Source of the DNA: Leucoraja ocellata
Taxonomy: Eukaryota
DNA length: 64,000 nt
Direction of reading: 5' to 3'
Assembly: GCA_036785375.1 (NCBI GenBank)
Contig: JAWMAR010000594.1
Span: forward strand, 744,001-808,000
Below the pieces are notes generated by a model. It made no database searches. It was not told the DNA's origin and worked only from the letters and a program-made list of their open reading frames with translations. The position numbers and the translations under genes were made by a program. This document shows, in pieces, positions 1-64,000 of the stretch. Every line of letters begins with the position of its first letter. The stretch's first letter is position 1.

Positions 1-499
1 TGGCACTGGGAGAGCTGAAGGAAATGTTTTGTTTCTGTGGTCCCAGACACCATACCCCTATCTGTGTCGGTTGAAAGTCCTGCCAACTATTGTAGAGGGA
101 GCAAATGTTAAGGAAAAAGCAAGACATCTGCAGACATATGAGGTGATCTTATACACTTACAACACTTGAAAGGCATTTAGATGGGTACATGGACAGGAAG
201 GATTTGGTGGGATATGGGGCAAACACAAATAGTTGGGACTAGCTCTCGGAAACAACTTGATTTGCATGGACAAGTTGTGCTGCAGGGCCTGTTTCCGTGC
301 TGTATAACTTTATCATGACAGCAGAAGCACCAGAGGTGGAGAAACCGAAGGAATAGGATGCTTTCAGAAAGCACTGTGGGAGGAGATGCCTTCCAAGATA
401 GCTCCTCAAGTCTGTGGGTTTGATATAGTGTTATGTTGATCAATAGTTGGGAGCTCAACCAGTGATGAGACATAGTTTACACAGACTGAATAACCATTT

Positions 500-925
500 T
501 TATTAAAATATATGAGACTCCTCCTTGCAGGCAAATCAGACCACTTCCAAAAGACGTGGTCTGCATGTCGACTTACTACAAGTATAAGGTGCAACAGTAC
601 TTTAAAAAATAAATGGTGTCAAGATCTGGTATGGGGGAATGAAAAATACGAAGTTGGTATATCCCTTTTTGCGCGGTTTTCATAATAGAGCTTGTGTTTC
701 TTTTTCTTTCTTTTCTATGGCCTATTTCTTAACTTTTCCCCCTAACTCTTTGTTTAATGGGTTTTTCTTTTGATCACTTTCACACTAACACGACTCTCTC
801 TCACTTTCTTTATTTCTATCTTTCCTTAAAGCTTAAAAAAATGAAGGGGTATAATAAATGTAAAAGATATATGTGGCTTGTACTACTGTAACTTACTGTA
901 CATCTAATAAATAAAAAATAAAAAT
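500..925 (+). mobile_element. L1-clade LINE 3' end remnant (ORF2 C-terminus, T-rich 3'UTR, AATAAA + A-rich tail)
   Basis: Encodes ...LLAGKSDHFQKTWS, resembling the end of L1 ORF2; followed by a pyrimidine-rich UTR and aataaataaaaaaataaaa at ~905-925. Boundaries approximate. Confidence 0.45.
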
Positions 926-1289
926 ATATAATTCGGCAGAAAGTTGGCAGATATACTCTGGTCAACCAGTTATTAAACAGTTAAGAGGGGAACCTGGATT
1001 TCTGAGCACAGGATGAAGTGCATCCTCCCACTCCTGCTAACTGCTGGCCGAAAGTTACCTCTGCTGATCTGCACATGTAGTCTAATAAAGTGTTCTAAAC
1101 CTAAAATATTTACTGTTTCCCTCTCCACAGCTTCTGCCTGGCCTGCTGACTGTTTCTAGCATTTTCTGTTTATATTTTCAGATTTTTAGCATCTGCAGTT
1201 TAAAAAATATTTTTCCACGTGGTGTTTGGCAGTTTAGAGCAGACTTCCTTACATTTCCTACCATTTTACTGGAGTGAGGAGAGTAGCGG

Positions 1290-1760
1290 CACATGGAGTT
1301 TAATCCAGACCAGTGTGAGGTCATACATTTTTGGCTAATAATACTGTGTGGACAGGTACAGTAATTGGCAGGGACCTCAGAAGTTTATATGTAGAGAGGG
1401 ACCTTTGGGCACAAGTTTATAGCACCATGAAAATGGCAGCACAGGTACATAAGCTTACATTTCTTCATAGGTAAGTGTATTGAAAATAAGAATGAGGCAA
1501 CATGTTGCAGCTGTAGAAGACATTGGTTATACCACACTTGAATATTGTGTGCAGTTCTGGACACCACACGATAGAAAAGATGTGGTAACACAGAGATGGT
1601 GTAGAAGAGAATCATCAGGATATTGCCAGGAATGGAGAGTTGTGGTTACCAGGAGAGATTGGATAGGCTGAGTTTATTCTTACTGAAGTGCAAGGGGCTG
1701 AGGGGTGACCTGATAGAAGTTTATAAAATTATGAAAGGCATAGATCGGATAGAGTCGTTT
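1290..1760 (+). mobile_element. Degraded CR1 LINE 3' ORF2 fragment
   Basis: LEYCVQFW(T/S)P and RGDLIEVYKIMKG motifs typical of the CR1 RT C-terminal region. Confidence 0.75.
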
Positions 1761-2730
1761 TCCAGGAGTGATATGTGAGAGAAATGGGGGTTGTAAAAAA
1801 AGGTTTGTTCATTCAAGTTGTGTGTGAACAATGCACACAGGATCAAATCTGTCCTGCACTGATGTCACACTTATTTACACAAAATGCATTAATAAAGATA
1901 GAAGCAGAAGACAGCCAGCCCCTCAAGGATATGTCATAACTCATCTTAGATTACGAGTGATATACTTCTTAGCTCCATTCAGCAACCTTGCTTACACAAA
2001 TTGGAATACAGTTAATAACATAACCAAATCAATCAAGTTTTATGATTTTTTTCAGTACCATTTCTTTCTCTGCCTGTGCTATGGGGTGAATGGAAGCCAG
2101 AGTTAAAGGGACAATATTTATCTGGAAGGATGGCACTCAGTTTTGTCAAAATGTTGCATTGTATTGCCAATAGAAAACATGTGATGAGACAGAGACCAAG
2201 TAGGAACTGGTCAGAAAAACTAGAAGGGAAGCTGCTGCCAAACACAGATTTTGTTTATACTTAAGCAAATTGATTTTTTTGTTATCTGGGTCAAAACATG
2301 TTCCATCCAAGAAAGGACTTGGACCAAGAATCTGTGACTTTAGAGGCTAACATATTACCATTGTGTGTGTTGCGTGCGTGTTAGTCTGTGTGCAATCACT
2401 TTCCTCTGTTTTATTTTTGGCTCCTGAGGAATCTGACTCACACTTCCACCTAAGTGTGAATGAATGAACGTTAATTAAGTAGCGAGGTGTTCTTATTTGG
2501 GTGAGAGGTGGTGATAATGGAATAAGGATTGCTTAACTCACAACACTTCCTGAGGGACCAAACCAGAAACCTCCCACTTCCTCAAAGGAGAAGCCAGTGT
2601 ACTATCTTTAGGGGCACAGTGACCATGCAATGGTAACAACATCTTTGGTGCATTTGGACCTTATAGGAGCATGCTCCTTATTTCTACTCAGCTTTCTTTT
2701 TTCTGAAGAAGGGTCTCAACCCGAAACGAG

Positions 2731-3330
2731 CATGGGCGGAAATCGCTTTTAAAATATTGGGGGGCGGGGGAACAATGATGCCTGATATCTGGGACAGGGG
2801 TCGGCAACCTACGGCCCACGGGCCGGATCCGGCCTGTAACCCGAAACCATCCGGACAGGAGGCAGTTTTTTTTCAATTCGTTTTCACGACCTGGGAACTG
2901 CAGCCAGACCTGGGGCAAGCGAGCCGACCTGGGCGCGACAGCAAGACCTGCCAGCTGACCTGGGCGCTACAGCCAGTCTCGGGGCAGGTGAGCCGACCTG
3001 GGAACTGCAGGCGCTTTGGGCCACCATGTCCTCGCCGACCAGCAATCACCCCGTACACTAGCACCATCCGACACACTAGGGCCAATTTACAAATTACCGA
3101 AACACTTAACCTACAACATTCATGTCTTTGGAGTGGGGCAGACGAGCTGACCTGGGCACTACAGCCAGTCCCAGGGCACGCAGGCGACCTGCGCGCTACA
3201 GCCAGACCTGGGGCAAGCGAGCCGACCTGGGACTGGTTGTAGCGCCCAGGTCACAAAACATGGGGGGAGGGGGGAATGTCCCCCACCTCTCAAAACATGG
3301 GAGGGGACAGCCCCCCCGTCTCCCCCAGGA
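2731..3330. mobile_element. Non-autonomous DNA-transposon-like element (hAT-like end) with internal GC-rich repeats
   Basis: CAGGGGTCGGCAAC hAT/Charlie-like terminus at ~2795; recurrent gagccgacctggg / ctacagccag units at 2890-3235. Confidence 0.4.
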
Positions 3331-3859
3331 TGCTGCATGTTCTGCTGAGTTACTCCTGCACTTTCTTTTCCTCAGTGCAGCTATCAATATCAAAGAATCA
3401 ACCACAATTGGTAGTTGTGAGTTCGTTTGATTTTCTGATGCCATCTACTCAATTACATATATCATAGCTTATTGGAAATGTCACTGCTAATCATGGAAGG
3501 AAGGGTTTACAAAGGTACCCTTAAGCATTTGCTTTGACAATGGAGTATTAGATCATAGATATCTGTAATCGTAGCGTCCTCAGCCTGTAAAACTACATTT
3601 GGGCTTGGATAGATTCACGAGATGTAAGCTTGACCTGGTTATACTCCTTTATCCCCTCTGCCAATGTGGGGAGGGGTGAGGGAGGGCAATGTGGCACATT
3701 GGTTCCTTGGTCACAAATTCTCAATCTAAATTATAGTTCCTGATATTTGACATCCATAACCAGATGAGCAGAGTTTGGAGAGGGTCTCACTCTCTGACAT
3801 GGGAATTCCGTATTGTCCTTAACGTCAATGTTTACTAATGAACCAGTTGTCATTGTGGA

Positions 3860-4170
3860 TGCTCAGGTTCCTATTAAACCTTTCCCCTTAAAACTATGCC
3901 CTTTAGTTCTTAATTCCTCAACTCAGGGTAAAAGACTTTGTGCATTCACCCTATCTATTCCCCTCACTCCTCATCCTCCTGCAATCCAAGGTATAAAGCC
4001 TTAGCCTGTCCAATCTCTCCCTATAATTCAGTTCGAGTCCTGGCAACATTCTCGTAAATCTTCTCTGTACACTTGCTAGCTTAATGGCAGCTTTCCTGCA
4101 GCAGGGTGACCAAGACTAAACACAATACTCCAAGTTCAGCCTCATCAAAGTCTTGGACAGCTGGAATGTA
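3860..4170 (-). mobile_element. Degraded CR1 3' fragment
   Basis: Reverse-complement similarity to the CR1 copy at 37951-38600 (e.g. cacaatactcc, tcctggcaacat..cgtaaatcttctctg). Confidence 0.6.
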
Positions 4171-6120
4171 ACTGAAACATGTGTTAAGGATGTGGCAACG
4201 TGCAGAGCTCCAACTATTATATTTAATGCACAATCCTCCTCAACACACTTATTAAAAAATAAATCAACTCACTGGCAGTGGTTTATTTTAACAGTATTGT
4301 TCATGCAGAGTAATTCTTACTAAAAGCTCCTAATAATGTGGTTCATTGTAATATGTCACTTTCATTAGTACTGGAATCACAATCGCTGGAAGCACTTCGC
4401 AGGAAGTGTAATTCAACACAGGTGGCTGTTGACAACCGTAACAATGCTGCTCAATGCTTAACAAGTCTGAAGAAGAGTCCCAATCCACAATGTCCTCTAT
4501 TCATGTTCTCCAGAGAAGCTGCCTGACTTGCTGACTGACTCCAGCAGTTTGTGTCTATATTTGTAAACCAGCATCTGCAGTTCCTTGTTTCTCCTCCAAA
4601 CAAGGCTTTACCGTGTAAATCTGGGATTTCACTGTAGTGATAGTTCCTGTAAAATCTAGCTCAGCATTTCCCTTATAAGCTACATTCAGATGTTTTCCCA
4701 CAGGTAGACCCTCAGGATTGAGGATTGGGCAGGAGATTCCTGATGGGGCAGGCGGTTGGTGCACTCTTACTCTTGCTTACACTGGGCTTCTTTGTGCTCC
4801 CAATGTATGGATAAGCTTCTCAGTGCCATCTCAAGTACAGTGCACTCGCCCATTACAGCACTTTGGAAAGTGGAAATTCACTCCAATTGAATTCCAAATC
4901 AGTATGAAAAAAAAATCTGAGAAAAAAATGAAAATGCTCAGTGGGTCAGGCAGCATCTATGGAGGGAAATGAACAGTTGATGTTTCAGGTCAGGGCCCTT
5001 CACACTGCAGGCAAGAGGGGTGCCTTTGTAGCCTGGTAACTGACCTTTACTGTACTGAGAGGTCATATATACCCTTTGACCATGACCCCAGGTTACCCTC
5101 CCAAACCCTCCATAAGCAGCCTGAGGAAGGGTCTGAACGCTTGATAAAAGTTTTGAACCCGACGCCATTAGTCCATTTCCCTCCACAAATGATGTCTGCC
5201 TCGCTGAGTTGCTCCAGTAAATTGTTTCTTGCTCCAGATTCCAGCGTCTCTTGTGTCACCAAAAAATTGAGGCACCAAAAAAAATTCTGCTCTTATGGAA
5301 TTAATGTGAAAAAAACACTAAATAAACACAAAATGCAAATGGAACAACAAATGTTGTGAACTTTTATCAAGGTTTTTCCTTATGGAATATGCAATATGAA
5401 GGGTTTTTCCATAAATGCACCCCTCTGTAATACTTGGGTGCACTGCACTCCTCCAGTTTGAGTGGTCATGGGCCAAAGGTTCTCGCCAATGGGTTAGGAT
5501 GTTGCTGTTTTCTTCCAGAGCTGGAGGTAAGTGGCTGTTTCAGGCACACTATAAATTCAACCTGAAACAGACACGATAAACCTTAACTTATTTGGATCAA
5601 ATCCTGGTGCCTGTGTTTTTTTTCCCCTTGGGATTCTGTAATCCACACAGTTGCAGAACACAAGCTTGAAGTGGTGATCTCACCCTGCCCACAATTCATT
5701 GCTCAGAGGAATGAGACTGGCTCAGTCGGAAGGAATGTGGCTGATAATAGGTAGGAGGAAGGCTTGTTCTCTTTCATTGCAGTCCTCAGGTCAGGGTAAC
5801 TGGCAATAGCGAGTTCACGCACAAACTGTGCTAATCATATCTCTCAGCAAAGTGCCTCGCATACATCGAGTTACTTGGAAATGCAGTCACTGCTAATATT
5901 GGTGAGTTTACATTCACAGTAAGTTAATAAAGTGTAATAATTGAATTAAAAATACACATACAAAAATATTCCTTGTTTCCTCGCTGTGATATAATGCAAG
6001 GGACTCTCAGTCCTGTAATCACCCAACTTCATAATTTGCTTCAGACTGACAGCAAGACTACTTAAAAGAAATAGCACTTATAGAAGAAATAACACATGAA
6101 CAGAGTTCATAGCTCTGTGC

Positions 6121-7075
6121 AGTCGAGGAGGAGCCATCTTGGGGAGCGGCTGCGAACCAGCAGCCGTCCGTTTACTTCTCTTTTTAAAAAAGTTTTTAGT
6201 AAGTCCTGTGTTTCGTCGGTTGGAGAAATGGACTTTTTAATGTCGGGGGCAATTTTACTTTTAGGTCCCTACCTGGTCGGTGAGGCAGCTTTTTCTCCGG
6301 GCTGCCCGTCGACCCGTCCTCGTGGCCTACCAGCGGGCTTGGAGCACCGTTTCCTGGCGGGGACAGCCCAGCACCTCGGCCTCGGTGGTGGCGCTGCGCT
6401 GGGGCGCTGTCGCGGAGCGGGCGATGCCATTGCCTGGGTCGCCATGCTGGATCGACGCGCTGGAGCTCCGGTGAGCTGTGTCCGCCGTGTTCGACACCTC
6501 CGGGCTGCGGGTCGGCGCCGATTTCAACATCGGGAGCCTGGGAGCTCCAGGCCGGCGCGGCCTTGTCGGCTTCGGAAGCCGTGGTCTCCAGCTAGGAAGC
6601 GGCCGTTCCAGGTGGCCCAGCCGCTGAGAGGACTCTCCCAACGCCGGGGCAAGATCACCCGGTGAGAACGACCAGGAACATCGGGCCTCCATAGAGGCAA
6701 TAGTGGAGGCCTCAATAGGCCTGACTTTGGGTGAACTTGGGGTTGGGGACTGGACATTGTGCCTTCCCCCACAGTGGTATCCATTGTGGGGGGATGATTT
6801 TTTTTTGTCTGTAAGTAATCCTGTTAGTCTTTGTCCAAGATGGCTGTCGGAAGGGAGAGTGGACGCTGGCGCGCTTTAGCTGCCGCTGCTCTTTTCACAT
6901 TGTGTTTTTGATTTTTTTGTTTTTGGACTGAATTCTGTTTTTAATTTGTGTTTCTGTGATGTCTTTATTATTTATTTTATTCTGATTATGTTTTTTATTC
7001 CTGTTAATCTCTCTAAGGTGTCCTTGAGATTTCTGAAAGGCACCCAAAAAAAATAAAATGTATTATTATTATTAT
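6121..7075 (+). mobile_element. GC-rich non-autonomous retroposon (SINE-like) with L2-type 3' tail
   Basis: CpG-rich body; ends taaggtgtccttgag...aaataaaatg(TAT)n, an L2-like terminus. Its ORFs are spurious. Confidence 0.55.
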
Positions 7076-7214
7076 AGCTAAATATAATAGGAAGGATCTG
7101 CAGATGCTGGTTGATAGATAGAGTGCTGCAGTGACTCAACAGGTCAGGCAGCATCTCTGGAGATAATGGATAGGTGATGATTCAGGTTTGGATGCTTCTT
7201 CAGACTCTTCATCA

Positions 7215-7460
7215 ACTAAACCTCAGTGTAGATTGAGGAGATTATTGTACAACTGTAGAAGTTCAAGAGAGTATTGGTCAACATAACAAATCTCAATCTT
7301 CTAAGGAAATAAAGGCGTAGATGGGCTTTCTTTATGATTGTATTAGACAGATCTTCAGAGATATGCAGAGCCAGAAACTTGAAGTAGTTGACTCTCTCCA
7401 CCGCCGATCCGTCGTTGAAGACAAGTTTGTGGATACTTGGCCTCCCTTTCGATAATCGAA
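7215..7460 (-). mobile_element. Rex1/Babar-like LINE 3' fragment
   Basis: VERVNYFKFL..HISEDL..IIKKAHLRLYFLRRL motif in ORF 7216..7509. Confidence 0.7.
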
Positions 7461-7699
7461 CGCTGATATACATGCACGCACATTCAAACAAATGCTGATA
7501 TTCATACACATATCACAAACACTGATATGTATACACACACATGCACACAAACATCTGCACAAATAGGTTAACCCTGAACACTTACAGACTTAACGTATCT
7601 GAACACATATTCAAAGTCACTGATGTGCAATCTCAGGAACTGATATATAAATACGCAGACATGCATGAAAATATATGCACACATATAAACAAACATATA

Positions 7700-7910
7700 C
7701 ACATGTGTAGGAAGGAAATGCGGATGTTGGTTTACACTGAAGATAGACGAAAAATGCTGGAATAACTCAGCGGGTCAGGCAGCATCTCTGGAGAAAAGGA
7801 ATAGGTGATGTTTCGTTTCTTCTAAAAGGTCTCACCCAAAACGTCACCTATTCCTCATCTCCACAGATGCTGGCGGACCTGCTGAGTTACTCCAACATTT
7901 TGTGTCTTAT
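7700..7910. repeat. Palindromic Penelope-derived short repeat (similar copies at ~4460-4590, 4930-5250, 7090-7205, 19890-19977, 35675-35800, 37660-37850)
   Basis: Inverted arms tgctggaataactcagcgggtc...gacctgctgagttactccaaca; family carries a ctgaagaagggtc..cccgaaacgtc motif. Confidence 0.55.
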
Positions 7911-8289
7911 CAAATGAATGTGTATGTAGATGCACAGATACCTATAAGCCCACAAATACACACACTGACATGTACAGATAGATACCACCATATAGAAGGG
8001 AATAATAACATGCAGAGAAGGAGATCATGTCGAGGTACTCACCTTCAGACAATCCAGAGCCTTTCCATCATCACTGTAATGCAAGTCAGGAGCGGCACTG
8101 CAGGCCTCCACTGCAAGTCATCACAGTCAGGCCAAGCAGGCTCATGATTGGCACCTCATTCACCACCTTAGCTATTCATTCACCATCATTGCACGGTGGC
8201 TGCAATGTTTACCATCTATGAAACATACTACAATTACGATCCCTGCAGATCCCAAACTCCTGGCCTCTTCCAACAAGCAGGACAACGGT

Positions 8290-8880
8290 ATGCTTGTAGA
8301 TGGTGTTTGACATGCTCGGCTTTCTTGGTCAGGGCATTAAGTATAAGAGTCAGGATGTTATGATGCAGTTTTACAGGACTTGGTTGGGCTGCATTTGGAG
8401 CTTTGCTTGCTGTTCTTATCGCCCCATTGCTGGAAGAATGTGGATGCTTTTGAAAGGATGTAGAGGAGGTTTACCAAAATGATTCCTGGATTAGTGGGTA
8501 TTAGCTACAGGGAGAGGTTGGACTGACTTAGATTGTTTTCATTGGAACGCCAGAGGTTGAGGAGAGATCTGATAGAAGTATATGAAATGATGTGAGACAT
8601 AGATAGGATAGAAAGTCAAAACTTTTTTCCAGGATGAAAATATCAAATCCTAGAGGGCATGGGTTTAAGGTGAGGGGGCAAAGTTGAAAGGAGATGTGCG
8701 AGGCAGGTTTTTTAGACAGAGGGTGGTGGTGGAGGCAGAAATGATAGTGGTATTGAAGAGACTTTTGGATAAGCACATGGATATGCAGAGAATGGAGGGA
8801 TATAAATATGTGCAGGCAGTTAAGAGTTCGTCTTTGCATCATGTTCAGCACAGTCATTGAGGGCTGAAGGTCTGTTCCAT
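8290..8880 (+). mobile_element. Degraded CR1 3' fragment
   Basis: GIKYKSQDVMMQFY, RRLRRDLIEVY.M motifs and CR1-type 3' end (gggctgaaggtctgttcc). Confidence 0.7.
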
Positions 8881-9363
8881 GTTAACGACAGCACTTTCTT
8901 GGGAACTACTGCTCACAAAGTCCTGCCTCAAGTCACAGAACATTCAGACTTGGAAATATATTAATGTCCCTTTTCACTTTAATTGGGTCTAATCCCTCAA
9001 AATCCCTATCCCATAACACGATGGAAGAAACTCCCCCATGAGTTTGGTATTGGGACAAAACGCTAACTTAACTTTACTCCACTGTGTCAAGGACAAAAAA
9101 TAGAGATACAGTTGGGGATAAATCTGGCTGGTCTGAGGATGGGCCATACTTTGCATTGTTTCCAAACTTCTCCAACACTGAGCCAATTGCTGAAATGGGT
9201 CTTTAATGCTGAACTGCTGACTGTTCTTCATGCAGGGGGAGTCTGCCACCCTCAAATTCCCATCATCAGGAACATTCAAAGGAATTTCATCGTACACGAG
9301 GTGCTTTGGCAGTTCGTGATGAACCATGTGAATGGAAGGTGAGTTGCTTTGTCACGCCTGAAA

Positions 9364-10243
9364 CAAGTAAGTTTTATGTATATAGCACGTTTTAAGTCAA
9401 CTGGCATTGACACCAAAGTGCTTTACATAAATTAAATAATAAGTTCCATTACAAACCATAGAAAAAGGTTAAAAAAAAAGAATAAAATGGACACAACATA
9501 TTATAGAGTTCAACACAAACGTCCCCCCACAGCAGAATCAAAACTTTCGACTGTGGGGAAAGGCACCAGAAAGTTAAGTCCTCTTCCTCTGTGAAACACC
9601 CGAGGTCGGGGCCCATTTGTGGCCGTGCAGCCAGTCCGATGATTTTCAGGGCCCTCTTGCCGTGAAGATGGAACATCGGCGTCAGGTGAAACATTCCTCA
9701 GCGGCTTGGAAAAGTCTGGAGTGGCTGCCTCCTCCCTGGATACCGGGGCACTCGTAGTCCTCAGGCCGCGCTGGCTGGAGCTCCGACCCCGGTAAACTCG
9801 ATCCCTGGCTCTGCGGTGCTCCAAATCCAGCGCCGCCCGCGGCCGGACACCCGCAGCCCCAGCTCCGCGATGTTGGGAGTCGCCGGCCACGGCGCTCCGG
9901 AGCCTACCGCACGGCAACTCGGCAAGGCATCGCCCGCTCCGTGTTGGCATCCCAGCTCTGCGCCACCGCCGCCGAAGCTGTAGTCCCGGCCGGTCCCAAC
10001 AGGAAACGCCGCTCCATTCTCGATGGTAGGCCGCGAGGACGGGGCGAAGAAGCAGCTTGGAGGGATGCTGCCTCTCCGACCAGTAGGTGACTAAGAAATA
10101 AAGTTTCCCCCTTCCCCACCCCCACTTGGAAGACCACCACTAACATTTTTTAACAGGACTTAAAATAAAAAAAGGTGTAGAGACGGACTGCGGGCAGGCT
10201 GCCATACACAGACGGTGCCCACTCCCGCACATCCACCATCTTC
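9364..10243 (-). mobile_element. ~880-bp GC-rich SINE-like retroposon with L2-type tail (same family as 48757-49607)
   Basis: Near-identical reverse complement of 48757-49607; tail gtaaagcactttggtgtcaatg...aaacttactt. Confidence 0.75.
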
Positions 10244-10963
10244 CTTCAAGGTGAAAAATAGGTTAAATAGATATTAGTATTTTTTCCCCACCCATTATTG
10301 GGTGGGGAGAAAATTGGTCAGTGCTGGCTGACTTAACATCCTTATTTGCATTTTACAACAACAGTCTCTAGAGGCATATTTGGTTTAATTATTTTTCTGC
10401 TGTCATTGTGAATTTCATGAAGTAATAGTGACCAAACATTACTAATGATGGAATTAGTGTTTCAAACAGGCTACAATTTACCTCAGCGTTTCACTGGCAT
10501 CTTGCTGCGCTCCACAGTTTAGCACCGGTCTAATTGCTGCCCTTTCCACACTCACCCAAAGACACTAATACTACTCTTCACCACCTCATCCAGAAGGTTG
10601 ATCTTCATCTGTTCAACAAAAGAGGTTCGAAGGCAGCCCAAATTTGCACCACATGGTATCCCATACTAAGAGGGATGTCTCCGGGAAATGACTATGAGCT
10701 GAGGACAGTGCTTGTCCCCAAACAAGTGGCATTAAGCTGAGATAAGAAACAGGATACTCTCTGGCAGCTTGTTCCGGACAACTACCACCCTCTGTGTGGT
10801 AAACATATCCCACAAGCTCCTCTAAATGTTTCCATTCTCTTTTAAAATCTGTGATCTCTAGTGGTAGACTCCCCTGTCCTGGGATAAAGCTTGTACCATC
10901 TACACTATTTATTTTATAAACCTTTATAAGGTCACCCCTCAGTATCTTATGTTTGAGAGAGAA

Positions 10964-13900
10964 TAGTAAGATTAAACGAGAACTTACCAGTTTGAAGTGT
11001 GATCTTTATTTTATGAGGAACGTTGAGGGAATACGTGAAGAACCCCGCTTACGACGCATGCGTGTCATCCTTCAAAGCAGCGGTGTGAGGTCACAGATAC
11101 ACTACAATGACCTAAAATAGTAAGATTATTAAAGAGATACCAGTTTAAGATATGACCATTCGAGGGTGGGAGCGGAGGGCACGTATTCCCTCAACGTTCC
11201 TCCTCATAAAATAAAGATCAAACTTCAAACTGGTAAGTTCTCGTTTAATCTTACTATTTTACTTCGGAGTCACGTGAGTGACTACGTGAAGATTTCAAAG
11301 CTCTCTGACCTCATGCCGTGGAACGAGTCCATGCTTCACAACTGCCTTGGTAGTTTGGGAGAAATTGTTAATGATATTCAAAACATTCATCCCAATTATT
11401 TAACGTAAATGATAAATAATATCTTATTAATTCAAATCATAACCCTTGTATTCTTCAGGGATAAATTATCATACAGAACTTAAAATTTTCCCGAAAACGT
11501 TCCCATACTGCTAACTGGTTTGTTATAAAATTTCTGAAACGTTTTCTCCGACAACCATCCTGCAATCCTGAGGATTTGGTCCATGGATACATCAAGGCGT
11601 TTTGCTGCGGATGTAGCTGCAGCCCTGGTGGAGTGAGATTTATGTATGTTAGTGTCCACTCCCGCCTTTCTTAACCCATATTTCAGCCACCACGAAATGG
11701 TCTGAGTTGACACTCTACGGTACGGTTTCTTATGGCTGATTAAAAAAGCCATTTCCTTGCCTCTGATAGCCTTTGTCCTTTCAATGTATAACAAAACGTG
11801 CTTCACTATACAGAGGCGTTCGTCCTCCGGGTAGGCCATAAATTCTATGACCTGCCCCGCTGATCCTGGTCTATTTTGTTTAATAAGGTCCTGGATCACA
11901 AAAAAAAAAAACTTCCTACCGCCATAGTCAAGCCATCCAGTCTTAATATTTGCAATAACTGGACCCTTTGCGCTGTGACCAGCGCCATCAGCATTACCAT
12001 TTACCTAGTTAGTTTGTCCAGAGTTAATGCTGTAGCCGGCGACCAATTCCTTAGCATGGTCAAAACCACACTTACATCCCAGATTTGGTTGTATCTTGTT
12101 TTGGGTGGCTTAGTGTTAAAAATGCCTCTTAAAAGTTTAACTACCAGAGGATGTGATCCCACAGACTGTCTTTCTGTTCCTTGCCACAAATAACTTGACA
12201 ATGCACTTCTGGCACTATTCACAGTGCTGTAACTAAGTCCTTCATAGTGCAGGCTGGTGAGAAAACTCTAGCACCGCCGGAACATCCTTATTTCTGTGGT
12301 CCAGAAGGTTATTATGGCAGTAATTAGTCCATTTTCTAATATGACCTAAATACTGTTTTTGTGTAGACCTTCTTTGTGCTGCTGTGATCATGTCCACAGT
12401 TCTTTTTGATAGCCCCAAGTCCCGTAGTGGGTCTATTAGAGTCTACAACCCAATAAATCAATATTTTCTATGGCATGGATGGCTATCCTAAGTTACTGGA
12501 TGCACCAGTAACTTAGGACTATGTCTTAAAGTTATACATGGTTCCAGCACCATGTCCTGTATCACGGAGAACCATGGTTGGGTAAGCCAATCAGGTACTA
12601 TGAAAATCCCAGATGCCGAATCCTGTTGAATTTCCCTTAGTACCCGATTGATTAGGCAGAAAAGGAGGAAATGCATAAATGAACCATTTCCCCCAGTGCA
12701 GTGAGAATGCATCTGTAGCTTCTGCCCCAGGATCTGGTTCCCATGATACATACCTCGGTAACTGGTGATTTAACCTGGATGCAAAATCAATATCCGGCCT
12801 TCCATACTTTACTGTGATTTCAGCAAATACCGTTCTATCCAACATCCATTCAGTACTTTCAATAAATTTTTGTGACCTGGTGTCTGCCACTGAATTAGTA
12901 TCCCTGGTAGATACGTAGCCGATAACCAAATATTCCTTTGGACACACCATTGCCAAATTGAGTTTGCCAATTCATCACAAGATGTTGATATATTTCCACC
13001 CATATGATTTATATATGCCACCACCGAGGTATTATCTATCTGCAATCTAACATGCTGCTGTTTCATTCCTGAGCAATAAGATTTTAGCCCATAAAACGCA
13101 CTTAACATTTCTAAGTAATTTATACCCTTAGTGTTAAGTAGGTTAGCTTCTTGTATATTCCATCTTCCCCACAGCTCGAGATGGTATCAGTTGCACCCCA
13201 ACCAATTGCACTGGCATCTGTTTGTAATACCTCAGACGGGTTGTCAATAACTATTGGGTTGGAGCAATACTTAACATTGTGTTCCCACCATTGTAATTCT
13301 TTTATGGCTTCAATTGTTAGCTCCATTGGCCATCAAAAAATGGCCTCTATTAATTTTGAGTGCTCTAATCCTTTTGTAACTATGTGGCTTTTCCTATTAG
13401 TAAAGTCATTAACATATTAAATGTGTTAATGGTGTCATTTTGACTTAATTGGATGGATAATGAATCCCAGCTCTTCAAACAATTGTTTAGTGGCAACCAC
13501 TGCCTGACATGCCAATTCATAAGTTATTCCCACAATAAGTATATCATCCAACTATGCCATTACTCTATGATTTTGTTGTTGCGGCAATGCCAAAGCTGGT
13601 TTAAGAATTTTACCTCTGATGGGTATTGTATAGTAAGCATCTTTAAGATCAATACTTGCCATAAAGTAGCCTGCTGAAACTAACTCTTTAGCAGTGCTAA
13701 AAGTATCCATTTTAAAATGAACATATTGCACAACATTGTTTAGCGTTGATAAATCAATAATAATACGGCAACCCCCATCTTTCTTATTTCTAATAAATAT
13801 GTTTGAGACAAATTCCTGTTGTTCAGGTTTGGTTTGTTCAATTACCCCTTTAGTGAATAATCTTTGTAGTTCTATGTGAGCTTTAGCTTGTTCCAATTTA

Positions 13901-15981
13901 GTAAACATGTATATTCTGTCCGGTGTATGTTGTACTGGAGGGTTTTGTTTGTTTAGAAACTCTATCAGATATCCCTTAATACTGCTAAGGATATATCTGT
14001 CCATAGTTATATTACACCATGCTTCCAAATGAAGTTGCAATGTCCCTCCAATTTCCGTGCTCCCTATTAATTCTGGAGCCCCAGATTCACCTACCTTCAT
14101 GGTTATCGGTGGTAACTGAGTTATTTTCTTGGTTTCATTCGTGGTTGTGGAGGGCCTTGAGGTTGAGGTTGGGGTAGATGCTGAAGTAGAGGCTTTAGCA
14201 TCTTCCACAGTGGTTGTCCCGGGCCAAACCCTAAAAAAGGACGCTGCTGCTGGGTACCTCTGGCCTCTCTCCAATTCTTTGTAGTATTATTACAAAAACC
14301 TACCTTTCTTAGGATGCCCATAAGGTTGATCTCTTTTCCCCAGATATCCTTTGGATGCTCTAATCAGCCCCAAAGTCTTGGCCTCCTCATCCAATCTTTA
14401 ACCTGTTTGGACAGGTCTCCCCCAAATAACAGGGTCTATAGCCCTTTGCTTACATAGTATAGCGAACTTAGGGTCTAGAGCTGGCTGAATGGCCCTCTTT
14501 CTAATATTATTTAGTTCAAACTGCACGTTGCAAAATAGTGCTAAGGCATCCTTGTGGTCACTAGTCATGTCCACCTTTTCTAACGTGCGGGCCAAAGCTG
14601 TTATGCCCGCCGTGAGACCTTTCAGGGCATTTTGGATTTTAATATCCTGACTCCTAATGGCCTGCCCAACATGTCTCCAAATGCACCTGTTAACACTGGC
14701 TACATTAAGAGCACCACAATTTCCCGGGGGTAAATGCCTTGCCAACACTTCAGCAAAAGTATTGGCTTGAAGTTGATGGGTGGACATATATTCAATACTT
14801 ACAGCCATCCTGTCCTCGAGATCATTCCCAGTGTGTTCCTGCTGGAAGTACTGGCCCACCATGTCCAGCAGGTTGTTTTTCTCCCCTTCAATAGGGGAAG
14901 GTGGCTCCATCACCTGCTCAGATTCTGACCCAGTCAGACCTTCAATACCCTCCTCAGAGGCGTCTGATATTTCATGCAACCCTTTATGGGAAACTGCTGT
15001 GGGACTTATATTTTGCCCACTGTGGCTATCCTCCAATCCCGGAGCCTGCCACTCTGGAGAATTTCCTCCAGCAACCGCTCCAGGCGACTTCCATGCTCTC
15101 GGGCACTAGTCGATCGCGGGTGCTTTAATATATCGGACCGCTCCTGCCGACCTTGGTGCTCTCGGGCACTAGTCGCACGCGGTATTTCCCGCAGCCGGTC
15201 CCCATGCCTACGGGCACTGGTCGCTCCCGGCCGCCCGATATACTCATGCCGCTCCTCACGGTCCCGGTACTCACGGGCACCTCTACCCGTTTGGAGTGAA
15301 GTTTGGTACTTGCTCCCTTATGGGAGATGCTGGTGCCGACATTCGTTGCTGCCTGCTGCTGTTCAGTAAACGGCAGCGACATCTGTAGCTCTGCACCGAC
15401 GTCCGTAGTTGGCTGCCTGCTGCTGTTCAGTAAACGGCAGCGACGTCTGTGGCTCTGTGCTGACGTCCGTTGCTGGCTGCCTGCTGCTGTTCAGAAACGG
15501 CAGCGACGTCTATAAAGAAAAAAGGTAAGGACAATTTTTTTTTACCTGTGGTGGTTCTCAGCCTGCCGTTTGGGAGGAACGTCCTTCCTCCCGCAGCCCC
15601 ACGGACCCCGTAGCGTAGGTCCTTGGGCTGTTGTCCGAGATGTCGGGCTGACGGCTACGGTGTACTCCTGTCAGCGTTCTTTCCCCCCAGCTGAAGTTGC
15701 ACCAACTCCCGCTAAGGGACTATCATGCTAGTGGCCGTTTGCTGGCTACCTGCTGCTTGCAGATTCCTCCCTTGCCAGCTTTAAACAGCCTTCCTGTAGG
15801 AAAAGGTAAGGAAATAAACGACGTTCCCTTACCTTTCTATTACAGGTTCGAAAAACCCTGCCGTTTGGGAGGAACGTCCTTCCTCCCAACAATGACGAGT
15901 TGCAATGCGTGTAGCGATATGACACGCATGCGTCGTAAGCGGGGTTCTTCACGTAGTCACTCACGTGACTCCGAAGTAAAA
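10964..15981 (-). mobile_element. DIRS1 tyrosine-recombinase retrotransposon, full length but decayed (copy B)
   Basis: Left end TTTTACTTCGGAGTCACGTGAG at 15981; right end ...TCTTACTA at 10964; ICR at ~11180-11292. Frameshifted gag (14121-15380), RT/RH/MT (12440-14274, internally deleted) and YR (HSTR, KFYNK; 11480-12442). Splits an old CR1 fragment at an ATT. Confidence 0.95.
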
Positions 15982-16429
15982 TACATCCGACTCCTAAAAT
16001 CTCTCCTAGCTGCAAACCTCCATTGGAGCTAGAAGCTCTTCTGCACTCTTTTTATTGCTGCCACATTCTCCTTGTAGTGTGGTAACCAGTGTGGTCTAAC
16101 AATGTTTCTCATCCATTCTGGTTCATTCTCCAATGCAATGAATTTTCCATTGTTGCACCTATTACATGTTGAGTTGGAAAGGAGTCGTGTGCACATTGTA
16201 GAAAGTCCATTTCCTCAATGCCTTTGCTCAAATTGATATGGAGTGTTAGAAACCCACCATAATTGCTGTTCCTTTACCATTTACCCAATTTGTCAGCATC
16301 TGTTTCGCTCCACCTCAATTCCACTATGCTATGCCTGCCATAGTTGCCCCATCCAGTTAAATTTTAGGTATCGACAATGATCCATCCATGTCTCCCAAAA
16401 CAAGTGTAATATTCCGTTAGTACAGGTTG

Positions 16430-18082
16430 TACACCTTTGTGTTCAGGAAGGAACCAGATCCACCTACTTACCTGGTTGCCGGTGGTACGTCCCTTTCTTC
16501 AATTTCTGCCTCTTCTGCGGAAGAGGCGCCGGAGTGCGGGTTTGGCACGTTTTCCATGACGGTCGCTCTGGGCCTTGGCCTAAAAAGGACCTCCGTGGTG
16601 CTGTGCGGCCCTCATGCTTTCACCAGCGTCCTGGTGTTAATACCTGCTGGTGGATGCATAGGGGTGCTGTTGTTGCTGAGGACGCTGTTATGAGCCCGAC
16701 GTCTTTAATCTCTTCGGCGAGCTTTTCTCTGTACCATCGTCTGGGCAAGCAACCAATGATTTGCCCGCTGTCAGAAGTTTTGAAATCTTCTGTAGTTTGA
16801 CCTCCTGGGTTTTTGTGCCATTCCCACTGTACCCCCAGATCTCATTGTTTGCTGCAGGCATTTTTAAAACGAAGTAAAGTTCACAGGAGGCCTATACTTC
16901 TCCGTAATTTTGTTGCCTGTTCCTGCAGAAGATGGAAGTACAGGTAGTCGATGCTGGCCACCAGCCTGGTCTGTAATGGTACTTTTCGTTGATCCGTAAT
17001 TTTGGTGATCACTCCCAGTAGCTCCTTAGGATTCTGCACCCCCTGCACACTGCCGTTTTCTTCAGCCACGTCCCCTTCTTCCGAACCAGCCCAGCCCTGG
17101 TTCACAACGTTCTCCTCTATCGAGGGAGATGCATTGTTTTACAGCCTTCGATAAGGTGCTGTTGTGGGAGTGCGAAGACTCCCATAGATGGCGCTTGCTC
17201 CATCTCCCGGAGCAAGTCACGGGCGGACCTCTGCTGCACTCGGGCAGCGCACCCCTTCGGCCGGACTCAGATGAGTATGATCGGCCGGGCTGAATCCTGC
17301 TGGGCTTTGCCTCCAGCCTGCAGCGCTGCTTTGAGCTGTACGACTCATGGCGCTGGATTCAGCTTGGAGTCGGTAAGTGGACCTTAGTAACCACGCCAAC
17401 GGTCACTTTTACTGCCCTTGGATAGTGCGTCCTCCTGGCCGGACTCCCTGAGTCTATCGGCCGTACCGACACCTGCCTGCCTGCAGCCCACTGTGTTGTT
17501 TCCAGCTATACTGGGTGCTGGGCTCAGCCTGCGCTGGTCGTACCCGGCTGTCGGCTGCCGGAACCTTCCTTGTTCCTCACAGCCTGCGGTCCTGGAACCG
17601 CTGTTTGCCGATGGCTGTGGGCTGCCGGAACTTTCCCTAGTTCCCCGCAGCCTGCGGTCCTGGAACCGCTGGGCATCCGTGGTTGTTGGTTGCCGGGACC
17701 CACCTGGTTCCCCGCAGCCTGCGATCCTGGAACCACTAGACGTCCGTGGTGACGGCTGCCAAGACCTACCTGGTTCCCCGCGGCAGCCTGCGGTCCTGGA
17801 GCCGCTGGGCGTCTAGAGTTGTCGGCTGCCGGGAACTACCTGGTTCCCCGCAGCAGCCTGCGGTCCAGGTCCGTTTTTTCTTCCTTGTCCAATGTGCTGT
17901 AACATAAAGCACAGCAAGGGGAAGAATACAACTTCAATTTTTCCTTACCTGTGTAGGTCCGTTTGAATTTTTCCTGCAGGAACGCTCCACCCCCGCCCGT
18001 TGCTGTTGCGCTGCGTGAGACGTTGTCGCGCACGCGTGCTGGCGGGGTCTTCACGTAGTCACTCACATGATCCGAAGTAAAA
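16430..18082 (-). mobile_element. DIRS1 5' half (left ITR, decayed gag, start of pol) (copy D)
   Basis: Left terminus ttttacttcgga-tcatgtgagtgactacgtgaaga at 18082; gag similarity (QGWAG..LLGV; RSFLGQGPERPSWK); pol start VGGSGS at ~16450-16467. Confidence 0.85.
17545..17868. repeat. Minisatellite (~57-60 bp unit, ~5.5 copies) inside DIRS copy D gag
   Basis: Repeated gcagcctgcggtcctggaaccgct...ggctgccgg..acct..tggttcccc. Confidence 0.85.
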
Positions 18083-20180
18083 TTAAAGGCAGCATCAAAC
18101 AGAAAAGCCTTCAGCCCCAGAGTTGGGGCCGACCTGCATTTTTCAGGAAGTTTATGTGGTGCATAAGAACTAAACGCTGCTTCTCCGTGTTTATTTCTGA
18201 CTCTGGGGACAGAAAGCAGACCTGTCCTAGAGGACACTTTCTTTCATAAATAAGTCTCAGATCAGGGGGCAAAGTTTCAAACAAGAAGTAATTTGGATTG
18301 AGATGGGAAAGTTTTTCATTCAGAGGGAAGTGACTTTTTCAAATTTTCGACTCCACAGGTTTGTGGAGATCCGATCATTGAGTTTATTCAAACAGAGATC
18401 CATCGACTTCTTTACATTAAGGGAATACAGGTTATGGGGATAAGGCCGGAAAATGGAGCAGATGTAACCATGAGCTTGATGAATGGTGGAACAGGTCGAA
18501 TGGTCAGATGCTCTACTCCTGCTGTTTCTTCAGTTCTTGCGCACAAGTAAGGCCAGCATATAATTAGAACTATGATTGATAGATCTTTGTTAGCTCAGGA
18601 TATCAAAAATGAAGCAGGGCCAAGTAGATGGAGATTAATCGTGGTTTAATTAAATAGTGAAACAGGTTTTGCAATGATCTATTTCTATTCATGTTCTCCA
18701 TGTCAACAATAAGGCTTCATCACTAACTGCACCCTTGGGGTACATTATTCACCCAGGGCCAAATATGGAATGCAAACATAACAAAGATCACACCATCTGA
18801 ATATGCAGCAGGAGTAATAGAGGCACTAGTAGGGTCAGAGGGGTTTCTAATCTTTGGTCATGATGTACTTGGTGTACTTTCACTGCCTTGCCATTCAATG
18901 AAGAGTAAGCAAAGGATCATGAGGCCTCGGATGTCAATGTTAATTACAAAAATTAAAATGACACAAAACAACTTAAAAAGGGAAGTAAACCAGATACCCA
19001 TAAACCATGATTTCAATAGGTAAGATGCTTGAAGGAATATTTAGGAATGTAACGTATGATCATTTAGATCAAAAAGAGCTATTGGTAATACAAAACATGA
19101 CTTCCATACAAAACAATCATGTCGTGCAAACTTTGTAAAGAAAATAACCTGGTCAACATTGTCTACCTGGACATTCAGGTGCTTCACAAGAGACTATTCT
19201 TATCGAACTGGAAGCAACGTGCTTTGACATCTGGCTATATGTCCATAGGCAGAAAAGTCTGTGTTAATGGAAATGAATCGACCAATTAGCAGCACAGCTT
19301 TTTAAGTTAACCATTGTGATTAGTGGTTGTTATTTACTCATTTTATAATCTGTAAGATATTTTTGAGTGTTGGACTGGACAGTCTCTTGGGGGAACGTGC
19401 CTGTTTTTGGTATACGTTTCAGCAAAGCTGTTGCTTTGTACATTTTGTAGAACTAACACTGAATATAGATCGCCTCCAGAGAACAGGACAAATGTCAACA
19501 GCTGAGAGAGAGTCTAGATTACAACTCTGTAAACACATTGGACTTGTGAAGCGTTAGCAAACAAGATTTGAGTTTCTCTTTACAGGAACACTATAAAACA
19601 TCAGACATTATCTTTGCATTAGACCATGATTAGACCAGTTAAAATAGTGTTCAGTTTTTGTCCCCATGTGATGTGCATTATTGAGGTTGCAGAGAGAAGA
19701 AACTGCCATTTTCCTTAATTGATTTACGTATTAAAAGTATTTTAGTTGGAAAGTAACTGTGGAAAGGCATTGTAAGAATAAAGGACTGGACTGTAAGGCA
19801 AGGAAATGAAGCAGGAGATCTTTTCCTTGCCATTAGTTTTGTAAGCTTGTACACTGTAGCTATTGGCACAGGATGAAAGAAGAAAGAAGGTACACAAAAA
19901 TTGCAGGAGAAACTCAGTGGGTGCAGCAGCATCTATGGAGTGAAGGAAATAGGCGACGTTTCGGGCTGAAACCCTTCTACATTCATCACTTGCTTAAACA
20001 GTTTTATGCTATTGTGTGCAATAGAGGGATAACACATCCCACTATTATGATCACACTACACTAACTACTATGCTTACCTAATGACCCACTCCCTCTGTGC
20101 CCTTTTACAGAGTTGGTTAATTGCCCATTCTCAATTGACTCTAGTGCGTAGATACGTGGTAGAATTTGCAGTGAGAAAAA

Positions 20181-21495
20181 TAGTAAGATTAAACGAGAAC
20201 TTACCAGTTTGAAGTTTGATCTTTATTTTATGAGGAGTTACAGTGAGCGATTACGTAAAGAAGCCCCGCCAGTCTGCATGCGTGTCAATCTTCAAAGCAG
20301 CGGTGTGAAATCACAGGTAAAAACAGTCGAAGTAACACAGAAAGACTCAAAAGATTAGAACTACCAGATGACCTTTGTGATATGAGGGAGCAGTGGGCAT
20401 GTAATCGCTCACCGTAACTCATCATAAAATAAAGATCAAACTTCAAACTGGTAAGTTCTCGTTTAATCTTATTATTTTACTTCGGAGTCACGTGAGTGAT
20501 TCCGTGAAGATTTCAAAGCTCTGTGATTTCATGCCGTAGATACAGGTCCATATAACACACTGCCTCAGTTGACACAGGACGAACAAATAATGTATTCAAC
20601 ATAATTCAAATTATACATGTTAATGTTTTAATAAACAAAAGAAACAATAACGACCCCTCTCTCCCAGGGGGAAGTTACAAAACAGAACTCAAAATAGAAT
20701 GCCCAAATACTTTTGGCGTAAGAACAGGTTTATTATAAAACCGTTGAAATGTCCCTTCACTGGACCATCCTGCGGCCCGGAGAATTTGGTCTAAAGGGAC
20801 ATCCAGTGCCCTCGCTGCGGATGTTGATGCCGTCCTGGTGGAGTGAGATTTAAACACATCAGTGTCCACTCCGGCACAATCCAAAACTTGTTTCAGCCAC
20901 CTAGAAATGGTCTGTACCGACACCTTGTTATGAGGTTTTTTGTGACTGATGAGCATCGTAATTTCGGAGCCTCTAAGGCTCTTGGTGACCTCGATATACT
21001 GTCGTAAGTGCGTAACTCACATAGCCGCAGATCAATGGGATATGCCATAAAGCTCAGTTTAATCCCAGACGTCCCCGGCCTGCTCTGTTTGATCAATTCA
21101 TAAACATAAAATGTAATGTTATTTACAGAAGAAACCATGCTGTTCAGTCGTAGCTTTTGCAATGTCTGGACACGTTGCGCTGAAACGAGCGCCATGAGCA
21201 TGACTATTTTAAGGGTGAGTCTTTGCAAAGACAGAGATATAACTGGAGCCCATTGACTAAGTAGTGTGAGAACTATGCTCACATCCCAGATTTCCGTATA
21301 CCTAGGCTTAAGAGGATTACAGTTAAAAATACCCTTTATGAACCGGGATACTAATGGATGAGACCCAACAGAATGGTGTCCCGACCCCTGCCATAAATAG
21401 GACGATAATGCACTCCTGGCACTATAACTCAGTTGCTCATCAAAATATAATGTGGCAAGGAACTCAAATACATCAGGTATGCTTGCAGTTGACAT
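20181..21495 (-). mobile_element. DIRS1 3' part (YR pseudogene, ICR, right ITR) (copy E)
   Basis: YR motifs AQRVQTL, KQSRPG, KSHSTR, AGWSS, RFYNK with one frameshift; ICR ~20400-20510; right end TAGTAAGATTAAACGAG at 20181. Confidence 0.92.
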
Positions 21496-21499
21496 TGTG

Positions 21500-22785
21500 G
21501 CTCAGGGATCTGTAACATCTCCCTCAGTGGCGTTGAGTACGCTTAAACGATTCTTTTGAGCGGCGTCCTTGGCTGCGACATTTATTGTCTCGGCAGTGGT
21601 CTTAGCCTGTTGCATGATCTGCAACAAAGAGAGTGCAATCCTGGTAAGTATTTTTTGGGAGGCGATGGAGAAATGTGGACGTAGGGCGGAGTGAATGAGA
21701 AATTTGCCAACGGTTCACCCAAAAGCTCTTACATCCGCGAACATCTCCCGCTGAAGTTGTTCAACAGACACATCACAATCTGCCTCAGTTGTGCAGGCCC
21801 GCTTCCGCTTGGCGTGCTGCTGTTTGATCGCAGTGCCGGACCCAGAGGGTCACTCTGGCGGATCCGTCTCGCCCTCACTTGAGTTGGTGCTCGATGATAT
21901 CTCCATGGTAAGCTGGAAGAAAGTAATGTGTATCACAAATGTGCAAGGCCATCAGGACGTAGCAAGCAAGATGACCACCAAGTTATCATTGTCAAATATC
22001 ATTTTGACTATCTTACTTTCCAACAATTTTTTATTGTCACATCATTTTCTTAACTATTCACCTTCCTGACGCTATCCTTCCTCTGCACTATGTGGTTCCT
22101 CACGAACCCCCATTTCTCAATTATCCACCGGTCTCTGTCAGTCAGTGGCTTATTGGTGGAGCCAGACTTGCCAAGACTGCTCGACAGTTTCCCGAACTGT
22201 GTCCTCTGACTCTTGAGCCGTTGACACAGTTGGTCATCCGTGAAAACATAGAATAAATGAAGATCAGTGTTGAGCAAATTGTAATCTTAATTGGAACTGC
22301 AATTACAACCACAGAAATGTAGACAAACTACAAAGTATGTACTTACAAGAGCAGTCAGGGAACTCCTTTGCCTTGTCTTCAAGCATCGCGTTGCGGAGAT
22401 CTGTGCTCCTGAAATCACAATGGCTCTTATTGTACAGTACACGGTGGGCCTGATCGGATTCCACCAGGTCTCCCTCTTGTTCCCTGGTAAAATTATAAGA
22501 CCTTGTGACCACCGGCGCAGCTGAGGCATCAGGTCTCCTGAGCCAAATCCGAGTCCCGTTCTGCAGCAGCAGCTGGGGCTGGAGCTCAATCAGGAGCTGA
22601 AGTAGGAGATGGGACAGGAGTTGGGGTAGGAACTGGTGAAGGTGCTGAGGCAGAAGATAAGGCAGGAGATAGGACAGGTACTGAAGCAAGAGCAGGGTCA
22701 GGAACAGCAGCATGGGCAGAAGCAGTGGCTGGACCCTCCAGTTGTATGTTAGTTCTAATAACCTGCTTTACTTTGTCCTGCATGG
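21500..22785 (-). pseudogene. Intron-containing MADF/Myb-SANT-like DNA-binding gene, probably the second gene of a PIF/Harbinger transposon
   Basis: FTREQEGDLVE..HRVLYNKSHCDFRSTDLRNAMLEDKAKEF | DDQLCQRLKSQRTQFGKL..KSGS..LTDRDRWIIEKWGFVRNHI, split by an intron with GTAAGT at ~22346; Pro/Ala-rich N-terminal linker. Confidence 0.65.
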
Positions 22786-22789
22786 ATTT

Positions 22790-23970
22790 CTTCTTAATGT
22801 TTTTTTTGGTGTATCTATGTTAGTTCAGGTGTCTTTTGATGTGTCTTGTGTGGGGGGGGGGGGGAAAGGGAGGAACCGCTTTCAGTCGCCCCCTCAACGG
22901 AGAGGCGACTTTTTCGGAGAGTCGGGCCCGGAGCATCAGCAGCGGGCGCAAGCGTGGACTTTTCCATCGCGGAGCGGGCGAACCCTTGCCGGCGGTCGCC
23001 AGAGAGGAGTGCTCCGATCTCTGCCCTGGTGACTTTGGCATCATGGGGCTGTGGTCTGCGGAGCTTCTAGCCGCGGGCGTGGACTTACCATCCGGAGTCT
23101 GGGATTCCTTGCCAGGGATCGTCAGAGAAGAGCTCAGACCACCGGCCTGCGACCTATAACATCCTGGGGCCCTGGTCTCCGGTAGGAAAGTACAGGGCCT
23201 GTCCCACGAGCATGCAACTGCATGCGGCAAGTGCAACCTAACGTGGTCGCATGAGCCGTACGGCCTCGTGGGGCCAGTCCCACTTCGATCGCCGGAGCCG
23301 TATGTAGTTGTGCGGAGATGGTCCCGACATCACGCGGGGCTCTGAAAAACTGACACTGTTCAAAAATTCCACGCGGCAACGGCCTGCCGGCCTACAGCCA
23401 CATTGCGGCCGTACGCACCGCTTCGATGGGCGTACGCACCGTCTCAACGCCGTCAAGACGTTGCGTACGCCTAGCGCGAACTTCCCGCGGACTTCACGTC
23501 AACTCGTACGGGATCACTCGACCTCCACGCGGCCCCCGCTTCCGGTTTGGTCGCGCTCGCCGCATGCAGTCGCATGCTGGTGGGACAGGCCCTGTACGGG
23601 GATCACTCGACCTCCGCGCAACTCCCGCTTCCGGTTTGGTCGCGCTTGCCGCATGCTCGTGGGACAGGCCCTTACCGATTCGGGACTTCCAAGCCGCGGA
23701 GTGTGTTTGACCTTCCCGACGTTGGAGGTTTGATCATCTCGACGAGAGGGCCTGTACATCGGGCCGTCCGTTTATGGCCCCGACCACGGGTGAACAAAGG
23801 AGAAGAACTGGCTGAACTTTGTTGCCTTCCACCACAGTGAAGAATGCTGCGGTGGATGTTTGTGTTAAATCTTATTGTGTATTGTGTGTTCTTTTTAAGT
23901 GTATTGATGCTAGCATTTTCATTTCACTGCACCTTCAGGTGCATGTGATGAATAAAATTGACTTTGACTT
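22790..23970 (+). mobile_element. GC-rich non-autonomous retroposon with Rex1-like tail, interrupted by a MITE
   Basis: CpG-rich body; ends catttcactgcaccttcaggtgcatgtgatgaataaaattgactttgact. Confidence 0.5.
23194..23672. mobile_element. PIF/Harbinger-type MITE
   Basis: 22-bp TIRs AGGGCCTGTCCCACGAGCATGC / GCATGCTCGTGGGACAGGCCCT; 3-bp TSD TAC (23191-93, 23673-75). Confidence 0.8.
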
Positions 23971-26276
23971 CTTTGCCACAGAAGGCTGTGGAGGCAAAGT
24001 CAGTGGATGTATTTAAGGCAGAGATAGATTCTTGATTAATATGGGTGTCAGAGATAATGGGGAGAAGGCAGGAGAATGGGGTTAAGAGGGAAGATTCATC
24101 AGCCATGATTGAATGGCGAAGTAGACTTGATAGGCCGAATGGCCTAATTCTACTCCTATCACTTATGATCTTATGAATTCAAGATTATTCGTTAGAACAT
24201 TGCTTCAATCAAATCCGGGAGCAATATCATCTCGGCATTCATAAAATGATCCCCTTCGTTCTCTTTCTGCACATATCGAGGTTCCAAATAATATTTAATA
24301 AGCAATTTGGAAAAACTGCTGTTTGAAGGACAGTTGTCCAGTCAAGTAATTGGTCGGTGGGCAGGGCACTGAGGATGGACATGTCAAATGTCCAATGGGA
24401 GGAGCCGGCATCTGGGTATCCGGTACATTCGACTCACTGGAGGTTGTGACCCTGACCCGTCTCCTCATTAACATATATGTCCGTGCTTCCAAAATTTAAT
24501 TCTCACACTTGCGATTGTTTCATTGTACCGGTAAACTTTACCTAAATTAATTCATTTCCTGTCTGATTTAGCTCCATTATAGAAGGGCCAGAGTTCAACG
24601 CTGCGATTTGTAAAATAACGTCATTAGCATACAGATTAATTCTGCAAAAGAAAAGGTTTCAAACAAAGGCTCACCTACATTATGCCAAATTAATGACTGA
24701 CGCTGTCAGCCTTGGACTGAATGGCAAAAGAAAGCTCCTAATCTCTTTGAATAACTGGAAGGCCAGACTGCCGAGAGCAGGGTACAGGTTACAGAGCGAA
24801 GTCTCATCACAAATCAGAGGCCCAGACAACTCTTCCCTCCCCCCACCTCCAATCTCCTTCTGCCCCCCTGACCTCCTCTACTGAACAGGCCAAAGTGATT
24901 GTCTCATTTGATGAATTGAATCCTCGATTACTGGTTGATGTCTGCCTCGCTCCGCAGCAACAAATAGGAAATTTCAATGAAGAGTACAATGAAACAAATT
25001 CATTTTAATGCGGCTCCATAAATGGGCTCAACAAACGTATCATCTTCAGGAAGCAGGGTGTAAGATCACAACAAGCCACTAATTTTGACTGTTTTCCTCA
25101 CAATTCATGTGCTTATTAATAAGAAATGCTCAGGTCACAGTGCCCCGATGCAGTTCTGAGACTTGAAACTTTTTCTTTCAACAGCGAAGTATCTCCAGCA
25201 TTTTCTATTTTATTTCGTTTTATAAACATTGAACGTGGGATAAGCTGTGACCACTTCTCCAGCAATCTGCCCCCTGCAGTGTTTGCTTGATAGAAGCCTT
25301 GCCTTTGAGTCAGATGGTTGTGATACAAACTCCACAGCAGGTACCCGAGTACATAAACTAGGTTGATGTTCCACTGTGATGCTGAGGAAAAGGCTGCATT
25401 GTTCAATGTGCCATTGAATGTTTGAATGTTAAACCAACTCTCCCGGGTTGACGTGTTTCAAGCTTACATCAGTGTAATATTATTTTTAAATTGGTTACTG
25501 TTAAATTGGTGCCACAAGGCAGTGATGTGCTCCGACTGTTTCATGTGGAGCTTCCTGCTCTAGGTGAACAGAAATCTCTCGTTCAGTATAAAACCCCCAC
25601 CCCCTCGTCTGGTTCTTACTGTGCTCTGGACAAGAGATAGGGAAAGTTTCAGAATAAATTGAGTTTCCATTACAATTAGCTACAATACAAGCCTTGGCTC
25701 ATGGTTACACAGGAAGGTTGATGTGGGAAGGAGAACTGGCTTTTTGTGGTCCTACATCATTCAGGTCCCATAGGTGTTGAACTTAGTTTCAAACTGTGCT
25801 ATAATAATAGAAAGGTAAATACTGCAGCCTGAAATAAACAGCTAATGCTGGAAGTATTAGTTTACTAGAAATAAGGTTTCAGATCACGGAACTGTATTAG
25901 GCCAGTGTGTCTTTACCACTTAGCATTTCCTGGCAGGCACATGCCATGTCAGGAAGTGTGTTGGAAAGGATCATAGATATGCTTAGATGGCTCTTTAGTC
26001 TTCTGATGGTACAAGTTCTTCACTACGCCCAGAGGGTTGAAGTTATGTAAAATGGTAAACTAAAGTCAATTTAAATACAGTGAGATGCCTTTAACTTTAA
26101 TTTTACTTCGGAGTCACGTGAGTGACTACGTGAAGAACCCGCTCAGTGCGCAGGCGCGGCATTACGCCAGCAGCGCAACAGCGGCGGCAGCTGGAGTCAG
26201 GCTCTTCAGCTGCAGGATAAAACAAGACCGTTCAGGTAAGTGTTTTTTGAACAGGAGTAGGAGAAAAATTGCGAGT

Positions 26277-27529
26277 ATGGCTGCTAGACAAAAGCGACTC
26301 GCTAAGAGAACTGGTGCCTGCCCGACTCTCCCCGAGGAGGGTTCGATATCTGGGCGGCAGCCACTGGCGGCGGGACCGCTTTTTGAGCGCTCCCCAACAC
26401 CTGAAACCGAGCCGCTCCCTGTGCCGCCGATTTCAACACCGCGCACAGGGAGGAAGTCCACTAGAAAAACGGATCGGCCGGTTGTCTCCGATTCATCGGA
26501 GGAAGAGGGCGTGTCTCCCCCAAAAAAGAGGAGAGACAGCCGCCTGAGCTGCTTAAAGCAGCTCCTCGAGCAAATGCTCGACCAAGAGATGCAGGACAAG
26601 CATTCTCATGGAGGAAGGGCATATGCCTCCTCTACACTATCAGCACACCCCTCTGCTCCCTCTTTATTCGAGGCTAGCAAGGGAGGCCAGGGCTGGGCTG
26701 GCTTACAACAAGGGCAGGCGGACGATTGTAGGAGTATGCCAGGGGAGCAGGATCAAGTAGTGCTGCTGGGTGTCGTCGGCCGCTATGCGGCGCCTCCACG
26801 CGCAGGGAGACTACTGGAGCCCAGGATGGCATCCAGTATCAATCAGCTTTCAAATAAAGCCCTGCAGGAGAAGGTCCTCCTAGAAGCTCTAGAACAATAC
26901 ACAGCGCCGGGGAATTGTGAGGCGCTGAAAGTCAAGAGTGTCAACGGATAAATCTGGAGGCAGCTGGGTCAACAGATCCGCGGACAAGAGCTGAAAATGC
27001 AGCGCATTCTGAAGCTCCTCACAGCGGCTATCACCGCTTTCGCTCGTTCAACAGAAAATACTGAAATGACCACCTGCCAGCAGGATGTATTAGCACTCAT
27101 GTGTAATACACAGTATGAAATCAATAACCTGAGGCGAGATAACATAAGACCTGCCCTGAACCCCAAATATGCGGGGCTGTGCAAAGCCCCTGCAGCAGAA
27201 ACAGAGGCTCTGCTGTTTGGGGCCGACCTGACAAAAAGGCTAAAAGACCTGGAAGAGGCAGCTAAACCTGTGGGCCTCATGAGGGCAGGCCCGGGAACGA
27301 GCAGGACACCAACACCCAGCTGGCAGCACCCCTCGGCATCCACCAGTAAACGTCCACAACCAAGGACTGGTGAAAGCTCGGGGACCGCTTCATATTACCC
27401 CCAAAGGTCTTTTTTAGACATGGGCCCAGAGGGACCCCATGGAAGATGAGCCGCCCTTCGACAGCACCAACATCAGCATACCAGCAGAGCCGCGCCTACA
27501 AGAAGAAACAGCTCAGAAAACGGCAATAA
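26277..27529 (+). pseudogene. DIRS gag-like ORF1 (two frameshifts)
   Basis: ORF pieces 26085..26951 and 26997..27449 align to the intact gag at 42137 (PGNC.AL.V.SVN, LTA.ITA.AR, P.L.PK.AGLCK). Confidence 0.85.
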
Positions 27530-29466
27530 ACTTGGAGGTAGGTGGGTCTGGTTCCTGCCAGCATACACAGAACAAGGGTGCTCTACTAACAGGGGGGCGT
27601 TTACACTTGTTCAAAAAAGCTTGGGGTACTGTCACAAATAACAAATATATACTCAACAGTATTAGTGGATACAAAATTGAATTTAAAATGGGCATATTAC
27701 CACCGGTTCAGCATATACCCCAAAGGGTATTTTCCCCCTCTGAGAAAGAGAAGCGGGAAGGACAAGCTGAACTAGAAAGGCTCATGTTAAAAGGAATCAT
27801 TGAAAAGACCAGACATGAACCATTGGTATTTGTATCAAACATATTTACTAAAACTAAAAAAGATGGTGGATGTCGCATCATCATTGATCTAACATCACTA
27901 AATAAATCTGTTGAGTATATACACTTCAAAATGGAGACGTTTGTCACTGCCAGACAGCTGATCTCCAAAGGATACTTCATGGCAAGCATTGATATCAAAG
28001 ATGCTTACTATCTAATACCCATACACAAGGATCATTATAGATACCTAAAATTTATCTGGATGGGGCAACTATGGCAGTATAAAGCATTGCCTAATGGCCT
28101 AACCTTAGCCCCCAGATTATTTACAAAAATACTAAAAGTAGCCATGAAAATATTAAGAAAACAAAAGCATATAGTCATGGCATATTTGGATGATATCCTC
28201 ATATTACGGAAAACCAAGGAATTAGCTGTGGCAGCAGTTCTAGCTACAAAACAGCTCCTTGAAACACTGGAGTTCGTCCTACACCCAGATAAATCCAAAT
28301 TGAAGCCGTTAACTACCATGGATTACTTAGGCTTCACTATTAATTCAATCCATATGACTGTTACTTTGCCAAGGGAAAAAGTGGTTGCATTAGCACAATC
28401 ATGCAACAATTTAATAGTCAATAAACGACCAACAATTCGACAAGTTGCCAGAGTAATTGGAATGATTGTAGCAGCAATTCCAGCTACACAATTCGGACCT
28501 TTGCACTATCAAAATCTACTGAGAGCAAAGGTACAGGCACTACATCGATGCTCGGGTCATTATGACCGAAATATGTATTTACCCACTGAAGCTATATCAG
28601 AACTACAGTGGTGGGCAGACAATGTTTGGCACAGTTTCAGTCCTATTATCATCACCAATCCTAACTTAGTTATCAAAACAGATGCCAGTGCTTTAGGCTG
28701 GGGAGCAACTAACTCCATATCCAGCACAGGTGGCAGATGGACTAATTCAGAGTCATCGTTACTACACTCACTGGGCATCAACTATTTGGAAATGTTGGCC
28801 GCCTACTATGGGTTAAAAGCATATGCATCTAAAATGCAGCACGTGCATGTTAGGTTACAGATCGATAATACTACGGTGGTGGCTTACGTTAACCACATGG
28901 GTGGCATAAAATCATTATCATGCGACAAATTGGTCAATGCAATCTGGCTATGGTGTGTCAAAAGACATATTTGGTTATCAGCTGCCTATCTACCAGGTAA
29001 GCTAAATACAGTGGCAGACACCAGGTCACGAAAATTCAATGATAACATCGAATGGATGTTAGATCCAAAAATCTTTGCTAAAATTATTAAGCAATATGGA
29101 ACGCCAGATATCGATTTGTTTGCATCAAGATTGAATCACCAGTTACCTATGTATGTGGCTTGGGAACCAGACCCAGAGGCAGCAGCGGTAGATGCTTTCA
29201 CGCTGGATTGGGGAAATTTCTTCTTCTATGCTTTCCCTCCCTTCTGCCTCATCAGTCGGGTACTCCAGAAAATTCAGACTGACTCTGCTTCTGGAATTTT
29301 GGTCGTACCCGACTGGCCTACCCAACCATGGTTCCCAGTCCTTCACGACATGCTGGTCGAGTCACCAATGGTTTTCCAAAGCAACCCACAACTGCTGACT
29401 CACCCAGTATCCGGCATGAGTCACCCATGCCATCAATATATTAAACTCCTGGTTTGTAGGTTCTAA
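27439..29466 (+). CDS. DIRS pol: reverse transcriptase + RNase H + N6-adenine-methyltransferase-like domain
   Basis: 675-aa open frame; IDIKDAY, LPNGL, YLDD; RNase H TDAS/INYLE/IDN/ADTRSR; MT-like DIDLFAS...YAFPPF...WPTQPWF. Confidence 0.92.
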   Translation: MEDEPPFDSTNISIPAEPRLQEETAQKTAINLEVGGSGSCQHTQNKGALLTGGRLHLFKKAWGTVTNNKYILNSISGYKIEFKMGILPPVQHIPQRVFSPSEKEKREGQAELERLMLKGIIEKTRHEPLVFVSNIFTKTKKDGGCRIIIDLTSLNKSVEYIHFKMETFVTARQLISKGYFMASIDIKDAYYLIPIHKDHYRYLKFIWMGQLWQYKALPNGLTLAPRLFTKILKVAMKILRKQKHIVMAYLDDILILRKTKELAVAAVLATKQLLETLEFVLHPDKSKLKPLTTMDYLGFTINSIHMTVTLPREKVVALAQSCNNLIVNKRPTIRQVARVIGMIVAAIPATQFGPLHYQNLLRAKVQALHRCSGHYDRNMYLPTEAISELQWWADNVWHSFSPIIITNPNLVIKTDASALGWGATNSISSTGGRWTNSESSLLHSLGINYLEMLAAYYGLKAYASKMQHVHVRLQIDNTTVVAYVNHMGGIKSLSCDKLVNAIWLWCVKRHIWLSAAYLPGKLNTVADTRSRKFNDNIEWMLDPKIFAKIIKQYGTPDIDLFASRLNHQLPMYVAWEPDPEAAAVDAFTLDWGNFFFYAFPPFCLISRVLQKIQTDSASGILVVPDWPTQPWFPVLHDMLVESPMVFQSNPQLLTHPVSGMSHPCHQYIKLLVCRF

Positions 29467-30007
29467 ACAGACCTTACCAGGGACTGGGATTATCAGAAAG
29501 AACAATCACCACCATGTCGGCAGCCCTGCGGAATTCCACCAAGAAGCAGTACCTGACGTACATCAAAAAATGGGAGAAATACTGCTTGGACGCAGGGACA
29601 ACATATGAAACTGCCACAATCACCGACGTGTTGGAGTTCCTGGCCCACTTACACCATGATGAGACGATGAGCTACAGTGCCGTAAATGCAACACGAAGCG
29701 CCCTGTCTGCTTATCTAAAACCAGCAGGACACCAGAGCATAGGGTCCCATCCACTGGTGATAAAACTCCTAAAGGGTATTTATAATAACAAACCCCCATA
29801 CCCATGTATGGGATATTAGTGTGGTGTTATCATATCTCAGAGGATGGCCACCAGCTGGATCCCTCAGTCTAGAGGAGTCTACGCTAAAAACACTCATGCT
29901 CATGGCTCTCGTATCCGCTCAAAGGGTCCAGTCACTACACAAGCTACGACTGGACAACATGGTAATTACCCCAGACTGCATCACATTCGTTATTTCAGAT
30001 CTGGTGA
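29460..30007 (+). pseudogene. DIRS tyrosine recombinase, N-terminal half
   Basis: STKKQY..W, MSYSAVNATRSALS, GSHPLV, MALVSAQRVQSL; frameshift near 29800; truncated before HxxR/Y. Confidence 0.88.
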
Positions 30008-31261
30008 ACAGTATAGCACTGCCTATCCAATGCCAGTATATCTTAAGTAAGGAGATCAAAGCTGTGCATTGTACATTGTGCATTGCAAAACGTCCGTAAA
30101 AACTTCTTTCAAACATCTCAAGGTAATTTACAGAAGAGGAACCAGACAACATGTGACACAAAATTTGACATGATTGAGGAAAAAGGTTTGTCAAGAAAGT
30201 AAGTTTTCAGGAGACCGATGTATTGAAGTATGGAGTTTTGGGAAGGGAATTCTCGAGTGGAGAGCTAGGTAGGAACAGGCCCTACAAAGCTTTTCAAAAA
30301 GGGGGGTGGCATGACAGTATTACAAAAATTGTATGTGAAATAATGTGCGCACAATGCACATCACGAGCGCAAAGCTCGAAGTCCCTCGCAGCCGGGGTCC
30401 AGGGCCCGCGGGCCCTGGAAGCTGGGGTTTTAGATGCTCTCTGGTGCATTCTGAGCCATATTTTGGAGCATTTTTGAACCAAATGTACGACCAATAGTTC
30501 AGAAATAATTTTGGTTGAGTCAAAAGTAATGAGCGGGTGGAATGGGATGATTGGGGACGTTGTATACATTTTTTAAATCAAGAATTGAAGCTGTCCTTGT
30601 TTTAATAATCAAGTTGTACTGTTGTAAAATGTTATAAAGGATGTAAAAGCTGCTAAATAAAATACTGTAAGTTTTTGTGTTGATTTGATTGCGTTACTGT
30701 TCGACTGTGTTAGTGTGTGCAGTGCACCTTTAATGGTCCTCCTGACCCAACAACTTCACATCACATCAATTTCAACATAGAAGTGATGTGAATACAACAT
30801 TTAGTTCGACTTCAATTTCTATCATGAAATTTGTCAAACGAAATGGTGCATTTACATTCCTATGATCGCTTTCAAACTAACCTATTTTACTGTCATACTA
30901 TTATAACAGATTCTAGTTTCATGATGACTCATAAACAAGATCACAAATCTCATTTTGAATTCTCAAACACAATGTGATTGTGAATAATTGCAGAGCTGCC
31001 AAGTTTCACCGAGGATTTCCGTATTTTGATGGCTGAAAATCAGTATTTTGTTGGGAAAATCGGTATTTCTTACATAAATGTAATAGAACGTACTGCACAG
31101 AAACTGGATTTTTGAAAATCAGTATTTTGCATGCCTCATGTATTCTCAAATATCAGTATGGAATACTGAAAATCAGTACAACTGAATTGTGAAACCATTT
31201 TTGAAATGTGAATTTATAATTTATAATTCTTGATTTTGATTCAATCATATATTTTCTATTT

Positions 31262-32680
31262 TATATACTTAAAACTCTGATCTTGGATGTGTGTCTGTGT
31301 GTGAGAGTGTAATCACACCTGCTCGAAAAAACAACACCCTAACGGTAACATTTTTACATATTCCTGTAGAGATTTATCCCGTGGACTCCGAAATTGCTTA
31401 ATCTAAAAATTCATGCATTATTTCTCGAGTTATTAATCAAGATGTTCAAAAATCTCAAAAAACGTAGAAAATAAAACCGAACGGCTTTGGCTGATGACAT
31501 CACAATGGCTGCACGCTCTGTTCACACGCTGCATGTGACGTTGCCCGCTCATAGCGGCTGCGCCCTCCTCGCTCGGGGTCCTCGGGTCCATGACCGCCCA
31601 CGGCCTCCCTCGAGTTCACTTTTGCCCGCAGCCCTCTCTGTCTCTGCCCTCGAGCGCCCCCCTCACTCGGGGTCCTTGGGTCCATGACCGGCCGCCAGCC
31701 TGCAGCCTCCCTCGAGTCCACGTCCGCCCGCATCCCTCTCCCTGTCTCTGCCCTCTCCCCATCTCAAAAAGATGCCGCAAATCAGAAACCGAAACTCTAA
31801 AAGGCAGCAATCTCCCCTCTCCCTGTCTCTGCACTCTCCCTGTCCCTGGAGCCTGCAGCAAAGGAGTATTGCATTCAGGAACGAGCCCTCCCCTGTGACG
31901 ACCCCTCCCCAGCCCCCCGACTCTGGATTGAAGCTGCTGAACACAGTCCTTTGGTTGACGCCCGCACCGCTCCCCGCTCCTCCCCCACCACCTCCTCTCT
32001 CCCCCCTCCTCTTGCCCTCCGGCCTCTTTCCCCCTCGTCTTGTCCCCCGGCCTCTCTCTCCCTTGGTCCAGTAACTATTAAAAGTCTCATCTTAGATGTG
32101 TGTGTTTTTGTTCGTGTGAGTGTTTGTTGGTGTATAACCATATAACAATTACAGCACGGAAACAGGCCATCTCGGCCCTACAAGTCCGTGCCGAATAACT
32201 TTTTTTCCCCTTAGTCCCACCTGCCTGCACTCATACCATAACCCTCCATTCCCTTCTCATCCATATGCCTATCCAATTTATTTTTAAATGATACCAATGA
32301 ACCTGCCTCCACCACTTCCACTGGAAGCTCATTCCACACTGCTACCACTCTCTGTATAATCACATCTTCTTGAAAAAACAGCGTGCTAACGGTGAAATTT
32401 TTATATATTTCGGTAGATTTTTCCCCTGGAGTCCAAAATCGCCTTACCTGAAAATTTCTTGCTTTATTTCTTGTTATTAATGAAAATCTTTAAAAATCTG
32501 ACAAACTTTGAAATCTGCGCACGCTGCAAGTGTCGTCACCCCCCTCCCCCCCACTCATTGGTTGATGGCCGCTCCCCGCTGCTCCTCTCGCCCCATCCTT
32601 TCCCCTCCCCTCGCACCCCCCTCCCCCGGCCACTCTCCCCGCCCCCCCCCCCCCCCCCCCCGTCGCCACGCCAGCAGCAT
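31262..32680 (+). mobile_element. Two tandem related non-autonomous Helitron-like repeats (starts ~31262 and ~32072); the second is interrupted by a CR1 3' fragment (32138-32353, TSD TGTATAA)
   Basis: Homologous heads (tact.aaa..ct..atctt.gatgtgtgt...aatcaca...ctaacggt.a.attttta.atatt) each followed by GC/C-rich tracts; Helitron assignment is by resemblance only. Confidence 0.4.
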
Positions 32681-32749
32681 CCCAGGGTGCACCAGTAACC
32701 ACGCCAGCAGCGCTCTGAGAAGCAGCAGCAGGTTGCCTCAAGGAGCCGC

Positions 32750-33052
32750 TCGGACAGTTTCTTCGAGCACTACGGACTCGAGCCCGAGGTGATCGAGAAC
32801 CTGGCCAGGTAGAGGTTTGCCACCGACGCCGCCTTCGAAAGCCTTGCCCTCAAGTTTCGCAGCGTGAGCTGCCCAGTCGGAGAGCAAGACGTCCCGGCAC
32901 AATAGCAGCGATAACGGCAACTAGCCGCTCCGGGGGAAGAACAAGCCTCTGCTCTCTCAGTCATCGAGCACAACGCCAGGGTCATCCAGTGGCTGTACGG
33001 CTGCAAGAGGGCCAAGGAGCCCAAAGGCAAGGCTCCCTCTGTCCTGGTGTAG
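32750..33052 (+). pseudogene. FAM110-like: FAM110-family C-terminal domain fragment with in-frame stops
   Basis: Manual translation: SDSFFEHYGLEPEVIENLAR*RF...LALKFRSVS...LSVIEHNARVIQWLYGCKRAKE..V*. Matches the FAM110 C-terminal pattern FFxxCGLDPE.LENL / LxFRSxS / SxIERNARxIKWLY. Confidence 0.75.
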
Positions 33053-34799
33053 AATAAAAAAATATTGCGCCCCAATTTTTTTTTTCACTCTGGATCTTTT
33101 TTTACTCTGGAAAAAAACTGGGGTTTGACTGCACCCGTCGCACCCCCCCTTTGGTCGCGCATGTAGGAAGCAAGCAGTGAGCTGACTGAAGAAGAGACTA
33201 GAGAACAAAAAACGGATGGACGATATTAACCTGAAATGTAAATTCTCTTTCTCTTTCCACAGATACTACCTATACTCGAGTATCTCAATATATTCTGCTC
33301 TATTGAACAAGAGACCGATTAGATTAGATTAAAAGGAGGAATGAAGCGAAGCATAAATGAGATGGGTGGTGGTCAGCGTATAATGCTTGAGCATTCCTGG
33401 TGCAGTAGTGGCAACCCCTCAACCCAAGACTCCTTGAAAATGTAAAATTCCAAACATGGACCGAGGTAATTCCTAACAGGCATTGAGGCGGAAAATGTTG
33501 GACTTTTAGTTTTAGTACCGAATCTGTTCTCCGTCCTCATAAAGGCAATGAGAAGACCTGAAAACACAAACACTAATCACGTCAGCCGGAAGCGTGCCAT
33601 GGACATGGGCCAACGATGATAACTTATGTTGCTCATTCACAGAAGGAAGTGTAATGATTCACTTCAGCTTAAATCTGTTTCTGCTTCATAATTATCTGGT
33701 CGACTGATCTATCAGGGTAGTCCCTTCCCACATGCCTAGCCAGTCTGGAATTAAACTGTCAGGTGACCGCCTAAAGTGCCTCAACTCTCAAAGCACGCAA
33801 GAAGTTTACTGTGTGTTTATTTGTTGTCAATTTTCCCTTAGAGATACGAGAGGAGGATTCAAAAATGTCTCGAGTTATGTTTGAATCAACGTGCAATGGA
33901 ATATAAATACAATCTGCTGACTAGTCAGAGACAACACAAAATGCATTAATTTGGCTCTTGGTAAATGCAAAGCCAAACTGAACAAGGTCTGTTTCCTCTG
34001 TTTCTCTGCTAGTTCATGCACGTAATCATGCTTTCTGCTCCAACTCCTTTGTAGCCCAAGCCACGTAGTACATGCTTGTAGGTGCCAGCATGAGATTCCA
34101 CCAGGAGTCTCTGGGCACTGAGGAGACTTGTCACTGGTTATTGCTCTGAGGAGCATCTTTAAACAGACTGTCAGTGACCTCTTGCTTAAGGATGATAAGG
34201 TCCTTTATTTTACCAATGTCAAGGCCTTGTAATTGGGAGATAATGGCTGCTTGTCAAAGGCTTTGGACGCACTAGTGCAGATGGGATGAGTGTACTTTCA
34301 AATGGAAATTACCCACAGGCATAATCTGCTGTTGAAAAGAATGAGAACTGAATCATTCTATACGATTAAGCTGTTGCTCTTACTGTTCTCACAATCTAAT
34401 GCACTCAATCAATCCCACAAAACAAACTCTAACTCGGCTTTCTGTCCAACAAGTAACAAAAATAAATGTTTATTCTGTCCAACAAAACAAAAACAACAAG
34501 TCATTCTGCAGGAATGCAATGGAACAAAATATTACTGTGCTTTTTCATAATGAAGATAGAATAGAGAATGCAATGCTTGGCAAGAGAGACTGGGTTTAAG
34601 GGGCTCTCAGGAGAGAGGAAAATGTGTGGTAGGATATCCTAGAGAAGACATTCATGCAGAGAGGGCTGAATAAGCTAATAGGGTCTAAAGTTGAAGTCAT
34701 GACTGCCTTCAGAGGTGGGAAGGAGTAATGGTCTAGAACTTACAGAACATCCCATTGTAGAACATGAGACAAAAGGTCCAAACAAAAATAATGATGAAA

Positions 34800-35330
34800 C
34801 AGTATGCAGGAAAGAGATCAGGAAACTTGTCATGGTGTCAGGACAACAACATAGTTCTTAACGTCAAAATAGTTAGTTATTGACCGAAGGAAGCAAAGGG
34901 GTTAACATAACCCTGTCCTCATTAATTGAGCTACTACAGAGATGGTCAACAGTATCAAGTTCCTAAGCATCGTTATCACCAGTAACCTAACCTGATGCAG
35001 TGATGAAGAAAGCATATCAGTGCATTTACTATCTTAGATATTTGAAAAGATTACGTTTGTGCGCGAGAATTGTCTTTTATAGATGTGCCACATGAAGTAT
35101 TCTGACGGGAAGCATCTTGGCCTGGTATGACAACTGCTCTGTTCGCCTGAACATGCAGAGAGTGGAGGAAGCAGCCCAGTCCACCATTTCATTCATCCAG
35201 TCCATTTTCATGCTGCATTGCATCAGAAAAGGCTGCAAGTAATGGCAAGCATGCCTGCCACTCAGCCATTCCCTTTTCTCTCTTTTACGTTCTGGGAAAG
35301 CCCCAACGTCCAGACTTAAGAACAGCTTAG
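34800..35330 (+). mobile_element. Old Rex1-like LINE 3' fragment
   Basis: tggtgtcaggacaacaac..., aagttccta.gcatc, gcctggtatg.caactgctctg patterns of the Rex1 RT C-terminus. Confidence 0.55.
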
Positions 35331-37247
35331 TTTAGTTTAGAGATACAGCAATGGAAACAGGTCCTTTCGACCACCAAGTCCACGCCGACCAGTGATCACC
35401 CATACACAGAGAAAACCCACAGTCACAGAGAGAAAGTACAAACCATACAGACAGCACCGTAGTAAGGGTTGAACCCAGGTCTCTGTTGCTGTAAAGTAGC
35501 AACTCTACCACTGCGCCACTGTGCTGCCCTTCTTCCGCACTCCATTAGATTCCTGAACCAATCACCTATTTCACACCCATTTCTTGGAAGTTTTGCAGTG
35601 TACTCTTACTCTTAACTCTATCTCACTTGCATATTTTTTTCATTTACCACGCATCATTGTATTTATTGCAATAAAAAGGAACTGCAGATGCTAATTTATA
35701 CCAAAGATAGACACCAAATGCTGGAGTAATTCAGCAGGTCAGGCAGCATCTCTAGAGGACATGGATAGGTGACGTTTCTCGGTGGGACCCTTCTTCAGAC
35801 TGATCGTGTGTGAGTAGTGGGAGTGGAATTGTGAAAATAACAGGACAAATCAGGTCTGGGCAACAGATGACCTCAGGAAAAGAGGTACCCTGATGGTCTA
35901 ATTGTTGGCTAGAGACAGTGTTAGCCCATGAGGGATACATTGTTGCAAACTATGGAACTGGTTAATGAACTTAGTAGCGAAAGGGGGGGAAAAGTAATTC
36001 TTGTATTCATTATTTTTGTTTACTATGAGCTTCATGTGAACAAGGAATTTCGTTACATCCTGGTTATATATGACAATAAACTAATCTAATCTGATCTAAG
36101 TTCATCCCTTAAAGTGAGGTAGAGGTTCAGGGAGTGCCTATTTATTTATTTCTATCTACTATTATCTTCTATTCTATGGAATAACTCTTATATGAGCTCC
36201 ATGCAATGAACAAAGGCAGGTTTGGATGAATTTAGTGCATGGGTGGGCTGGATTCAGACCGATTGCACAGCTCTGTGATGTCCCTCAACAGCGCTTATAA
36301 CAAGGAATTCATGTTCTATTTAAATGTGGTATTCAAAGTATTTTACAGTAACCAGAATTGAAGTGGGTGTTAAATTGATGTCAGTCACTCTCTTAAGTAG
36401 AATTCCTTCCAACAGCTCTACCATTCCACTGCTGGGTGAATTATTATATAAGGAAAAGCCATGCCTCTGCATTGAGAAGTGGACAATTCTGCAGCACGTT
36501 GGCACAGCAGTTAGCACTGCTACATCACGGCTCCAGTGAATTAGGTTGAATCCTGACCTCCTGTGCTGCCTATGTGGAGTTTGCATGTTCTCCCCATACT
36601 GTGTGGGTTTCCTCCCCATGTCAAAGATGTGAGGGTTAATTGGCCACTGTGAGTCACCCCAAATGTAGCTTGTCCCACCGTTTAGCCACATTTGGCCCAT
36701 ATCCCTCGAATCCTTTCATATACTTATCCTGTCCAAATGTCTTTTAAATGTTGTAACAGAAACTGCCTCAACCCCTTCCCCCCCTCTGGCATCTCATTCC
36801 ATATACCATCACCCCATCCATGTGAAAAAAGTTGCTCTTCAAGTTCCTATTAAATCGTTCTCCAATCATCTTAAACCGATGTCCTCTGGTTCTTAATTCC
36901 CCTTCTAATTCTGTGCATCTACCATATCTATTCCCCTCATACACTATAAGATCACCTCTCATCCTCTTGCACTCCAAGGAATGATGTTCTAGCCTGTTCA
37001 ACCTCTTCCTATAGCTCAGGCCCACATGAACTGGCAACATCCTAGTAAATCTTCTTTGCACTCTTTCCAGCTTAACATCTTTCCTCTGGCAGGGTGGTCA
37101 AAACTGAACACAATATACCAAAACTCCTTGGTGTTTTACTATATGTGTATTTTGTACTAATGTCTTGTTTTCATGCACAATCTTTTTCTTTTCACTTATG
37201 CGTAATTTATGTTTTGTCTGAGTTTATGTGTGGCATGGTGGTCTTTG

Positions 37248-37556
37248 GGCGGCACGGTGGCGCAGCGGTAGAGTTGCTACCTCATAGTGCCAGAGACCCG
37301 GGTTAGATCCTGACTACAGGCGCTGACTGTACAGAGTTTGTACATTCTCCCCGTGACCGCGTGGGTTTTCACCGGGTGCTCCGGTTTCCTCCCACATTCC
37401 AAAGACATACAATACAGAATGGTTGTAGGTTAATTGGCTTTGGTAAAAATTGTAAATTGTCCCCAGTGTGTATGATAGTGCCAGTGTACGGGGATCGCTG
37501 GTCGACGCAGAATTGGTGAGCCGAAGGCCCTGTTTGCGTATTGTATTTCTAATCTA
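37248..37556 (+). mobile_element. tRNA-derived V-SINE (HE1-like); degraded relatives at ~35325-35530 (-) and 36495-36670 (+)
   Basis: A box TGGCGCAGCGG, B box GGTTAGATCC, V-domain gagtttgtacattctccccgtgaccgcgtgggtttt...ggtttcctcccaca, CR1-like tail. Confidence 0.8.
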
Positions 37557-37950
37557 ACCAAAAAAAAAATGTGCCCATGATGCTGCTGCAGCCAGATTTT
37601 CATTGTATGTGTGCCATACTATGGATATTGTGCATATTACAATAAACTTGACGAGCAATACACAAATGGCTGGAGGTGCTCAATGGGTCAGTCGTATCTC
37701 GGGAGGAAATGAACAGGTGACGTTTAAGTCTGCAGATAGGTCCCAATCTGAAATGTTACCTGTTCATTCCCTTCCTAGGTGTTGCCTAACTGGCTGAATT
37801 CCTCCATCCCTGTGTGTTTTGCTCATGATTTCAGCATCTGCAGTCTATTTTGTCTCAACTTGACTTGCTTTTTAGATTATATACAGACAGAAATGAAATG
37901 TTGATTTCATCAGCAAAGCTATTGATTGATTGAAGATGATTGAGTTGAAT

Positions 37951-40900
37951 GAAACATAGAAAATAGGTGCAGGAGGCCATTCGAGCCAGCACCGCCATTC
38001 ATTGCGATCATGGCTGATCGTCCCCAATCAATAACCCGTGCCTGCCTTCTCCCCATATCCCTTGATTCCACTAGCCCCTAGAGCTCTATCTAACTTTCTC
38101 TTAAATCCATCCAGTGATTTGGCCTTCACTGCCCTCTGTGGCAGGGAATTTCACAAATTCACAACTCTGGGTGAAAACGTTTCTTCTCACCTCAGTCTTA
38201 AATGGCCTCCCTTTTATTCTAAGACTGTGGCCCCTGGTTCTGGACTCGCCCAACATTGGGAACATTTTTCCTGCATCTAGCTTGTCCAGTCCTTTTATCA
38301 TTTTATATGTTTCAATAAGATCCCCCTCATCCTTCTAAACTCCAGTGAATACAAGCCTAGTCTTTTCAATTTTTCCTCATGACAGTCCCGCCATCCCAGG
38401 GATCAATCTCGTGAACCTACGCTGCACTGCCTCAATCACAAGGATGTCCTTCCTCAAATTAGATCAAAACTGTACGCAATACTCCAGATGTGGTCTTACC
38501 AGAGCCCTATACAACTGCAGAAGAACCTCTCTGCTACTATACTGAAATCCTTTTGTTATGAAGGCCAACATTCCATTAGCTTTCTTCACTGGCTGCTGTA
38601 CCTGCACGCTAACTTTCAGTGACCTGTGTACAAGGACACCCAGGTCTCGCTGTACCTCCCCCTTACCTAACCTAACCCCATTGAGATAATAATCTGCCCC
38701 CTTGTTTTTGCTACCAAAGTGGATAACCTCACATTTATCTATATTATACTGCATCTGCCCACTCACTCAACCTGTCCAGGTTCCCCTGCAACCTCCTAAC
38801 ATCCTCATCACAGTTCACACTGCCACCCAGCTTTGTGTCATCCGCAAACTTGCTAGTGTGCTCCTAATTCCCTCTTCCAAATCATTAATATATCTGGTAA
38901 ACAGTTGCGGCCCCAACACCGATCCTTGCGGCACTCCACTCGCCACTGCCTGCCATTCTGAAAAGGACCCGTTCACTCCTACTCTTTGCTTCCTGTCTGC
39001 CAACCAATTTTCTATCCACGTCAACACCCTACCCCCAATACCATGTGCTCTAATTTTAGTCCTGTCTGCCAACCAATTTTCTATCCACGTCAACACCCTA
39101 CCCCCAATACCACGTGCTCTAATTTTAGTCACCAGTCTCCCGTGCGGGACCTTATCAAAGGCTTTCTGAAAGTCTAGATACACTACATCCACTGGCTCCC
39201 CTCATTCATTTTACTTGTCACATCTTCAAAAAATTCCAGAAGATTAGTCAAGCATGATTTTCCTTTCATAAATCCATGCTGACTTGGACTAATCCTTTTA
39301 CTGCTATCCTGCCCCATTATTACCTCTTTAATAATTGACTCCAGCATCTTTCCCACCACCGAAGTCAGGCTAACTGGGCTGTAATTCCCCGTTTCTTCTC
39401 TCGCTCCTTTCTTGAAAAGTGGGATAACATTAGCTATCCTCCAATCCACAGGAACTGATCCTGAATCTATTGAACATTGGAAAATTATCACCAATGCGTC
39501 CACTATTTCTAGAGCCACCTCCCTGAGGACCCTAGGCTGCCGTCCATCAGGCCCCGTGGATTTATCATCCTTCAGTCCCATTAGCCTACCCAATACTATT
39601 TCTCGCCTAATGAAAATTTCTTTCAGGTCCTCGATCCCCTTGGATCCTCTGTCCTCCAGTACTTCTGGGAGATTGTTTGTGTCTTCCTTAGTGAAGACAT
39701 ATCCGAAGTACCTGTTCAACTCTTCTGCCATTTCCTTGTTCCCCATAATAATTTCACCCGTGACTGCCTTCAAGGGACCTACATTTGACTGCTACTCTTT
39801 TTCCCTTAACATATCTGAAGAAGTTTTTACTGTCCTTCTTTATATTCCTGGCCAGCTTCCCTTCGTACTTCATCTTTTCAGCCCGTATTGCCCGTTTTGT
39901 TTCCTTCTGTTGTCCTATGAAAGTTTCCCAATCCTCTGGCTTCCGGCTACCCTTTGCTGTGTTATACATCTTTTCTTTTAGTTTTATTCTATCCCTAACT
40001 TCTCTTGTCAGGCACGGTTACCTCCTACTCCCCTTAGAATCTTTCTTCCTTTTTGGAATGAAATGATCCTGCGTCTTCCGGATTATGCCCAGAAATTCCT
40101 GCATTTGCTGTTTCCACTGTCATTCCTGCTAGTATCCCTTTCCAGCTTGGCCAGCTCCTCTCTCATGCCTTCATAATCCCCTTTATTCAGCTGCATCACT
40201 GCCACTCCCATCTCCTTCTCAAATTGCAGATTAAAACTAATCATATTATGATCACTACCTCCAAACGGTTCCTTTACCTTGAGTTCTCTTATCAAATTTG
40301 GTTCATTGGACAACACTAAATCCAGAATTGCCTTTTCTCTGTTCGACTCCATTACAAGCTGCTCTAAGAATCCTTCTCGGAGGCACTCTACAAACTCTCC
40401 TGAACCAACCTAATTTTCCCAGTCTACCTGCATATTGAAATCCCCCATCACCACAGTGGCATTACCTTTGTTACATGCAAGTTTTAACTCCTGCTGCAAC
40501 TTACACCCTACATCCGGGCTACTATTTGGGGGTTTGTAGATAACACCAATTAGTGTCTTCTTGCCTTTGCAATTCCTCAACTCAATCCACAGTGACTATT
40601 CCTCATCAGTCCCTATGTCTTCCCACGCAAGGGACTGAATTTCATTCCTCACCAGAAGAGCTACCCCCCACCTCGGACCAGCTTCCCTGTCCTTTCTATA
40701 GGATGTATAATCCTGAATATTAAGTTCCAAGACCCGATCCTCCTGCAGCCACGTCTCGGTAATCCACACAATGTCATATCTACCAACCTCTCTGAGCCTC
40801 AAGCTCATCTACTTTATACTTCTTATACTTCGCGCATTCAAATATAGCACTTTTAATTCCTTACGCATCTCACCATTCACATCAATCCCCACTACACTTG

Positions 40901-41385
40901 GCCATACTCTCCTATCCCTTTGTGAACTATCTTTCTCGTTAATTATGTGGTCATTAACTATCCCTTTAACTCCGTCCTTGACTATCCCATTTGACACCCC
41001 CCTTATTTAGTTTAAAACCATGTATGTCGCAGTGGCAAACCTGCCTGCCAGAATGCCGGTCCCCCACCTGTTCAGGTGCAATCCGTCCCTTTTGTACAGT
41101 TCCCCCGAACTCCAAAACAGATCCCAGTGGTTTAAGAATCTAAATCCCTGCCCCCTGCACCAGTTCCCCAGCCACACATTAAGGTCCTGTATCTCCCTGT
41201 TCCTGCTCTCGCCAGCACGAGGAACTGGAAGCAAACCGGAGATAACCACTCCTGCTTTTCAGCACTTTTCCAAGCTCTCTAAAGTCACGCTTCAGAATAT
41301 TCATCCCCTTCTTTCCGACATTGTTTGTGCCAATATGCACTACAACCCCCGGCTGTTTACCTTCGCCCTTGAGGAATTTCTGCAC
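37951..41385 (-). mobile_element. CR1 LINE, 5'-truncated and decayed (ORF1 esterase + ORF2 endonuclease/RT)
   Basis: ORF1 SGNH motifs VHIGTNN and DGLHLN; EN YLNARSI, ITETW, GSDH; RT QHGF.KGKSCLTNLL, YLDFQKAFDKVPH, GVPQGSVLGP; 3' tail at 37951. Confidence 0.93.
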
Positions 41386-41958
41386 TGAGAGAATGAGAGA
41401 CCCACTGATAAAATGATAAAAAAGCTTTTTCTCCAACTTTGCTATTGAACTATAATACTTATGCTACAATACTTGTGTGATGAAAACTATTGGATTTACC
41501 AGTTTGAATTTCTGAATGGATAGGACTTGGACCAACTAATTGAAATCTCGTCCAGTGAAAAAACAAAAGTGCAAATTGAGCCGTCTGGGATATATTCCTG
41601 CATTTTACACACCAGGTAGATTGAATTAGCTGCAGAGTAAATAACACATTGAGAAATCAATGTCATCAGATTACAGAAGGGGAGCAGGCAGTCAAGGAGA
41701 AATAATCTACTTTTTATCGGCTTCAAAACTGTGGAATAACATAATCCAGGCAGAATTGTTATATTTTCTAAAAAATACCACCCACATTGTGTGATGACAG
41801 CTCAGATTTATATTTAGTGTGAACTTAAATGTAATTAGACCTGCTGCTCTACCTATTGCCAACCCAATGGGTGACCACCAGAAATCTTGATGTGTGTGGC
41901 ACATTTTGCTGACAACTGCCCCACAATGAAATGAAATAGGTCAGGCTTGGGGAGCAGA

Positions 41959-42021
41959 TTTTACTTCGGAGTCACGTGAGGGACTCCATGAAGAAGCCCG
42001 CCCACAGCGCCAGCGTGTCAT
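41959..42021 (+). repeat. DIRS left ITR
   Basis: 41959-41994 is the exact reverse complement of 46729-46764; 41987-42021 is the exact reverse complement of 46953-46987. Confidence 0.93.
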
Positions 42022-42136
42022 ATCGCAAACAACGCATGGACGTGTCACACCTGGGGAGAACGTCCCCGTGAATGGGAGAGTAAAAAGCCGACGAACGGCA
42101 GGTAAGTGACTCTGCATTTCTAACTTTGTTGTAGGA

Positions 42137-43630
42137 ATGGACAGAGCACCTCGCAGGAAATCGGCGAGAAAGGAGCAGCAAGAAAGTCGGGAAGGAGCCG
42201 GGGACCTGCAGCAGCAGCAGCCGATGCCACAGGTGTTACCGATGGAGGAACCAGCTGTGCCCGACTTGAACCCCGCGCCGGCAAAATCGATTTCACGGCC
42301 GGGCGGGAAGGCAAAACAAAAGTCCCGTCACCTTAATACTGGTGCTGGGGACGCTGCTTATCAGTTCAAGAGAACTGACGAGGAGCTGCGGGAAATGGAG
42401 CAGCCAGGAGCGGCCAGCCCTACGGAGCTGGAAAGCCGCTACCAATGGATGGATGTCCAGCCGCCGGCGACAGGTGCTCGTGAGTACCGGGGCCGGGAAG
42501 GACGGCAGGAGAATATTGGGCGGCCAGGAGCGACCAGTGCAGGGAGGCATGGGGACCGGCTGCGGGAACCGCGAGCGACTAGTGCCCGAGTGCACGGAAG
42601 TCGGTTGGAGCGGCCCGGTAAGCACCCGCGATCGACTAGCGCCCTAGAGCGCGAAAGTCGGCTGGAGCGGCTGCTGGACGAAATTGTCCGAAGTGGCAGG
42701 CTCCGTCGGAGCGAGGATAGCCACGGTGGGCACAATGTAAGCCCCACAGCAGGTTCCCTTAAAGGGCTGCAAAATATATCAGACTCCTCTGAGGAGGATA
42801 TCGAATGTCTGACCAGCTCAGAGTCTGAGCAAGAGGTGGAACCGTTGTCTCCCATTGAAGGGAAGGAACGCAGCTTACTGGACATGGTGGGACAGTACTT
42901 CCAACAGGAGCAGACCGGCAGGAACCTCGAGGACAGGATGGCTGCAAGTATCGACTACATGTCCACACACCAGTTGCAGGCTAATACGATGGCTGAAGTA
43001 TTGGCAAGGCACTTACCACCAGGGAATTGTACTGCGCTGCATGTAGCCAGTGTAAACAGGTGTATCTGGAAGCATGTGGGGGGGGGTATTAGAAATCAGG
43101 ATCTTAAGGTCCAAAATGCCCTCAAAAGTCTCACAGCGGGGATTACAGCTTTGGCCCGTTCGTTTGAGAAAGTGCAGATGGATAATGACCAAAAGGATGC
43201 ATTAGCATTGTTCTGTAATGTACAGTTGGAATTGAATAATTTAAGAAAGGGAGCTATTCAGCCTGTGCTAGACCCTAAATTTGCCGGTTTGTGCAAGCAG
43301 AGGGATATAAAACCCCAAACCCTACTATTTGGTGGAGACTTGTCTAAACAAGTCAAAGAGTTGGATGAGGAGGCCAAGACATTGGGGCTGATAAGGGCAG
43401 CCAAAGGGTACCTAGGGAAGAGATTCCAACCCTATGGGCGTCCAAAGAAGGGTGGGCTCTATAATGCCACCAGGAATTGGAGAGAGAGGAGCCCCCAGCG
43501 GCAGCAGCGTCCTTTTTTAGGGTTTGGCCCGGGACGTCCGCCGTGGAAAATGCGGAAGCCAGTACATCAGCAGGCATCGCAACCTCAACATCAAGGGCCT
43601 CCAAATCCACGACCAAAAATAAGGAAATAA
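42137..43630 (+). CDS. DIRS ORF1 gag-like protein (497 aa)
   Basis: First ORF of the element; disordered repetitive N-terminus, helical core homologous to the other copies, basic C-terminus. Confidence 0.9.
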   Translation: MDRAPRRKSARKEQQESREGAGDLQQQQPMPQVLPMEEPAVPDLNPAPAKSISRPGGKAKQKSRHLNTGAGDAAYQFKRTDEELREMEQPGAASPTELESRYQWMDVQPPATGAREYRGREGRQENIGRPGATSAGRHGDRLREPRATSARVHGSRLERPGKHPRSTSALERESRLERLLDEIVRSGRLRRSEDSHGGHNVSPTAGSLKGLQNISDSSEEDIECLTSSESEQEVEPLSPIEGKERSLLDMVGQYFQQEQTGRNLEDRMAASIDYMSTHQLQANTMAEVLARHLPPGNCTALHVASVNRCIWKHVGGGIRNQDLKVQNALKSLTAGITALARSFEKVQMDNDQKDALALFCNVQLELNNLRKGAIQPVLDPKFAGLCKQRDIKPQTLLFGGDLSKQVKELDEEAKTLGLIRAAKGYLGKRFQPYGRPKKGGLYNATRNWRERSPQRQQRPFLGFGPGRPPWKMRKPVHQQASQPQHQGPPNPRPKIRK

Positions 43631-45576
43631 ATAAATTATCACCGATAACCATGGAGGTAGGTGAATCTGCGGCTCCGAAAGTTGTAGGGAGCACGGAAGT
43701 TGGAGGGGCATTGCAACTTCATTTGGAAGCATGGTGCAATATAACTATGGACAGATATATCCTTAGCAGTATTAAGGGATATCTGATAGAGTTTTTATAC
43801 AAACATAACCCTCCAGTACAACATACACCGGACAGAAAATATATACTTACAAAATTAGAACAAGCAAAAGCTCACATAGAAATTGAAAGGTTATTCAATC
43901 AAGGGGTAATTGAACAAACTAAACCTGAAAAACAGGAGTTTGTCTCTAACATATTTATTAGGAATAAGAAAGATGGGGGTTGTCGTGTGATTATTGATTT
44001 GTCAACACTTAACAAATTTGTGCAATATGTTCATTTTAAAATGGATACGTTTAGCACTGCTATAGACTTAGTGTCTAAAGGTTATTTTATGGCAAGTATT
44101 GATCTTAAGGATGCTTATTATACAATACCCATAAGAAATAGACACAGGAGGTTTTTGAAATTTAATTGGATGGGACAGCTTTGGCAGTATAAGGCTTTGC
44201 CAAATGGGCTTACGTCAGCGCCTAGGTTATTTACAAAAATTCTTAAACCAGCCTTGGCATTATTGCGACAACAAAATCATAGAGTAATGGCATATTTGGA
44301 TGATATTCTTATAGTGGGGAAAACTTATGAATTGGCATGTAAGGCAGTGGTCGCCACTAAGCAATTGTTTGAACACCTGGGGTTCATTATCCATCCAATT
44401 AAGTCTAAATTAACACCATCAACTAAAATGGATTACCTGGGGTTCACCATTAACTCAATTGATATGTTAGTGACTTTACCACTAGGGAAAGCCACAGAAA
44501 TACAAAAGGATTGCACAGAGCTTATTAATACCGTTAAACCATCCATTAGACGGGTAGCCAGAATGATTGGAAAAATTGTGGCTACATTTCCTGCCATACA
44601 ATTTGGACCATTACATTACCAAAATTTACAGAGAGACAAAATTAGAGCACTCAAAATTAACAGAGGCCATTTTGATAGGCCAATGGAGCTAACTATTGAA
44701 GCAATAAAAGAGTTACAATGGTGGGAACACAATGTGAAGTATGGCTCCAACCCAATAGTTATAGACAACCCGTCTGTGGTATTACAAACAGATGCCAGTG
44801 CAATTGGTTGGGGTGCAACGGATACCATCTCGAGCTGTGGAGGGAGATGGAGTATTCAAGAAGCTAACCTACTAAATACTAAGGGTATAAATTATTTAGA
44901 AATGTTAAGTGCATTTCATGGGCTTAAGTCTTTCTGCTCAGGCATGAATCAGCAGCATGTTAGATTGCAGATAGACAATACCACGGTGGTGGCATATATA
45001 AATCATATGGGTGGAAATATATCAATATCTTGTGATATATTGGCAAATTTAATTTGGCAATGGTGTATACAAAGGAATATTTGGTTATCGGCTACGTATC
45101 TACCAGGGATACTAAATTCAGTGGCGGACGCCAGGTCACGAAAATTTAATGAAAATACAGAATGGATGTTGAATAGAAAGGTCTTCGGGGAAATTACGGT
45201 GAAGTATGGAAGACCGGATATTGATCTTTTTGCATCCAGGTTAAATCACCAGTTACCTAGGTATGTATCATGGGAACCAGATCCTGGGGCAGAAGCTACA
45301 GATGCATTTTCACTGCACTGGGGGAAATGGTTAATATATGCATTTCCTCCTTTCTGCCTCATCAATCGGGTACTAAGGAAAATTCAACAGGATTCGGCAT
45401 CTGGGATTCTCATAGTACCTGATTGGCCTACACAACCATGGTTCTCGGTGATACAAGATATGGTTTTAGAACCATGTATGCACTTTAAACAAAGTCCGAA
45501 GTTGCTGGTACATCCGGTAACTCATGATAGCCATCCATGTTATAAAAATATTGCTTTGTTGGCTTGTAGACTTTGA
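43477..45576 (+). CDS. DIRS pol: RT + RNase H + methyltransferase-like domain (true start uncertain, see findings)
   Basis: IDLKDAY, LPNGLTSAP, YLDD; TDAS, INYLE, IDN, ADARSR; DIDLFAS, YAFPPF. Overlaps gag in the -1 frame. Confidence 0.95.
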   Translation: MEREEPPAAAASFFRVWPGTSAVENAEASTSAGIATSTSRASKSTTKNKEINKLSPITMEVGESAAPKVVGSTEVGGALQLHLEAWCNITMDRYILSSIKGYLIEFLYKHNPPVQHTPDRKYILTKLEQAKAHIEIERLFNQGVIEQTKPEKQEFVSNIFIRNKKDGGCRVIIDLSTLNKFVQYVHFKMDTFSTAIDLVSKGYFMASIDLKDAYYTIPIRNRHRRFLKFNWMGQLWQYKALPNGLTSAPRLFTKILKPALALLRQQNHRVMAYLDDILIVGKTYELACKAVVATKQLFEHLGFIIHPIKSKLTPSTKMDYLGFTINSIDMLVTLPLGKATEIQKDCTELINTVKPSIRRVARMIGKIVATFPAIQFGPLHYQNLQRDKIRALKINRGHFDRPMELTIEAIKELQWWEHNVKYGSNPIVIDNPSVVLQTDASAIGWGATDTISSCGGRWSIQEANLLNTKGINYLEMLSAFHGLKSFCSGMNQQHVRLQIDNTTVVAYINHMGGNISISCDILANLIWQWCIQRNIWLSATYLPGILNSVADARSRKFNENTEWMLNRKVFGEITVKYGRPDIDLFASRLNHQLPRYVSWEPDPGAEATDAFSLHWGKWLIYAFPPFCLINRVLRKIQQDSASGILIVPDWPTQPWFSVIQDMVLEPCMHFKQSPKLLVHPVTHDSHPCYKNIALLACRL

Positions 45577-46544
45577 AGGAACCTCTACGAGACATGGGGC
45601 TATCCAGTAGAACTGTGGATATGATCACAGCAGCGCAAAGAACGTCAACACATAAGCAATATTTAACTCACATTAGAAAATGGATAAATTACTGCCATTA
45701 TAATCATCTGGAGCACAGAGATAAGAATGTGCCGGCAGTGCTAGAGTTCCTCACCAGTCTGCACTACGAAGGATTGAGTTATAGCACAGTTAATACTGCC
45801 AGAAGTGCGTTATCAACCTTTTTGTGGCAAGGAACAGATAGTGTTTCAGTGGGATCTCATCCGCTGGTAATTAAACTGTTAAAAGGAATTTTCAACACCA
45901 GACCGCCTAAACCAAGATACACCCAGATTTGGGATGCTAGTGTGGTCCTCAACATGCTAAGGACTTGGTCACCGGCCACAGCATTGACTCTGGACATGTT
46001 GACTAGAAAAGTGGTTATGCTGATGGCATTGGTCACAGCACAGAGGGTCCAGTCACTGCAAAAGTTGAGACTGGATAGCTTCTCTATGGCGGCAGGACGT
46101 TTGGTCTTTGTAATACAGGATTTAATTAAACAAAATAGACCAGGATCAGCAGGACAGGTCATTGAATTTCTGGCTTACCCGGAGGACGAACGTCTCTGTA
46201 TTATGGAACATATTTTGTTGTACATGGAACGGACTAAGGCCATTAGAGGCAAAGAAATGGGGCTGTTAATCAGCTATAGGAAACCATACCACAGGGTGTC
46301 TACCCAGACTATTTCTCGGTGGATTAAATATGGATTAAGGAAGGCAGGAGTGGACACTAATATTTTTAAATCTCACTCCACCAGGGCGGCAGCTACATCC
46401 GCAGCGAAACGCCTTGAGGTCTCCATGGACCAAATCCTCAGGACTGCAGGATGGTCGTCGGAGAGGACATTTCAAAAATTCTATAATAAACCACTTAGTG
46501 GTGTAGAAACGTTTTCGCGGAAACTTTTAAGTTCCGTATTATAA
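45573..46544 (+). CDS. DIRS tyrosine recombinase (SAM-like N-domain + phage-integrase catalytic domain)
   Basis: Catalytic set present: R (AQRVQ), K (IKQNR), HxxR (HSTR), W (AGWS), Y (KFYNK). Confidence 0.95.
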   Translation: MKEPLRDMGLSSRTVDMITAAQRTSTHKQYLTHIRKWINYCHYNHLEHRDKNVPAVLEFLTSLHYEGLSYSTVNTARSALSTFLWQGTDSVSVGSHPLVIKLLKGIFNTRPPKPRYTQIWDASVVLNMLRTWSPATALTLDMLTRKVVMLMALVTAQRVQSLQKLRLDSFSMAAGRLVFVIQDLIKQNRPGSAGQVIEFLAYPEDERLCIMEHILLYMERTKAIRGKEMGLLISYRKPYHRVSTQTISRWIKYGLRKAGVDTNIFKSHSTRAAATSAAKRLEVSMDQILRTAGWSSERTFQKFYNKPLSGVETFSRKLLSSVL

Positions 46545-46728
46545 TTTATCCCTGATAAACAAGGGTTTATGATTTGAAGTAATAAATATTATTTATTGTT
46601 ACGGTAAACAATTGATGTCAATGTTTTTCTTGGTTTTAAAAAATCATTAACAATTTCTCCCAAACTACCAAGGCAGTTGTGAAGCATGGACTCGGTTTTC
46701 CAGGGCATGAGGTCACAGAGCTTTGAAA

Positions 46729-46841
46729 TCTTCATGGAGTCCCTCACGTGACTCCGAAGTAAAATAGTAAGATTAAACGAGAACTTACCAGTTTGAAGTT
46801 TGATCTGTATTTTATGAGGAGGAACGTTGAGGGGATACATG
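46729..46841 (+). repeat. DIRS internal complementary region (ICR)
   Basis: 46729-46764 is complementary to the element start and 46765-46841 to the element end (46984-47060), i.e. a copy of the circle junction. Confidence 0.93.
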
Positions 46842-46952
46842 CCCTCCGCTCCCACCCTCGTAGGGTCAAATCTTAAGCTGGTATCTCTTTAATAATCTTG
46901 CTATTTTAGGTCAATATTGGATATCTGTGACCTCACACCTCTGCTTTGAAGG

Positions 46953-47060
46953 ATGACACGCTGGCGCTGTGGGCGGGCTTCTTCATGTATCCCCTCAACG
47001 TTCCTCCTCATAAAATACAGATCAAACTTCAAACTGGTAAGTTCTCGTTTAATCTTACTA
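46953..47060 (+). repeat. DIRS right ITR plus right extension
   Basis: Inverted match to the left ITR, followed by the segment complementary to the ICR. Confidence 0.92.
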
Positions 47061-47149
47061 TTATTCTGCAAACTCTCTCTCACAGCACTTTCAAAATATC
47101 ACCAGGTCACGCTGCTATCTAAGGGATCATGCACTTGTCCTCATAGGCA

Positions 47150-47760
47150 GGACGTCAACAGCTTCAAGTTCCTGTGTATATACTTCTCTGATAATCTGTC
47201 CTGGCCCTGCCACAAAGAAAGATCACCAATCCATCTACTCCCTCGGATATTTGACGAGATTTGGCATGTCGCTGAATACTATTACATTGCTACAAGTATA
47301 TCATTAGGAGCGCACAGGTAGGTTGTACAGTTGAGGGCATACAGGCAGGTTGCATTCCAGCCTGGTTCAGTAACTTGAATGTTCAAGAAAGAGGCTACAG
47401 AAAGTGGAGGACACTGATGTCTTTCATGGATACTGACCTCCTCACCATCGAAGGGATCTACAGAAAATTCTACCTCAAGAAGGTAGCTAATATCATCAGA
47501 CCCACATCACCCTGGCCATGGTCTCTCTGCAGCTATCATAGGAAAAATCACTCTGCACAACCCAATCAGCACTGAACCACTCCAGGCTTTGTTACTCTAC
47601 ATACTTGGGTTTTGCACTATCATTATATATTCACTGAGGAAAATCTGATAATTTGTATATTTGTGGACGTTGCATCAAATATGCTTGTAAAGCTGCAACA
47701 AGTACAGTATTTAATTGTTCCAGTTCATGTCTGATGCATATGACAAATAAACACTGTTGA
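47150..47760 (+). mobile_element. Old Rex1-like LINE 3' fragment
   Basis: VNSFKFLCI..SDNLSW; tail tgacaaataaa. Confidence 0.55.
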
Positions 47761-48429
47761 TTCTTGTCTTGAATATTGTGATTTGAACAGCAGCTTAAAG
47801 TTATTTGGTGGTGTTGTTGCCTCAGCTGAGCCATGCAGACAGATGCTGAAGTATTGTAAAGGACTGGAGTTCATGATGAAAAACTAAAGCCTGGTTCACA
47901 TGATAACTGTGACAGAGGCTTCTTGTCCTCTTGTGTGGCAAGTCACCGCCTCTGGTTCAAAACCAAATAATTCAAGGCACACCCCAAAGTTTAAATAAAG
48001 AGATAACTTTATTCTGTACCTGTCCCTGCTGCATTCGGAGAGACAAGCAACTGCTTATTGCATCGACAAATAAACTGGTAGAGGAACTCAAAGGGTCAGG
48101 CAGCATTTGTGGAGGGAAACTGACAGATGGCATTTCAAGTGAAGCTGCATCTGGCCTAGGAGTATATGACATAACATTACAGAGGCAGTCTTTCTCTGTC
48201 CCTAACACTGCACCAGTGTGTGAAGGGTGTGCTTTATATATAACCTTATGCCATATCTGGAGAGGCAATGTTTTTATAAATTTGTAGAAGAAACTTTTAC
48301 TCTAAATCTAAAATGAAAGTGTTATGGCGAGACACACATTTGAGAATAGTGATCTTTATTGGCAGATACAGAGTCAGGCACTCGCGCGCTGAGAGTGAGC
48401 ACTGAGTCGTTGCAGTTGGACACACCTGT

Positions 48430-50270
48430 GACTCATGATGTCATCTTCCCGCCAAACGCAGTCACGTGCCCGTCCCTGTTCTATAACTGGCCTAACCATC
48501 AGACGGCGCAACATGACCCCAACCCCAGAACTGGAGTAACAAAAACGAACAGGCAGATGAACGAGGTGGCCGGACCTCATACACACATCACCCGAGGGTG
48601 GAGACACAACCGTTGAAGGCAGGAGCAGCCAGGATGGCGGACGCCCCCGCTGACGAGGCAGGGCTACCTGTACAGGCTGAGCAATGTCCAAATGGGCTGG
48701 CTTAAGGCGAGCCACCAACACAGTCTCCCGCCGGCCCCCCACGTCCAGCACAAACTTCAAGATGGCGGATGTGCGTGAGTGGGCGCCGTCTGTATATGGC
48801 AGCCTGCCCGCAGTCCGTCTCTACACCTTTATTTATTTTAAGTCCTGTTAAAAAATGTTAGTGGAGGTCTTCTATGTGGGGGGTGTGGGTGGGGAAGGGG
48901 GAAACTTTATTTCTTAGTCACCTACCTGGTCGGAGAGGCAGCATCCCTCCAAGCTGCTTCTTCGCCCCATCCTCGCGGCCTACCATCGAGAATGGAGCGG
49001 CGTTTCCTGTCGGGACCGGCCGGGACTACAGCTTTGGCGGCGGTGGCGCAGCGCTCGGATACCAACACGGAGCGGGCCCATCTGTGGCCGTCGATCCCAA
49101 CATCGCGGAGCTGGGTCTGCGGGCGTCCGGCGCTGGATTTGGAGCGCCGCAGAGCCAGGGATCGAGTTCACCGGGGTTGGAGCTCCAGCCGGCGTGGCAT
49201 GAGGACTACGAGTGCCCCGGTCTCCAGGGAGGAGGCAGCCGCTCCAGACTTTTCCAAGCCGCTGAGGAATGTTTCACCCGACGCTGAAGTTCCATCTTCA
49301 CGGCAAGAGGGCCCTGAAAATCATCGGACTGACTGCACGGCCACAGATGGGCCCCGACCATCGGGTGTTACGGAGGAAGAGGACTTAACTTTCTGGTGCC
49401 TTTCCCCACAGTGGAAAGTTTTGATTCTGCAGTGGGGGGACGTTTGTGTTGAACTCTATAATGTGTTGCGTCCATTTTATTCATTTTGTTTTAACCTTTT
49501 TCTATGGTTTGTAATGGAACTTATTATTTAATTTATGTAAAGCACTTTGGTGTCAATGCGAGTTGACTTAAAACGTGCTATATAAATAAAACTTACTTAC
49601 TTACTTACAAAAGTCGAAACACCACGCTGCAGCACCCGAAAAGGATGGGTCGTTGCAGCAGCAGTGAGCATCCCGACATAGGAACACAAACAGGCTGAGA
49701 TCTGAGAACAAGCTTGAGATCTGACGGGACGTGCGAAGGAACCATCCCATGATGAGACATGGGAATAGGACAGAGCGTGCCCACCTTCTCCCGTAACTGC
49801 ACCAACAGGGACGAGGGTGGTTCCTGCTGCCCACGTGCCGCCGGACGAAAATCCCCCGGGACCGTAAGCGGGGCACCATACAACAATTCGGCAGAAGTAG
49901 CTTGATCCTCCTTCGGGGCAGTGCGAATACCCAACAGAATCCACGGCAACTCGTCTATCCAATCCCGACCCGTGTGCCACGCCTTCAAGGAGGCCTTAAG
50001 ATGATAGTGAAACCGCTCGACCAAACTGTTAGATTGCAGGTGATAGGCCGTGGTTTGATGTAGATGAGCTCCCAACAGCCGGGCCATGGCAAACTACAAC
50101 TCGGAGGTGAACTGCGCACCCCTGTCCAACGAGATGTCCACCGGCACACCAAAACGGGCGATCCAATGGGCACATGACACCATCTTCCCGCCAAACGCAG
50201 ACATGGGCCCGCTCCAGTTGTACTAACGAGGGTTTGATCTATAACTGGCCTAACCACCAGATGGCGCGAG
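48430..50270 (-). mobile_element. Internally deleted Gypsy LTR element (integrase C-half between two LTR remnants)
   Basis: TTAYHLQSNSLVERFH..LKASL, WIDELPWILLGIRTAPKED, PFRVLQRG..FVLDVGGR.ETV...RLKPAHLD; direct LTR similarity 48436-48513 vs 50174-50267. Confidence 0.82.
48757..49607 (+). mobile_element. GC-rich SINE-like retroposon with L2-type (ACTT)n tail, inserted in the Gypsy integrase
   Basis: Second copy of the 9364-10243 family; interrupts the integrase frame; probable TSD ACAAA. Confidence 0.8.
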
Positions 50271-51296
50271 TGTTTGCATTTTTCAGTGTTAAAATGTGCT
50301 ATATTTAACAAGCTTTACCTGCCCAGGAATTGGTGAAGGGACATAGTAGGAGGGTTTACTCTATATTGAATTCTTACAATTCTTGTCCTTGACAAGATTG
50401 TACAAAAGGCACTATTTCCATGTGCAACTCATAATGTGCCTGATCTGGATATACAGTGCCCTCCATAGTGTTTGGGACAAAGACCCATAATTTATTTATT
50501 TGCCTCTGTACTCCATAATTTAAGATTTGTAATAGAAAGAAATCACATGTGGTTAAAGTGCACATTGTCAGATTTTTATACATTTTGGTTTCACCATGTA
50601 GAAATTACAGCTGTGTTTATACATAGTCCCCCATTTCAGGGCACCATAATGTTTGGGACACATGTCCTCACAGATGTTTGTAATTGCTCAGGTGTGTTTA
50701 ATTACCTCATTAATGCAGGTATAAGAGAGCTCTTGGCACCTAGTCTTTTCATCACCTTTGGAAACTTTTGTTGCTGTTTATCAACATGAGAACCAACGTT
50801 GTGCCAATGAAAGTCAAATAAGGCATTATGATACTGAGAAACAAGAATAAAACTGTTAAGAGGCATCAGCCAAACCTTAGGTTTACCAAAATCAACTGTT
50901 TGGAACATCATTAAGAAGAAAGAGAGCACTGGTGAGCTTACTAATCACAAAGGGACTGGCAGACCAAGGAAGATCTCCACAACTGATGACAGAAGACTTC
51001 TCTCTATAATAAAGAAACATCCCCAAACACCTGTCTGACAGATCAGAAACACTCTTCAGGAGTCAGGTGTGGATTTGTCAATGATCAATGTCTGCAGAAG
51101 ACTTAATGAACAGAAATATAGAGGTTACACTGCAAGATGCAAACCACTGGTTAGCGTCAAAAATAGGATAGCCAGGTTACAGTTTGCCAAGAATACAATA
51201 CAATACCATTTATTGTCATTTGAGCCTGTGAGGCTCAAACGAAATTCCGTTTCCACAGCCATACAAACAAAGACAATTTCCTACAGAAATACACAC

Positions 51297-51498
51297 TGTA
51301 ACAATAGGATTGTTTATTTAAGTACTGTTGTACAGGGGACTGTTTTAGAGGTGACACCGCGCTCGCGGCCCAGTTTTCAGATAACGTTACTAAGGCAGAG
51401 AGGTGACAACTGCACAAAGACAATAAAGTTCAAGTAAGCAAGACTGCTTTAATCGTCCATTATGTATCGTCCACATAGAGACAGAACATAATGAAACA
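51297..51498 (+). repeat. Gypsy 5' LTR
   Basis: TGTAA...AAACA ends, AATAAA at ~51422, directly followed by a PBS. Confidence 0.7.
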
Positions 51499-51516
51499 TG
51501 GTGGCAGCGGTGGGAT
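51499..51516 (+). promoter_or_regulatory. Primer-binding site (tRNA-Leu-like)
   Basis: TGGTGGCAGCGGTGGGAT, complementary to a tRNA-Leu 3' end including CCA, immediately after the LTR. Confidence 0.75.
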
Positions 51517-51635
51517 GGACGTCGAAAATTGTCAGAATTAACGAGAAAAGTGAAAGTTCAGCTAGCTAGCAGCAGGCTAACATTAGCCTTACAGAAGCCG
51601 GCGAAGAAAAAAAAAACAGCAGCTAGCTGACAGCG

Positions 51636-52364
51636 ATGGAAGGGCTAAAACCCCCTGGAACTTTGGTTTTGGACTACAACAACTTGGCGAAGTCATGGAA
51701 AAGTTGGAAGGAGTTCACACTGTACATAGACCTTACCATGCCAGACGCCGTAGAGACCACAAAAGTCAAGCTATTCAACTATCTCATCGGAGAAAAAGGC
51801 AGGGAACTTTGGGCAACTTTGTCGAGTGTTAGCCCTTCAGCGAGGACCACAGTGAGTTCAATGATCATACAGTTTGACGAGTACTGCAACCCAAAGGTAA
51901 ACGAGACTGTGGAAAGGTACCGATTCTTCATGAGGAACCAAGGATTGGATGAAAACGTGGACAGCTATGGAACAGACTTGAAAATACTTGCTAGTAGTTG
52001 CAACTTTGGGGACATTAGAGATTCATTGATTAGAGATCGACTTGTGTGTGGTACAAATAGCTCAGCACTGAGGGAGAGATTATTCAGGGAAGAGAAGCTG
52101 ACTCTTGAGACATGCCTGCACATTTGTAGAGCTACAGAGCTGTCAAGGGAGAATAGCAGAACACTGCAAGGACAGACAGTGGAGGAGGTACATGCACTGA
52201 AACAGGCAGAAGAGAGACAAAAAAACAATGAGATACTGTGCAAGTTTTGTGGTAGAACACACGAGAGGAATACAAAAAAATGCCCAACTTTTGGGAAAAA
52301 GTGTAAGAGGTGTGGAAAGGAAAATCATTTTGCAGCTCAGTACAGATCGAGACAAGAGCAGTAG
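51636..52364 (+). CDS. Gypsy retrotransposon gag (element truncated before pol)
   Basis: W..WKEF..Y, YCNPKVNETVERYRFF.R.Q, CNFG...DSLIRDRLVCG, C-terminal Zn knuckles CKFCG..H..C / CKRCGKENHFA. Confidence 0.85.
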   Translation: MEGLKPPGTLVLDYNNLAKSWKSWKEFTLYIDLTMPDAVETTKVKLFNYLIGEKGRELWATLSSVSPSARTTVSSMIIQFDEYCNPKVNETVERYRFFMRNQGLDENVDSYGTDLKILASSCNFGDIRDSLIRDRLVCGTNSSALRERLFREEKLTLETCLHICRATELSRENSRTLQGQTVEEVHALKQAEERQKNNEILCKFCGRTHERNTKKCPTFGKKCKRCGKENHFAAQYRSRQEQ

Positions 52365-53939
52365 GAAAACTAAGAATGTGCATGCAGTTACAAAACAGAC
52401 TAGTGACAGTGACTCTTATGAGGATGTCAACTGTATAACTGAAGCAAATAGAGAGGATGAAACTAAACCAGGTTAAAAACAGCCACAGTCTGTCTAAACA
52501 CTGCTGTAATTTCTACATGGTGAAACCAAAATATATTAAATTGCCTTTATTAAAATCTGACAATGTGCACGTTAACCACATGTGATTTTTTTCTATTACA
52601 AATCTCAAGTTGTGGAGATCGGAGGCAAATAGATAAATAATGGGTCTTTGTCCCAAACATGAAGAATGCTTTGCTCTGTTTCTATTGTGTACTTCCCTAG
52701 TTCTGGGTATATTTGATGAGACAATGCAAAGGTATACACCTTGCTTTTTAGTTTTTTTCATTAGACTCACTCAATTGCATTGAGCATTGCAAAAATGGAA
52801 CAAAACAAATATTGCTTGGGTGAAACTCAGAATTAAACTCTTGTTTAGCATTTCAGATTCCAGAAAATCTTTGTTGAAACAAACTTCCAGTCAAATATGA
52901 GTCATATTAGATGCAATGTGAGGTTACTCAGCAATGCTTTATCGTCTCCCTTTCAATTAATTCTTTTGTCTCCGTTCTTATCCGGATCTTTTTGGTTATC
53001 TTGCCTCCTACTTTTTTTAAAGTAATTTGATGGGAGGTTAAAATTATTCTTTTTCATTTAACTGCAAATTCCTCAAGTGTTGTTAGTGCTATATTTGGCC
53101 TGGAAGCTTTGATAATATAATCCAGAGATGTTCTACCTGAGGAGTGTTTAATAGGGCAGGGACGGAGGGTTTTATTCTGCATTAAACCTAGGATATACCT
53201 CCAGTACAAGATAGTTTTACTTTGTATCAAACAGGTACTGTACCCAACATAACGGCGTCTGACACGAGAGGCAAGGGATTTTTTTCTGCATCTAATTTGC
53301 GCTGTACCTGACCTAACGGTAACTGAACCTGAAATGAAGGGTGGAATAATAAATAGTCAGAGTTACACAGCATGGAAACAACGTGTCCTTGCTGACCAAG
53401 ACCGCAGCTGCCTGCACCTAGTCATAACCTATCTTTGGTCATAACCCTCTCTAAACCTCTAATGTTCTTTGTCTTCATACTACATGGTGCACACAACAGA
53501 ACCGAGAAAAGGGTGTAGAAAGATACACAGTTATGGTTACATAGTTACCTGATGTAATCTGATATTTAAAGTCTCTGATGGATTATTCTAAAAAAAGATC
53601 CTTTTGTTGCAGAGTTCTAAATTGCCTGGAAACCTGTTCCTGTACACTGGAAGGACTGTGGGTCTACACCATGTAGCAAGAATGCCACCTGCTGTTGGAG
53701 GGTGAGCAGCAGACTTGGTTAAGTTGATCAAAGCTCTCACATTTTGAGTGGGTTTATGTAAATGCTGTTTGCTTGCTATTCCTGGGTAGTGTGGGGGAGA
53801 GGTTGAAATAAGCCCCTCAATGAAACAACTTCTGTAATCATCAACTGCTTGTAATTTGAGTGTGCCATTTAATAAACACCAAATTGCAGAACATTTGTAA
53901 CTGAATCCATGGCAATGATGTGCTCAGCAGCATTTGCCC

Positions 53940-55850
53940 TCTGGAAATTCAAAGTGCTGGGCGATGGGAGAACCATGGGAGAACAAAAGACTATTTGCAG
54001 CCATGTTGTAACAGGCCTAGAAGTGAGCTGTCTAGAGGGCTGCAACTTTATAGAGCTGCAAGAAGTGTTTTCGCGAAAGACTATTCCAGCTAATAAAAGT
54101 AACATCCCACTACAAAAGGATGTGGACAAGTGGCCTCATCTGGAGCGAGTGCAAATCCCTCATATCAATACGGAAATAGGTCTGCTGATTGGGCCAAATG
54201 TGCCTAAAGCAATGGAACCAGAAGAGGTCATCAGGAGTGTAAATGATGGGCCTTACGCTGTAAGGCCAATCCTTGGATGGACAGTGAACGGACCCCTAAG
54301 GGAGGGTTACTGCGAAGCTACAAGAGGTGATGCGGCAAATGCCATATCAAATAGAATACCTGTGGCCAAACTATGGAATCAACAGTTTAAATATGACTTT
54401 CCTGAAGGTGGCCAAGAAGGTGGAGATGTCAAAAGAAGACCTTCAGTTCATGGACAATGTGTCACAGTCCACCAGGCTGGTAGAGGGACATTACAGTATT
54501 GGTTTAGCACTGAAGAACAAAGAACGTCGAATGCCCAACAACCGGGTTATAGCAGAGCAGCGTGCCTTGAACCTAAAAAGGAAGCTTCTCAAGAATCATT
54601 CATTCCGTGAAGATTACATCACCTTCATGACTGACATGATTGACAAGGGCTATGCAATGAGGGTTCCTGATGCAGACCTCAGCCGCAATGATGGTAAGGT
54701 TTGGTACATTCCCCATCACGGAGTGTACCATCCTAAAAAAACACAAGATCCGTGTGCTATTTGATTGTGCCGCTTCTTATCAGGGAGCCACACTGAATGG
54801 GGAGCTTCTTCAGGCTCAGTCGAGCAGCCATGCCAGAAGAATCCAAACACCCTGCCATCCTGGGTAAGGACCAGCGGGTGTCAGAGCTCATCCTGCAGGA
54901 GATCCACCAAGACGTAGGTCACAGTGGACGCAACCATGTTTTATCCAAAGATGGCAGACCTGCCACAAAACAGAGTGATAGCAGATGAACTGCCCTTTAC
55001 TGGAACTGGAGTGAACTATTTCGGTCCTTTTGAAGTCAAGCGTGGAAGAGCTATTGTAAAGAGAAACTGTGTCATCTTCACCTGCTTAGCAATTCGAGCT
55101 GTTCACCTGGAGATGGCAGCTTCCCTTGACAATGACTCGTTCGTTAATGCAATAAGAGGTCAAGTTGTAAAGCTGCGTTCGGACAATGGGACCAATTTGT
55201 TGGGGCTGAGCGAGAGCTCAAAAAGGCTCTCCACAAGTGGAACACTTCAAAAATAGAGGACACCTTGCTTCTGTGAGGCATTAAGTGGATGTTCAACCCC
55301 CCTACTGCCTCTCACCAAGGAGGAGTATGGGAGCGTTTAATCAGGTCCATCAGAAAAATCCTCAATGCCACCTTAAAGACGCAGAGACTGAATGAGGAGA
55401 GCCTTCAAACGTTTCTTTGTGAGGCTGAGGCCATCATAAATAGTCATCCCATTACTACACCTTCAGCGATCCAAACGACCTTGAGGCGCTCACCCCAAAC
55501 CACCTCCTACTATTGAGGACTAAGCCATCCATACCTCTGGGAGTCTTTCAGAAAGAAGACCTCTACACACGCCAAAGGTGGCGGCAGGTCCAGTACATGG
55601 CAGACTTATTTTGGACGCGCTGGGTGAGAGAGTACCTGCCTGAGCTCCAAACACGGCAGAAGTGTCACGAACCTTTGTGCCTGGGGACATTGTTTTGCTT
55701 GTGGACGAGACTGCACCAAGGAACTCATGGGTCATTGGCAGGGTCATCCAGACAGTGCCAGATGAACATGGTCGTGTTCGTGTGAAGACTAAGACCAGTG
55801 AACTAGATAGACCCATCGCCAAGGTTTGTCTTCTTGTAGAAGCAGTTTGA
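53940..55850 (+). mobile_element. BEL/Pao pol remnant (peptidase-adjacent region, RT start, large deletion, integrase)
   Basis: IGLLIG.N.P, WYIPHHGVYHPKK..IRVLFDCAA, MADLP..RV..PF..TGV.YFGP, FTCLAIRAVHLE, SDNGTN, GGVWERLIRS, FW.RW..EYL. Confidence 0.9.
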
Positions 55851-57944
55851 GATGAGGCAGTGCTCTCCTACGGAATGTCAAGTGCTAGCGACATGTTTGG
55901 AAATAAATCAGTTTTTGTTCAACTTAACCACGGAGTCAAGTGGATCACTGGAATTACGGTACATCGGTACGATTCGCATAAGCCGTGATTAGCAGCTAGT
56001 TCATTCTGCAGTAACACCATTGTTTCAAGTCTTCATGTCTTGGTATATTTTGATGACCAACAGGCATGGTTCCATGTGTAAACGCTTCAGATATTGGTAT
56101 AAAATTATCTTTGTCCAAATTGGATATCTCCATACTCGTAATATAATGACTCCTGCCCTCTTTATCGTTAGTCATGGTAATCAAATCTTAGTCTCTTCTC
56201 CTGCGATGCTCAGCCTTCTCGACAGGTTTTCTGTGCAAAAGTTAGTTGAACTTCCGTGATCCAGAAAAGCATATGTTTGCAACACTGTATTCGTGTTACT
56301 GTTCCTTACCTGTACTGGTAAGATAGAAAAATTACAAGCTTCAATCCAATATGAGCAGTTACTTGAGGCGAGGTGATAGCATCACTAATAGTTGGCTTGT
56401 TCTTCTGTTCCATTTGCTCCGGTGCATATTCTTCTATTTGCTCTGATAGCTCATCATCTGTTTGTTCCAGTTCTTCTTCTTCCCAATGCTCTGGTAGTTC
56501 TTCTTCGATGTGAAGTGCTTCAGGATGATATTGCCTGCACTTATAACAAATCATAGGACTCTTACAGTCTCTCACCATGTGTCCTTTTTCAAATATCCAA
56601 AACAGATTTCCTTCTCCTTCAAGAAATCCATGTTGTCTTCATATTCTTTCATCTTGAATCTTCGACACTATCTTACGGTGTGACTAACTTCATCACATAA
56701 CAAACAAAATACTATTAGCTTGCTAGTAGATACATTTCCTTTCATTCCATCTATCGTTTCCACAGGTATGGTTGTGATAGCAAAAATACTTCTCTTAGGT
56801 TCTGATCTTTCTTCAGTTTGGTAAAGGTAGAACCGTTGTTAGTTGCAATCAGATTGTAATCTTCAATAGTCCCGTAGTGTGACTCTAACATGTACCATAC
56901 TTCATTGTCCAAGAATTCCACCAGGTCTGGTAGCCTGGCTACTTGGTTCCTCTCATCCATTATTTTGCCTGCTTTATATCTCCACATATGGCTGAGATTT
57001 TTCATCGAGCTGCAACAATCTCTCAGAAATATTGCATAATCACTCAATGCCTCCCCATCTTCCGGCTTGATTTCTTTCCAAGCATGGGCCTTCTCCATGA
57101 AAGCGTTAGCAATTCTGTTAATTACCAAAACGTTTTTTATGTAATCTTCTCACCTTTTTATAGCCATGGCTGCTGGCTCCTTTTGACAACTTTCTACAAG
57201 TACCTTCACCAGAAATCGTAAGCGTTCCTTTTCATCCGTAGCTTTTGTTTCTAATACTTCTTCTAATGCCCTTACGAAAGCTTCATACTGCAAAGGATCT
57301 CCACCATATGTAGGAATTTCTGCTGGTGGTAGAATGAGAGAGGTATTTTGTCGAGCTATGAATTCAGTTTGACTTTTCACCAATGCCAATAACCCATCCT
57401 GATAACCTTGGCTTGGCTCCACCTGTTGAGAAACAGGCCTTTGTGATTCATATTGGCTTGCTTGTGTCTGTGCACCAGGGCTCGGACAAGCTATTGGTTC
57501 GTCTCGAGTATCCACAGATGCTCCATTAGTAATTTGTTTCATCCAGCACCCATTTGCTGAGATGAAGTTTCACCCATCTTCCTCTGTTGCAATAGGTTTT
57601 CAAAGCCATGAAATACGGTGGACCTCAATTGTGGAATTGATTAAACTGCTAATTCACCGAGCAATCTTTCTTCCCAAATTGGAGTTCATCACCTTCGATG
57701 TTCTCGAACTGCATCTTGACACCTCACTTTCCAGTAGCTCCTTCTTTGCTTTGGCCACCGCTATCTTTGTGTCTAGTTTCAGTTGTTCCTCCCGTCGCCT
57801 CAGCTCTTCTTTTTCCCGCTAAATTTCATCTCATGGCCTCCGCTTCAATTGAGAGAGCGGCTAGGTCAGCTTCAACTCCCAATCGAGCAGAAGCCCTTGA
57901 TACCAAACTGGCTGAAGATCAAACTGGCTGAAGAACCAAATTTA

Positions 57945-58440
57945 CATCCTGAACTATCTGAGCTGCTACTGCGGCCTCTGCTGCTGCTGTCGGCTTTTTT
58001 GGCCGCAGACTTTGCAGGCAGTGAAGAAGACGTGGCCTTTGCCATTCGTAGTTGGGCTACAGGGGTCTTCAACTGAGGCACTTCGGCGCTTGATGATTCT
58101 TCAGTACTTTCAGAATCTGACTCGCTGAAACTGGCCGCAGGCTTCTGAGTGGCAGCAGCCGCCTTAGCCAGCGTTCGTCTGTGCAATTGTTGTGGCAGGT
58201 TTTAGGGGTGCCTCTTCATCACTACTGTCTGAGCAGTCGTCTGACAAGTCACTGAATTTCCATTTTACTCACTCCTGCAGCTGGTTTCTTCTTGGTCACA
58301 CCTGCTTTTCCATTCTGAACTTTGCGAGGTGGTACAGCACTGTACGAACCTTGTTGTGCTTTGGTTTTCGCAGGAGACTCATCATCTGAACTGTCAGACT
58401 CTTCACTGCTTGAACTTACGTCTTCCATTCTGGCACCTTG
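57945..58440 (-). other. NOLC1-like: NOLC1/Nopp140-like acidic-serine/basic repeat segment within BEL gag
   Basis: SSSSEESDSSDDESPAKTKAQQGSYSAVPP..NGKA..; KAAAATQKPAA..SESDSES; LPAKSAAKKADSSS. GSYSAVPP recalls NOLC1 GPYSSVPPP. Confidence 0.6.
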
Positions 58441-59321
58441 TTGCTTCGCACTTCCAGCTACTAAGTTCGTAAATTGTAGTATAATTTCAGATAACCATTT
58501 CTCTGCCTTATCCACAAAACCATTGAATATCTACAACCTGTCTTCTTCCCATTGGGTGTGTCTTCTGCGTTCTTTCCGAGGTGGCTGTGAACACAGCAGT
58601 ACTTCTTGTCTCTTGCCAACCTCCTGGCAGAGGTTCAATAGTTGGTACATATTAGATTTTGCCTGTTTCTCAATTAATCTGGTAATCTGTTTCCATATTT
58701 TGTTTCTCTCCTTCTCGGTCTCTTTCAAACAGGTAGCTTGTGAATTATCTGTTTCTTCTCAAGCTAGAACTTGGCCTTTCTCAGTGAGTTTAAGTTGTCC
58801 AATTGGTCTTTCATCACCACCTCGTGGTTCCTCAGGCGTAGCACTTTCTTCATCTTCTGGATCCATAATTTTAAAGAGGTCTTGGCAGATCGCCAAGTCT
58901 TTAAATTTAACGAACAGAGTTTTCTGCATGTAGTTCTAATTTTGTTTTGTTAACATTTCCATCAGAACCATAACAAACTGATATTGTAGAGAACATCTCT
59001 CCAACATCCATGGGCTAAAAGATGACGATAATTCAAAAGGAATGCGTATTTATCAAAAGATTCAAAACAATCCAAAGTCGGTCTCGTTTCTCCAGCCAAA
59101 CTAAATAATTTATTTTTACTCACAATTCTGTGAGATATCTTCAGATAAGTCTTGTTACTGTCAATAGACCTCAAGGCTTTCTCAGGCCAAGATCTATTAT
59201 CTTCAGTTCCTCGGCAGGAACCTGACTTCTGGCCTAAACCTCTCCGAGATCTTAGCCAAATCTTCTGTCCCACTCTCTGGTACTGGTATTCACCCCCGCC
59301 CAGAGGTCTCCTTTGACTTAA

Positions 59322-59800
59322 TGTAGCGGCAGATTTTTATATCATTCAAGAAATTAGTCTCTCTAGCCGCTAAATGGACAGCATGGTTAAGGGGAATGTC
59401 TCCGTATGCATGCGAGCTCACCATCAGAGACCTTCAGAGCTTCTTCACAGATAAGTCTTCCAAAACGGCCTTTTGATTAATAAATTCTTTATTGTTGATA
59501 AAAACAATAAGGTACATCCAAACTTCTTCCGACTCGTTACTATAATCTTCATCGGACTCCAGCTTATTGTTTTAAACGTTAGAAAACTCTTTGTGTCTCC
59601 ATTACACTTCGCATGGTCGAAGGGTAAACCTTCTCCATGCTGGTTCCAAACTAAAAACTAAGCCTCTGCGCAAGATTCACGGCCCCAAAACACGCCCTAA
59701 AATATGTCATAAATCCCACCCACAATATAACGGTAAGTCTAAAATTTAAACACACATGCCATCATCAATGACATGCAAAACAAGTCAAATGGCCACTACA
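59322..59800 (-). repeat. BEL/Pao 5' LTR
   Basis: Bounded by short inverted termini TGTAG(C/T)GGC...CTACA, upstream of gag. Confidence 0.6.
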
Positions 59801-60056
59801 GTAGCATCTTTATTCACGATAGGAAAAAACATACTCGTTTTGTAAACGGTTTTTGGAAGCAGATTTGAGTCAGATTTTGCAATATAATTGTCAATAGGGA
59901 ACAATTGTTTTAAGAAATATTTCCCAAATATTACACAGAAATTTATTTTTTCTCTTCAAGTGGATCCCATTTTGTGAGAACGCCCCTTCATGTTTTCCTT
60001 TCTAATAACTGTTGAAGATTATTTTTACTTTTTATTTTCAGATTCTATTCTGAGCA

Positions 60057-60320
60057 TGGGTAAACGATTTGAAAGTGGTGCTAGCAAGCGCAAGAGACTT
60101 GAAAATGATACGGTAAAGAATTTAAGACCAATCACTGCTTTCTTGGATCAGCCACTGACAGAGGCAGCAAGTGTCAGCAGTGAAGCAGATACATTGATAC
60201 CAAACACAAGGAAATCAGTGTGGTGGAGCTATCCAGCCAACTACTAGCATTCGACCTGAAGAAAACCTTCCTGAAACAGAAACAGCGAAGCAGGACGTGG
60301 AATAGCAAGCTGAATATGAA
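60057..60320 (+). pseudogene. hAT-type transposase N-terminal fragment
   Basis: MGKRFESGASKRKRLE...ITAFL start, typical of hAT/ZMYM1-like transposases; abuts the Tx1 element. Confidence 0.45.
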
Positions 60321-63300
60321 CCAGCAGAGACCCAGTGGTTCCTCTCACCCCAGAAGAAGTTGACCAATCTCCTCTGTAACATGGTTATAAAATAAGAGGA
60401 CGGGACCATAGTGGCCATCCGGTACCACAGCAGAGAGGCCACCAGCTGGTTTATAACTACAGCCCTGCCCCGGTAAGAGAGCAAACCAAGTAGGCCAGAC
60501 CAACGTCCCAGCCGGGCGACCACCTTCGCCTCCAGCTCCTGTCAGTTCGCCGGCCACCCCCCCTCATTGGGACTCAGGTAGACCCCCAGATATAGGAGGT
60601 GCGTGGTACTCCACGCAAAACCTGCCATCTCCTCCGGCAGGGAGTCCACCTGTCACCCACCCACCAAGAGACCATAACACTTCCCCGTTGATCTTGGCGG
60701 AGGAAGCAGCCGAGAAAACCTGCTGGCACTCACGCATCCTCCGCAGGTCAACAGGGTCGGTGAACATCAGAATTACATCATCGGCGTAGGCCGAGAGGAC
60801 CACCTCCATCCCCGGCCCTGGTAAAGCCAGGCCTGTCAACCACCTCCGGAGAAGGCACAGGAAAGGCTCAACACAGATGGAGTACAGCTGGCCAGACATG
60901 GGACATCCCTGACGAACCCCCCTCCCAAAGGGAATGGGGGCCAACAAAGAGCCGTTGTTAACAAGGCATTCTGCAGCAGTGTATAAAAGTCGGACCCAGG
61001 CCACAAAGTGTGGTCCAAATCCGAACGCCTGCAGAGTCCTCAGAAGGTAGTTGTGCTGCACCCTGTCGAACGCCTTCTCCTGGTCGAGGGAGAGAAAGGC
61101 GACTGACTGACCAGCCCCCTGGGTCAGATGGATCAGCTCCCGGACCAGATGAATATTGTCTTGGATGGACCGGCCCGGGACTGTGGTCGACTGGTCAGGG
61201 TGGATCACCTGGGACAGCACGGGGCCCAGGCGATTCGCCAATGCCCGTGCAAAAACTTTATAGTCCGTGCTTAGGAGAGAGACCGGGCGCCAGTTCTTCA
61301 AAAGGCGGAGATCGCCCTTCTTGGGCAGCAGGACAACAACTGCCCTGCGCCACGAGAAGGGCATCTCCCCAGTCGCCAGGCTCTCCTCCAGGACCTTCAT
61401 ATAGTCACTCCCCAGGACATCCCAGAAGGCTCTTGGGTACTCCACAGTCAGCCCATCCAGCCCTGGAGACTTGTCCCCCTTGAGCTGGTGCAGGGCACCA
61501 GTCAACTCCTCCAGAGTTAGGGGATCATCCAGGTGTTCAGCCACATCATTGCACACAGCAGGTAAGCCCTCCCACAGGACCTCTTGCGCCCTCCCACTCG
61601 ATGTGCCTGCCGAGAACAGAGTCTTGTAGAAAGACCGAACCGAGGCACCAATGCTCTCTGGATCTGTGACAGAGGAGCCATCATCCTCAATTGTATTGTA
61701 TTGTATTCAAATTTATTGTCATTGTCTCAATTTGAGACAACGAAATGAATTTCCCTTACAGGCAGTACCATATAAAAATCACAAAAAAATAATAAAAATA
61801 AATAATAAATAAATAATAAAACATATTAAAAATAAAATTGAAATTGAATTAAAAAATTTTAAAAAGCACAAACACAGAAAGTCCACGACACAACATAACA
61901 TAAATGGCACCAAGGTGAGGAAGGCACCATAGTCCAGCCAGCCTCCCAGCCTTCCGAGCACCCGCAGTCGCCGCCCCGGGTGGCCCGATGTTCAGGCCCT
62001 CACGCCGGGCTGGTGGAACGCCGACGCCGAACCCCGACGGTGAGCATCCTCCTCCTCAGCGGCCCGGACCTCCTGATCAGCCGCCTCCCGCTGCCGGAGT
62101 CTGCAGCTCCCGAGTCCACAGGCCGAGCTGGGCAGAGTCGCAGGACCCCGCGCTGTCCATCAGCGCCGCCCGCGTTGGGAGCTCCGCAAACCGCCGCTCC
62201 AGGATGTTGGTGCAGCAGGTCCAGCACTCCGGGCTCCAGACGGCGACCCCCGGTAAGGCATCGCCAGCCCCGCGATGTTTCAGCGCTGTCCTGCCGCTGC
62301 TGGAGCTCCAGTCGATCCCGGCAGGAAAGGCCGCGCCAATCCAGGTAGGTAGGCCGCTGTGGGGGGAGGGGGGGGGGAGCGAGGACGCGACTCGAATAAT
62401 AGTCGCGTCCTCACCAGGAAGCGGCTGAAGGACGGTATCCCCCGCACCGTGCCCTCTTCCCCCACATAAAAACACAAAAAAACACTTTAACATAACTAAA
62501 TAAACAAAAAAAAACAAAAAGATACCGGGCTGTAGGTGGAGGCTGCTGGCACCAGCGCCACCGGAAGTAACTCAACTCAACTCAACAAGCTGCCTGCGGG
62601 CTCCTCGCCCCTTCTCCAGAGAAAAAAAGGGGGAGGCGCAGTCCAGATCGTGCAACATCTGGACTCGCGACCTTACATACGCACCCCGGGACCACCTAAG
62701 CTGCAAGTCCCTCAGTGCTCCCTTCTTCTCCTGGTACTCCTCCCACACACACGAAGCCCCACCAGTCTGATCCAGACGTGCCTCCGAGTCGAGCAACTCT
62801 CTCTCAAGCCGTCCGATCTCAGAGTCTCGCCCCTTGGTCGACCCCCTCGCGTAGTCCTGGTAAAACAGACGGACGTAGGCCTTCCCCACGTCCCACCACT
62901 GCCTTAGGGAAAGGAAACGCCGCTGCCTTTCTCTCCACTTCGCCCAGAACTGCCTGAATGAATCCTGGAATCGGCGATCCTCCAACAGCTGGCTATTAAA
63001 ATGCCAGTACGCGGACCCAGCCCGTGTGTGCATCGGGATAAAATCCACTCGCACAAGGCAATGGTCCGAGCATGGTGCCGGCTGCATGGAGGCCGCCGAA
63101 ACACAGGAGACCTAGGCCTTGGACACGTATAAATGATCAATACGGGAACCACCACCCTCAAACCTGTACGAGAAGGCATTAAGAGTCGGGATGGAAATTC
63201 CGCCAAGCATCTACCAGCTCAAAAGAGTCCACCATCTCCCTTAAAGTATTTACTGCACCCGGGTCACGCTGAACGCCAGAGCGAACTCTTGTCTCGAGGG

Positions 63301-64000
63301 CACAATTAAAATCTCCCCAAAGGAAAACACACTCCCCACGGTTGATAGTATTCAACAACGTGGTCACTTCCCTTGTTAACCGCGTCTGCATTACGCCGAG
63401 CACGCCATCCAAGCGCACGGCCAGATACAGCAAATGGCCTGGTACATTGTCCTGCACTTTAAGGATCTCCGGCTGGAAAGATGGGGCCAACAGCAAGGCC
63501 ACTCCACTCGAATTGGAGCTGAGATGACTCATGTAGACCCCCCCTTCCCACTCCAGGAGCCAGGTGGGTTCATCACTAGCCACAGTGTCTGGAGAGCTCA
63601 CCGCATACCTCCCGTCCCTGAGCACTGAGAGATGGTGAAACCTACGGAGAGACCCCCTGCCCCCATTGATATTCAGGCTGGCTATAGTGAGCTTCATTTT
63701 GAAAGTACACTAGATCTTTTACCCAACCCCGGTGAAGGATTGGAGCCGCCCCTAACCTTCTGCCCTCTCTTTGGGGCCTTAAAAAGCTCTTGGAACTGGC
63801 GCCTCTCATTTCTTATTAGCCCCGCCTCAATCCCCTTCTTCTGAAAGATGGCATGAATGGACTGCATGGGCGCACTCAGATCCGACCAGCGGTCGACAGC
63901 CAAATCCACCTTGTTCCTACTCCCTCTAGTCCTTTAAGAACTTCCGAAGTTCCCAGACTTCGACAAGTCGAGACACGGGGCCGCGGGTGGAGCAGTCCGT
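60320..64000 (-). mobile_element. Tx1-clade non-LTR retrotransposon (ORF1 end, ORF2 endonuclease + RT), decayed and 3'-truncated
   Basis: LTIASLNING, GDFNC, SDH, YWHFNSQLL, WWDVGK; KSPGLDGL..E, NWRPVSLL..DYK, LDQEKAFDRV, GVRQGCPMS, AYADD. Confidence 0.92.
61691..62570 (-). mobile_element. GC-rich SINE-like retroposon with Rex1-type 3' end and (TACAA)n tail, inserted in Tx1 ORF2
   Basis: Tail ttcgttgtctc...gacaatgacaataaa..(aatac)n; flanked by ctcaa on both sides. Confidence 0.7.

Follow-up and report, generated by a model that had tools for sequence, protein, structure and literature searches.

Probable capture of a host mRNA fragment, most likely from NOLC1, within the gag of a BEL/Pao-like retrotransposon subfamily

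The element described here is best read as a decayed copy from a subfamily of BEL/Pao-type LTR retrotransposons that carries a partial retrocopy of a host mRNA, acquired by LTR-mediated retroposition and most likely derived from the central repeats of NOLC1/Nopp140. For this reading as a whole we estimate a probability of about 0.72. The window, i.e. the entire 64-kb stretch of DNA that was analyzed, is repeat-dense animal DNA. The original prediction had placed the foreign sequence at 57945-58440; this location was right, but the true segment is slightly narrower and covers 464 nt. The element and its segment are organized as follows, in minus-strand order:

58417..58870, minus strand: N-terminal part of gag, a helical region running to ..QQGARMED and interrupted by stops, with only an approximate upstream boundary (tblastn with P0001, and frame reading).
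58416-57953, minus strand: foreign segment of 464 nt, which replaces 14 codons of the BEL/Pao-like gag linker.
58299..58416, minus strand: captured piece 1, with an acidic-serine block, SYSAVPP and NGKAG (RNA depth 106-133 over 58297-58419; loose ends at 58416 and 58299).
58109..58305, minus strand: captured piece 2, with KKKPAA, SDSSDEEAP and AKAAAATQKPAA (RNA depth 26-78; frame reading).
57953..58108, minus strand: captured piece 3, with EESSS, SLPAKSAAKKADSSS and SSSSDSS (RNA loose end behind 58108, 51 reads).
57904..57934, without strand: tandem duplication just past the segment, by which the gag frame is broken (Tandem Repeats Finder, 1.9 copies, 100% matches).
57681..57918, minus strand: gag resumes with the SRASARLG block and a coiled coil (tblastn with P0001: 57918-57829 at 80% and 57830-57681 at 62% identity).
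55996..57680, minus strand: rest of the decayed element, i.e. gag core, zinc knuckle and protease-like region (zf-CCHC E 0.007, below cut-off).

The decayed gag thus extends from ~58870 to 56000 on the minus strand and is followed by the protease-like region. On the N-terminal side, residues 1-79 of the gag protein P0001 align to 58638-58402 with 68% identity (tblastn, E 8e-31). Neither RT nor integrase was found for this truncated copy, a self-blast of the window showed no LTR pair, and Pfam gave no BEL-family match for its gag, the zinc knuckle alone appearing below cut-off. The element has 39% identity (E 7e-13) to a neighbouring BEL-type pol fragment, located at 53876-55850 on the plus strand and containing a protease-adjacent region, the start of an RT, an integrase and DUF5641 (E 3e-9). 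DUF5641, which we take to be a marker of BEL/Pao, is carried by this neighbour, and the neighbour is homologous to the studied copy; from this homology and from its motifs, the copy is classified as probably BEL/Pao-like. The plus-strand fragments were also considered as the pol of the studied element itself, and this was rejected: because the protease-adjacent region is duplicated at 39% identity without a DNA match, they belong to a second BEL-type element, which lies tail to tail with the first and from which much of the RT is missing.

Other elements populate the window. Related long-ORF elements are located at 42110-46544 (+), 26064-29466 (+), ~11000-15000 (-) and ~20200-21500; the first contains ORFs of 506, 703 and 324 aa and looks nearly intact, and an ORF of 682 aa lies at 27418-29466. 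We presume that these are DIRS-type tyrosine-recombinase retrotransposons. At 50469-52659, 112-nt inverted repeats enclose transposase fragments that we take to be Tc1-like, with a nested, presumably gag-like ORF of 245 aa (51627-52364, weak zinc knuckle). Directly upstream of the BEL copy, a decayed and, we assume, L1/Tx1-like element (59978-63709, minus strand) retains endonuclease and RT ORF pieces.

All motifs that had been named for the captured sequence are present on the minus strand where they had been placed, spread over three frames. Frame reading gives DKAEKWLSE followed by SSSSEESDSSDDESPAKTKAQQGSYSAVPP in one frame, with the codons of GSYSAVPP at 58350-58327, then SDSSDEEAP in a second and SLPAKSAAKKADSSS in a third frame, and finally ASARLGVEADLAAL and the REEQLKLDTK coiled coil. 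The first block is indeed continuous with the gag frame, and its ORF, given earlier as 58249..58515, extends from stop to stop over 58530-58249. The caution that this copy is frameshifted was justified as well: captured piece 2 contains two breaks, at about 58255 and 58170, and the duplication lies just after the segment. Among the NGK motifs, the first alone reads in the donor frame; an NGK near 58040 was considered as a further donor-frame motif and discarded as off-frame (RNA loose end at 58027). The GC content of the segment is 0.51 versus 0.40-0.46 in the gag flanks, and its 151 codons include 35 S, 24 A, 16 K, 11 E, 11 D and 10 P. No second copy of the segment was found within the 64-kb window. 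With its own GC content, its single occurrence in the window and an RNA match at the DNA level, the pattern exceeds chance. At least three non-contiguous pieces of donor mRNA make up the segment (loose ends 58299/58305 and 58108), and piece 2 may itself consist of more than one.

A protein search with the ORF at 58530-58249 returned one relative among 224 candidates, P0001, which belongs to a seven-member cluster. In P0001 and the six other members, MED is joined to SRASARLG by a short Ser/Arg linker and the segment is absent; on the segment's two sides, the identity of P0001 to the window is 68%, 80% and 62% (tblastn). The coiled coil of these segment-free proteins (P0001-P0007) is expanded, with repeated QEEE/RR units, and is ~50 aa longer than in the window; the N-terminal region of gag therefore tolerates changes in length. 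Reads or contigs mapped on 57600-58800 for four of the 24 listed runs (DNA runs X1, X3 and X10; oligo-dT RNA run X24), and all figures given here from the mapping tables (variants, indels, joints, loose ends and pieces) hold among the rows listed. Joints skipping ~476-510 nt are present in all three DNA runs and in 3 RNA reads among the joints listed; they run from ~57912-57944 to 58421-58424, and by eye their loose ends resemble the P0001 linker. Because the empty-site contigs and P0001 cross directly, the 464 nt took the place of 14 gag codons, and the event is a replacement, not a pure insertion. A short Ser-rich gag linker had been expected to be the part replaced, in agreement with the 14 missing P0001 codons and with the empty-site loose ends in 3/3 DNA runs.

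The segment matches an expressed transcript. Within the segment, the RNA reads of X24 reach a mean depth of 87, compared with 10 in the gag flanks. A search of run indexes listed no RNA run with the sequence, which says nothing either way, the RNA evidence having come from a raw run that was mapped. Among 603 RNA reads mapped on 57600-58800, a fraction of 0.88 continue into unlike sequence; 127 reads do so at 58416, with an agreement of 0.98, and 101 reads at 57949, with an agreement of 0.99. By eye, the host continuation, visible over loose ends of 30 letters, reads AKAAAATAKE upstream and SESEEEKPKGK downstream. Because the RNA reads depart from the window sequence at both ends of the segment into further K/A/P- and S/E-coding sequence, the donor is regarded as an expressed host mRNA. 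An absence of DNA-level homology had been feared, but RNA reads do match the segment at this level; the gene name comes from no database. RNA alleles are fixed, and in DNA they are confined to single contigs of low depth, the pattern that one host gene would give. Among 40 of 224 rows, 25 differences were classed: 17 between host and family, 6 private to this copy, and 2 mixed ones that were set aside. Nine of the 17 host-versus-family differences are synonymous, compared with 23-30% expected (p 0.006-0.039), an excess that confirms the reading frame of the donor. The same excess was rejected as a sign of selection on the element, since the difference is assignable to no branch and may be the host's.

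The donor is probably NOLC1. The defining feature of Nopp140 is a set of repeats in which acidic-serine blocks alternate with K/A/P-rich ones and which CK2 phosphorylates (PMC8336889), and the composition of the segment fits this definition. A human NOLC1 peptide printed in 10.64898/2026.09.21.753330 and the sequence of piece 3 plus host continuation look alike by eye: SLPAK, DSSS, SDS and S-EEEEEK follow in the same order with roughly the same spacing. QNGK occurs in piece 1 as well as in human and hamster NOLC1 peptides given in PMC11843875, PMC12284463 and PMC13012654. Database searches named no donor, blanks that are weak evidence for short low-complexity queries: word-index protein searches gave 0/74 and 0/1642 candidates at E<=10, a HMMER search of representatives yielded 3 repeat proteins, all of them unrelated, Atlas twice gave no usable match, PDB sequences twice gave 0, Pfam gave nothing above cut-off on the segment, and metagenome and viral collections gave no relative. 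A GPYSSVPPP motif had been ascribed to vertebrate NOLC1; PYSSVPPP was not found in the main texts and supplements searched. Composition and the ordered peptide match speak for the donor originally proposed, the missing database match against it. Based on low-complexity resemblance and one human peptide, the gene name is a likely one.

The points at which donor and element meet are consistent with a switch between RNA templates:

58416..58419, minus strand: 5' switch point, where empty-site gag and host mRNA have 4 nt in common; frame kept (RNA loose end 58416, 127 reads).
58299..58305, minus strand: internal junction between pieces 1 and 2, with 7-nt microhomology, in frame (69 reads end loosely before 58299 and 75 behind 58305).
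57949..57952, minus strand: 3' switch point to gag, with a microsimilarity of 3-4 nt; frame kept (101 RNA reads end loosely before 57949).

Microsimilarity is present at both outer junctions and at the internal one, its lengths (4, 3-4 and 7 nt) having been determined by eye from loose ends against the window. DNA loose ends lie at 58421 (12, 9 and 21 contigs in X1, X3 and X10) and, in all 3 DNA runs, behind 57913/57918. No poly(A) tail or target-site duplication was found at the junctions. The flanking element is discontinuous, with part of its ORF replaced, and no LTR pair was found in this truncated copy. Sense orientation and junction microsimilarity are as template switching predicts, and the idea of a capture by this route is supported. 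A spanned intron is suggested at ~58192: in 3/3 DNA runs, the piece that carries the host alleles stops at 58192-58193, and the RNA alleles at 58182, 58184 and 58191 occur in no DNA contig. The contig end at 58193 was rejected as proof of an intron, because a 32-nt stretch without listed differences could break the assembly graph, and filtering could have the same effect.

The origin of the segment may be explained in other ways. A convergent low-complexity expansion of the linker, without host origin, would build on a native gag linker that is itself Ser-rich, but it is hardly conceivable: a host transcript matches the segment at the DNA level and its reads extend into non-element coding sequence at both ends, which already refutes convergence, unless the transcript is itself element-derived. 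The donor could also be some other nucleolar gene rich in serine, acidic residues and lysine, captured by the same route; TCOF1/Treacle, for example, carries similar repeats, the segment is of low complexity, and no database match names the donor. We consider such a gene unlikely in view of the order of motifs shared with the printed NOLC1 peptide and of QNGK, which piece 1 shares with NOLC1 of human and hamster. Quite unlikely, too, is an entry at the DNA level, in which a LINE-made retrocopy, or a cDNA patched into a break, was amplified by the element. The window is full of LINE-type elements, and microsimilarities of 3-4 nt are short and fit microhomology-mediated DNA repair equally well; against this stand the lack of poly(A) and target-site duplication at the junctions, the loss of element sequence at the site, the sense orientation with both ends in frame, and a pattern that matches the criteria for LTR-mediated retroposition in the available text of PMC5131818.

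The capture, presumably LTR-mediated, was followed by amplification. Summed contig depth over the segment amounts to 18-32x that of the host-allele contig and to 0.11-0.14 of the flanking gag depth; this sum is not a copy number and is taken only to suggest copies in the tens, within a family that numbers hundreds. With many copies under three organism labels, the segment is not the one-off insertion that had been feared. At 58235, for example, 12, 11 and 7 contigs differ from the window copy. At sites such as 58224, 58245, 58246, 58267 and 58276, the RNA reads all agree on a single letter. Among the variant rows listed, this letter is found on a single low-depth contig in X1 and X3 (9.74 and 19.5) and, in X10, on a single contig (80.6) at 3 of the 5 sites, with none at 58245. 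Most of the remaining DNA depth shares the window letter at host-diagnostic sites, 58276 likewise. Because the copies share alleles against the host, a single capture is assumed, and the data point to one capture with subsequent amplification.

Contigs that cross the borders of the segment are few. With at least 31 letters on each side, the 5' junction is bridged by 3 of the 24 listed pieces (X1 records 2-4, ~9-12% diverged) and the 3' junction by one (X3 record 19); record 21 of X3 and record 11 of X10 narrowly miss this length. For organism D, the link to gag rests on the joint from 57913 to 58299. An X10 contig joins gag to the interior of the segment and leaves it at 58299, the place of the internal junction (window 57913-58299); a second joint, 57918-58132, is common to X1 and X3. 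These joints suggest a longer first capture and several deletion lineages. Over 58205-58359, contigs with 0 differences from the window are present in X1 (organism A) and X3 (organism B), and because this very copy seems to occur in both, these organisms are not independent lineages; X1 may be the sample from which the window comes. The copies of the chimera, roughly tens in number, are ~9-12% apart.

Both outer junctions keep the gag frame, as do both resolved internal junctions. The naive chance of a kept frame is 0.11 for two junctions and 0.012 for four, values that are lower bounds, since repeats favour same-frame joints. Of the mapped depth, ~70% in X1 and X3 and 36% in X10 depart from this copy at its first break. 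As for the second (~58170), among the indel rows listed, one X10 contig alone differs (depth 115 of 967), and none in X1 or X3; this frameshift seems common to most copies among these rows. Changes private to this copy are synonymous in 2 of 6 cases, and the host-versus-family indels near 57966 and 58023 are frame-neutral. Because one frameshift of the segment appears common to most copies, spread probably took place in trans. The simplest history comprises an in-frame capture, an early frameshift and trans spread, and the segment is most likely neutral cargo. The original prediction that Gag could gain a working condensate domain is not supported so far, since the ~58170 frameshift seems to be widespread among the indel rows listed.

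A functional fusion would require that an autonomous subfamily expressed the in-frame Gag-NOLC1 chimera, and that CK2-dependent condensate or nucleolar behaviour aided its spread. We regard this as doubtful. The frame kept at the outer and resolved internal junctions, a loss limited to 14 gag codons, the majority of X1 and X3 depth (and a third or so of that in X10) without the first frameshift, the deviating X10 contig at the second, and the frame-neutral indels all fit such a role, and CK2 phosphorylation targets Nopp140 to Cajal bodies (PMC8336889). On the other hand, most copies seem broken in gag, X1 and X3 deviating nowhere at the second break among the indel rows listed; microhomology between repeated coding motifs favours same-frame joints; frame-neutral indels and synonymous excess may lie on the host branch; and the segment holds at least 3 short repeats, compared with about ten in Nopp140 (PMC8336889, available text). 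Equally doubtful is the broader scenario that an autonomous vertebrate BEL/Pao lineage used the in-frame, CK2-phosphorylated NOLC1 domain for condensing or for entering nucleoli or Cajal bodies, and that the spread across several species began there, with frameshifted passengers following later. A benefit at the RNA level – as a silencing shield or as a source of small RNAs against the host gene – would account for spread despite a common frameshift and has a precedent in the telomeric elements of Drosophila (PMC13534243); it is very unlikely nonetheless, because segment-bearing copies are a minority (depth ratio 0.11-0.14) and the donor is not a silencing gene.

For the neutral capture, we propose the following course. 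In a virus-like particle, reverse transcriptase would have jumped from the element RNA to a co-packaged abundant mRNA and back again at short matches. Further jumps or deletions would then have removed internal parts of the donor, and the chimera was presumably in frame at the beginning. A frameshift probably arose early, and the lineage, defective in gag, would from then on have been carried along mainly as a passenger of intact relatives, to a final share of about a tenth of the family's mapped depth.

A classical parallel is provided by the gag-onc fusions of acutely transforming retroviruses, in which host coding sequence was fused in frame to gag by template switching and which are helper-dependent; in these fusions, downstream genes are usually missing and growth is affected, whereas here gag resumes after the segment. 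LTR-mediated retroposition has been described across animals, including a mosquito retrocopy flanked by BEL18_AG, with re-amplification as non-autonomous elements (PMC5131818). In the cases of this study, as far as its available text goes, a partial host mRNA likewise replaces part of an internal ORF without poly(A), the copies depart from the parent gene in common positions, re-amplification is non-autonomous, and microsimilarity at the switch points has a median of 6 bp, compared with 3-7 nt here. The Drosophila cases are young, two of them having multiple sites of insertion; the present one is older, has roughly tens of copies under three organism labels, lost 14 codons and is in frame at both ends. 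Crocodilian ERVs captured KIT-ligand and nectin3 in multi-copy form and with purifying selection (PMC4299795). There, too, one capture of a host mRNA was multiplied into several copies found across species, and with KIT-ligand no element domains were lost; but those ORFs are whole and separate, located between pol and env or replacing env, and not a disordered repeat fragment inside gag. Fragments of the host genes nxf2, piwi and aub are known from Drosophila telomeric retrotransposons, with a small-RNA function (PMC13534243). As here, a host mRNA fragment is present at ~90% identity in a retrotransposon family; those elements are non-LTR and have donors from the silencing pathway, however. 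In the available text of PMC3118150, env capture is the only capture mentioned.

The central repeats of Nopp140 resemble the segment in their alternation of acidic-serine and K/A/P-rich blocks and in the order SLPAK..DSSS..SEEE-K (PMC8336889; 10.64898/2026.09.21.753330). The segment differs from Nopp140 in that it consists of internal pieces only, without terminal domains and with a broken frame, and is named by no database match. No report of a NOLC1 capture by a retrotransposon was found in the literature searched, which covered few subscription journals. The mechanism itself is already published (PMC5131818), and this case is unreported in the literature searched; it stands out by how little was lost, by a reading frame maintained at its two ends within gag, by its age and by the number of its copies.

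For annotation, the tens of NOLC1-like fragments in these genomes would have to be regarded as cargo of the element, and they can disturb read mapping for the real gene. The locus represents a natural record of mRNA capture, in which the empty site, the donor transcript, both switch points and the derived copies are all visible, and in which order capture, internal deletion, frameshift and spread took place can be traced in public genomes. Should there be open-frame copies under selection, the family would provide a rare example of a retrotransposon capsid protein that borrows a condensate domain from its host.
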